Source: Nonlabens ponticola (GTDB lineage: Bacteria; Bacteroidota; Bacteroidia; Flavobacteriales; Flavobacteriaceae). From it: a stretch of DNA of 32,000 nucleotides. The stretch spans positions 1,920,001-1,952,000 of the forward strand of contig NZ_CP034549.1 in assembly GCF_003966335.1 (NCBI RefSeq), read 5' to 3'. Below, one piece after another: positions 1 through 32,000 of the stretch. Numbering within the stretch: position 1 is the stretch's first letter; each line of letters begins with the position of its first letter. The translations under genes and the position numbers were made by a program. Below the pieces are notes generated by a model. The model saw only the letters and a list, made by a program, of their open reading frames with translations. It had not been told where the DNA came from and made no database searches.

Positions 1-274
1 TGTCATAGTCACTATCTGCGGTACAAGCGTTGAATTGTTCAATACGCTTGATACCGTCAATTTGCATGTTCTGGGTGATTTCCACAGCATTCGTTGACCA
101 TGGTGTAATAGTCGTGGCACGAGGTCCAGTGAAATATCCTGGAATAGATTTAGCCTCTATTTTTGGCATGTTGCCAAAAAGCCACTGCAACTTTTTGTCA
201 TCTTCATCACTCAGTTCTTGTGTAGTTTGAACGGCATAAACTAGGGTAGATGGGTCGCCATAAAAGTGGATCAT
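1..274 (-). CDS. purL: Phosphoribosylformylglycinamidine (FGAM) synthase, N-terminal fragment; the gene runs off the window start
   Basis: My own minus-strand translation from the ATG at 274-272 gives MIHFYGDPSTLVYAVQTTQELSDEDDKKLQWLFGNMPKIEAKSIPGYFTGPRATTITPWSTNAVEITQNMQIDGIKRIEQF..., open to the edge. The GPRxxTITPWSTNAVEI block resembles the conserved N-terminal domain of large PurL. It is absent from the ORF track because it is truncated. Confidence 0.7.
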   Translation of the reverse strand, partial: MIHFYGDPSTLVYAVQTTQELSDEDDKKLQWLFGNMPKIEAKSIPGYFTGPRATTITPWSTNAVEITQNMQIDGIKRIEQFNACTADSDYD

Positions 275-296
275 GAGGTGCTATTTTTGGATCACA

Positions 297-304
297 CAAA
301 GATA
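297..304 (-). promoter_or_regulatory. Candidate Bacteroidetes -7 promoter box (TATCTTTG on the minus strand) upstream of purL
   Basis: Plus-strand CAAAGATA is TATCTTTG on the minus strand and matches TAnnTTTG. It lies 22 nt upstream of the purL ATG. Confidence 0.3.
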
Positions 305-330
305 CTTTTTTATGAGTAGATTGATGGTTG

Positions 331-352
331 TTACGCTTTCGCGAAAGCGGAA
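331..352. repeat. Dispersed palindromic element, copy 1 (TTACGCTTTCGCGAAAGCGGAA)
   Basis: The 16-bp perfect palindrome CGCTTTCGCGAAAGCG has imperfect outer arms (tggttgtta / aattataacca). It lies between the GNAT stop and the purL start. Confidence 0.9.
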
Positions 353-385
353 TTATAACCACCTTTTTAACACTGAAATGACTAG

Positions 386-928
386 TTATAAATTCAATTT
401 CATGCGATACATGCCACGATATGTTGATCGCATGCTAGGGCTATCGAGAACAAAAGCGTGATCAATTTCAAAACCAACTTTTTTATAAAACTGAATCGCT
501 TGTTGCTGACTGTCCATCGATTCTAACCATATGCAATCAAAATTTTGCTTTCTAGCGTAAGCTATTAGCCAGCTAATAAGCTCTTTGCCTATGCCCAAAC
601 CATGAACTGCTGGATCAAGGTATAAGCGAAGTAGTTTGATGGCTTTTGTATTTTTTATTGACGGCATCACAGCTTCTATAAACCTGAATATTCCAACAAT
701 TTGCTTGTTAAAATTGACGAAGTAGTAAACGGCGTTTGAGTCTGCTAGATCTGTTTTAAGTTGCTCTTCATTATACTGTGAATATACATACTCGCTACCA
801 TCATCAAACCATAGATGCTGGTAAACGGGTCGATAAATACGCATCATGAGATCGAGAAGTTGTTCATGATCCTTATGAAAAATACGCTCAAGTTGTAGGT
901 TTTGGTAAATAATTATCGAGTCCTTCAA
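386..928 (-). CDS. GNAT family N-acetyltransferase
   Basis: 180-aa ORF. An acetyl-CoA binding-like block is present (LYLDPAVHGLGIGKELISWLIAYARKQNFDCIWLESMDSQQQAIQFYKKVGFE). The TTG start is 1 nt after the upstream gene's stop. Confidence 0.75.
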   Translation of the reverse strand: MKDSIIIYQNLQLERIFHKDHEQLLDLMMRIYRPVYQHLWFDDGSEYVYSQYNEEQLKTDLADSNAVYYFVNFNKQIVGIFRFIEAVMPSIKNTKAIKLLRLYLDPAVHGLGIGKELISWLIAYARKQNFDCIWLESMDSQQQAIQFYKKVGFEIDHAFVLDSPSMRSTYRGMYRMKLNL

Positions 929-929
929 C

Positions 930-1841
930 TTACCTCACGCTATAAATTTGAACTTTATTTTGACGGTTAAGCGGCAACACCATCAATTGTTTATCCTGAA
1001 TGTATAGAATATCACCAACGCTAAATTCTGAAGTGAAAAAATCTTCAAAGCCACCATCTTTTGAAGCTTTGTGAATGGTGCCGGCACTCCAATCTGATAT
1101 AAGAAAATGGCTCTCATCAAACAGCTGCACACCGTCTAGATTACCTTGCGGTGATGCGGTAATATTGGTAACTTTCTTTGAATAAGGATCAACTTTTAAA
1201 AATCTACCAGAAGATTTTTCACCTTCAACTTTTGACGGCAAACCCCATGCAGCCACATATAATTGATTATTGACAGCTAAGAGTCCATTAGGATTTTCTA
1301 GCAATGGCGAGGTCATCCATCGCGCATAAACGCGGTTAGGAGATAACCTATAAATAGATGATGATCGCATATCAGATACGTACACGTTGCCTTGATCATC
1401 TACTGCCACATCATTTAGGAACTGTTCATCACCTAGACTATATTCTTGTTTGATTTTACCTGATTTACGATCAATCGCGACAAGTTTTGTGACATCTGAA
1501 ACATAGATTGCGTCATTTTTGATGGCAATCCCTTTTGGATTATCTAGACCAGTGGTAAATGTTAGATCGAGTACATTGCCTTGAAGATCAAGTGTTGCAA
1601 TACTGCCGTCACCAGGTTCTTGCTCACCTTGAACAGACACGTAAAGCCGATCGTATATAGGATCATAAAAGACAGATTCTGCATGTGCGAGATTAGGCGT
1701 TTCAGATAAAAGCGTGATGACTGGTGGCGTCGATATGGACAACCGCTTTTCATTAGTTTCTTGAACTTTTGAATTTTGCGTGTTTTGAGTTTTGCAGGAA
1801 ACAATCGCTAGAAATATCAAGGCGAGAGAAATAGTCTTCAT
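930..1841 (-). CDS. Lipoprotein with a beta-propeller (SMP-30/gluconolactonase/LRE- or NHL-like repeats)
   Basis: 303 aa. Signal peptide with a lipobox-like LAIVSC. Repeated motifs are present (AIYVSD, GNVYVSD, NQLYVAAWG, NPKGIAI/NPNGLLA). Confidence 0.5.
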   Translation of the reverse strand: MKTISLALIFLAIVSCKTQNTQNSKVQETNEKRLSISTPPVITLLSETPNLAHAESVFYDPIYDRLYVSVQGEQEPGDGSIATLDLQGNVLDLTFTTGLDNPKGIAIKNDAIYVSDVTKLVAIDRKSGKIKQEYSLGDEQFLNDVAVDDQGNVYVSDMRSSSIYRLSPNRVYARWMTSPLLENPNGLLAVNNQLYVAAWGLPSKVEGEKSSGRFLKVDPYSKKVTNITASPQGNLDGVQLFDESHFLISDWSAGTIHKASKDGGFEDFFTSEFSVGDILYIQDKQLMVLPLNRQNKVQIYSVR

Positions 1842-1919
1842 CGTGTTTTATTTGAGATTTAAAAGTACGGTTTCTGTAATTGTGAGCATGATGGATTCTT
1901 GCGACATGAGATTGGTGTG

Positions 1920-1940
1920 TTAGCTTTCGCAAAAGCGTAA
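1920..1940. repeat. Dispersed palindromic element, degenerate copy 2 (TTAGCTTTCGCAAAAGCGTAA)
   Basis: Relative to the 22-mer consensus it has a 1-nt deletion and a central G-to-A change. It lies in a divergent intergenic region. Confidence 0.7.
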
Positions 1941-2019
1941 CCGCAATCAATCGTTAAGCTTATTTAAAGGACGAGTCATTAATCATTGAGATCTCGTAAA
2001 TTTTGGAAAAACATAATCA

Positions 2020-3027
2020 ATGAAAGCAGCAAGATTTATGGAACAAGGTGGCGATCTACAGATCGTAGATGTGCCAAAACCAAGTCCAGAAAAAAACGAA
2101 ATACTTATTAAAGTACAAGCCTGTGGAATATGCCACAGCGATAATTTTGTCAAGCAAGGTGCCATGGGCAACGAGTTCCCGCGCACGCCAGGACATGAAG
2201 TTGTGGGAATAATTGAAGAGGTAGGCAGTGATTTAACCAGTCTAGAAAAAGGCCAGCGCGTGGGAATAGGATGGCATGGCGGTCATTGTTTTACTTGTGA
2301 TCCTTGTAGACGCGGTAAATTTATCAATTGTGAGAATGCAAAAATCTCTGGGATATCCTATGATGGCGGCTATGCAGAATATATGACCGCTCCATACGAG
2401 GCAGCAGCCATCGTTCCTGAGGATCTAAAGAGTACAGAAGCAGCGCCATTACTTTGTGCAGGAATCACCGTTTTTAATGGTATGCGCAATGCAGGATTGA
2501 GAGCTGGCGACACTGTTGCCGTTCAAGGAATAGGTGGTCTAGGTCACCTTGCCATTCAGTATGCTAATAAAATGGGAATGAAAACCATCGCGCTGAGTAC
2601 GACCGAGGATAAAAAGGATCTCGCCATGAAACTAGGCGCACATCACTTTATCGCCACTGATGATGTGGATGCGGTAGAAAAACTACAGGAATTAGGTGGC
2701 GCAGATCTCATCGTTGCCACCGCGCCTCATGCAGATGCCATATCGAGTGTCATTGATGGTCTAGGTATTGACGGTACGATGCTGTTAATCGCTGCGGCTG
2801 GTGATGATATAAAGGTGTCGCCATTGCAGTTATTACAAGCTCGTAAGAGCCTCAAAGGCTGGCCAAGTGGTGTCGCGCCTGATAGTGAAGACACGCTCAA
2901 TTTTAGCGCACGTACTGGTGCGTTACCAATGATTGAGGAATTTAAACTTGACGATGCTCATAAAGCCTTTGAAAAGATGATGAGTAATGAAACCAGATTT
3001 AGAGCAGTTTTAAATATGGAAATGTAG
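2020..3027 (+). CDS. Zinc-dependent alcohol dehydrogenase (MDR family)
   Basis: 335 aa with GICHSD, GHEVVGIIEEVG, the structural-zinc Cys cluster CFTCDPCRRGKFINC, and a GIGGLGH Rossmann motif. Confidence 0.85.
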   Translation: MKAARFMEQGGDLQIVDVPKPSPEKNEILIKVQACGICHSDNFVKQGAMGNEFPRTPGHEVVGIIEEVGSDLTSLEKGQRVGIGWHGGHCFTCDPCRRGKFINCENAKISGISYDGGYAEYMTAPYEAAAIVPEDLKSTEAAPLLCAGITVFNGMRNAGLRAGDTVAVQGIGGLGHLAIQYANKMGMKTIALSTTEDKKDLAMKLGAHHFIATDDVDAVEKLQELGGADLIVATAPHADAISSVIDGLGIDGTMLLIAAAGDDIKVSPLQLLQARKSLKGWPSGVAPDSEDTLNFSARTGALPMIEEFKLDDAHKAFEKMMSNETRFRAVLNMEM

Positions 3028-3050
3028 AGTTCTTGAGTTAGTGAAAATGA

Positions 3051-3084
3051 AAAACGCCCAGTGATTAAAATCATTGGGCGTTTT
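3051..3084. terminator. Bidirectional intrinsic terminator hairpin between convergent genes
   Basis: AAAACGCCCAGTGA-TTAAAA-TCATTGGGCGTTTT forms a 14-bp stem with one G.U pair. A/T runs on both sides give a U-tail on either strand. Confidence 0.7.
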
Positions 3085-3109
3085 AGTGTATTATGAAATC
3101 GCTACTATG

Positions 3110-5116
3110 CTATTCAACAACCACCTTAAAGCTGCGTACTGCATCTGCAAATTCAATTTTAACAATGTATATTCCAGCTTTTTCTACAATAAAGCTGTCG
3201 CCTAAGACTCTTTCTTTTTTGATCTGGCGTCCTGCAAGGTCATAAACTGTCACGGTTGGTTGTTGTATATCACCCTTGATGAAGAACAAACCAGTGCTTG
3301 AAGGATTAGGGTAGAGTAGTAGGTTGGCTAATACTTCATCACCAACGCTAGCAGTAGTTCCAAAAGTATGAGAGCCTAGATCATCAAACGTATTTATTGG
3401 GAATTCATTCCATTCCGCAGCTAGATTAAAAGAAACTGTTGGTCCTGTAACTTCTGGCTTGCGTACTAAGGTCACGTTTTGCGCAAAATCTGCACCACCG
3501 CCACCAAAGTTTCCTACTATGTCGATCAACTCATCATTTTTGAACAAGCCGACTGGATCATTACCATTAAAGTCTAATGCCGTGCCGCTGTTGACAAGAA
3601 CATCTGCCTCATCAGTTATTTCAGAATCCGCACCACTGTTGGCAATAACAAACACCTCACCATCAGCCAATGTGCCTGTTAGAGGCGTGTCGCTAGACCA
3701 ATTGCCACCACCATTGGTATCACGTTGCAAACTGTAATTTGATAGATCCACAGCTTCACCAGTGAAGTTGGCAATCTCAATCGCTTTATTTACACCACTG
3801 CCTTCAATGTATTCTGATATAAATAGTTCGGAGGACTCGGTAGAACCATCGCGTGCCTCTAGACTAACGACCGTTCTATCATCTGGAAACTCGTCATTAT
3901 CAGTATCTACGTTAGTATCATCATCCGGATCATCACTGATAGCCGTTACAATTTCTCCATCTAAGGTTTCCTCGCTATTTCCGGTCGCCGTTACCTGATT
4001 GCTTACACAGTTACACTCGCTATCAATGTCTTCTTGTGTAATAGAGTAGCGCAATATACCAGATGGAATCTCAGACGACAAGCCAGGAGCAAGACTTTCT
4101 AGGTTTTTAGGTTCTTCAAAGATACCTTTCTCTGCACCTACTGAAATTTGCCACACGGTACTGGTACCACGATTTGTAATTGTGTAGGTGTATTGTATTT
4201 CATCACCTACATTCACTTCATCATCATTATTCAAGTCTACATAAGTTCCTGATAATGTAACAGCGAGAATATTCGTCTCTTCTGGAGTTCCCCAAATTTG
4301 ATTCACGTATTGTGGTACATCTATGAAAGGATTGCGATTATTTTGATGTTCAAAAATCTCGTTGTTTCTATCAATCTCACGATCACTTACTGGATCTTCT
4401 GCATGCCATTTAAGTAGCAAATTAATGTACCAATCCTCATAAAATTGCCCTCTAGATCCATCACGTGGATCACGATCTACATTGGGACTATCCCAAGAAC
4501 TATCGTCAAATCGATCTTGGTATCTTGTAGCAAAGTATAATAATGATCTAGCTACATCACCTTTAAATTCATCGATGGGTTCAAAAGCGGTACCGCTATA
4601 TCCATCGACACTTGATGGACCACGCTTACTACCATTGCTAGAAGTATATTCTGGATTATTTACCTCACTAAAAGGCCAGCTACCGCGCGCACCGTTAACC
4701 GATCCATCGGTAGGCACTACGTGGTGAGCATCGCTGCGCATAGGCTCTTGACTATTGAATCGTCCTTGAGGAAAAATGTGCTCGCGATTATAGCAGGTAC
4801 CTTCTGCGCCTACATTACCACAGTTTTCTGAAAACTCATAATTATAAGGGTCTGGACCATCCGGATTTTCAGAATAGATATCAAGGATAGTATTGGTTTG
4901 TGTACCACCATCATAAAACTCGTCATTATCGCTTGTCTGATATAAAGTAAGCAGCGCATTATAGCTGCGACCATTGTATCCATCGCTTATGATTTGAGAT
5001 AATGCGGTTTTAAGTTCAAAGCCATCAAGACCTTGGGCGTCGTCGTAATAACCAGCTGGTGGTTGGGCCGTTGCCAGTGCGGCTAACAGCAGGAAGAATA
5101 AGGTAACATTTTTCAT
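3110..5116 (-). CDS. Secreted multidomain nuclease: Endonuclease I family domain, repeat domain, lamin-tail (LTD) domain and T9SS C-terminal sorting domain
   Basis: 668 aa with a signal peptide. Endonuclease-I-like motifs: YNREHIFPQ, DAHHVVPTDGSVNGARGSWPF, RNPFID. LTD-like block: ELFISEYIEGSGVNKAIEIANFTG...FVIAN. The C-terminus (LLLYPNPSSTGLFFIKGD...VTVYDLAGRQI...GIYIVKIE) is typical of the Por/T9SS tail. Confidence 0.8.
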   Translation of the reverse strand: MKNVTLFFLLLAALATAQPPAGYYDDAQGLDGFELKTALSQIISDGYNGRSYNALLTLYQTSDNDEFYDGGTQTNTILDIYSENPDGPDPYNYEFSENCGNVGAEGTCYNREHIFPQGRFNSQEPMRSDAHHVVPTDGSVNGARGSWPFSEVNNPEYTSSNGSKRGPSSVDGYSGTAFEPIDEFKGDVARSLLYFATRYQDRFDDSSWDSPNVDRDPRDGSRGQFYEDWYINLLLKWHAEDPVSDREIDRNNEIFEHQNNRNPFIDVPQYVNQIWGTPEETNILAVTLSGTYVDLNNDDEVNVGDEIQYTYTITNRGTSTVWQISVGAEKGIFEEPKNLESLAPGLSSEIPSGILRYSITQEDIDSECNCVSNQVTATGNSEETLDGEIVTAISDDPDDDTNVDTDNDEFPDDRTVVSLEARDGSTESSELFISEYIEGSGVNKAIEIANFTGEAVDLSNYSLQRDTNGGGNWSSDTPLTGTLADGEVFVIANSGADSEITDEADVLVNSGTALDFNGNDPVGLFKNDELIDIVGNFGGGGADFAQNVTLVRKPEVTGPTVSFNLAAEWNEFPINTFDDLGSHTFGTTASVGDEVLANLLLYPNPSSTGLFFIKGDIQQPTVTVYDLAGRQIKKERVLGDSFIVEKAGIYIVKIEFADAVRSFKVVVE

Positions 5117-5126
5117 AATAGCAATT

Positions 5127-6338
5127 TTAATTTTTCAATAGTCTGGCCATATAAAAGCCATCAAATCCATCTTTATGTGCAAGTAGCGATTGCGATTCTT
5201 GCAGCGTAAAAGTCGATCCAGCTTCAGATTTTAAAAAGGCTTCTACTTGTCCTTCATTTTCTGATGGTAAGATAGAGCAGGTCGCATATACCATACTTCC
5301 GCCTGACTTTACAACACGGCTGTAAGATTGCAATATTTCCTGTTGTGTAGTCTTAATTTCTTCTATAAATTCTGGCTGCAATTTCCATTTTGCATCTGGA
5401 TTACGTCTCAACACGCCTATACCACTACACGGTGCGTCTATTAATAAACGATCCATCTTGCCATCCAGTTTTTTTATGACTTTAGTACTATCGATATGTC
5501 TGGATTCAATATTGTGAGCGCCCGCGCGTCTAGCGCGTCTTTTAAGCTCATGCAACTTATTTTTATAAATATCTGTCGCAATAATTTGACCTTTGTTTTC
5601 CATAATGGCGGCGAGATGCAATGTCTTGCCACCAGCTCCAGCGCAAGAATCCATCACACGCAATCCTGAATCTACTCGTAGATAAGGTGCAATGGTTTGA
5701 GAACCAGCATCTTGTACTTCAAATAACCCATCCTGGAATAATTGTGTTTGGAACACGTTGGCGCGTTCTTCTAAGATCAAGGCATCAGGAAATCTATCAT
5801 CAGTTGTAGTTGCAATCTCAAGGGCTTGTAATTTTTCTTTCAATGTTTTGCGATCTGTCTTGAGCGTGTTGGTGCGTAGGACAACGTCTGCTTGTTTGTT
5901 TAGAGCAGCAAGCTCTGCCGTCCATAATTCTTCTCCCAATTCTGCCACGCATAGTTCATCCATCCAGTCTGGAATGCTTTCGCGGTATTTGCGAATTGAT
6001 GATAACTCGTCAAACCTGCCCTTGATGCGACGCACAGGCGTGTTATAATATTCTTCCCATGCTGGGATTTCATATCCTTTAAGTACGATCCACACTGCGG
6101 TCATGCGCCATAGATCTGCCGGCTTGAAAGGTTCCTTGACGCTGGCGATTTCAGCATACAAGCGCTTGTACCTAACTATATCATAGGTAGTTTCTGCAAT
6201 GAAGCCACGATCTCGCGAGCCCCAACGAGTGTCTCTTTTTAGGATTTTCTGGATCGCTTGATCTGCATATTTCCCATCATTAAATATCTGGTGAAGTGCA
6301 TCTACGGTTGCCTGTAGCAAGTTGTGGTGAAATCTCAT
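5127..6338 (-). CDS. rsmB: RsmB/Sun (NOL1/NOP2) family rRNA cytosine-C5 methyltransferase
   Basis: 403 aa. SAM motif DSCAGAGGKTLHLAA. Catalytic motifs DAPCSGIGVLRRNPDAKW and YATCSILPSENE. N-terminal NusB-like region. Confidence 0.8.
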   Translation of the reverse strand: MRFHHNLLQATVDALHQIFNDGKYADQAIQKILKRDTRWGSRDRGFIAETTYDIVRYKRLYAEIASVKEPFKPADLWRMTAVWIVLKGYEIPAWEEYYNTPVRRIKGRFDELSSIRKYRESIPDWMDELCVAELGEELWTAELAALNKQADVVLRTNTLKTDRKTLKEKLQALEIATTTDDRFPDALILEERANVFQTQLFQDGLFEVQDAGSQTIAPYLRVDSGLRVMDSCAGAGGKTLHLAAIMENKGQIIATDIYKNKLHELKRRARRAGAHNIESRHIDSTKVIKKLDGKMDRLLIDAPCSGIGVLRRNPDAKWKLQPEFIEEIKTTQQEILQSYSRVVKSGGSMVYATCSILPSENEGQVEAFLKSEAGSTFTLQESQSLLAHKDGFDGFYMARLLKN

Positions 6339-6342
6339 TTTG

Positions 6343-6350
6343 CAAAAATA
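6343..6350 (-). promoter_or_regulatory. Candidate -7 promoter box (TATTTTTG on the minus strand), 4 nt from the rsmB ATG
   Basis: Plus-strand CAAAAATA is TATTTTTG on the minus strand. The spacer CAAA is followed by the ATG at 6338. Confidence 0.4.
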
Positions 6351-6411
6351 AGGCGTTAAACTGCGAGAAGATATAGTTGCGATGGTTATTTGTTAAGATG
6401 TTGTTGGTTAA

Positions 6412-6433
6412 TTACGCTTTCGCGAAAGCATAA
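6412..6433. repeat. Dispersed palindromic element, copy 3 (TTACGCTTTCGCGAAAGCATAA)
   Basis: Core palindrome with outer arms (ttggttaat / taattatcacca). It lies in the divergent intergenic region between the rsmB-like gene and the BNR lipoprotein gene. Confidence 0.9.
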
Positions 6434-6465
6434 TTATCACCATTTTTACCACAAAAATTACAGTT

Positions 6466-7533
6466 ATGCGGTACTTACTACCCTTATTGCTATTGTGCCT
6501 TGTGTCCTGCCGAAAAAACATGGCAGAAGATATCATGGATCGCAGTATGCAGGCTTCTATGGAGATCAAGACAATTTCTCAAGACTCGATTAGTGTGCGC
6601 GCACTGCAACATGCTGATGATACTTTCTGGTTTGCAGGTAGTAATGGGACTTACGGGATGATTAATGACACGACTTACATCGTGGAAAGTGGACTGGTTA
6701 ATTATAACGGTAATAGCAATCTTGAATTTAGATCTATCGCTAGTACTGAAAATTATACCTACATGTTAACGGCTGGATCGCCAGCACTTATCTATAAAAT
6801 TGATAAGCAGGATAAGTCTGCCACTCTAGTATATAAAGAAGAAGGTGAGAAAGTGTTTTATGATAGTATGAAATTCTGGTTTGATCGTGAAGGTATCGCC
6901 ATGGGTGATCCTCAAGATGGTTGTTTGACCATCTTACGCACTTTTAATGCAGGTCAGGATTGGATCAAAGTTCCTTGTAGTGACTTGCCTGCAATTGTTG
7001 AAGGTGAAGCAGCTTTTGCAGCTAGTAATTCCAATATATCGATTTATAGAGACCACGTATGGATTGTAAGCGGTGGCGCGGCGGCACGAGTTTATCATAG
7101 CGCAGATCGCGGCGAGACGTGGACAGTCACAGACTCACCAATTAAGAGTGGTGGCGAGATGACAGGAATTTATGCTGTTGATTTTTATGATGAAAATACT
7201 GGTGTCATCATAGGCGGCGATTGGAATGATAAAGACAGTAGCGATGCTAATAAGGCAATCACTCATGATGGTGGTAAAACCTGGTCATTACTTAACGATA
7301 GTGATGGTCCAGGATATTGCAGCGACATTACTTTTATTCCTGATACTGCTGGTCAAGAATTGCTAGCAGTAGGAAGTCCTGGTATCTGGTGGAGCGGCAA
7401 TCAAGGTGATGACTGGATCAAATTGTCAGACCAAGGATTCTATACCGTAGCTTTTGAAAACAAACAGAAAGGTGTTCTCGCTGGAGCTAACCATATAGCC
7501 AAATTTGATATTGATCGCTATTGGGAAAAATAG
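6466..7533 (+). CDS. BNR/Asp-box repeat beta-propeller lipoprotein (Ycf48/sialidase-fold-like)
   Basis: 355 aa with lipobox LCLVSC. Asp-box-like motifs: FNAGQDW, SADRGETWT, THDGGKTWS, SGNQGDDW. Confidence 0.6.
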   Translation: MRYLLPLLLLCLVSCRKNMAEDIMDRSMQASMEIKTISQDSISVRALQHADDTFWFAGSNGTYGMINDTTYIVESGLVNYNGNSNLEFRSIASTENYTYMLTAGSPALIYKIDKQDKSATLVYKEEGEKVFYDSMKFWFDREGIAMGDPQDGCLTILRTFNAGQDWIKVPCSDLPAIVEGEAAFAASNSNISIYRDHVWIVSGGAAARVYHSADRGETWTVTDSPIKSGGEMTGIYAVDFYDENTGVIIGGDWNDKDSSDANKAITHDGGKTWSLLNDSDGPGYCSDITFIPDTAGQELLAVGSPGIWWSGNQGDDWIKLSDQGFYTVAFENKQKGVLAGANHIAKFDIDRYWEK

Positions 7534-7726
7534 TAATCGATGAACGGCAAGCGTCAACTCGCAGAAAAACAATTAGTTAACGTTTTAACCATCTTTAATT
7601 AGCTACTTTAATCGATGTAGACACGTAGTTGATCTATATTTGAACAGGTTTAAGTAGTTAGCAAACAGTTTTATTTTTGATTAAGAATAAAATAAAAGCG
7701 GTGGAGACCGCTAGTTTCATGATAAG

Positions 7727-7755
7727 AAAAGAGAGAAGCAATTCTCTCTTTTTTT
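7727..7755. terminator. Bidirectional intrinsic terminator
   Basis: AGAGAGAA-GCAA-TTCTCTCT stem-loop, followed by a T run on the plus strand and preceded by an A run. It lies about 10 nt beyond the dus stop and about 195 nt after the BNR gene stop. Confidence 0.65.
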
Positions 7756-7766
7756 ATGCCGTCAAC

Positions 7767-8723
7767 TCAATTGTTTACTGAATTTAATATCTCGCTAACC
7801 GCAGCCTTGTAAGCGCGCGGATTATTAGCCTTCTTTATTTTCTTGAATGTCTTTTGTGGATTATCAAACTGCTGTGCAAAATAATTCCAGAATCCCTGCA
7901 TCTTCATCTTGATAGGAGTAGGCCCTTGAAGAAAGGCATCATATTGCTCATAAATTGTGTCGTGAAATTCACTGAAGCGTGACCAACGATCTGCAGGATA
8001 GTTGTTGAGGTCGTTTTTAATCATGTTAGGCAACCATGGGTCTGCAATGAGGCCGCGACCAATCATCCAATGGTTTACTGCAGGAAACCTCTCTTGACGT
8101 TGCTTAAATACTTCAACACTGGTAATATCACCATTATAGTATAAGGTATGCGGCGCAGCATCAAGACATGCTTGAAAAGCATCCAGATGCACGCCACCTT
8201 TATAGAGTTGTTTACCTGTGCGCGCATGGATGGCAATACTCTTGAGCGGATATTTCTCTAGTGTTTCAAAACTCTCAAGAATCTCACCCGTGTGTTCATA
8301 GCCCAATCTCATTTTCATGGATATCTTGATGTCAACTTCTTGATGTACTCGATCAAGTATGGCGTCAATTTGATCGATGTTTGCTATCAAGCCGCTTCCC
8401 ATTCCACGTTTAGTAACCATAGGATAAGGACAACCTAAGTTCCAGTTGAGCTCGTCATAGCCTAGGTCTTTCACATAGTTAGCAGCGAGCTGGAACTCAT
8501 CAACGCTAGCCGTCATTACCTGTGGTATTAGGATAGGAACCTCATTATTATCTGGATTTAGATCACGCTGGTAGGAAGATTTGATTTCTGGTTTACCGTT
8601 GAATCTTATATATGGGGCGTAGAAAACATCAATACCTCCAAAATACTTGTGCAACGCATTACGAAATCTAAAGTCTGTAAAACCTTGAAGAGGTGATGAA
8701 AGAAGGGTGAACGGCTGTGGCAT
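7767..8723 (-). CDS. tRNA-dihydrouridine synthase (Dus family)
   Basis: 318 aa. PLQGFTDFRFR, NWNLGCPYPMV (catalytic Cys region) and IHARTGKQ. Its start shares one base with the stop of the upstream SBP gene (TAATG). Confidence 0.8.
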   Translation of the reverse strand: MPQPFTLLSSPLQGFTDFRFRNALHKYFGGIDVFYAPYIRFNGKPEIKSSYQRDLNPDNNEVPILIPQVMTASVDEFQLAANYVKDLGYDELNWNLGCPYPMVTKRGMGSGLIANIDQIDAILDRVHQEVDIKISMKMRLGYEHTGEILESFETLEKYPLKSIAIHARTGKQLYKGGVHLDAFQACLDAAPHTLYYNGDITSVEVFKQRQERFPAVNHWMIGRGLIADPWLPNMIKNDLNNYPADRWSRFSEFHDTIYEQYDAFLQGPTPIKMKMQGFWNYFAQQFDNPQKTFKKIKKANNPRAYKAAVSEILNSVNN

Positions 8724-10336
8724 TAATTCGTTTTATAGACCCTAGTTAAATCAAGCATGTTCACGCCATTGGTTTGAAGACCGTGAATTTTCTTACTGAT
8801 AAAACGCACACTTTGATCATAGTATAATGGCAAGATGGCTGCCTGATCGATGATTAAAGAATCCATCTTGCGATATAGATCGAGTCTTAACTCATCATCA
8901 GTAGTAAGTAATGATTTCTCATACCATTCATCATACGCATCGCTAGAGAAGTGCGTATAATTAGGCCCGTTGGGCGCAAAGTTTCCAGAGTAAAACAGCG
9001 CTAGATAGTTTTGGGCATCTGGATAATCCGCAATCCAGCTGGATCTAAATATATCTAATTGGCCAGCGCTGCGCGCCTGCCTCAAAGTTGATGGCGGCAT
9101 GACCTCTAAATTTACCGTGATACCTATATTCTTTAATTCTCGTTGAATAAATTCGCACAGATCTAGATAGTTGGCATTAGTACTAATGGTTATCGACGGC
9201 TCGTTATCACCCGTTTCTTGCATGTACTCTGCGACTAATTGAGTCGCTGCTTTCGGGTCATACTTAAAACCTTCTATCTCGCCGCCAGCAGGCAGTCCAG
9301 CTGGTATGAATCCATGAATAGCTGGCGTACCTATATTATTACGCAGGTATTGAATCATCTTCTCTCGATCAAATCCTAGATTGATAGCACGTCTCAGCTT
9401 TAGGCTTTGCAATTCTGGAACCTTGTTGTCCAGTTTTATTCCTAAATATTCTGTGTTGAGAAAAGGTGCTTTTACCATGTTTACGCTGCTGGTATAAGCA
9501 GGTTTTAGCTCACCTGTGCTGGTTAATAATTCATCCTTATAACTAGGATCAATGGCGTTGACAAAATCTAGATTGCCTTGAGCGAACTCAAGAAATTCAG
9601 ATTGTTTATCGCTTTTAAAACTTATGGCAACTGCCTCTAGATAGGGTAGTTGTGCGCCAGCACTATCAGTCTCATGGTAACGATCATTGCGTCGCAGTAC
9701 CAATTTGATGTTTTCTTCCCATCGTTTCTTGTAAAATGGTCCTGTTCCTACCGGGTTGTCTCGCAGTTCATGATCAGGCAGCAATCTGCTAGACTCGGGA
9801 ACTATGGAGCAAAATTTCATCGATAGCAATCCTAAAAACGCTGGAAACGGCTGTTTCAACTTGATTTCAACAACCTTATCATTAACAGCTTTTATGCTAT
9901 CTACCTCGCTCAATACCCAGAAACCTGGTGAGGCAACGGCTGGATCTCGCAGTCTTTCTAGAGAATATTTGACATCCGCAGCGGTTACTTTGTAGGGTTG
10001 TGGTTGTGATTTTTCCGCTTTCGCGAAAGCGGAATCATTATAAAACTCTATACCATCCTTGAGAGTAAAGCGGTAGGTCAATCCATCGTCGCTGATCGTC
10101 CATGATGCCGCTAGGTCAGGAACTACCTTCAAATCTTGATCTAATTTGACCAGTCCATTGTAAAGCAGGTTGCAAGCCCAAATGTTGCGCTGATCCTTGG
10201 CAAATGCTGGGTCGAGGCTGGTAATATTAGCATGCTCGTTGTATCTAAAAACTGTACTGTCATCGATATCGCTGGACCGATCATTACAACTAGCAATCAA
10301 TGTGGCGAGAATTATAAAAAGGATACCATTTTTCAC
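8723..10336 (-). CDS. ABC transporter substrate-binding lipoprotein, family 5 (peptide/nickel type)
   Basis: 537 aa. GTG start, lipobox LIASC. The length and blocks (ITSLDPA, LYNGLVKLD, PDLAASWTISDDGLTYRFTLK) are typical of the DppA/OppA family. Confidence 0.75.
   Translation of the reverse strand: MKNGILFIILATLIASCNDRSSDIDDSTVFRYNEHANITSLDPAFAKDQRNIWACNLLYNGLVKLDQDLKVVPDLAASWTISDDGLTYRFTLKDGIEFYNDSAFAKAEKSQPQPYKVTAADVKYSLERLRDPAVASPGFWVLSEVDSIKAVNDKVVEIKLKQPFPAFLGLLSMKFCSIVPESSRLLPDHELRDNPVGTGPFYKKRWEENIKLVLRRNDRYHETDSAGAQLPYLEAVAISFKSDKQSEFLEFAQGNLDFVNAIDPSYKDELLTSTGELKPAYTSSVNMVKAPFLNTEYLGIKLDNKVPELQSLKLRRAINLGFDREKMIQYLRNNIGTPAIHGFIPAGLPAGGEIEGFKYDPKAATQLVAEYMQETGDNEPSITISTNANYLDLCEFIQRELKNIGITVNLEVMPPSTLRQARSAGQLDIFRSSWIADYPDAQNYLALFYSGNFAPNGPNYTHFSSDAYDEWYEKSLLTTDDELRLDLYRKMDSLIIDQAAILPLYYDQSVRFISKKIHGLQTNGVNMLDLTRVYKTN
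10013..10034. repeat. Dispersed palindromic element, copy 4, inside the SBP CDS (perfect 22-bp palindrome TTCCGCTTTCGCGAAAGCGGAA)
   Basis: It is read in frame on the minus strand as (D)SAFAKAE. Confidence 0.9.
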
Positions 10337-10340
10337 GTCT

Positions 10341-10348
10341 CAAAGATA
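10341..10348 (-). promoter_or_regulatory. Candidate -7 box (TATCTTTG on the minus strand), 4 nt from the SBP GTG start
   Basis: Plus-strand CAAAGATA. The spacer AGAC is followed by the GTG at 10336. Confidence 0.4.
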
Positions 10349-10392
10349 GCAGAGTTTGCGCTGTTGTTGGGTTTTAAAAGCTGTAGTTGTTT

Positions 10393-10400
10393 TATTTTTG
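10393..10400 (+). promoter_or_regulatory. Candidate -7 box (TATTTTTG) upstream of mtaB
   Basis: Matches TAnnTTTG. It lies 16 nt upstream of the ATG at 10417. Confidence 0.4.
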
Positions 10401-10416
10401 CAGCGCATAAACTGTT

Positions 10417-11745
10417 ATGATACAAACTGCACAGGATAAAAAATCAGTCGCCTTTTACACGCTGGGTTGTAAGCTCAACTTTAGCGAGACTTCTACTATT
10501 GCTCGTGATTTTGATAAGCACGGTTATGAAAAAAAAGAGTTTGACGAGCCTGCAGATATTTATGTCATCAATACATGCAGCGTTACAGAGAATGCTGACA
10601 AGCGTTTCAAGTCCATCGTCAAGCGTGCCCAAAAGCAAAATGCTGATGCCTTTACTATTGCAGTAGGTTGTTACGCACAACTCAAACCAGAAGAACTGGC
10701 TGCTGTAGATGGAGTTGATCTTGTGCTGGGCGCGACTGAAAAATTCAAGATTACCGATTACATTAATCAGCTTTCTAAGGATGAGCCAGCGCAGATTCAT
10801 TCTTGTGAAATCGATGAGGCAGATTTTTATGTGGGCTCCTATAGTATAGGTGATCGCACGCGTGCTTTTTTAAAGGTTCAGGATGGCTGTGATTATAAAT
10901 GCACCTATTGTACTATACCACTAGCACGTGGAATATCGCGCAGTGACACCATGGAAAATGTCCTGCAAAACGCAAGCGATATTGCCGCCCAAGATATCAA
11001 GGAGATCGTACTTACAGGTGTGAACATAGGTGATTATGGCAAGGGTGAGTTTGGTAACAAAAAGCACGAGCACACTTTTCTTGATCTCGTCACACAATTG
11101 GATCAAGTTGAAGGCATTGAGCGATTGCGTATATCGTCTATCGAGCCCAATTTGCTTAAGAACGAGACGATAGAATTAGTTGCAAGATCAAGAGCTTTTG
11201 TGCCGCACTTTCACATACCACTGCAATCGGGAAATAACGAATTGCTGGGCAAGATGAAGCGTCGTTACAGACGTGAATTGTACGTTGATCGTGTTGCTAA
11301 AATTAAAGAAGTGATGCCTGATTGTTGCATAGGTGTTGATGTGATAGTTGGTTTTCCAGGCGAGAGCGATGATCACTTTCTAGACACTTACAACTTCTTA
11401 AGTGAGTTGGATATTTCCTATTTACATGTTTTCACGTACTCAGAACGTGAGAATACCGAGGCTGCTGTGATGAAAGATGTGGTGCCCATAAGTGTACGTA
11501 AAAAACGTTCCAAAATGTTGCGTGGACTGTCTGTCAAAAAACGCCGTGCATTTTATGAGAGCCAATTGGGCAAATCAAAAACCGTCCTCTGGGAAGCAGA
11601 AAACAAGGAGGGCTTCATCCATGGATTTACCGAGAATTATGTCAAGGTCAAGACTTATTATAATCCTGAATTGATCAATCAGTTGCAAGCGGTAAAACTT
11701 GTTGAGATCGATGAAGATGGCCTCGTGCGCGTTGAGATTTTGTAG
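10417..11745 (+). CDS. mtaB: MiaB-like radical SAM tRNA methylthiotransferase (MtaB type)
   Basis: 442 aa. N-terminal UPF0004 domain (VAFYTLGCKLNFSE, INTCSVTENA) and radical SAM CDYKCTYCTIP. Confidence 0.85.
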   Translation: MIQTAQDKKSVAFYTLGCKLNFSETSTIARDFDKHGYEKKEFDEPADIYVINTCSVTENADKRFKSIVKRAQKQNADAFTIAVGCYAQLKPEELAAVDGVDLVLGATEKFKITDYINQLSKDEPAQIHSCEIDEADFYVGSYSIGDRTRAFLKVQDGCDYKCTYCTIPLARGISRSDTMENVLQNASDIAAQDIKEIVLTGVNIGDYGKGEFGNKKHEHTFLDLVTQLDQVEGIERLRISSIEPNLLKNETIELVARSRAFVPHFHIPLQSGNNELLGKMKRRYRRELYVDRVAKIKEVMPDCCIGVDVIVGFPGESDDHFLDTYNFLSELDISYLHVFTYSERENTEAAVMKDVVPISVRKKRSKMLRGLSVKKRRAFYESQLGKSKTVLWEAENKEGFIHGFTENYVKVKTYYNPELINQLQAVKLVEIDEDGLVRVEIL

Positions 11746-11869
11746 TCGGGCATCTATTTGAGGATTAGCGTCTTTTATTTTGAATTCTTGGTGGTTTTAT
11801 GACCAGAGTAGCTGCCTAATTATTTTGTTGAAATTTGGTTTTTGATTTATAGTAGTAGACTTTATGATC

Positions 11870-11887
11870 TTGCTTTCGCGAAAGCAA
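11870..11887. repeat. Dispersed palindromic element, variant copy 5 (TTGCTTTCGCGAAAGCAA, perfect 18-bp palindrome)
   Basis: It shares the central GCTTTCGCGAAAGC. It lies between mtaB and padR. Confidence 0.8.
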
Positions 11888-11933
11888 AATTTATATAACA
11901 CCTATTGCAACATTCAAATTAAATACTACATTT

Positions 11934-11954
11934 ATACCTAAGTTACCTAGGTAT
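11934..11954. promoter_or_regulatory. Inverted repeat ATACCTA-N7-TAGGTAT overlapping the padR start codon (possible operator)
   Basis: Perfect 7-bp arms. The right arm contains the AT of the ATG at 11953. Confidence 0.25.
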
Positions 11955-12285
11955 GCAAAATACGTCATTATTCAAGGGGAATCTCACGACTATCGTCCTG
12001 CAATTGCTGGATCGCGAGGGCATGATGTACGGTTATGAGATTACTCAAAAGGTTAAGGAAGAAACCAATGGTTCGCTTGAAATAAAAGAAGGTGCCTTGT
12101 ATCCAGTGCTACATAAGCTGGAAGCACAAGGTTTTTTGCAGGTAGAAGCGCGTAAGGTTGATAATCGCATACGTAAGTACTATAAGATTACCGAGGCTGG
12201 AAATGAAGAGCGTATATCCCAGCTAGATGCACTGCGTGACTATCTAGAAACCATGCAGCAGCTATTAATCCCTAAACCCATCTAA
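11953..12285 (+). CDS. PadR family transcriptional regulator
   Basis: 110 aa. The winged-helix block LVLQLLDREGMMYGYEITQKVKEETNGSLEIKEGALYPVLHKLEAQGFL is typical of PadR. Confidence 0.85.
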   Translation: MQNTSLFKGNLTTIVLQLLDREGMMYGYEITQKVKEETNGSLEIKEGALYPVLHKLEAQGFLQVEARKVDNRIRKYYKITEAGNEERISQLDALRDYLETMQQLLIPKPI

Positions 12286-12287
12286 TC

Positions 12288-12992
12288 ATGAAGACACTTA
12301 ATGAGCAGCAAATTGATGAGCTTTACATATTTACTCGTCAACATTTTGTAGAACATTTTGATCTACAAACAGAGCTGGTTGATCACATGGCGCATGGTAT
12401 AGAGGCGCAATGGGCACGCAATGAGCAATTAACTTTTGAACAGGCGCGAGATCTTGAGTTTAAGAAATTTGGCGTGTTCGGGTTCATGGAAGTGGTGGAA
12501 AAACGGCAAGCTGCGCTAGGTAAGAAATATATGAGAATCATATGGACACATTTTAAGCAATACATGAGACTGCCTAGAGTGTTGGGTTTTATCGCAATTA
12601 TTCTAGGCTTCTATTACCTGCTAGCGATAAACCATGAATACACGCACGAGATCATCATGAGTCTTCTAGGCATTTTTGTAGTGACATACATAGGATTGCT
12701 TTTTTATCAAAAGCGACAACTCAAAAAATCACAGCAGCAAACCGGTAAGAAGTGGCTATTCAAGGAAATAATATTCACCAATGGCGCCGGTTGGGGCTTT
12801 TTTGTTATACCTACACATCTGTTCAATGTATTTATTATAGGTGGTCATGATGGTTACAGCAATTGGGTACTGTTCATTTTTAGCATTGTATTATGTTCGA
12901 TGGTCTTGATGTTTTACATCATGTGTTTTGAGATTACCACTAGGGCAGACGAGTACCTGGAAGAAACCTATCCTGAGTATAAACTAGTTTAA
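12288..12992 (+). CDS. PadR-associated integral membrane protein (hypothetical)
   Basis: 234 aa. It starts 2 nt after the padR stop. It has a soluble N-terminal part followed by about 4 hydrophobic helices. Confidence 0.55.
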   Translation: MKTLNEQQIDELYIFTRQHFVEHFDLQTELVDHMAHGIEAQWARNEQLTFEQARDLEFKKFGVFGFMEVVEKRQAALGKKYMRIIWTHFKQYMRLPRVLGFIAIILGFYYLLAINHEYTHEIIMSLLGIFVVTYIGLLFYQKRQLKKSQQQTGKKWLFKEIIFTNGAGWGFFVIPTHLFNVFIIGGHDGYSNWVLFIFSIVLCSMVLMFYIMCFEITTRADEYLEETYPEYKLV

Positions 12993-13089
12993 GCTTATTA
13001 GAGATTTAGTTGCCTGTAGCAAAGTTCATCATGCTACCATTCATCTAATTCGTTCGTAGCATATGTATACTATGAAACCTGCGAGTAAA

Positions 13090-13316
13090 GTTTTTTGATT
13101 TCCCAACAGCAGCAATGATCCTTTTTAGGCACTTAAAATTTTTATAGAAAGCTGGAAGTTTCGCTTCTAAACGTTTTTACCTACTTAGAACGTGAAAACA
13201 CTAAAGCTGCCGAAATGCAAGAAATTATTTCAGTGAGCTTGCGTAAATAATTTTTCAAGGTGTTGCGTGGACTATCGAAAGAGAAGAAGTTTCGTGCTTT
13301 ATTTAAAAGCCAGTAA
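13090..13316 (+). pseudogene. Decayed fragment homologous to the 3' region of mtaB (about 11345-11575)
   Basis: Manual alignment at a constant offset of about 1745-1746 nt. The remnant reads VFTYLERENTKAAEMQEIISVSLRK*FFKVLRGLSKEKKFRALFKSQ*, versus mtaB VFTYSERENTEAAVMKDVVPISVRKKRSKMLRGLSVKKRRAFYESQ. It has in-frame stops and a 1-nt indel upstream. Confidence 0.75.
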
Positions 13317-13326
13317 GGCAGCTTAG

Positions 13327-14109
13327 TTATTGCATATCAAAAATTATTGGTAATTCATACATCACACGTACTGGCTCACCTCTTTGATAGCCTGGTTTAA
13401 ATTCAGGCAATTGTTGTAGAACATTTAAAGCTTCATATTCCAAAAGAGGATTTAAGGCATCAACCTTAAAGGACTCAGCTTTTCCTTCTTTATTAATGGT
13501 GAATTGTGTTTCTATCTCAATTGCACCAGATAAACCAGTATGACCAGCGATACCTTTATTGAATTTTCTTGAAACAAGAAGCGCTATGTTTTTTTGCATA
13601 CAATTTTTGCGACCTTTATTTGGTCGCTCTTTAAAGCAGCCTGGGTAAACAGGCACTTTTTCTATAAAAGAAATCGCTATTTCTGACTCTTTATCTGATT
13701 GATTTAATTCTTCGTCAAGGTTTTGAAGATCATTTTCACGACTTATATGATCCTTTGATCGAATTAAGCCTATTCGAGATCTTTTGACAATTGAGCTACT
13801 AGGCTTACTTAGTTGAATAGCCTTAGTATAAGCATCTTTTGCATCCTCATAGTTTGCCAATGCAAACTCTATATCACCTTTAATTTGATAAACATATGCT
13901 TGCTTACTCAAATTCTCATTTTGTAGATTTTTCTCTACTTGTTTTTTAGCCCACTCGAATTTTTGTAGCGAATACGATTTTCTAGTCTCATTGAAGATCG
14001 CAACATCGCTGAGACTAGTATTTTTATTGAGTTGTGAGTAGGTACTAATACTCGTAAGTATTACAACGAGGATAAAGATATTTCTGGTGGTCATAATGGC
14101 AAGGTTCAT
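13327..14109 (-). CDS. Secreted TPR plus TonB C-terminal-domain protein, paralogue 1
   Basis: 260 aa. Signal peptide, a TPR-like segment (YQIKGDIEFALANYEDAKDAYTKAIQL), and a C-terminal TonB_C-like region: VPVYPGC...C...GAIEIETQFTINKEG...ALNVLQQLPEFKPGYQRGEPVRVMYELPIIF. Confidence 0.7.
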   Translation of the reverse strand: MNLAIMTTRNIFILVVILTSISTYSQLNKNTSLSDVAIFNETRKSYSLQKFEWAKKQVEKNLQNENLSKQAYVYQIKGDIEFALANYEDAKDAYTKAIQLSKPSSSIVKRSRIGLIRSKDHISRENDLQNLDEELNQSDKESEIAISFIEKVPVYPGCFKERPNKGRKNCMQKNIALLVSRKFNKGIAGHTGLSGAIEIETQFTINKEGKAESFKVDALNPLLEYEALNVLQQLPEFKPGYQRGEPVRVMYELPIIFDMQ

Positions 14110-14150
14110 TTGTCTTTTCTAAAACTTAGTATTGATTTGCTGATGGTCAA

Positions 14151-14954
14151 TTATTCCACGTAAAAGATAATAGGCAATGCATATACCACGCTTACTGGCA
14201 CACCTTTTTGTTCGCCGGGCTGCATTTGTGTTATGCTTGATACTACACGAATAGCTTCTTCTTCTAGGATAGGATTAATTGATTTTGCATGTACATCAAC
14301 AACCTTTCCAGTATCATCAATTTTAAATTGAACACGTATAGAGATCTTTCCTAGAATCCCAGTAAGAGTGGCAATATCGGTATCGAATTCATTTGACACA
14401 TGAGCGCTTACAGCATCTTGCATGCAAGCTTTTAATTCAAGATTGGTTTGGTTTGCATCACAACCAGGATAGACTGGTACTCTTTCAATAATTGCAAAAG
14501 GCACAGTAGTCAGTGATGTATCTATTGTGGTTTTCTTTTTTGCGATCGAATCCTTTTTAACTTTAGGTAGCTTATTAGCATCAAAATCTTTTTCTCTCAT
14601 TATTCTTTCTACAGATCGAGAGATACCTATCTGTGCAATATTAGTGAGCGGACTTCCAATAGGAGCGCTTTCTAATGTTTTGAGATAAGCTTCTTTTGCT
14701 TTATTCATATCTCGTTCAGCAAAATAGATATGGGCATCCAATAATTGAACCTGACTCAAATCCTTGAGATCATCAGACTGCAAACATTTATTCATCAATT
14801 TGCGAGCGCTGTCAAAATCTTGCGTAGCATAAGCCTTAAAAGTTTTGTCGATTTTCTTTTTATCTCGGCGCGATAAATCATCAAGTGTTTGACTAAAAGA
14901 AATAGTCGGCAGAATAAATAGCAAAAGGAAAAAAGTAATAAAAGGTTTATTCAT
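14151..14954 (-). CDS. Secreted TPR plus TonB C-terminal-domain protein, paralogue 2
   Basis: 267 aa with the same architecture: VPVYPGC...C...ISIRVQFKIDDTGKV...EEAIRVVSSITQMQPGEQKGVPVSVVYALPIIF. Confidence 0.7.
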   Translation of the reverse strand: MNKPFITFFLLLFILPTISFSQTLDDLSRRDKKKIDKTFKAYATQDFDSARKLMNKCLQSDDLKDLSQVQLLDAHIYFAERDMNKAKEAYLKTLESAPIGSPLTNIAQIGISRSVERIMREKDFDANKLPKVKKDSIAKKKTTIDTSLTTVPFAIIERVPVYPGCDANQTNLELKACMQDAVSAHVSNEFDTDIATLTGILGKISIRVQFKIDDTGKVVDVHAKSINPILEEEAIRVVSSITQMQPGEQKGVPVSVVYALPIIFYVE

Positions 14955-14997
14955 TTGGTAATGTTATGCGGAATTAATTTTTTAATTCAATCGTTAT

Positions 14998-15756
14998 CTA
15001 CAAATGTACATGCAGGTTCTCACGCAATCTTACGGCGTTCCCATCATAGATAGCTGGCTCGATGTCAGTAATACTTTGTAAAATTCTAATCGCCTCTAAT
15101 TCAAATAATGGGTGCGATGAAAACGGCTGTATATCAGATAGTGAACCATCTTTTTCAATAGTAAAATGACCGCCTATAAAAGCATGCCCTTTCCAATTAA
15201 TAGCATCATATAGACCGTCATCAAAATTATAAGTCACTAAATCATTTATATAATAGTGCAGACATTTATCGGTTGCCGTAGCGGTTTCTTCTTTCTCACA
15301 ACCGCGGTAGGTCGCCATCTTATCAAGGCTTTCTATTTTTTCATTGCTGCTCATGTAGATTAAATCGTTTTTTAGATCTTCCTGGATACTATTGTTAGGA
15401 TGGCAGTTGTTTCCAGAATGTTTGATGTGGACCTTTGCTCTTGCTATGTAATTCTGCAATAGAATTACCTTGTCGCTTCCTATTTTCAAGGATTGTATTG
15501 CTTCTAGATAGGCTTTTTGAGCCTCTTTATATTCTTGATTTGCATAATATAAATTTCCTAGAAAAATTTGAGCGTCAGCATTTACGGAACCCTCATTTTT
15601 CTCAAATGCTTTTATGCATTGGCGTATGGCACGGGCATATTTATGTTTTTGATAAAGCTTGATAGATCTCCTATAGTCCTTAGATAACTCGCTTGTTTGG
15701 GCATAAGAATTCAAGGCAAATAGTGACATCATCATCACCAATAGAGTACGTTTCAA
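14998..15756 (-). CDS. Secreted TPR plus divergent TonB_C-like protein, paralogue 3 (start re-assigned)
   Basis: The track ORF runs to 15999, but that part is antisense to aroC. A TTG at 15756 gives (M)[19 protein letters not shown], a clean signal peptide. The length (252 aa) matches the paralogues, and a TAACTTTG -7 box lies 30 nt upstream. Alternative starts are the ATGs at 15735 and 15822. Confidence 0.6.
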
Positions 15757-15785
15757 AAGATCAACTTTAAAAGTTAAAGAACTCT

Positions 15786-15793
15786 CAAAGTTA
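15786..15793 (-). promoter_or_regulatory. Candidate -7 box (TAACTTTG on the minus strand) for TonB_C paralogue 3
   Basis: Plus-strand CAAAGTTA. It lies 29 nt upstream of the proposed TTG start. Confidence 0.3.
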
Positions 15794-15807
15794 ACTATCT
15801 CAAACCT

Positions 15808-15815
15808 TATATTTG
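15808..15815 (+). promoter_or_regulatory. Candidate -7 box (TATATTTG), 5 nt from the aroC ATG
   Basis: Matches TAnnTTTG. The spacer TTCGC is followed by the ATG at 15821. Confidence 0.4.
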
Positions 15816-15820
15816 TTCGC

Positions 15821-16885
15821 ATGGCAGGAAATACCTTTGGACAACTTTTTAAGCTCACCACCTTTGGTGAGTCACACGGTATAGCAATAGGTGGAATCAT
15901 TGACGGCTGTCCGGCTGGGCTCCAGTTGGATCTCAAAGCCGTGCAACGTGATCTTGATCGCCGTAAACCTGGCCAAAGCAAGATCGTGACCCAGCGCAAG
16001 GAATCAGATACTGTGCAGATTCTTTCTGGGATTTTTGAAGGTGTTACTACGGGAACGCCTATTGGTTTTCAAATCGTCAACGAGAACCAAAAATCAAAGG
16101 ATTACTCACATATAAAAGACACGTACAGACCTAGTCATGCAGATAAGGTTTACGACGATAAATACGGTACTCGCGATTATCGTGGTGGTGGTCGCAGCAG
16201 CGCTCGTGAGACCGCTAGTAGGGTGGTGGCTGGCGCGGTGGCAAAACAGCTTTTGGCTCACATGAAAATTTATGCGTTTACCACGGCTGTAGGTGATCTA
16301 GAACAAGACAAGCCTTATCAAGAGCTTGATTTTAACGAGATCGAGAATAATGCAGTAAGGTGTGCAGATTCCGCTTTCGCGAAAGCGTGCACTCAAAAAA
16401 TCCTTGAGGTCAGAAAGGCAGGTGACACTATAGGTGGCGTCATAACATGCGTTATCCAGAATGTTGACTCTGGTCTGGGCGAGCCAGTCTTTGACAAACT
16501 ACATGCAGATCTTGCCAAAGCCATGCTGTCCATCAACGCGGTAAAAGGTTTTGAATACGGTAGTGGCTTTGAAGGAAGCAAGATGCTGGGCAGCGAGCAT
16601 AACGATCTTTACAATCAGGACGGCACCACTCAAACCAACTTGAGCGGTGGTATTCAAGGTGGTATATCCAATGGTATGGACATCTATTTCAAAGTTGCCT
16701 TTAAACCAGTTGCCACCATCATGCAAGATCAGCCAACGATTAATTCTAAGGGTGAACAAACGCAGATGCAAGGAAAAGGGCGGCACGATCCATGTGTGGT
16801 ACCTAGAGCGGTTCCTATTGTTGAAGCCATGGCCGCGCTCGTATTGGCAGACCATTATCTGAGAAGTAGAACATCACGAGTATGA
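15821..16885 (+). CDS. aroC: Chorismate synthase
   Basis: 354 aa. N-terminus [20 protein letters not shown], then [23 protein letters not shown], and [18 protein letters not shown]. Confidence 0.95.
16372..16387. repeat. Dispersed palindromic element core, copy 6, inside the aroC CDS (CGCTTTCGCGAAAGCG)
   Basis: Frame check from 15821 gives gat tcc gct ttc gcg aaa gcg tgc = DSAFAKAC. Confidence 0.9.
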
Positions 16886-17382
16886 TTACTATTAAGGATT
16901 TTTTACGTTTAGCGCTCAAAGCGATAGGCATCCTATTGTTTTTTGAATGTGTTTTAACTTTGATTTCATATCTGTTTTTAGCCACGACCTATGAAAGTAA
17001 TGAGTACATGATAGCTATAGGGTCAATGATTGTATCATTGGCACTTATCGTTCTTATATTTTTTGCAGGTACAGATCATGTCATCAAGTGGCTGCTTCTA
17101 GATAAACATTTTGAGGGAAAGACAATTTCTACCGAGGTAAAGACCTCTCAGATTTTTGAAATAGTCATTTTTGGGATTGGTTTCTATTTTATAATGATTT
17201 CATTACCAGACATTATTTACTGGATCGTGGCACGATTTAGTGAATCTGTAAGTAATAATGCGGGATCGTTATCTGCTTACTTCAGCTTTACTGAGGCTCA
17301 ATTAGGAAACAATATCATCGTTTTTATACTGTCGCTACTAATCATAGTGTGCAGAAAACCCATCATTAGATTCTTGAACTAA
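16882..17382 (+). CDS. Hypothetical integral membrane protein
   Basis: 166 aa with about 4 hydrophobic helices. Its start overlaps the aroC stop (ATGA). I recognise no family. Confidence 0.5.
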
Positions 17383-17391
17383 TAACATTAC

Positions 17392-18720
17392 ATGAAAAAA
17401 TTAGCATTACACTGGCAAATATTAATCGGGATGACCGCTGGAATCATCTTTGGTTTCATCATGGTGCAGCCATCTTGGGGTCCTGAATTTGTAGCAGATT
17501 GGATCAATCCATTCGGTACCATATTTGTCAATTTGCTCAAGCTTATTGCAGTGCCACTTATTCTAGCCTCCTTGATCAAAGGAATTTCTGATCTTAAGGA
17601 TATTGCGAAATTCCGCAACATGGGATTACGTACTATTATCATTTACATAGCAACCACGATAATTGCTATAACACTAGGATTAGGACTGGTTAATTTATTG
17701 AATCCTGGTTCAGGAATCTCTCAAGACACCATCGAGAATTTGAGTTCAACCTATGAGGGTAATTCAAACATCGCAGGCAAATTAGCCACCGCAGCAGCGC
17801 AAAAAGATGCAGGGCCACTACAAGCTCTAGTAGATATGGTTCCAGATAATGCTGTCGCTGCCATGTCTAATAACAGCCTTATGCTACAGGTGATTTTCTT
17901 CGCCATATTTCTAGGTATTTCCATGCTATTAATAGGTGAGGATCGAGCGAAACCACTTAAAGATTTCTTTGATTCACTCAATGATGTAGTGCTTAAAATG
18001 GTGGATCTGATTATGCTCACGGCTCCTTTTGCGGTGTTTGCACTACTTGCTAATGTGGTTGTAAGTGCTGACGATCCAGAGATCCTTCTGGCATTATTAT
18101 TCTATGCAGGAACCGTTGTTTTGGGATTACTGTGTATGATTGCGGTTTACTGTTTGATATTTTGGTTTTATGTGGGTAAATCACCACTATGGTTTCTCAA
18201 TAAGATTGCACCAGCTCAATTACTTGCATTCTCAACCAGCTCCAGTGCTGCCACCTTACCTGTCACCATGGAACGTGTTGAGGAACACATGGGCGTTGAG
18301 AAAGAGGTTGCCAGTTTCGTATTACCAGTAGGTGCGACCATTAACATGGACGGTACAAGTTTGTATCAGGCAGTTGCAGCCGTATTCGTATGTCAAGCAT
18401 TGGGAATTGATCTTACGTTGGGCGCACAACTAACTATCATTCTAACGGCTTTACTAGCATCCATAGGTAGTGCCGCGGTTCCTGGTGCTGGTATGGTGAT
18501 GCTGGTTATCGTGTTGGAGTCCATCGATTTTCCTGCTGAGCTTCTTCCAGTCGCACTAGCGCTCATCTTTGCGGTAGATCGACCTCTAGACATGCTACGC
18601 ACCACAGTCAATGTGACTGGTGATGCAACGGTTGCTTCGGTGGTGGCAAAATCGCTGGGCAAATTCGGCGAGCCAGATGTGAAGGATTGGGATGATAATC
18701 TTGATGAAGTTACTTCATAG
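17392..18720 (+). CDS. Dicarboxylate/amino acid:cation symporter (DAACS; GltP/GltT-like glutamate/aspartate or C4-dicarboxylate transporter)
   Basis: 442 aa and polytopic. Family-typical blocks: AFSTSSSAATLPVTM, PVGATINMDGTSLYQ, DRPLDMLRTTVNVTGDA. Confidence 0.85.
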   Translation: MKKLALHWQILIGMTAGIIFGFIMVQPSWGPEFVADWINPFGTIFVNLLKLIAVPLILASLIKGISDLKDIAKFRNMGLRTIIIYIATTIIAITLGLGLVNLLNPGSGISQDTIENLSSTYEGNSNIAGKLATAAAQKDAGPLQALVDMVPDNAVAAMSNNSLMLQVIFFAIFLGISMLLIGEDRAKPLKDFFDSLNDVVLKMVDLIMLTAPFAVFALLANVVVSADDPEILLALLFYAGTVVLGLLCMIAVYCLIFWFYVGKSPLWFLNKIAPAQLLAFSTSSSAATLPVTMERVEEHMGVEKEVASFVLPVGATINMDGTSLYQAVAAVFVCQALGIDLTLGAQLTIILTALLASIGSAAVPGAGMVMLVIVLESIDFPAELLPVALALIFAVDRPLDMLRTTVNVTGDATVASVVAKSLGKFGEPDVKDWDDNLDEVTS

Positions 18721-18755
18721 AAGTCGCAATTGATATGCGGTAATGCTTGATGTAA

Positions 18756-18777
18756 TTACGCTTTCGCGAAAGCGTAA
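18756..18777. repeat. Dispersed palindromic element, copy 7 (perfect 22-bp TTACGCTTTCGCGAAAGCGTAA)
   Basis: It lies 35 nt after the symporter stop and 106 nt before the ATP-grasp gene start. Confidence 0.95.
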
Positions 18778-18883
18778 CTATCAACAATCTACCTGCACAA
18801 TCCTGTAAAATCATTGCATTTACTTAACAGGTCTTACTAGTATTTATTCATAGTTTGCGCGTACCAACCAATACCTAGACTCT

Positions 18884-19915
18884 ATGAATGTTTGTTTTAT
18901 CATGTATCCATGGGAAGAAATCGTGCCAGAAAACGACACGACTCTTGCCTTAATCCACGAGTGCGTTAAGCGCGGTCATACCGTTGCTATCGCGACTCCT
19001 GCAAACTTGACAATACGTGATAGTATTGCTTATGCGTTTTCTAAAGTATTGCGCAGAATGGATAAGGTGCCTGCGCAACTCAAATCATTCTATAAACGTG
19101 CGGAACTTAAGGAAAAAATGTTGCCGCTGGCAGGATTTGATGTGATCATGATGAGAGCAAATCCACCACTGGATCCTATCGCGCTCAATTTTCTGGACAG
19201 TGTTAAGGATGATACGTTTATCGTAAATGATATAGAAGGATTGCGCAAAGCAAATAACAAACTCTATACGGCATGTTTTGATGATCCTGATAACACGATC
19301 ATACCACGTACGCATGTTTCTAAAAACAAAGAGTACCTAAAATCTGTCATTAAGGAAAACCCTAGAGATCGTATGATTATGAAGCCATTAAATGGTTTTG
19401 GCGGTAGTGGCGTGATCATGATTGAGAAAAACGCGATGCACAATGTGAACTCTCTCATGGATTTTTACATTGATAATAAGGACGGTACAACCAACTATAT
19501 CATTTTGCAGGACTATATCGAGGGCGCAGAACAAGGCGACTCTCGTATTCTGTTGTTAAATGGTCAACCTATAGGCGCTGTACGACGTGTTCCAGGTAGT
19601 GAAGATCATAGATCAAACATAAGCGCTGGTGGTACTTTTGAAAGGCACGTGCTCAATAAAGCGGAAAAAGCATTGTGCCGCAAAATAGGGCAGAAGCTCG
19701 TTGATGACGGCTTGTACTTTGTAGGTATAGACGTAATCAACGGCATGCTGGTAGAGGTAAATGTAATGTCGCCAGGCGGCATTACCTACATCAATAAAGT
19801 AAGCAAGGTCAAGTTGCAAGAGAAAGTGATTGACTTTTTTGAAGATAAAACGGAAGAACAAGTAAAAGCCTTGCACCGCAAGACCAAATTAAAAAATAGC
19901 CTTATCGATGAATAA
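18884..19915 (+). CDS. Glutathione-synthetase-like (GshB/RimK superfamily) ATP-grasp ligase; substrate unknown
   Basis: 343 aa, colinear by eye with prokaryotic GshB. Blocks: FDVIMMRANPPLD, IVNDIEGLRKANNKLYT, MIMKPLNGFGGSGV, GDSRILLLNGQPIG, HRSNISAGG, LYFVGIDVINGMLVEVNVMSPGG. Confidence 0.75.
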   Translation: MNVCFIMYPWEEIVPENDTTLALIHECVKRGHTVAIATPANLTIRDSIAYAFSKVLRRMDKVPAQLKSFYKRAELKEKMLPLAGFDVIMMRANPPLDPIALNFLDSVKDDTFIVNDIEGLRKANNKLYTACFDDPDNTIIPRTHVSKNKEYLKSVIKENPRDRMIMKPLNGFGGSGVIMIEKNAMHNVNSLMDFYIDNKDGTTNYIILQDYIEGAEQGDSRILLLNGQPIGAVRRVPGSEDHRSNISAGGTFERHVLNKAEKALCRKIGQKLVDDGLYFVGIDVINGMLVEVNVMSPGGITYINKVSKVKLQEKVIDFFEDKTEEQVKALHRKTKLKNSLIDE

Positions 19916-20747
19916 AATGTCCATCAGAGAAATCCTGCGCAAGATCGAGAACGAAGAAATTTTTCATGCCGTGGCAGATGATTACTCATTCTCTATAAAA
20001 ATTGATGATTACGTTCCCTATGCTTGTGCGGCGATTCACGATGGTCACAACTTCAGTAAAGATCTGTGGTCTAACTGTTTGCATACTGCCCACGATCGCT
20101 GGTATGAGGAAGATCCTGCGACCGGCACCATGATTTCATCTTTACCCATTACCATTATCTCTCACGATAGCAGGTTTGAATACGACCTTAATCGATCACC
20201 TGAAGATGCTATTTATGATACCGCTTGGGGCAAGAAATTATGGAAACATCCATTGAGTGATGATCTTAAACAACGTGCACTTGATAAGCATGAGGCATTT
20301 TATCGAGTCGTGTTGCAGCTTATTGTGAAGTTGGAAGAACTATTTGGTAGTGTTGTTTTTTATGATCTACATTCTTATAACAAGAATCGCTGGGATCGAG
20401 AGGTTCCCGTTTTTAATTTAGGAACATCAAATGTCGATCAAAATGAATACAGACAAGCGATTGAGCAATGGCAGGAATTTTTGAACAAAATGACCTTGCC
20501 AATTGACCAAAAGGTAACCTGTGCAATCAATGATGTCTTTCAGGGCAATGGATTCTTTTTGAAATATATTACTGATAACTCTGTAAACTCGTTAGTTCTC
20601 GCGACTGAGGTTTCTAAAATCTACTGCGATGAAGATACAGGTGTGATATATCCAGAGGTTGTACATGCATTAAGCGATCAACTCAAGTATTACATACAAT
20701 CGCATGCCCATCGATTTTATGACAGACACCACACACAAGATTTTTAG
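19908..20747 (+). CDS. N-formylglutamate amidohydrolase (FGase) family hydrolase
   Basis: 279 aa. AAIHDGHNF, SHDSRFEYDLNRSPEDA and VVFYDLHSY resemble the FGase metal/catalytic motifs. It overlaps the upstream gene by 8 nt; an alternative ATG is at 19917. Confidence 0.6.
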   Translation: MNKMSIREILRKIENEEIFHAVADDYSFSIKIDDYVPYACAAIHDGHNFSKDLWSNCLHTAHDRWYEEDPATGTMISSLPITIISHDSRFEYDLNRSPEDAIYDTAWGKKLWKHPLSDDLKQRALDKHEAFYRVVLQLIVKLEELFGSVVFYDLHSYNKNRWDREVPVFNLGTSNVDQNEYRQAIEQWQEFLNKMTLPIDQKVTCAINDVFQGNGFFLKYITDNSVNSLVLATEVSKIYCDEDTGVIYPEVVHALSDQLKYYIQSHAHRFYDRHHTQDF

Positions 20748-20752
20748 TATTT

Positions 20753-21916
20753 ATGAATGATGCAGTGAGAGAAGAGTACCAGGTGGTACTTGACATTGAT
20801 GATAATATTAATAGACTGGTACGCAATTTGGAATTGCTGGCATTTATCAATCCGTTGAATATAGCTGCGGAGCGTAAGCAATTTTACCGCGCAAAATACC
20901 GATACAACCCACAATTCAAGTATCGTAAGGTGCGATTTGATACCTATAAGCTACATCGCTTATTCTACAGCCAGCGATTAAAGGATATTCAGGATGATCG
21001 ATTGAGAGAGTTATACAAGGATGTAATCTATACCTACAGTGGCTTATTACAATGTATTGAAAGCATAGCGCAGCCCGATAATAAATTCTATTTCAATAGT
21101 TTGCGATTTTATGGCACACCAACAGATCGCATGGTTGAAAATGCAAAATTCATACTGCATTACGAGTCTGACGTTCAGGAATCTGCCCAGTTTCAAAATA
21201 ACATCTCTACCCAAGATGCGATTGAATTTTTCAATGAGTACAAGCGTTTGTATTCCTTTGATTTTGATATAAAGACCAGTAGTGCGATGAGCGCCAGTGC
21301 CATGGTTTCTAATAAGGATCAGCGGTTAATTCTTAAGAAAAATCATTTATTCTCACAGCACCAACTCAATGTGTTGGCGCATCACGAGATAGGTGTGCAC
21401 CTAGTGACAACCTTTAATGCAGACGCACAACCGTTGAAGATTTTCAGCAATGGTTTTCCCAATAATGTAGAGACCCAAGAAGGCCTCGCTGTCTATGCAG
21501 AATATATGAGCGGCAACCTAACGCTCACCAGACTCAAAGAGCTTGCTTATAGGGTTATCGCAACCGATAGCTTGATCAAAGGCAATGACTTCATGGAAAC
21601 ATTTGACCTCATTCACGGCCATTACAAATTAGATCGAGATAAGGCTTTCAACATCACGTTGCGAACGCATCGTGGTGGCGGTTTTACTAAGGATGCTTTA
21701 TATCTTTCTGGCTTGCAAAAAGTATATAGCAGGCACCAACAGGACATCGGTATGGATCACATACTGTTAGGTAAATGTTCTATTGAATATGAAGACACGG
21801 TCAAGTACATGGAACAATTGGGTCTTGTTACACCTATGGCTCATCAATCGTTATCATTGCAAAACAACCACAACACAGACAAGCGTGTAGAGTGGATTTT
21901 AAATAATTTGAAGTAG
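20753..21916 (+). CDS. DUF1704 / QEGLA-motif protein (annotated in databases as flavohemoglobin expression-modulating QEGLA motif protein); putative gluzincin-type metallopeptidase
   Basis: 387 aa. It has an HExxxH-type motif (LAHHEIGVHLVT) and the eponymous ETQEGLAVYAEY. It starts 5 nt after the FGase stop. Confidence 0.7.
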   Translation: MNDAVREEYQVVLDIDDNINRLVRNLELLAFINPLNIAAERKQFYRAKYRYNPQFKYRKVRFDTYKLHRLFYSQRLKDIQDDRLRELYKDVIYTYSGLLQCIESIAQPDNKFYFNSLRFYGTPTDRMVENAKFILHYESDVQESAQFQNNISTQDAIEFFNEYKRLYSFDFDIKTSSAMSASAMVSNKDQRLILKKNHLFSQHQLNVLAHHEIGVHLVTTFNADAQPLKIFSNGFPNNVETQEGLAVYAEYMSGNLTLTRLKELAYRVIATDSLIKGNDFMETFDLIHGHYKLDRDKAFNITLRTHRGGGFTKDALYLSGLQKVYSRHQQDIGMDHILLGKCSIEYEDTVKYMEQLGLVTPMAHQSLSLQNNHNTDKRVEWILNNLK

Positions 21917-21942
21917 ATTTTATTCACCCAGCTATTAGGTTG

Positions 21943-21964
21943 TTACGCTTTCGCGAAAGCGTAA
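21943..21964. repeat. Dispersed palindromic element, copy 8 (perfect 22-bp TTACGCTTTCGCGAAAGCGTAA)
   Basis: Identical to copy 7. It lies 26 nt after the DUF1704 stop and 28 nt before the phnA ATG. Confidence 0.95.
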
Positions 21965-21992
21965 TCATCAAACTACATTATACCAACAAACC

Positions 21993-22565
21993 ATGTCAGA
22001 TCAATTAAAAGACTTACAGGAACGATCAGAAAATCAATGTGAATTGTGTTCTTCTCGAGAATCCTTGCTCATATACGAGATTCCTGATTCACCTGCTGAT
22101 GTGAAGGATACGAGCATTTTGGCATGCAGTACCTGTGTAGATCAATTGACAGATGCAAATCAAGTGCAGCCCAATCACTGGCGTGCTCTTAATGATAGTA
22201 TGTGGAGCACCGTGCCAGCCGTCCAGGTAGTTGCTTACCGCATGTTGCATCAGCTTAAGAATGAAGGCTGGCCAGCAGATTTACTCGATATGATGTATCT
22301 AGAAGATGATGTTAAAAATTGGGCTGAAGCCGGCATTCAACGCGGTCCAAAAATGATACATCGCGACTCAAACGGTCATGTACTAACCAAAGGCGATAGC
22401 ATCGTGCTCATCAAAGATCTTGATGTGAAAGGTGCCAACTTTACAGCAAAGCGCGGTACAGCAGTTCGTAATATTTCACTGGTTCATGACAATGAGAATC
22501 ACATTGAAGGTAAAGTTAATGGTCAACACATTGTGATACTGACGCAGTACGTGAAGAAAAGCTAG
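21993..22565 (+). CDS. phnA: PhnA family protein (zinc-ribbon N-terminus plus PhnA C-terminal domain)
   Basis: 190 aa. CELCSS...CSTC zinc ribbon. The C-terminal block DSNGHVLTKGDSIVLIKDLDVKGANFTAKRGTAVRNISLV...IEGKVNGQHIVILTQYVKK is typical of PhnA. Confidence 0.75.
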   Translation: MSDQLKDLQERSENQCELCSSRESLLIYEIPDSPADVKDTSILACSTCVDQLTDANQVQPNHWRALNDSMWSTVPAVQVVAYRMLHQLKNEGWPADLLDMMYLEDDVKNWAEAGIQRGPKMIHRDSNGHVLTKGDSIVLIKDLDVKGANFTAKRGTAVRNISLVHDNENHIEGKVNGQHIVILTQYVKKS

Positions 22566-24247
22566 TGAGCGTATCGCCTTTTGCGCAACGCGATAAATAA
22601 GGCACCAAATCCAAAGACCAATAGAATAGGAGCAACAATGTTCAGGAGCTGCCATAAGATACGTTGATCATAGGATCGCTCCACGTCCAGAAAGGCTATT
22701 TGATAATCCTTATTACGTAGATTGATCAATCCGTCATCGGCAAGGATGGAATTAACTACATTGAGCAAAAATTCCTTGTTGCCATAAAGCTGTCCAGTTC
22801 TCAAGTCATATCCTAGATCCAGCGGTTGTCCTCTATCTACTTGATTCTTCATAATATCGCCATCAGCACTTAGGAATATGCAGCTGTAATTGCTTTGATC
22901 TTTATGATCTGGATTGTCGAACGGCTTGACTCTATTTTTGAAGGCGCTTGTAAAATTACCTTGAGATATAACCGACAGTATCTGACTGTCTGATTGATAG
23001 TTATCCGGGTTGATGTCACGCTCTAGTTCAGATAGGGATATAGCGGTTGGCAAGGTGACAACTCGGGTGTTTTCACTGCTTGAAAGCAAAATTTGTTTTC
23101 GGTTTGAACTGTTCAACGTGTCGATGCTGCCTGTGTATTCAAACTTGACTTCTTCAAGATTTTTGGTAATGGCGATATCCTGACTACCTGAAGCGATAGG
23201 GTAGTACGGCCATTTAAATGCCTCGTATTGTGTATTCCTACCTTGACCTGTGGCAAGTGCGATTGGACCGCTCTGCAAGTCTTTAATCAATCCCTTTTTA
23301 AGCCGCAATCCATAACGGAATAGCATCTCGTCAAGGTTGAGATCTCTGGGTAGCGCATAAGCTGTTTGTTGCTCATTTGCTAGGCTATCATTTTCCATAA
23401 TGATTGGATCAGCAGCGAGTAGCAAATTACCTCCATTCATCAAGTATTGATCTAGAATGTAGTTTTTGGTTTGTGAGAAAGCTATCGTTGGTTTGGCCTC
23501 GATAACAAGATCATATTGATTCAATGCGTTGAGTACTTGTCTAGGTTGGACGCTGTCGCTCGTGGTTACAAACTCAATTCCAAACGGTGCTACTTTATAA
23601 TAGGCCTGCAGTGATCTTATAAAATCTGCTATTTGCAAATCACTCAATTCACCGCTATCGCGCAATATGGCGATGGACTTCTCTTTCTCTCTAGAAACCT
23701 TGCGCAAACCATCAATTAATTGATATTCCAGCTGCTGAATACTGGAATTTACGCGTTGTTCAGTTGTCGATCTTGCTACCGACTTTAACAGCGGTATCGC
23801 CGTACGTTTACCATCGTAGGCAATAATAGCATAAGGAAAAACAACGATATTAGTTTCTTTTCCTTGATCTAGAATGGTTGTTCTCGCAGCTTGCACGCCT
23901 TCACGAGCCAACTGTTGGATTACTTGATTACGCTCTTGCTCGTTAAGACCTTCGGTAGGATCTATAAATTCATATTTCAACTCTGGATGCTCATTACTCA
24001 TCTCTTCCAGCAACTGTCGTGTTTCTTGCTTAAGTTTCAAGAACTCTGCAGGTAACTCGCCATCCAGGAATACGTCTATAAGAATTGGCAGCTCTGCATC
24101 ATTCAAGTAATCTAGAGCTGTTGATGATAGCGTGTAGCGGTCATCGTCTGTCATGTCAATGCGTTCATAAAACTGCGTTGACAGCAAATTGACTAGAATC
24201 AATCCTGCTACCAGTAATACAAGCTTTTTGATCATTGACCTATTCAT
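22562..24247 (-). CDS. gldG: Gliding motility-associated ABC transporter substrate-binding/accessory protein GldG
   Basis: 561 aa. N- and C-terminal TM anchors, the N-terminal ERIDMTDDDRYTLS motif, and a position immediately downstream of gldF. Confidence 0.8.
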   Translation of the reverse strand: MNRSMIKKLVLLVAGLILVNLLSTQFYERIDMTDDDRYTLSSTALDYLNDAELPILIDVFLDGELPAEFLKLKQETRQLLEEMSNEHPELKYEFIDPTEGLNEQERNQVIQQLAREGVQAARTTILDQGKETNIVVFPYAIIAYDGKRTAIPLLKSVARSTTEQRVNSSIQQLEYQLIDGLRKVSREKEKSIAILRDSGELSDLQIADFIRSLQAYYKVAPFGIEFVTTSDSVQPRQVLNALNQYDLVIEAKPTIAFSQTKNYILDQYLMNGGNLLLAADPIIMENDSLANEQQTAYALPRDLNLDEMLFRYGLRLKKGLIKDLQSGPIALATGQGRNTQYEAFKWPYYPIASGSQDIAITKNLEEVKFEYTGSIDTLNSSNRKQILLSSSENTRVVTLPTAISLSELERDINPDNYQSDSQILSVISQGNFTSAFKNRVKPFDNPDHKDQSNYSCIFLSADGDIMKNQVDRGQPLDLGYDLRTGQLYGNKEFLLNVVNSILADDGLINLRNKDYQIAFLDVERSYDQRILWQLLNIVAPILLVFGFGALFIALRKRRYAH

Positions 24248-24972
24248 GACTTATCAATACTGTTTTCAAGAGTAAAAACTCCTAGTAAATAGAAAAAAGC
24301 TGCAACACTTATAAAGTAAATAAGATCTCGTGTGTCAATAACGCCGCGCGCCATACTTTCATAATGGTACTTCATGCCTAATGCAGTAACCGTATTGTCT
24401 GTATTCAAATAACCAGCAATACCTTCAAATCCAAAGTAGAAGAAAAAGCAAATTACCGCTGCTAATAGAAATGCCACGATTTGATTATAAGCGATGATGC
24501 TACACCAAATGGCGATCGCGATAAATATTAACGAAGACAATATTGCTCCTAGATAGCCACTGATGGTACTTCCAGTATCCAGATTGAAACTTTGCTCACC
24601 TAAAATTCCAATGCTAATTACATAAATTAAGGTTGGAATCAACGCAAAAAGGACAAGTGTGAAAACCGCCAAGTATTTTCCTAAAACTAATTGCCATGCA
24701 GCAATTGGCCTTGTAATGAGTAATTCTAGTGTTCCCAACTCTCTTTCCGCAGTGAAAGATCGCATACACACGGCAGGAATCAAGAAGATAAACAACCAAG
24801 GCAACAACATAAAAAACGGAGTCATATCTGCAAAGCCATAATTAAGCAGATTGCTGTCGCTGTCCATGACAAAGGTCATCAATCCACTCACAAGCAGGAA
24901 CAAGGCAATAATCAGGTAGCCAGTCAGCGTACTGAAGTATCCCTTAAGTTCCTTGAAGTAGATCGCTATCAT
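24244..24972 (-). CDS. gldF: Gliding motility-associated ABC transporter permease GldF
   Basis: 242 aa with about 6 TM segments (ABC-2 type permease). N-terminus MIAIYFKELKGYFSTLTGYL. There is a 4-nt overlap with gldG. Confidence 0.8.
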   Translation of the reverse strand: MIAIYFKELKGYFSTLTGYLIIALFLLVSGLMTFVMDSDSNLLNYGFADMTPFFMLLPWLFIFLIPAVCMRSFTAERELGTLELLITRPIAAWQLVLGKYLAVFTLVLFALIPTLIYVISIGILGEQSFNLDTGSTISGYLGAILSSLIFIAIAIWCSIIAYNQIVAFLLAAVICFFFYFGFEGIAGYLNTDNTVTALGMKYHYESMARGVIDTRDLIYFISVAAFFYLLGVFTLENSIDKS

Positions 24973-25265
24973 TTTAAGATCTGGATTTTGTTTACCGTAT
25001 TGGCACTGGCAGGTTGTGAGAACATAGCCTTGGTTTTAGGCCAGATTTCCTTAAATAACGAGCTGTGTCGGTAATTATTGAGGTCATTTTCCGTATTCCA
25101 GTAGCTGTAAGTAAAAAATACGGTCTCATCGTGGGCATCCTGATACAGTTCTAGCAACGAGCAACCGGTCTGTTTGCGTATATCATCTTTGATCTCGTCA
25201 AACATGGTCTTGAAATCTTCAACTTTATCCTGCTCAAAATGCATTTTTACAATACGTGTAATCAT
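24969..25265 (-). CDS. Antibiotic biosynthesis monooxygenase (ABM) domain protein
   Basis: 98 aa. Ferredoxin-like ABM pattern (IVKMHF...FKTMFDEI...GCSLLELYQD....FFTYSYWNTENDLNNYRHS..F). Confidence 0.6.
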   Translation of the reverse strand: MITRIVKMHFEQDKVEDFKTMFDEIKDDIRKQTGCSLLELYQDAHDETVFFTYSYWNTENDLNNYRHSSLFKEIWPKTKAMFSQPASANTVNKIQILK

Positions 25266-26098
25266 GATGCATTAAAATTTATAACTACTGGTGTGTCTAG
25301 ACGCAAACCAAATAACGTACTCGCGCTTCCTACCGTCAGTGGATTTGATTTATAGGTAGCGATTTCTATAAATCCTGCGGTATTAAATATAACCAAACCT
25401 CGACCATCAACATCGCGCTTTGCTACCGGTGTATCAAATTTTACAATGTCACTATATCGATTAAAGATTTGCTTGTGTTTCTCGCTGCGAGCCGATAATT
25501 CAAACGAGCGACCGCGACCTACACTTTCAAATAATTCACGATTGATATTGGTGACACTATTGCCATAATTATCAATATAAATAACTTGACCATTGATGTA
25601 GCTCTTATTCTCAGACACGGTAGGATGGATGCCCGATATATTTTTAAGGCTTTTAATGGGTTTTCCTATTACTTCAAGAGTACCGCCACGAGCGATGTGA
25701 CAAGCGGTTTTGACAAATACATCTAACGTAGTAAAGTTTGACGAGATACGGTCGTGTATGTTAATCTCCACCATGCGCTCTGCGTTGAGTTTACTCATTA
25801 TAAGGCACAGGACACCATTATCAGCACATATAAAATAATGATCGTTCAATTTTACGGCAACATGCTTGTTTTCTACCGTATGTTCTGCATCAACACCTAT
25901 TATGTGAATAGAACCTTTAGGAAATGATGAATAGGCATTTTGAATGATGTAAGCTGCCTCAGCGATATGAAATGGTGAAACGTCGTGTGAGATATCAACA
26001 ACATTTACCTGTTCCAACTCATTGTAGATAGCTCCTTTAACGGCACCAACATAGGGATCTTTCCATCCAAAATCTGTCGTCAAAGTTATTACGGCCAT
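25262..26098 (-). CDS. SAM hydrolase / SAM hydroxide adenosyltransferase family protein (DUF62; fluorinase/chlorinase-related)
   Basis: 278 aa. The N-terminus ITLTTDFGWKDPYVGAVKGAIY is characteristic of the family. Confidence 0.75.
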   Translation of the reverse strand: MAVITLTTDFGWKDPYVGAVKGAIYNELEQVNVVDISHDVSPFHIAEAAYIIQNAYSSFPKGSIHIIGVDAEHTVENKHVAVKLNDHYFICADNGVLCLIMSKLNAERMVEINIHDRISSNFTTLDVFVKTACHIARGGTLEVIGKPIKSLKNISGIHPTVSENKSYINGQVIYIDNYGNSVTNINRELFESVGRGRSFELSARSEKHKQIFNRYSDIVKFDTPVAKRDVDGRGLVIFNTAGFIEIATYKSNPLTVGSASTLFGLRLDTPVVINFNAS

Positions 26099-26248
26099 GC
26101 GGTAACCTGCGGTTGTTGATTAATTCGATATTAATTAAGAAAATAGCATTGGGGCAACTAGCCTATATTTCTTACTTTCATACAGCACATGTGTGCTTGA
26201 ACAAAACTAAAAAATAATAGACGCAATAAGTCACTTAATTCACCGCAT

Positions 26249-27199
26249 TTGAACGAACTTATCATTGACCTGGCAGAATCCAATCCACGCGAATTCTTTG
26301 GCGTAAAAAATAAGAACCTAGCCTTTTTAAAGCAGCATTACCCTAAACTCAAGATTGTCGCTCGCGGCTCTATCATGAAGGTTTATGGTGATGAGGAACG
26401 CCTGCAGGAATTTGACAGCAAATTGGAAATGCTATTAAAATACTTCAGCAAATACAATAAGATCGACGAGAATGTGATTGAACGATTGCTCACATCTAAT
26501 GAGACTGAGGCCTTTGATAGTAAAGGCTCCGGTGATGTTTTGGTTCATGGAAATAATGGAATGCTTATCAGGCCCAAAACGCCTAACCAGCGTAAACTTG
26601 TCGCTTTGTGCAAGAAGAATGACATGGTATTTGCCATAGGCCCTGCAGGAACTGGTAAAACCTACATAGGTGTTGCCCTTGCGGTACAGGCACTTAAAAA
26701 TAAAGAAGTCAAACGCATTATTATTACGCGACCAGCAGTTGAGGCTGGCGAGAATTTAGGTTTTTTACCAGGCGATCTCAAGGAAAAATTAGATCCTTAT
26801 ATGCAGCCTATCTACGACGCTTTGCGAGACATGGTACCGACTGAGCGTCTTGCCAGTTACATCGAGAAGGGTACCATTCAAATCGCACCGCTAGCTTTCA
26901 TGCGCGGTCGCACACTGGATCAAGCTTATGTAATTCTGGATGAATCACAAAACACCACACACGCACAGATGAAAATGTTCCTGACCAGAATGGGTAAGGA
27001 TGCAAAATTCTTCATCACTGGCGATCCAGGACAAATCGATTTGCCACGCCGCACCATTTCAGGGCTTAAAGAGGCGTTGCTCATCCTTAAAGATGTCGAT
27101 GGAGTAGGCATGATGTACCTGGATGATAGCGATGTAGTGCGACACAGACTAGTCAAAAAGGTCATAGCAGCCTACAAGGATATTGAAAACCGTAATTAA
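26249..27199 (+). CDS. phoH: PhoH family ATPase
   Basis: 316 aa with a TTG start. Walker A GPAGTGKTY, then RPAVEAGENLGFLPGD, ILDESQNTT, ITGDPGQIDLP. Confidence 0.9.
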   Translation: MNELIIDLAESNPREFFGVKNKNLAFLKQHYPKLKIVARGSIMKVYGDEERLQEFDSKLEMLLKYFSKYNKIDENVIERLLTSNETEAFDSKGSGDVLVHGNNGMLIRPKTPNQRKLVALCKKNDMVFAIGPAGTGKTYIGVALAVQALKNKEVKRIIITRPAVEAGENLGFLPGDLKEKLDPYMQPIYDALRDMVPTERLASYIEKGTIQIAPLAFMRGRTLDQAYVILDESQNTTHAQMKMFLTRMGKDAKFFITGDPGQIDLPRRTISGLKEALLILKDVDGVGMMYLDDSDVVRHRLVKKVIAAYKDIENRN

Positions 27200-27225
27200 A
27201 ATAAGTGGTTTCATGATGGTGATAA

Positions 27226-27247
27226 TTACGCTTTCGCGAAAGCATAA
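27226..27247. repeat. Dispersed palindromic element, copy 9 (TTACGCTTTCGCGAAAGCATAA)
   Basis: It has long outer arms (gatggtgataa / ...agctatcatc). It lies 26 nt after the phoH stop and 101 nt before purC. Confidence 0.9.
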
Positions 27248-27348
27248 TCCCAGCTATCATCGTCAATAACTATTGAATAAAAAGGAGTCCTATTTGCTTA
27301 ATTGCAAGTGGGATTTCTCAATTTTACCGAAGATTTAAACAAGGCAAC

Positions 27349-28308
27349 ATGTTTCTTTTTGACACGATAACCGATACTAATTTTCAATTTCCAAAACAGC
27401 AGAAAGTCTATAAAGGCAAGGTGCGCGAGGTGTACACGCTAGAAGATGATTTGCTTGTTATGATTGCTAGCGATCGCTTGAGTGCCTTTGACGTCGTGAT
27501 GCCTAGAGGTATTCCTTTTAAAGGACAAATCCTTAATCAAATCGCGACCAAAATGATGGCCGCTACCTCAGACATTGTTCCCAATTGGCTTATCGCAACA
27601 CCAGATCCTAATGTTGCCATAGGTAACAACTGTGATCCATTCAAGGTAGAAATGGTGATACGTGGATATTTGAGTGGTCATGCAGCCAGAGAGTACAAAT
27701 CGGGTAAACGCGAGCTTTGTGGTGTTGCAATGCCTGATGGCATGAAGGAAAACGATAAGTTCCCACAACCAATTATAACACCAGCCACCAAAGCCGAAAT
27801 GGGCGATCATGATGAAGATATTTCACGCGAGGATATCCTTGCTCGTGGAATCGTATCTGCGGCAGACTATGAAGTTTTGGAAAACTATACACGAGCTCTT
27901 TTTGAAAGAGGCACCCAGCTAGCTGCAGATCGAGGCTTGATCTTAGTGGACACCAAATATGAATTTGGTAAAACCGCAGATGGTACCATCGTGCTTATTG
28001 ATGAGATCCATACACCAGATTCGTCTAGATATTTTTATGCTGATGGTTATCAAGAACGTCAAGATAACAATGAGGCACAAAAGCAATTGAGCAAAGAGTT
28101 TGTGCGTCAATGGTTGATTTCCAATGATTTTCAAGGCCTAGAAGGTCAACAAGTTCCAGAAATGAGTGATGAATATATCTTATCAGTAAGTGAACGCTAT
28201 ATTGAGCTTTACGAGAAAATTACCGGCGAGGAATTTCAAAAAGCAGACACCAATAATATACTGGATAGGATAGAAGCAAATGTTATGGAGTGGCTTAAGA
28301 CGAACTAG
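27349..28308 (+). CDS. purC: Phosphoribosylaminoimidazole-succinocarboxamide (SAICAR) synthase
   Basis: 319 aa. [41 protein letters not shown]. Confidence 0.9.
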
Positions 28309-28317
28309 TTATGTTTT

Positions 28318-28413
28318 AAATCTAAATCAAAGTCTAAATCAAAGTCTAAGTCTAAGTCTAAGTTGAAGTTGAAGTTTAATTACGACTTTTAGTCCAACTT
28401 GGAATTTAAGTCC
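28318..28413. repeat. Phased hexamer tandem repeat (AAGTCT-like, about 16 units)
   Basis: Units in phase: AAATCT AAATCA AAGTCT AAATCA AAGTCT AAGTCT AAGTCT AAGTTG AAGTTG AAGTTT AATTAC GACTTT TAGTCC AACTTG GAATTT AAGTCC. Confidence 0.85.
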
Positions 28414-28437
28414 CGTTGAAGTATAAAATCAAATAAA

Positions 28438-28602
28438 ACTGAGACTATAAGTTGCAACTACAAACTGTGACTAGAATACGACCGGAAACTGCGACTGATG
28501 ACTGTCAACTGCCAACTAAAACTGAGAACTCCAAACTGCAAAAGCAACTGTAAACTGTAAACTGCGACTGGAGACTGTTAACCGTCGACTGAAAACTCAA
28601 AC
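28438..28602. repeat. Degenerate 6-7 bp tandem repeat (ACTGNNN, about 22 units)
   Basis: ACT(G) starts at 28438, 444, 457, 464, 470, 481, 488, 494, 501, 508, 515, 521, 528, 535, 547, 554, 561, 567, 574, 581, 588 and 595. The spacing is mostly 7 and sometimes 6. Confidence 0.8.
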
Positions 28603-28603
28603 A

Positions 28604-28645
28604 CTATTGATACCCAGCGGCCTGCAGATTAAATAATCTAGAATA
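28604..28645 (-). pseudogene. Orphan duplicate of the last 13 codons plus stop of the ABC exporter gene
   Basis: 28608-28645 matches 29354-29391 at 37 of 38 positions. On the minus strand it reads YSRLFNLQAAGYQ*, identical to the exporter C-terminus; the differences are synonymous (GCC for GCT, CAA TAG for CAG TAA). Weaker similarity continues to about 28660. Confidence 0.85.
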
Positions 28646-28732
28646 AAATCGCAGTCAAATGCGTGTTACTCATTCATAAGTAAATCAACATTTTTATAGT
28701 ATTGCTATTTGATTTGGAACTAGTATCAAATT

Positions 28733-28754
28733 CCTTGCCTTAGATAAGGCGAGG
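28733..28754. repeat. Hairpin H1 (CCTTGCCTTA-GA-TAAGGCGAGG), downstream flank of the DUF559 gene
   Basis: 10-bp stem with one G.U pair. 17 of 22 positions are identical to H2 at 29309-29330, with a compensatory pair change. Confidence 0.7.
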
Positions 28755-28829
28755 ACAGAAGTAAAACTTGTTTTGCTTCAGGAGTGGTTGAATACTAATG
28801 CCTGAGAAAGATGGATCAGATTAATAATA

Positions 28830-29216
28830 TTACTCAATTTCCTTTTCTAGGATTCCACAATGCTTACGTATATCATTTAAAACATGAGGTAATTCAGAAA
28901 AAACATATTGATTTTCATATCTCAAAACGGTAAAACCATTTTTCCCTAGGTATAGATCTCGTAATTGATCTTTTTCTAACTGTTCAGGTTGATCATGACC
29001 TTCACCATCTAATTCAATAATCAAATTATGTTGAGCACAGTAGAAGTCAACGATATAATTTTTTATAGAGTGCTGTCTCCTAAATTTCAGTCCATCTAGC
29101 TTTTTTGAACCTAAGAAAGTCCACAAGTATGCTTCTGCTGGTGTGAGATTCTTGCGCAAACTCTTCCTGTATTTTTTGAGGTGCTTAAGGTTATGAGTTG
29201 GTGGATGTTTTTTCAC
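28830..29216 (-). CDS. DUF559 endonuclease-domain protein (Vsr/restriction-endonuclease-like fold)
   Basis: 128 aa. LTPAEAYLW..L....L.GLKFRRQHSIKNYIVDFYCAQHNLIIELDGEGHDQPEQLEKDQLRDLYLGKNGFTVLRYENQYVF is the typical DUF559 pattern. Confidence 0.85.
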   Translation of the reverse strand: MKKHPPTHNLKHLKKYRKSLRKNLTPAEAYLWTFLGSKKLDGLKFRRQHSIKNYIVDFYCAQHNLIIELDGEGHDQPEQLEKDQLRDLYLGKNGFTVLRYENQYVFSELPHVLNDIRKHCGILEKEIE

Positions 29217-29308
29217 AATAGAAAAATATCAATTTCAATCGTTATTACAAAAAATCGGGTTTTTCAACCTATCCGTCTCACAAACGGCTATCACCTTTTT
29301 GTGATCCA

Positions 29309-29330
29309 CCTTTCCTTAACTAAGGAAAGG
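29309..29330. repeat. Hairpin H2 (CCTTTCCTTA-AC-TAAGGAAAGG), between the ABC exporter stop and the DUF559 start
   Basis: Perfect 10-bp stem. It lies 19 nt beyond the exporter stop codon. Confidence 0.75.
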
Positions 29331-29349
29331 AGTTATTAAAAGAGTAATT

Positions 29350-31182
29350 TTACTGATACCCAGCAGCCTGCAGATTAAATAATCTAGAATACAACTGCGG
29401 ATTTTCCATGAGCTCCTCATGTGTTCCTATTTCAGCAATTTTGCCATCTTGTAGCACCAGAATACGATCTGCCATGCGCACGGTGGAGAAGCGGTGTGAT
29501 ATGATAATGCTAGTCTTGCCTTTTGTCAATCCAATAAATCGTTCAAAAACATCATATTCTGCCTGTGCATCTAGCGCGCTGGTAGGTTCATCCAGTACCA
29601 TGATGTCTGCATCCTTCATGTAGGCTCTTGCGAGCGCAACTTTTTGCCATTGTCCACCGCTTAACTCTTGACCTTTGGCAAATCTGCGTCCCAGTTGCTG
29701 GTCGATACCATCCATCATGGTTTCTATTACCTGATTGGCAAGACTGCGATCTGCTGCATCGAGAATCATGGGATCGTTAGAGATCTCGTCTATGTTTCCG
29801 ACGGCTATGTTTTCGCGCAAGCGGAATTCATATTTAAAGAAATCCTGAAAGATGACGCCAAAACGAGCACGATATTCTTCTTTACTAAAGCGATTGATGT
29901 TGATGCCGTCCAATAGTATTTCACCGCTTGTAGGTTTATAAAACCTAAGAATGAGTTTTATAAGCGTCGTTTTACCAGCGCCATTTTGACCTACAAAAGC
30001 GATTTTCTCACCTGCTTTGATTTCAAAGTTCACACCTTCTAGCACTGGTGTATCACTACCTGGGTAATTAAATCGAACGTCCTTGAGTTCAAAACCGGAT
30101 TTGATGACCTCAGGAATGGCAACAGGATTTTGAGTTTCTTGAGATAAAGGAATATCTAAGAAGTCAAAATAATCTCTCAAATACAGGGCGCTTTCTGAAA
30201 TGCGCGTAAAACGAGAGAAGAATTGCTGTAAGTTGTTGCGCAGTCTATTGAATGAACCTGATAAGAATGTCAATTCACCAATGGTGAGCACACCAGCGAT
30301 CACCTTAATTATGATAAAAATGTAAGCCCCATAATAAGACAGTGTCCCTAGAATATTGAAAAGAGAACCGTACAAGCTTTGTTTTAGTGATAGATTTTTA
30401 TTAATCAAATAATATTTATGGGACAGCTTACTGAAGCGTTGCGCGATATAATCAGTCAGGCCGAATAGTTTCACCTCTTTGGCAGTGGTATTATTTGCTC
30501 CTACATATCTCAAATAATCCAGCTCGCGACGCTCGGCAGTCCAGCTGCGTGCTAGGGAATATCGATGGCCGCTATATTTTGCCTCATTGATAAATGACGG
30601 TATGATACTGAGAACCAATAAAACTATAAGCCATGGTTCAAAATAGATGAGCGCGGCAATTAAGGAGACGATAGAAATGATAGCTTGCACTTGGCTCAGC
30701 GCATCACTCATCAGGTTTACACGACCATTGGTTTGCTGTCGCGCACGCTCAAGCTTATCATAGAACTCAGGATCTTCTAGTTGCTCAAGCGTTAACTCAT
30801 TTGTCTTGCGTATTATTTTTTCCGACGAGGCATTTGAGTATAGATCTCCTATCAATCCATCTGTTAGCGTGATGCCGCGATTAAGAATTTCTGTGAACAC
30901 AACAACACCTAATTCTATACCAACGAAAGTCCAAAGTCTGGTTAAATCCTGATTTTCTAGGCTTATTTGTAGGATAATCTCGTCAATGATGATCTTACCT
31001 ATCCACAAGGTAACCACCGGTGACAGCGCAGTGAGTAATCGTGCAAATGTGTTGAGCGTAAATAACTTCGGACTTACTCTCCAGATCTCCTTAAAAAATC
31101 GTGGTATCGCAGATAATGAGTCCAGTGAAAAGACTGATGTTTTTTTCTTATCTGTAATCGATTGTAATCGCGGTCTTGCCAT
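29350..31182 (-). CDS. ABC transporter, fused permease/ATP-binding protein (MsbA/multidrug exporter type)
   Basis: 610 aa with an N-terminal 6-TM domain. Walker A GQNGAGKTT, signature LSGGQWQ, Walker B IMVLDEPTSALD, H-loop ISHR. Confidence 0.9.
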   Translation of the reverse strand: MARPRLQSITDKKKTSVFSLDSLSAIPRFFKEIWRVSPKLFTLNTFARLLTALSPVVTLWIGKIIIDEIILQISLENQDLTRLWTFVGIELGVVVFTEILNRGITLTDGLIGDLYSNASSEKIIRKTNELTLEQLEDPEFYDKLERARQQTNGRVNLMSDALSQVQAIISIVSLIAALIYFEPWLIVLLVLSIIPSFINEAKYSGHRYSLARSWTAERRELDYLRYVGANNTTAKEVKLFGLTDYIAQRFSKLSHKYYLINKNLSLKQSLYGSLFNILGTLSYYGAYIFIIIKVIAGVLTIGELTFLSGSFNRLRNNLQQFFSRFTRISESALYLRDYFDFLDIPLSQETQNPVAIPEVIKSGFELKDVRFNYPGSDTPVLEGVNFEIKAGEKIAFVGQNGAGKTTLIKLILRFYKPTSGEILLDGININRFSKEEYRARFGVIFQDFFKYEFRLRENIAVGNIDEISNDPMILDAADRSLANQVIETMMDGIDQQLGRRFAKGQELSGGQWQKVALARAYMKDADIMVLDEPTSALDAQAEYDVFERFIGLTKGKTSIIISHRFSTVRMADRILVLQDGKIAEIGTHEELMENPQLYSRLFNLQAAGYQ

Positions 31183-31186
31183 CTAG

Positions 31187-31194
31187 CAAAGATA
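31187..31194 (-). promoter_or_regulatory. Candidate -7 box (TATCTTTG on the minus strand), 4 nt from the ABC exporter ATG
   Basis: Plus-strand CAAAGATA. The spacer CTAG is followed by the ATG at 31182. Confidence 0.4.
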
Positions 31195-31283
31195 CTGGAG
31201 CATCTCGTTTAATTCTAGATAATGCTGAATGGGTAGGTATATTATCAACCTTCAAAAATAAAAAATGATAGCAATAGTATCAT

Positions 31284-31327
31284 AACTAATAGTAATGCTA
31301 TTAATTAAAAGTTAATTACTATTAGTT
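31284..31327. promoter_or_regulatory. AT-rich perfect 13-bp inverted repeat (AACTAATAGTAAT-N18-ATTACTATTAGTT) in a divergent promoter region
   Basis: The arms at 31284-31296 and 31315-31327 are exact reverse complements. The spacer contains TTAATTAA. Confidence 0.4.
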
Positions 31328-31343
31328 GGTAGAATTCTACTCG

Positions 31344-31351
31344 TATGTTTG
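31344..31351 (+). promoter_or_regulatory. Candidate -7 box (TATGTTTG) upstream of the lipoprotein gene
   Basis: Matches TAnnTTTG. It lies 30 nt upstream of the ATG at 31382. Confidence 0.3.
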
Positions 31352-31381
31352 TCTCAACAAAAACAAAAAAGATTAAACATT

Positions 31382-32000
31382 ATGAAAAACCTATTTAAAC
31401 TCAATTTTATCGCTTTATTAGCTATCAGTAGCTTAATGGTCTCTTGTGATCAGAATAAAGCGGCTCAAAATTCATCAATTAACAAGGCAGCCGAGCAAAG
31501 CGAGAGCGAGGACACAAGTCAAGATCCTCTTCTTTACTCAGATGAGTGCATTTCTGAACGTGAAGTAGTAGAAGCACAAAAACTATGGGGTGCCGGTATT
31601 GTGCGCATCGGTAAAGTTTATACAGATGATGGTGATTACAGTAATGAGGCAGCAGACTTTATTCAAGACATGTATGCATATGATCTGAGTAGTGTTTTAT
31701 TTAAACCTACATTGGCTTCTGATGATCAATTTAGATCAAGCTTTGATGCAGCACTTTCATATTTTGTTGCAGGTAATGAAGCTTATCCAGAAGATAAGGG
31801 GTTTGCAATTAAACCTTATAATAAAGTTACCTTTGATAATACTGGTATCATAAATAATAGTTGTCGTATGGCGGTGGCAATGGGTAATTATTACTTTACA
31901 GCCCTTGACGGTAGTGAGACAAAAGTTGAATACACTTTTGCCTATGTCAAAGACAAAACTGGAAAACTAAGAATAGTAGCACACCAGTCTTCACTGCCCT
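31382..32000 (+). CDS. Hypothetical lipoprotein, 5' part; the gene runs off the window end
   Basis: My own translation gives MKNLFKLNFIALLAISSLMVSCDQNKAAQ...ECISEREVVEAQKLWGAGIVRIGKVY...KLRIVAHQSSLP, open to the edge. It has a signal peptide plus a lipobox Cys. I cannot assign a family confidently. Confidence 0.5.
   Translation, partial: MKNLFKLNFIALLAISSLMVSCDQNKAAQNSSINKAAEQSESEDTSQDPLLYSDECISEREVVEAQKLWGAGIVRIGKVYTDDGDYSNEAADFIQDMYAYDLSSVLFKPTLASDDQFRSSFDAALSYFVAGNEAYPEDKGFAIKPYNKVTFDNTGIINNSCRMAVAMGNYYFTALDGSETKVEYTFAYVKDKTGKLRIVAHQSSLP

Follow-up and report, generated by a model that had tools for sequence, protein, structure and literature searches.

In the metabolism of NAAG and beta-citrylglutamate, which relies on the RIMKLA/RIMKLB ligases, glutamate carboxypeptidase II/III and aspartoacylase, an N-acyl amino acid receives a Glu through the action of a RimK-like ATP-grasp enzyme, a metallocarboxypeptidase takes the C-terminal Glu off, and an N-acyl-amino-acid amidohydrolase of the AstE/AspA (M14-like) fold completes the breakdown. 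GshB extends gamma-Glu-Cys and FGase frees Glu from N-formyl-Glu, FGase-fold enzymes being small-molecule amidohydrolases. The RimK/RimABK system combines polyglutamylation of ribosomal protein S6 with the trimming protease RimB, and the eukaryotic tubulin tail cycle is made up of TTL/TTLL ligases, MATCAP/TMCP1-2 (KIAA0895L/KIAA0895) and CCP (M14) carboxypeptidases. Where acidic residues precede it, MATCAP/TMCP enzymes cleave off a C-terminal Tyr or Glu, and they also trim alpha-linked polyglutamate to shorter lengths (PMC10499314). Complete gshA-gshB pathways are reported solely in Proteobacteria, Cyanobacteria, Eukarya and one actinobacterium; Bacteroidetes have no complete pathway, and a flavobacterium makes N-methyl-bacillithiol (PMC6282198).

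We analysed a stretch of 32,000 nucleotides from Nonlabens ponticola (the window), in which three packed genes, hereafter g1, g2 and g3, had been predicted to form a coupled unit (Table 1). The open reading frames bear this out: the g1 TAA sits inside ATGAATAAAATG, so that g2, with its ATG at 19908, shares 8 nt with g1, and 5 nt separate the g2 TAG from the g3 ATG. The 8-nt ligase/hydrolase overlap is seen again in distant taxa (loci L082, L089, L091 and L092). The palindrome TTACGCTTTCGCGAAAGCGTAA, present in 7 copies in the 32 kb against 0 expected, is a dispersed hairpin (REP-like) element, two copies of which delimit the g1-g2-g3 unit upstream and downstream.

Table 1. Features of the g1-g2-g3 locus (positions in the window).
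Feature	Position	Strand	Length	Description
SDF (Glu/Asp-type) symporter	17392-18720	+		context gene, not a demonstrated part of the unit
TTACGCTTTCGCGAAAGCGTAA	18756-18777		22 bp	perfect palindrome in the gap from symporter stop to g1 start
g1	18884-19915	+	343 aa	GshB-like ATP-grasp ligase, NF009110/PRK12458 subfamily (by sequence)
g2	19908-20747	+	279 aa	putative FGase-fold metallo-amidohydrolase
g3	20753-21916	+	387 aa	predicted MATCAP/DUF1704-family zinc carboxypeptidase
TTACGCTTTCGCGAAAGCGTAA, second copy	21943-21964			between the g3 stop and a YjdM-like gene

Profile searches placed the three proteins in the families originally predicted. By sequence, g1 belongs to the NF009110/PRK12458 subfamily of GshB-type ATP-grasp ligases, with Pfam matches to GSH-S_N (1.3e-25) and GSH-S_ATP (9.8e-54) and a sequence match to E. 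coli GshB (PDB 1GSA, E 4.5e-38). Residues matching K125, K160, D208, R210, R225, R233, N235, D273, E281 and N283 of E. coli GshB are retained, while the substitutions include, among others, K87A, D88N, E124N and R241T (E. coli GshB numbering). With all ATP-grasp catalytic residues retained, g1 looks catalytically competent. Its identity is 56-69% within its own clade across phyla and 31-33% to E. coli GshB, which agrees with the earlier view that this is not ordinary glutathione synthesis: g1 falls into a separate subfamily, and the module is distinct from the housekeeping glutathione pathway. The reported absence of gshA also held, the Pfam scan of the 32 window ORFs yielding no Glu-Cys ligase domain.

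The g2 protein matches Pfam FGase (4.2e-13, 50.4 bits, cut-off 28.9) and carries the motifs IHDGH, YDLNR and YDLHS. Among 93 homologues, H44, E68, R64, R89, D93, N95, D153 and H155 are invariant, and the H/E/H-type set and two Arg are retained in at least 92 of the 93 sequences. Its structural model (pLDDT 87.9) matched FGase 2q7s (E 1e-11, TM 0.68-0.70), with weak M14 matches in the fold search. Together, these features suggest an FGase-fold metallo-amidohydrolase that looks catalytically competent. Orthology to HutG was rejected (22 bits against an equivalog cut-off of 279).

The g3 protein matches Pfam PF08014 (1.4e-91), formerly DUF1704 and now named "MATCAP", and scores 306 bits with TIGR02421 QEGLA, under the cut-off of 338.65. 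Its translation contains HHEIGVH and ETQEGLAVYAEY, the site residues being H211-E212-xxx-H216 and E243 (QEGLA), and an RGGGFTKD motif is also there. The link between DUF1704 and MATCAP, put forward earlier, is substantiated by the naming in Pfam, by the sequence of KIAA0895L (7z5g), which g3 matches at E 1.4e-7 with HHEIGVH opposite RHEIGTH and TQEGLA opposite TEEGLA, and by the fold, the g3 model (pLDDT 90.9) matching human MATCAP 7z5g with TM 0.60-0.71. HExxxH and QEG are retained by g3 in 80/80 loci. Thus, g3 is predicted to be a zinc carboxypeptidase of the MATCAP/DUF1704 family and looks catalytically competent.

Synteny had been set beforehand as a refutation test, and the triad proved syntenic across phyla. 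The order g1-g2-g3 is kept in 67/80 Flavobacteriaceae loci, and g2 and g3 lie directly downstream of the g1-type ligase in 50 of the 56 metagenomic loci (89%) where enough downstream sequence was available. Photobacterium carries the triad as separate genes; Marinobacterium, a deltaproteobacterial MAG, Sanyastnella, Weeksella, Flammeovirgaceae and Bacteroidales carry the ligase with a g2-g3 fusion; and in S. meliloti and L084 the gene order is FGase, MATCAP, ligase. Hence g1-g2-g3 is one coupled unit conserved across several bacterial phyla, and it travels on its own, as 2-3 genes. The neighbours differ by lineage, barring the symporter and aroC (both recurrent inside Flavobacteriaceae), RimK, and MscS-type genes or fragments found downstream of the module at L081, L091 and L094. 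Expression of the neighbouring "GshB" and QEGLA genes of Photobacterium damselae is 38-fold and 27-fold higher, respectively, at 1% than at 3% NaCl (PMC10308900).

Two observations go beyond the original prediction. In many lineages g2 and g3 are a single fused protein: distant g3 homologues are mostly fusions of ~665 aa with an N-terminal FGase and a C-terminal MATCAP domain, and the N-half of one of them is 46% identical to g2 over the full length of g2. In addition, Rhizobiaceae-type MATCAP proteins bear an N-terminal FGase-like domain (hhalign probability 98.9%, E 3.7e-17) that is degenerate, without the HDGH, DSRFEYDLNR and DxHS segments, and at these loci an intact FGase gene adjoins the degenerate fusion, as does the ligase. 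Both the fusions and the degenerate FGase-MATCAP proteins indicate that g2 and g3 probably work together.

We propose, with a probability of about 0.45, that the three enzymes form a self-contained cytoplasmic module for the synthesis and breakdown of a small Glu-containing peptide or an N-acyl/gamma-glutamyl conjugate, in keeping with the write/erase cycle or small-peptide turnover that had been put forward. In this model, g1 would convert the C-terminal carboxylate of an acceptor, small and acidic, into an activated acyl-phosphate and attach one amino acid there, g3 would take the C-terminal residue off again, and g2 would cleave the left-over N-acyl-glutamate-type amide, g2 and g3 acting as one physical unit for consecutive steps. 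We infer that the substrate is small and contains Glu, that the g1 product is the target of g3, and that the module may be tied to glutamate or osmotic homeostasis; that g3 would act before g2 is a guess from the family specificities alone. Several points count against this model, among them that no conserved candidate gene for a substrate adjoins the module. A ligase co-transcribed with hydrolases that undo its product requires a regulatory explanation. Moreover, g3 occurs with intact motifs but without g1 and g2 in 13/80 Flavobacteriaceae loci, and solo g3 is also found in Glaciecola and Pseudoalteromonas, so that g3 is not strictly an eraser of the g1 product; together with six solo g1-type ligases, this means that the partners are not obligatory.

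The module could instead write and erase a protein tail. Here g1 would extend the C-terminus of a specific protein with Glu or another residue, much as RimK modifies ribosomal protein S6 and TTL/TTLL modify tubulin, g3 would trim alpha-linked residues in a MATCAP/TMCP-like manner, and g2 would take the last or atypically linked residue. The sole characterised members of the g3 family indeed work on acidic protein tails, and the eukaryotic tubulin-tail toolkit draws on the same three superfamilies (ATP-grasp, M14-like fold, MATCAP). The ligase also matches Pfam RimK (4.1e-19) and PDB RimK entries 4iwx/5zct, but it fails the RimK family cut-off (80.8 versus 143.4) and has a GshB-type N-domain with an RxxPPxD segment missing from the aligned RimK (one sequence, Marinobacterium). 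Its large flexible loop has the same length as that of this single aligned RimK, and from sequence a protein acceptor is therefore conceivable; the GshB-specific N-domain and the FGase-fold type of its partner, a fold of small-molecule enzymes, nevertheless favour a small acceptor. In RimABK, too, a protease that trims is encoded alongside an ATP-grasp ligase, which sets a precedent (PMC11957791). A divergent RimK adjoins the module in four closely related Marinobacterium-like loci, and in Photobacterium low salt induces RimK along with the module genes (PMC10308900). Against a tail stand both the mobility of the unit and its neighbourhood, no conserved target gene adjoining the module in the loci examined. 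We consider a tail modification unlikely.

Thiol-peptide metabolism appears quite unlikely. It would make g1 a true synthetase of glutathione or a GSH analogue, with gamma-Glu-Cys coming from another route, while g3 would take Gly off GSH-like peptides and g2 would then split gamma-Glu-Cys, thereby controlling the thiol pool. Because g1 passes the NF003573 "glutathione synthase" model (286.8 versus a cut-off of 272) and retains nearly all GshB motifs, those of the N-domain included, it may have GSH-like chemistry, which also speaks against the small-conjugate module. Yet g1 scores 234.9 with TIGR01380, under the cut-off of 299, and its clade is ~60% identical between GSH-making Proteobacteria and the N-methyl-bacillithiol-associated Bacteroidota; since the clade is common to Bacteroidota without complete gshA-gshB, the acceptor of g1 cannot depend on gshA. 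The FGase specificity, in which Glu is the leaving amine, mismatches gamma-Glu-Cys, and the V. vulnificus COG3930/"glutathione synthetase" pair VV2_1203-1204 is strain-variable, lying in clade-specific accessory DNA (PMC3091676). In favour of a thiol role, Redoxin/AhpC and rhodanese or Dps genes adjoin the module in Weeksella and Eisenibacter, g3 has a database name alluding to flavohaemoglobin (NO-stress) expression and its modulation, and a two-domain rhodanese gene, identified by scanning one insert against Pfam, separates g1 from g2 in many of ~20 Flavobacteriaceae loci with an insertion at this place. This insertion is limited to one group of related genera, however, and is probably a single event.

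That the module salvages or catabolises acidic peptides, its ligase not opposing the hydrolases, is distinctly improbable. In such a scheme, g3 and g2 would free Glu from N-blocked or acidic peptides, whether imported or endogenous, g1 would build something else from the resulting fragment, and in Flavobacteriaceae the process would be tied to Glu/Asp uptake via the adjacent symporter. An SDF-family gene does lie directly upstream as noted before (best NCBIfam match GltP, 250 bits, far under the cut-off), adjoins the unit in 67/80 flavobacterial loci and is directly followed by g3 even in the 13/80 loci without g1 and g2; the Pseudoalteromonas solo g3 is placed between bet and ast (arginine-to-glutamate) genes. 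The functional link is weakened, however, by the hairpin element standing between symporter and g1 and by the absence of the symporter from Aquimarina loci and every non-flavobacterial locus examined, so this gene is a lineage-specific neighbour only, conserved just within Flavobacteriaceae. SDF carriers transport amino acids or dicarboxylates, not peptides, and the presence of the hydrolases downstream of most g1-type ligases points to a shared substrate scaffold. Finally, the close-homologue names "glutathione synthase", "N-formylglutamate amidohydrolase" and "QEGLA motif protein" would suit three unrelated housekeeping enzymes side by side (glutathione synthetase, HutG and a general peptidase), a reading practically dismissed by the cross-phylum synteny, the same three families in reordered loci, the g2-g3 fusions, the HutG score of g2 and a window in which Pfam matched no other histidine-utilisation enzyme.

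Compared with known systems, g2 shares Pfam family and fold with HutG; unlike HutG, it falls far below the equivalog cut-off, is always partnered with MATCAP and has no other histidine-utilisation enzyme nearby. With E. coli GshB, g1 shares the two-domain architecture, the ATP-grasp catalytic residues and both flexible loops, but it belongs to the separate NCBIfam subfamily NF009110, scores below the TIGR01380 cut-off, is found in Bacteroidota, where the GSH pathway is incomplete (PMC6282198), and is followed by two hydrolases in 89% of cases. As in the tubulin cycle, an ATP-grasp ligase is combined with an M14-related alpha/beta Zn-hydrolase fold (g2) and a MATCAP gluzincin, g3 being a true MATCAP homologue with HExxxH and the E/QEG glutamate in register, and the family chemistry concerns acidic, Glu-rich C-termini. 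Unlike in that cycle, these bacteria have no tubulin, the substrate is probably small, g1 is GshB-type rather than TTL-type, g2 is FGase-type rather than CCP, and g3, at 387 aa against a 471-aa construct, has no counterpart of the microtubule-binding extension at the eukaryotic N-terminus. RimABK resembles the module in its related ligase, encoded together with a trimming peptidase (PMC11957791), and in the RimK that is a neighbour or co-induced in some module carriers; it differs in the N-domain and score of its ligase and in RimB, a retropepsin-like protease where the module trimmers are metallohydrolases, and S6 as a target of the module finds no support in this analysis. Glutathionylspermidine/trypanothione synthetase-amidase likewise pairs an ATP-dependent ligase with a reversing hydrolase and sets the level of a small conjugate (PMC2427367). 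It belongs to another ligase family joined to a CHAP cysteine amidase in one polypeptide, and its substrates (GSH and spermidine) are known. NAAG metabolism would follow the same three-step logic as proposed here, although its enzymes are animal, come from other families (M28, AspA) and are unclustered, and bacterial NAAG-like compounds from the module find no support here. The module represents an uncharacterised variant of known ligase/peptidase pairings.

The GshB-like ATP-grasp ligase gene g1, the FGase-fold amidohydrolase gene g2 and g3, encoding a MATCAP/DUF1704 (QEGLA) protein, constitute a conserved module. Their ORF coordinates match the original prediction of three same-strand genes separated by an 8-nt overlap and a 5-nt gap: the g1 stop lies inside ATGAATAAAATG, where the first ATG of g2 has already begun, and 5 nt separate the g2 TAG from the g3 ATG. 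The annotated Nonlabens ponticola "N-formylglutamate amidohydrolase" is 100% identical to g2 but 3 codons shorter (276 aa), its start being placed at 19917 rather than 19908. Since the N-terminus MNKMSIREIL agrees with the family consensus MxKLSIxEII, and since the 8-nt ligase/hydrolase overlap recurs in the homologous loci L082, L089, L091 and L092, we favour the ATG at 19908 as the probable g2 start. The base composition of g1-g3 does not depart from that of its surroundings. A perfect palindrome, TTACGCTTTCGCGAAAGCGTAA, lies in both flanks, so that g1-g3 is bracketed as a unit of its own. This element occurs 7 times in the 32-kb window (up to 3 mismatches) versus 0 expected; only the two copies on either side of the module are perfect, at least two others (10013 and 16369) lie inside coding ORFs, and it appears to be a hairpin family of the Nonlabens genome, either REP-like or of terminator type. 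Promoter and terminator consensus scans gave a result no better than shuffled sequence, no riboswitch or other Rfam family was detected upstream of g1 or elsewhere in the window, and PADLOC defence models matched neither g1, g2, g3 nor the gene downstream.

The remaining window ORFs are ordinary housekeeping genes (aroC, rRNA and tRNA modification enzymes, purC, phoH and others), together with an ABC-transporter auxiliary (ABC_transp_aux) and ABC-2 membrane gene pair. Three tandem paralogues were also observed, the first two with TonB_C Pfam matches and the third with a similar end; the TTG start of the third runs into aroC and is probably over-extended. The 668-aa Endonuclease I protein is probably a secreted or surface nuclease. 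The YjdM/PhnA-domain gene downstream of g3 adjoins the module in no related locus and was therefore rejected as a component.

Features of the window and of homologous loci in other genomes or metagenomes (L-numbers)
Feature	Locus	Position	Strand	Remarks
g1	window	18884-19915	+	ORF listing, 343 aa
g2	window	19908-20747	+	ORF listing, 279 aa
g3	window	20753-21916	+	ORF listing, 387 aa
TTACGCTTTCGCGAAAGCGTAA, perfect palindrome, 22 bp	window	18756-18777		intergenic, upstream flank of g1-g3
TTACGCTTTCGCGAAAGCGTAA, perfect palindrome, 22 bp	window	21943-21964		intergenic, downstream flank of g1-g3
TTACGCTTTCGCGAAAGCGTAA, all copies, 22 bp each	window	331, 6412, 10013, 16369, 18756, 21943, 27226
Three tandem paralogues	window	13327-15999	-	260, 267 and up to 333 aa
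YjdM/PhnA-domain protein	window	21993-22565		~120-aa N-terminal extension with Cys pairs (CxxC)
668-aa protein	window	3110-5116	-	Endonuclease I, DUF7507 and lamin-tail domains
Rhizobiaceae-type MATCAP protein	L084	1176-3092		~630 aa
Rhizobiaceae-type MATCAP protein	L086 (S. meliloti megaplasmid)	6257-8143		~630 aa
RimK / MscS neighbours	L081 (Marinobacterium-like)	4745-5653, 9004-9531
RimK / MscS neighbours	L094, L095, L097
RimK / MscS neighbours	L091 (Flammeovirgaceae)	9818-10645
g3 without g1 and g2	L003, L008, L010, L017, L020, L021, L030, L032, L054, L060, L067, L070, L074
Insertion between g1 and g2	L009, L012, L015, L023, L025-L028, L042, L048, L050, L051, L055, L058, L064, L069
111-aa ORF, additional loci	L047, L065, L076, L077

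A g3 profile scan of GTDB genomes returned at least 598 relatives, the best 80 of which, all from Flavobacteriaceae, were analysed; taxa beyond this family were sampled through individual look-ups, through chromid records and by scanning metagenomes. The order g1-g2-g3 was kept in 67 of these 80 loci, and the other 13 show aroC, the SDF (Glu/Asp-type) symporter gene and g3 without g1 and g2. The latter include some Flagellimonas species whose congeners retain the trio, which suggests that the ligase/FGase pair was lost or relocated repeatedly in Flavobacteriaceae. In Aquimarina, the trio is present and the symporter absent. Distant g3 homologues found by a library-wide search are mostly 600-690 aa long, and many of them proved by Pfam and BLAST to be FGase-MATCAP fusions, the N-terminal half of one sharing 46% identity with g2 across its full length. 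The fusions listed by profile search come from Flavobacteriales, Bacteroidales, Cytophagales, a deltaproteobacterial MAG and Marinobacterium. A g1-type ligase gene lies directly upstream of the fusion and overlaps it in 6 of the 7 fusion loci examined (Marinobacterium, the deltaproteobacterial MAG, Sanyastnella, Weeksella, Flammeovirgaceae and Bacteroidales), the exception being Eisenibacter with no adjoining ligase. Photobacterium sp. GJ3 has three separate genes ordered as in the window, and Glaciecola and Pseudoalteromonas carry g3 only. In S. meliloti and L084, the order is FGase, long MATCAP protein, ligase: an intact FGase gene stands upstream of the long gene and a divergent ligase downstream. 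The extra N-terminal ~250 residues of this MATCAP protein are FGase-like (hhalign 98.9%, E 3.7e-17); because deletions or replacements have removed the segments HDGH, DSRFEYDLNR and DxHS, the alignment identifies this domain as a predicted degenerate copy, that is, a pseudo-enzyme domain. The fusions and the retention of this dead domain make the g2-g3 link the tightest of the module.

The metagenome scan, whose query alignment of the g1 clade had the Marinobacterium sequence as its first entry, gave 56 g1-type loci, each with 2.1 kb or more of downstream sequence; g2 and g3 follow directly on the same strand in 50, and neither lies within the downstream stretch covered in 6. Two metagenomic loci, L099 and L102, have a stand-alone FGase besides the fusion, so that the FGase is duplicated, the order being ligase, stand-alone FGase, a ~125-aa membrane protein and the FGase-MATCAP fusion. 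Altogether, the neighbourhood survey found the triad to be syntenic, as separate genes or with a fusion, across Bacteroidota and Alpha-, Gamma- and Deltaproteobacteria.

The colinearity of g1 with GshB-type ATP-grasp ligases was borne out by an end-to-end alignment with E. coli GshB (1GSA; 4.5e-38) and by matches to the Pfam domains GSH-S_N (1.3e-25) and GSH-S_ATP (9.8e-54) in the GshB architecture. The equivalents of E. coli GshB K125, K160, D208, R210, R225, R233, D273, E281 and N283 are retained. The top NCBIfam model is NF009110/PRK12458 (442.3 bits, cut-off 408, residues 1-338 of 343), a ligase subfamily counted as GshB in a genome survey (PMC3462692). The protein also exceeds the cut-off of NF003573 (286.8 bits, 272) and falls under those of the glut_syn equivalog TIGR01380 (234.9, 299.05) and of the RimK-type models TIGR00768 (80.8, 143.4) and PRK10446 (45.5, 331). 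Its N-domain is GshB-type, not RimK-type, and it keeps the RxxPPxD segment missing from the single RimK sequence aligned, so that its acceptor is probably of GshB-like size. Identity within the g1 clade reaches 56-69% among Bacteroidota, Gamma- and Deltaproteobacteria (40-46% for Weeksella), with only 31-33% to E. coli GshB and 28-33% to the rhizobial-type ligases. Complete gshA-gshB pathways were found only in Proteobacteria, Cyanobacteria, Eukarya and one actinobacterium and are not reported for Bacteroidetes, and N-methyl-bacillithiol was detected in the flavobacterium Polaribacter (PMC6282198). The V. vulnificus genes VV2_1203-1204, a neighbouring COG3930 and "glutathione synthetase" pair, are clade-specific accessory genes (PMC3091676). 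In agreement with the original prediction, no Glu-Cys ligase domain (gshA) was present among the scanned ORFs of the 32-kb window. The two glutathione synthase models, TIGR01380 and NF003573, give opposite outcomes; the low identity to GshB and the reported pathway distribution favour the view that this is not plain glutathione synthesis, and the "glutathione synthase" annotation of g1-type ligases is probably wrong in Bacteroidota.

The assignment of g2 to FGase was confirmed by the Pfam profile PF05013 (50.4 bits, gathering 28.9) and by fold. Its AlphaFold model (pLDDT 87.9) best matches FGase 2q7s (E 1e-11, TM 0.68-0.70) and also 2odf, M14 carboxypeptidases being the next, weak, matches; a PDB sequence search with g2 found no relative and only spurious TPR matches. 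Residues H44, R64, E68, R89, D93, N95, D153 and H155 are kept in at least 92 of 93 homologues, a set that takes in fusions and rhizobial stand-alone copies, and they would form the metal site and the carboxylate-binding arginines. A HutG role in histidine utilisation was rejected, as g2 scored 22.1 bits against the equivalog TIGR02017, far under 278.75, and the scanned window ORFs contain no other histidine-utilisation enzyme. Poly-gamma-glutamate hydrolase was also discarded, no PghP-type structure being recognised among the fold matches listed.

As for g3, the profile search placed it in DUF1704 over almost its full length: PF08014, named MATCAP, gave 1.4e-91 and 307.7 bits versus 27, across profile positions 1-363 of 365. 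The hypothetical-equivalog TIGR02421 (QEGLA) gave 306.3 bits, under the cut-off of 338.65; the QEGLA name is nevertheless carried by close g3 homologues in source annotations. When g3 was aligned with human KIAA0895L, HHEIGVH fell on RHEIGTH and TQEGLA on TEEGLA, and the predicted metal site comprises H211-E212-IGV-H216 and Q242-E243-G244, the latter on EEG of KIAA0895L. HExxxH and QEG are kept in 80/80 flavobacterial homologues, including the 13 solo copies. In the fold comparison with MATCAP and zinc carboxypeptidases, the g3 model (pLDDT 90.9) best matched apo and microtubule-bound MATCAP (7z5g/7z6s; E 7e-10 to 5e-9; TM 0.60-0.62 by query and 0.69-0.71 by target), with M32 carboxypeptidases next. 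The original view that DUF1704 is the MATCAP family is thus correct, since the Pfam name, the KIAA0895L motif alignment and the fold match all agree. To our knowledge, MATCAP has been characterised in eukaryotes only, since 2022, and we know of no tubulin in the host. The MATCAP metal site consists of HExxxH and the Glu of EEG, and these enzymes cleave off a C-terminal Tyr or Glu and trim polyglutamate with alpha linkages (PMC10499314, Nicot et al.). No activity of a bacterial PF08014 member was reported in the literature searched, as had been stated for bacterial DUF1704 proteins.

The neighbours of the module vary by lineage, with few exceptions, and no conserved target gene adjoins it in the contexts examined. 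The symporter and aroC recur within Flavobacteriaceae; the symporter association being lineage-specific, this gene was rejected as a component. Four Marinobacterium-like loci, close relatives of one another, have a divergent RimK gene upstream of the module; L081, L091 and L094 have MscS-type genes or fragments on its downstream side. In Photobacterium damselae, "GshB" RS17020 was up 38-fold, the adjacent QEGLA gene RS17025 27-fold and RimK 52-fold in 1% versus 3% NaCl (PMC10308900), which shows that the "GshB" and QEGLA genes are co-regulated and gives a hint that the module is connected with salt or glutamate. Taken together, the RimK and MscS neighbours and the low-salt induction hint at an osmotic or glutamate theme; besides this expression study, no physiological data on the module were found in the literature searched.

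One or two extra genes separate g1 and g2 in Winogradskyella, Psychroserpens, Formosa, Xanthomarina, Hanstruepera and related genera: they encode a two-domain rhodanese of ~275 aa, in some cases an RDD-family membrane protein, and a conserved protein of 111 aa for which Pfam gave no match. This insertion may be a sulfur/thiol hint, or incidental. On a Pseudoalteromonas chromid (L087), a solo 426-aa QEGLA/MATCAP gene is flanked by a betIBA-BCCT glycine-betaine cluster and by the arginine-catabolism genes astA/astD.

GshB activates a C-terminal carboxylate as an acyl-phosphate and couples an amino acid to it, FGase releases Glu from N-acyl-Glu, and fused enzymes typically join consecutive steps. 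Based on these chemistries and that of MATCAP, on the g2-g3 fusions, on the GshB-like N-domain of g1 and on the lack of a conserved target gene beside the module, we propose, with a probability of about 0.45, that this cytoplasmic module extends a small Glu-containing peptide or an N-acyl/gamma-glutamyl conjugate and dismantles it in two steps. The extension would be carried out by g1, and in the breakdown g3 would act first and g2 second. Against so tidy a model, solo g3 genes are found in several lineages and solo g1 genes in a few. Moreover, co-transcribed opposing activities need a switch, and none is visible at the locus.

A writer/eraser of protein tails is an unlikely alternative. The g1 loop lengths, compared with one RimK sequence, do not separate a small-molecule from a protein acceptor, and the isoelectric points of g1, g2 and g3 (7.65, 5.23 and 7.25) give no hint of an acidic protein substrate. 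It is quite improbable that the module serves a GSH-like thiol metabolism, to which the GshB-type N-domain and RxxPPxD segment of g1 would be suited, because an acceptor common to phyla that make GSH and phyla that lack it must be obtainable independently of gshA. Peptide salvage, in which the ligase would not oppose the hydrolases, seems very doubtful to us, and that g1-g3 are merely coincidental neighbours is scarcely credible given the conserved module. A secondary-metabolite ligase was dismissed, the module being too conserved and too widespread. We can also speculate, as a long shot, that the module is the prokaryotic counterpart of the eukaryotic C-terminal tail code and possibly its evolutionary origin, with a writer and two erasers switched by salt. 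The ATP-grasp writer and the metallo-erasers, one MATCAP-type and one of M14-like fold, would then lengthen and shorten the acidic C-terminus of a bacterial protein, or the product would be an oligoglutamate. Ionic or osmotic conditions would act as the switch, as suggested by the 27-38-fold low-salt induction in Photobacterium.

Routine annotations show a glutathione synthase, an N-formylglutamate amidohydrolase and a phenotype-named protein, where the evidence defines a compact, widely distributed module whose components suggest that a peptide is extended reversibly at the expense of ATP. Its substrate, once known, would give bacterial DUF1704 proteins their first biochemical function and test for a bacterial antecedent of ligase/carboxypeptidase cycles such as tubulin tyrosination and glutamylation. 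A new small peptide tied to salt or glutamate homeostasis might emerge, and the interest would be greater if the target were the tail of a protein, or an oligoglutamate under osmotic control. The system is tractable, with two or three soluble enzymes, natural fusions on hand and genetically tractable carriers in Vibrio, Photobacterium and Sinorhizobium.

Each of the three families is already known and annotated. The literature searched contains no paper that discusses the triad, links its families or assigns a bacterial function, and only incidental table entries. The 2009 Iyer/Aravind amidoligase survey reportedly covers ATP-grasp/peptidase neighbourhoods and may already mention the context of the triad. 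We classify the module as an uncharacterised variant of known ligase/peptidase pairings, of which an earlier computational notice is possible. NAAG metabolism in animals follows a three-step logic like that proposed for g1-g3. Precedents for a ligase paired with a reversing hydrolase are glutathionylspermidine synthetase/amidase (PMC2427367) and RimABK (PMC11957791).

Follow-up and report, generated by a model that had tools for sequence, protein, structure and literature searches.

In Nonlabens ponticola, the last 13 codons and the stop of an ABC exporter gene are present twice, on either side of a small cassette that encodes a predicted Vsr-like nuclease of the DUF559 family. The cassette has structured inverted ends, recurs at other chromosomal sites in Nonlabens genomes, and is absent from the orthologous exporter sites of 81 other species. 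We consider it the likeliest account, at about even odds, that the cassette came on foreign DNA carrying a replacement exporter 3′ end, like the mobile endonuclease ORFs (mORFs) of fungal mitochondria. The DNA analyzed was a single stretch of 32,000 nt (hereafter, the window), and its features are listed in Table 1.

A repeat search identified two direct copies of 44 nt with 93% identity and a spacing of 746 bp. The 38-nt core of the repeat (28608-28645 versus 29354-29391) is identical at 37 of 38 positions (97.4%), as an earlier note on this DNA had described. Both copies have the same translation, YSRLFNLQAAGYQ and a stop, which is the end of the exporter. That note took the right copy as the true C-terminus of the 610-aa exporter, and the orthologs agree: they are full-length, 88-90% identical, and likewise end in ...LFNLQAAGYQ and a stop. 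The left copy is orphaned, also as described, with no ORF upstream and a TGA four codons before its TAT (three codons intervening). This second 3′ end lies 746 bp downstream of the functional one and is untranslated. When up to three mismatches were allowed, a 39-mer pattern of the repeat had exactly two matches in the window and none in 100 shuffles; the repeat is neither a chance match nor a dispersed sequence.

Table 1. Features of the exporter-purC region of N. ponticola (positions within the window)
Feature	Position	Strand	Basis or description
purC (SAICAR synthetase)	27349..28308	+	Pfam PF01259; convergent neighbor, far side of variable segment
Degenerate short tandem repeats, purC to orphan copy	28310..28603	.	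Tandem Repeats Finder and repeat search; outside cassette
Left repeat copy	28605..28648	-	Orphaned last 13 exporter codons and TAG stop; probably resident, displaced 3′ end
Stretch of 77-79 nt, cassette right end to orphan repeat	28649..28725	.	Taken as co-transferred donor flank
Right-end module (RE)	28726..28791	+	Inverted copy of LE architecture, read on + strand
RE hairpin 1, CCTTGCCTTAGATAAGGCGAGG	28733-28754	+	
RE hairpin 2	28758-28779	+	
RE tail, GGAGTGGTTGA	28781-28791	+	
DUF559 gene, 128 aa, GTG start	28830..29216	-	Pfam PF04480; predicted Vsr-like PD-(D/E)XK nuclease
Left-end module (LE)	29264..29337	-	Pattern search, fold, alignment, model R1
LE hairpin 1, CCTTTCCTTAGTTAAGGAAAGG	29330-29309	-	
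LE hairpin 2	29304-29278	-	
LE tail, GACGGATAGGTTGA	29277-29264	-	
Spacer, exporter stop to cassette, 9 nt	29341..29349	.	Outside conserved cassette; blastn homology starts at 29340
Right repeat copy	29351..29394	-	Functional last 13 exporter codons and TAA stop; probably imported with insert
ABC exporter gene, 610 aa, intact	29350..31182	-	ORF list; Pfam ABC_tran and ABC_membrane; full-length orthologs

The two copies differ at 3 of 44 positions, and every difference is silent (GCT/GCC, CAG/CAA, and TAA/TAG). Only 28 of the 126 possible single changes have a silent outcome, and all three would be silent at random with P ~0.011; it seems from this that each copy has a history as coding sequence. 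The edges of the repeat are sharp, and the 3′ edge coincides exactly with the exporter stop codon. Upstream of the 44-nt block, we counted 3 of 10 and then 0 of 10 identities, which a shuffle test placed at chance level (243 of 500). A longer, decayed duplication was accordingly rejected, and the decay of similarity over about 15 nt reported in the earlier note did not hold. Judged from these sequences, the repeat looks like two alleles rather than a fresh duplication. The orphan copy matches the closest relatives, L181 and L001, whose exporter proteins are 90% and 88% identical to that of N. ponticola, in its CAA and TAG codons, which make up two of the three sites that differ. It also adjoins short-period repeats resembling the ones found after the exporter stop in L050. 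Given these two sites and one contextual resemblance, the left copy is probably the resident end and the right copy the imported one, though this assignment is not a confident one. The earlier note had left two options for the insertion. Because the repeat ends at the stop, its differences are all silent, and the orphan is relative-like at two of three sites, a replacement 3′ end fits best, and duplication of about 38 bp of target by the cassette is not supported.

No exporter more than 90% identical was found by scanning species-representative genomes and searching 5.8 billion proteins, and no conspecific empty site was found. Across 81 orthologous loci from 81 other species (closest exporter, 88-90% identical), none had a DUF559 gene at the exporter site, which supports a lineage-specific gain of the cassette next to the exporter. 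No other genome was found in which a cassette adjoins the exporter, and hence no donor was found. Synteny from the exporter to purC-phoH is kept in L001, L002, and L181, with differing genes in between (proA-proB-proC or a 183-aa ORF); a search of the window for remnants of the 183-aa ORF of Hel1_33_55 found none. In N. ponticola, the tandem repeats next to purC have periods of 6, 7, 12, and 18 nt and include AACTG-type units.

The duplication might also be a by-product of local rearrangement in this variable intergenic segment, in which proCBA or the 183-aa ORF was lost or replaced, or through illegitimate recombination or slippage, and be unrelated to the arrival of the cassette. The exporter-purC interval is different in every Nonlabens genome examined, about 300 bp of it in the window consists of unstable short tandem repeats, and the ends of the repeat do not coincide with those of the cassette. 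However, copies arising within one genome should start identical and drift randomly, whereas the three differences here are all silent. A block that ends exactly at the stop codon, with the cassette as the sole substantial content between the copies, also argues against such a rearrangement, which we regard as unlikely.

The DUF559 gene is the only gene of any size between the repeat copies, as the earlier note had stated. Its 128-aa product matches Pfam DUF559 (PF04480) over profile positions 2-108 of 109 (115.2 bits, cut-off 20.6; E = 1.7e-33). Against the NCBIfam equivalog PRK09767 it scored 71.5, below that model's own cut-off of 218, and it is therefore not a YcjD equivalog. A profile built from 17 homologs matches PDB 3hrl and I-Bth0305I (3r3p), the latter with E = 1.2e-4. 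When the protein was modeled using AlphaFold2 (pLDDT 80.6), Foldseek returned target-normalized TM-scores of 0.88 for 3hrl, 0.77 for I-Bth0305I, and 0.49 for Vsr (1vsr; probability 0.99). The models thus predict a Vsr-like PD-(D/E)XK nuclease fold, related to that of the proven homing endonuclease I-Bth0305I. D57, E68, D70, and H74 are invariant in the 17 homologs and are the putative catalytic residues of the predicted nuclease.

The small bacterial proteins of DUF559 form a very large family that, to our knowledge, has no assigned or demonstrated function. The EDxHD or Vsr-like homing endonucleases, which include I-Bth0305I and the phage Hef type, have known free-standing members (PMC3239194). 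I-Bth0305I itself is intron-encoded and has N-terminal NUMOD DNA-binding repeats; in contrast, the N-terminus of the 128-aa protein is short and helical, and its best match is DUF559 (3hrl). PADLOC gave only weak and partial matches (DpdF and mREase), and we therefore make no defense-system assignment. Nor does the locus fit a type III toxin-antitoxin system (ToxIN-like), in which short RNA repeats in tandem and a terminator immediately precede the toxin gene: no tandem repeat lies upstream of the DUF559 gene in the window, and the arrays of other genomes consist of units homologous to the gene's own flanks. A tblastn search of a phage collection found no match, and every plasmid match had less than 50% identity, with most of these matches located on chromids. 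A homology search returned an N. ponticola protein with 100% identity, and exact-sequence look-up of the exporter and of the GTG-start DUF559 translation returned no match. The closest other DUF559 protein is only 73% identical, and no recent transfer is traceable. This low identity makes the description of the locus as a fresh footprint doubtful, as do the three differences already present between the 44-nt repeat copies.

The conserved cassette is about 613 bp long (28728-29340) and consists of the DUF559 ORF between two inverted modules of about 70 nt; blastn homology to cassettes at other Nonlabens loci is confined to 29340-28728. In each module, one conserved and one variable hairpin are followed by a GGAnnGGTTGA tail, and LE and the reverse complement of RE have one common architecture. 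LE folds as two hairpins (z = -5.15), scores 71 bits with our module model (R1), and is 78% identical to the LE of L081, while RE has a fold z of -3.53 and an R1 score of 55.8 bits. Support for the second hairpin comes from single-sequence folds, with no covariation count, as MAFFT and RNAalifold could not align this variable element. Against an expectation of 0.03, the window has exactly two occurrences of the tail motif, one on each strand, and model R1 found no further modules in the 32-kb window beyond LE and RE. R1 had 68 matches in 294 kb of DUF559 loci versus 1 in 973 kb of DUF559-free flavobacterial loci. We rejected generic terminators and dispersed REP-like repeats as explanations of the hairpins, which occur only beside DUF559 genes; a terminator scan found none at the module positions. 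The stretch between the cassette and the orphan copy had no blastn match in any fetched locus and retains no similarity to exporter coding sequence.

The same cassette is present at no fewer than five other chromosomal sites in Nonlabens genomes. Among these sites, one follows purL, one lies between the genes for the M1 peptidase and an acyl-CoA dehydrogenase, and others are close to secA and to an MFS gene. At the M1 peptidase locus, three genomes have the cassette (L082, L086, and L178), one has it reduced to a solo scar (L179), and one lacks it (L180). At the sites away from the exporter, cassettes form tandem arrays with gene-less mini-units, including one of 163 nt, and in one species a solo scar is left. 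The array units are homologous to the DUF559 gene's own flanks and lie head-to-tail beside the gene, and arrays at two loci with unrelated flanks are 93-95% identical. With conserved ends, several loci, gene-less derivatives, and copies 93-95% identical at two unrelated loci, the DUF559 cassettes look mobile on sequence grounds. A literature search on DUF559 and whalefall-1 found nothing on mobility or gene association.

If the cassettes move, the 38- to 44-nt repeat could be a product of their own mobility mechanism, either as a target-site duplication or as a built-in replacement end. The nuclease gene does lie between the repeats, and flanking direct repeats surround about half of the DUF559 genes tested (significant for 27 of 63 metagenomic genes, plus most Nonlabens ones). 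Those inspected at other DUF559 loci, however, are the cassettes' own hairpin modules or neighboring or partial tandem units rather than host gene ends. No other inspected DUF559 locus has a duplicated host-gene 3′ end, and the exporter event would therefore be rare for the family. Any repeat that flanks the solitary cassettes of L081 and L088 is 9 nt or shorter. At the exporter, unrelated DNA lies between the cassette and the repeats, 9 nt of it at one end and 79 nt at the other, contrary to the idea that the repeat is a footprint of a DUF559 mobility mechanism, and the silent-only differences speak against duplication at insertion. We consider an origin in the cassette's own mechanism very unlikely.

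A direct repeat of about 40 nt over the 3′ end of a target gene that is kept intact is typical of integrase-borne islands with att sites in tRNA or protein genes; cis-mobilizable remnants are also comparable. The 44-nt copies could accordingly be attL and attR of an integrative element that targeted the exporter 3′ end and carried the replacement end in its attP; its integrase and most of its cargo would have been deleted, or the element would be non-autonomous, with the DUF559 cassette as leftover cargo. The exporter repeat has the expected length and position with the gene intact, it ends at the stop codon with silent-only differences, and the two non-cassette stretches enclosed by the repeats (9 nt and 79 nt) could be island remnants. 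Against this, no recombinase gene was seen in the part of the window examined, and a deletion would need to have removed all but about 700 bp while sparing both sites. No island occupies the exporter site in the 81 orthologous loci either, and we judge this origin improbable. The ORFs scanned at 16.8-27.2 kb include no integrase or transposase, and the scanned neighbors are housekeeping genes; at 31.15-32.0 kb, covered by six-frame translation only, there is one long ORF with a lipoprotein-like N-terminus. The earlier note was thus right about integrases and transposases among the ORFs scanned, and wrong in seeing no inverted repeats, since the cassette has imperfect, structured ones of about 70 nt. 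A site-specific integrative element would call for a tyrosine or serine recombinase gene within or beside the repeat-bounded segment, whereas DUF559 is the only ORF between the repeats and no recombinase was seen among the neighbors scanned. An insertion sequence or transposon with a target-site duplication was rejected: no transposase domain of the DDE or HUH type was present, the repeats do not abut the inverted-repeat modules but are 9 and 79 nt away, and the L081 and L088 cassettes are without a flanking repeat.

Import with a replacement gene end has a precedent in fungal mitochondria, where mORFs with a C-terminal duplication occur in atp6 of Allomyces macrogynus and in atp6, atp9, cox2, and nad3 of Glomus sp. 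(PMC3630166). There, the gene core is followed by an in-frame inserted C-terminal, the endonuclease ORF, and an untranslated native C-terminal remnant, with silent-only differences between the two ends (PMC3630166). The exporter locus has the same order, protein-silent differences, and an intact host gene, and it shows the signature of co-transferred flanking host sequence that characterizes mORFs, with an inserted and a displaced C-terminal. The fungal mORFs belong to organelle genomes and to the LAGLIDADG or GIY-YIG type, and in-frame fusion with the host gene is frequent among them. In contrast, the exporter locus has a free-standing DUF559 (Vsr-like) gene on a bacterial chromosome; the cassette there has structured inverted-repeat ends of its own and is accompanied by extra flanks of 9 and 79 nt.

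The donor and the course of events, like any cutting by the nuclease, are inferred as follows. The donor would be a relative that already had the cassette immediately after its exporter ortholog. The incoming piece of about 700 bp would have comprised the donor's last 13 exporter codons and stop, the 9-nt spacer, the cassette, and the 79-nt donor flank. One end may have been joined by homologous recombination inside the exporter gene and the other by illegitimate joining 13 codons before the resident stop. This could have occurred by one-sided homologous recombination or by repair of a double-strand break, possibly one cut by the nuclease itself. The imported 3′ end would then terminate the exporter, with the resident end left downstream and untranslated.

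The cassette also resembles REP/RAYT systems (REPtrons) and IS200/IS605 elements, in which a small nuclease gene lies between inverted hairpin-forming repeats and gene-less hairpin units occur. Unlike REP/RAYT, it encodes a predicted PD-(D/E)XK nuclease and no HUH Y1 transposase, and its modules are not dispersed but form head-to-tail arrays beside the gene. Membership in REP/RAYT was rejected for a DUF559 protein whose module appears once in 973 kb of DUF559-free DNA. A further comparison concerns whalefall-1 (RF01762), a noncoding RNA from metagenomes that was described as an orphan motif unassociated with any gene (PMC2864571). Like whalefall-1, RE has two hairpins, the second CUUG-capped, a GACAGA linker, and a G-rich 3′ tail, and on the + strand it aligns along the full model. 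Its score of 22.2 bits at 28723-28789(+) is below the gathering score of 37, and we therefore do not assign RE to whalefall-1. When the window and 13 loci were scanned with Rfam, no match exceeded its gathering score, and the other cassettes had no whalefall-1 match.

Tentatively, and as something we think possible rather than probable, we suggest that there is a class of selfish bacterial elements, so far undescribed, whose autonomous members are the DUF559 genes of this clade. Such elements would consist of a Vsr-like nuclease gene and two-hairpin inverted ends, to which whalefall-1 may be related. They would multiply as head-to-tail arrays, give rise to gene-less miniatures, be lost by recombination with solo scars left behind, and occasionally jump with neighboring host sequence. 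The exporter locus of N. ponticola would record a jump of this kind and would be a bacterial equivalent of the C-terminal swap of fungal mORFs.

In this clade, the occurrence of the genes as discrete units with conserved structured ends, tandem amplification, miniatures, and patchy occupancy of orthologous sites give DUF559 a concrete and testable context as a candidate selfish nuclease element. The N. ponticola locus is a rare natural experiment, with two near-identical candidate targets, one possibly cleavable and the other immune, that differ by three silent changes. If confirmed, the sub-threshold resemblance of one cassette end to the orphan whalefall-1 motif would hint at a genomic setting for that motif, and the delivery of a replacement gene end by an endonuclease ORF would extend from fungal mitochondria to bacterial chromosomes.

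A repeat search of the window returned a 44-nt direct repeat (28605-28648 and 29351-29394; 93% identity, 746 bp spacing), extending the 38-nt repeat described in the earlier note, whose core is identical at 37 of 38 positions. The repeat is not dispersed: the 32-kb window contains two copies, and the pattern was recovered in 0 of 100 shuffles. Both copies translate as YSRLFNLQAAGYQ followed by a stop codon. As previously claimed, the right copy closes an intact ABC exporter gene, and the left (orphan) copy has no reading frame upstream. The decaying similarity reported upstream of the block did not hold up; identities there are at chance (3, 0, 2, 3... per 10 nt; local-alignment shuffles, 243/500), the block edges are sharp, and downstream similarity ends precisely at the stop codon. 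The copies differ at three positions (GCT/GCC, CAG/CAA, and TAA/TAG), all silent. Since silent changes make up 28 of the 126 single changes possible in the block, the probability of three out of three is about 0.011. With silent differences throughout, the copies resemble a pair of alleles, each with a history as coding sequence. This agrees with a replacement 3' end, one of the origins first suggested, whereas duplication of the target at insertion followed by drift is mismatched with silent-only differences. A local rearrangement in a variable interval, unrelated to the arrival of the cassette, is likewise hard to reconcile with these differences or with a repeat edge at the stop codon.

The only gene between the copies encodes a Pfam DUF559 member with the Vsr-like fold. 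A profile of 17 homologues matched a DUF559 protein of known structure, 3hrl (E = 5e-25), and also the homing endonuclease I-Bth0305I in its catalytic domain, 3r3p (E = 1.2e-4). The AlphaFold2 model (pLDDT 80.6) resembles 3hrl, I-Bth0305I, PvuRts1I/AbaSI, and Vsr, and residues D57, E68, D70, and H74 do not vary among the homologues. The Vsr-like "EDxHD" homing endonucleases, of which I-Bth0305I is the type example, have free-standing genes among their members (PMC3239194). Our literature search on DUF559 returned no mention of mobility, flanking repeats, or arrays. The neighboring ORFs scanned are housekeeping genes and include no recombinase, consistent with the lack of integrase or transposase noted before; the terminal 850 bp, examined by translation only, hold a single long ORF whose N-terminus is lipoprotein-like. 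Reading the repeat copies as att sites duplicated by an integrase, with the element since decayed, is disfavored by the missing recombinase among these neighbors and by the short distance of about 700 bp left between the copies. The exact exporter product was missing from the protein collection (best match, 90% identical), and the DUF559 protein of the same genome was present; public annotation of the exporter gene may use a different start or treat it otherwise.

Between the window and other Nonlabens cassette loci, blastn homology was confined to 29340-28728, and the cassette is therefore about 613 bp. The gene lies between two similar GC-rich hairpins, which a pattern search found nowhere else in the window. 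When the downstream flank was reverse-complemented and aligned with the upstream flank (A2), a common architecture emerged: (a)gCT, hairpin 1, 4-5 nt, hairpin 2, and a tail. Hairpin 1 has 9-10 bp, with two positions covarying between CCTTTCC and CCTCGCC types, and hairpin 2 varies in sequence and always folds (z-scores -3.5 to -6.8). The tail is (C/A)GGA(A/G/T)(A/T)GGTTGA; the motif GGANNGGTTGAA occurs twice in the window, on opposite strands and once on each side of the gene, against 0.03 expected. Given this shared architecture and the opposite-strand tails, imperfect, structured inverted repeats of about 70 nt lie on either side of the ORF, a pair that had escaped the earlier note. In some cassettes, the hairpin 1 loop contains a nested palindromic insertion of 30-45 nt (e.g., CCCTGATAATTTGCtcatGCAAATTTCTGGG), in left-type and right-type modules alike, as though by insertion of a smaller palindrome or by sequence exchange between the two ends.

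Features of the window and of comparison loci (L-numbers)
Feature	Location	Strand	Remarks
DUF559 gene	28830-29216	minus	128 aa, sole gene between repeat copies; Pfam DUF559, 115 bits
ABC exporter gene	29350-31182	minus	intact, 610 aa, terminated by right repeat copy
Upstream hairpin (in gene direction) CCTTTCCTTAGTTAAGGAAAGG	29330-29309		GC-rich
Downstream hairpin CCTCGCCTTATCTAAGGCAAGG	28754-28733		GC-rich
Degenerate short tandem repeats	window 28310-28603, about 300 bp		between purC and orphan end
Nested palindromic insertions	L082 3859-3912, 4480-4533; L087 around 2354-2420		
Nested palindromic insertions	L178 5500-5560, 5585-5645; L179 4918-4970, 5000-5052		
Cassette site after purL	L081, L088, L091		
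Cassette site between M1 peptidase and acyl-CoA dehydrogenase	L082-L086, L178		
Cassette site near secA/doxX	L087		
Cassette site between MFS gene and metallophosphoesterase	L089-L093		
proA-proB-proC in exporter-purC interval	L001 7983-10862; L002 7935-10801		N. antarcticus; uncultured Nonlabens
183-aa membrane-protein-like ORF in exporter-purC interval	L181 6340-6891		Nonlabens sp. Hel1_33_55

We searched for the end module with a covariance model, R1, trained on Nonlabens modules only (match threshold, 22.7 bits). Over the window, R1 returned no match besides the two training modules, the next full-length match scoring 13 bits. Across the 973 kb of 80 flavobacterial exporter loci that lack DUF559 genes, it returned a single match of at least 22.7 bits (3650-3701 of L014, an uncultured Marixanthomonas MAG; 26.9 bits), which may be a solo module without a nearby DUF559 gene. 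By comparison, 68 such matches were found in 294 kb of independent DUF559 loci, comprising metagenomic loci with proteins 40-60% identical plus L178-L180. Within the loci holding a DUF559 gene, 48 of 66 matches lie at most 150 nt from it, and downstream modules occur in both direct and inverted arrangements. On these counts, the end module is both specific to DUF559 genes and general. Upstream and downstream stretches of 450 nt share a direct repeat of at least 40 bits for 27 of 63 metagenomic DUF559 genes (95th percentile of the null distribution, 28 bits). A hairpin module with a pyrimidine arm and a purine arm is visible in all but one of the 19 flanking repeats inspected; two also take in the 3' end of a neighboring tandem DUF559 gene, and none of the 19 includes a host gene end.

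The closest homologues (62-73% identical, in other Nonlabens genomes) have an equivalent arrangement at other chromosomal sites. In Nonlabens sp. Ci31-like genomes, the cassette forms head-to-tail arrays with gene-less units of 163-164 nt, each composed of a left module, about 45 nt, and a right module, and up to three full DUF559 genes occur 589 bp apart (L094). Gene-less units are interleaved with full genes in L089-L097 (Ci31 and related metagenome contigs; e.g., L092 1981-2840), and many assembly contigs break inside such arrays. The purL-locus array (L091) and the MFS-locus array (L089) are 93-95% identical with unrelated flanks, an indication of recent spread or of gene conversion between sites. 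At the M1-peptidase locus, L178 has the order right module, left module, gene, right module, left module; N. arenilitoris (L179) has one right-left pair, and L180 has unrelated genes. The 5' part of the L179 pair is like the upstream L178 copy and its expanded hairpin like the downstream copy, the mosaic expected from flanking-repeat recombination with gene loss. Tandem DUF559 genes split by module runs were also seen (L087 3001-3372 and 4548-4898; also L161 and L158). The upstream flanks of L158 and L161 retain the final 10 nt of a further DUF559 gene, apparently left over from a tandem copy that was deleted.

No DUF559 gene adjoins the exporter in any of 80 loci of other species or in L181; the closest exporter is 90% identical, with no conspecific genome in the collections searched. 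N. antarcticus, an uncultured Nonlabens, and Nonlabens sp. Hel1_33_55 share the order exporter ... purC-phoH but have proA-proB-proC or a 183-aa ORF in the interval, and the N. ponticola interval contains neither. Since the cassette is absent from orthologous loci and interval contents differ, it is a lineage-specific gain in a variable interval, and the exporter-purC junction appears rearrangement-prone. The orphan copy reads CAA TAG, as in Hel1_33_55 and N. antarcticus, at two of three diagnostic sites, and short-period repeats lie directly next to it, just as they follow the exporter stop in L050, another Nonlabens genome. These pointers weakly suggest that the orphan copy may be the resident exporter end. 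The window repeats have periods of 6, 7, 12, and 18 nt with AACTG/AAGTC-type units; in L050 (7784-8340), the stop is followed by GAACTT/GAACCT hexamer runs embedded in ~120-nt tandem units containing a GGGGTTTCGCCCC hairpin.

The earlier note suggested that the repeat may be the footprint of a DUF559 mobility mechanism. This is contradicted by the boundaries, since 9 nt (29341-29349) and 79 nt (28649-28727) separate the cassette ends from the repeat copies, and by the other inspected loci, which lack duplicated host coding sequence; no repeat flanks the solitary cassettes of L081 and L088. The repeat copies thus enclose more than the mobile unit. No homologues of the 9-nt and 79-nt stretches were found in the compared loci, and the repeat-bounded unit looks like a piece of donor chromosome comprising an exporter end, spacer, cassette, and downstream flank. 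This layout has been described for mobile endonuclease ORFs (mORFs) in mitochondrial genes of Allomyces and Glomus, and explained there by an element that was transferred along with a foreign gene end (PMC3630166). Because the layout and silent-only differences match this pattern, we favor a gain of donor DNA about 700 bp long. The anatomy is seen directly in the sequence; the donor, the sequence of steps, and the part played by the nuclease are inferred. One end of the donor piece would have been anchored through homology in the exporter gene and the other joined illegitimately, 13 codons ahead of the resident stop, perhaps promoted by a nuclease-made break. The favored order would then be host gene, imported in-frame C-terminal, endonuclease gene, and displaced native C-terminal.

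When tested for membership, the locus fell outside IS elements, REPtrons, integrative elements, and type III toxin-antitoxin systems. In architecture and silent-only copy differences it behaves like a fungal mORF insertion, whose enzyme would cleave an empty allele, and we favor a free-standing selfish endonuclease gene that brought a replacement gene end. The right-end module (28723-28789, plus strand) also resembles the Rfam motif whalefall-1, including its CUUG loop, with a full-length match of 22.2 bits that is below the gathering score of 37. This orphan RNA motif from whale-fall metagenomes, so far without a gene association (PMC2864571), may be a relative of the DUF559 cassette ends. 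The main interest of the locus lies in the cassette architecture surrounding the DUF559 gene.
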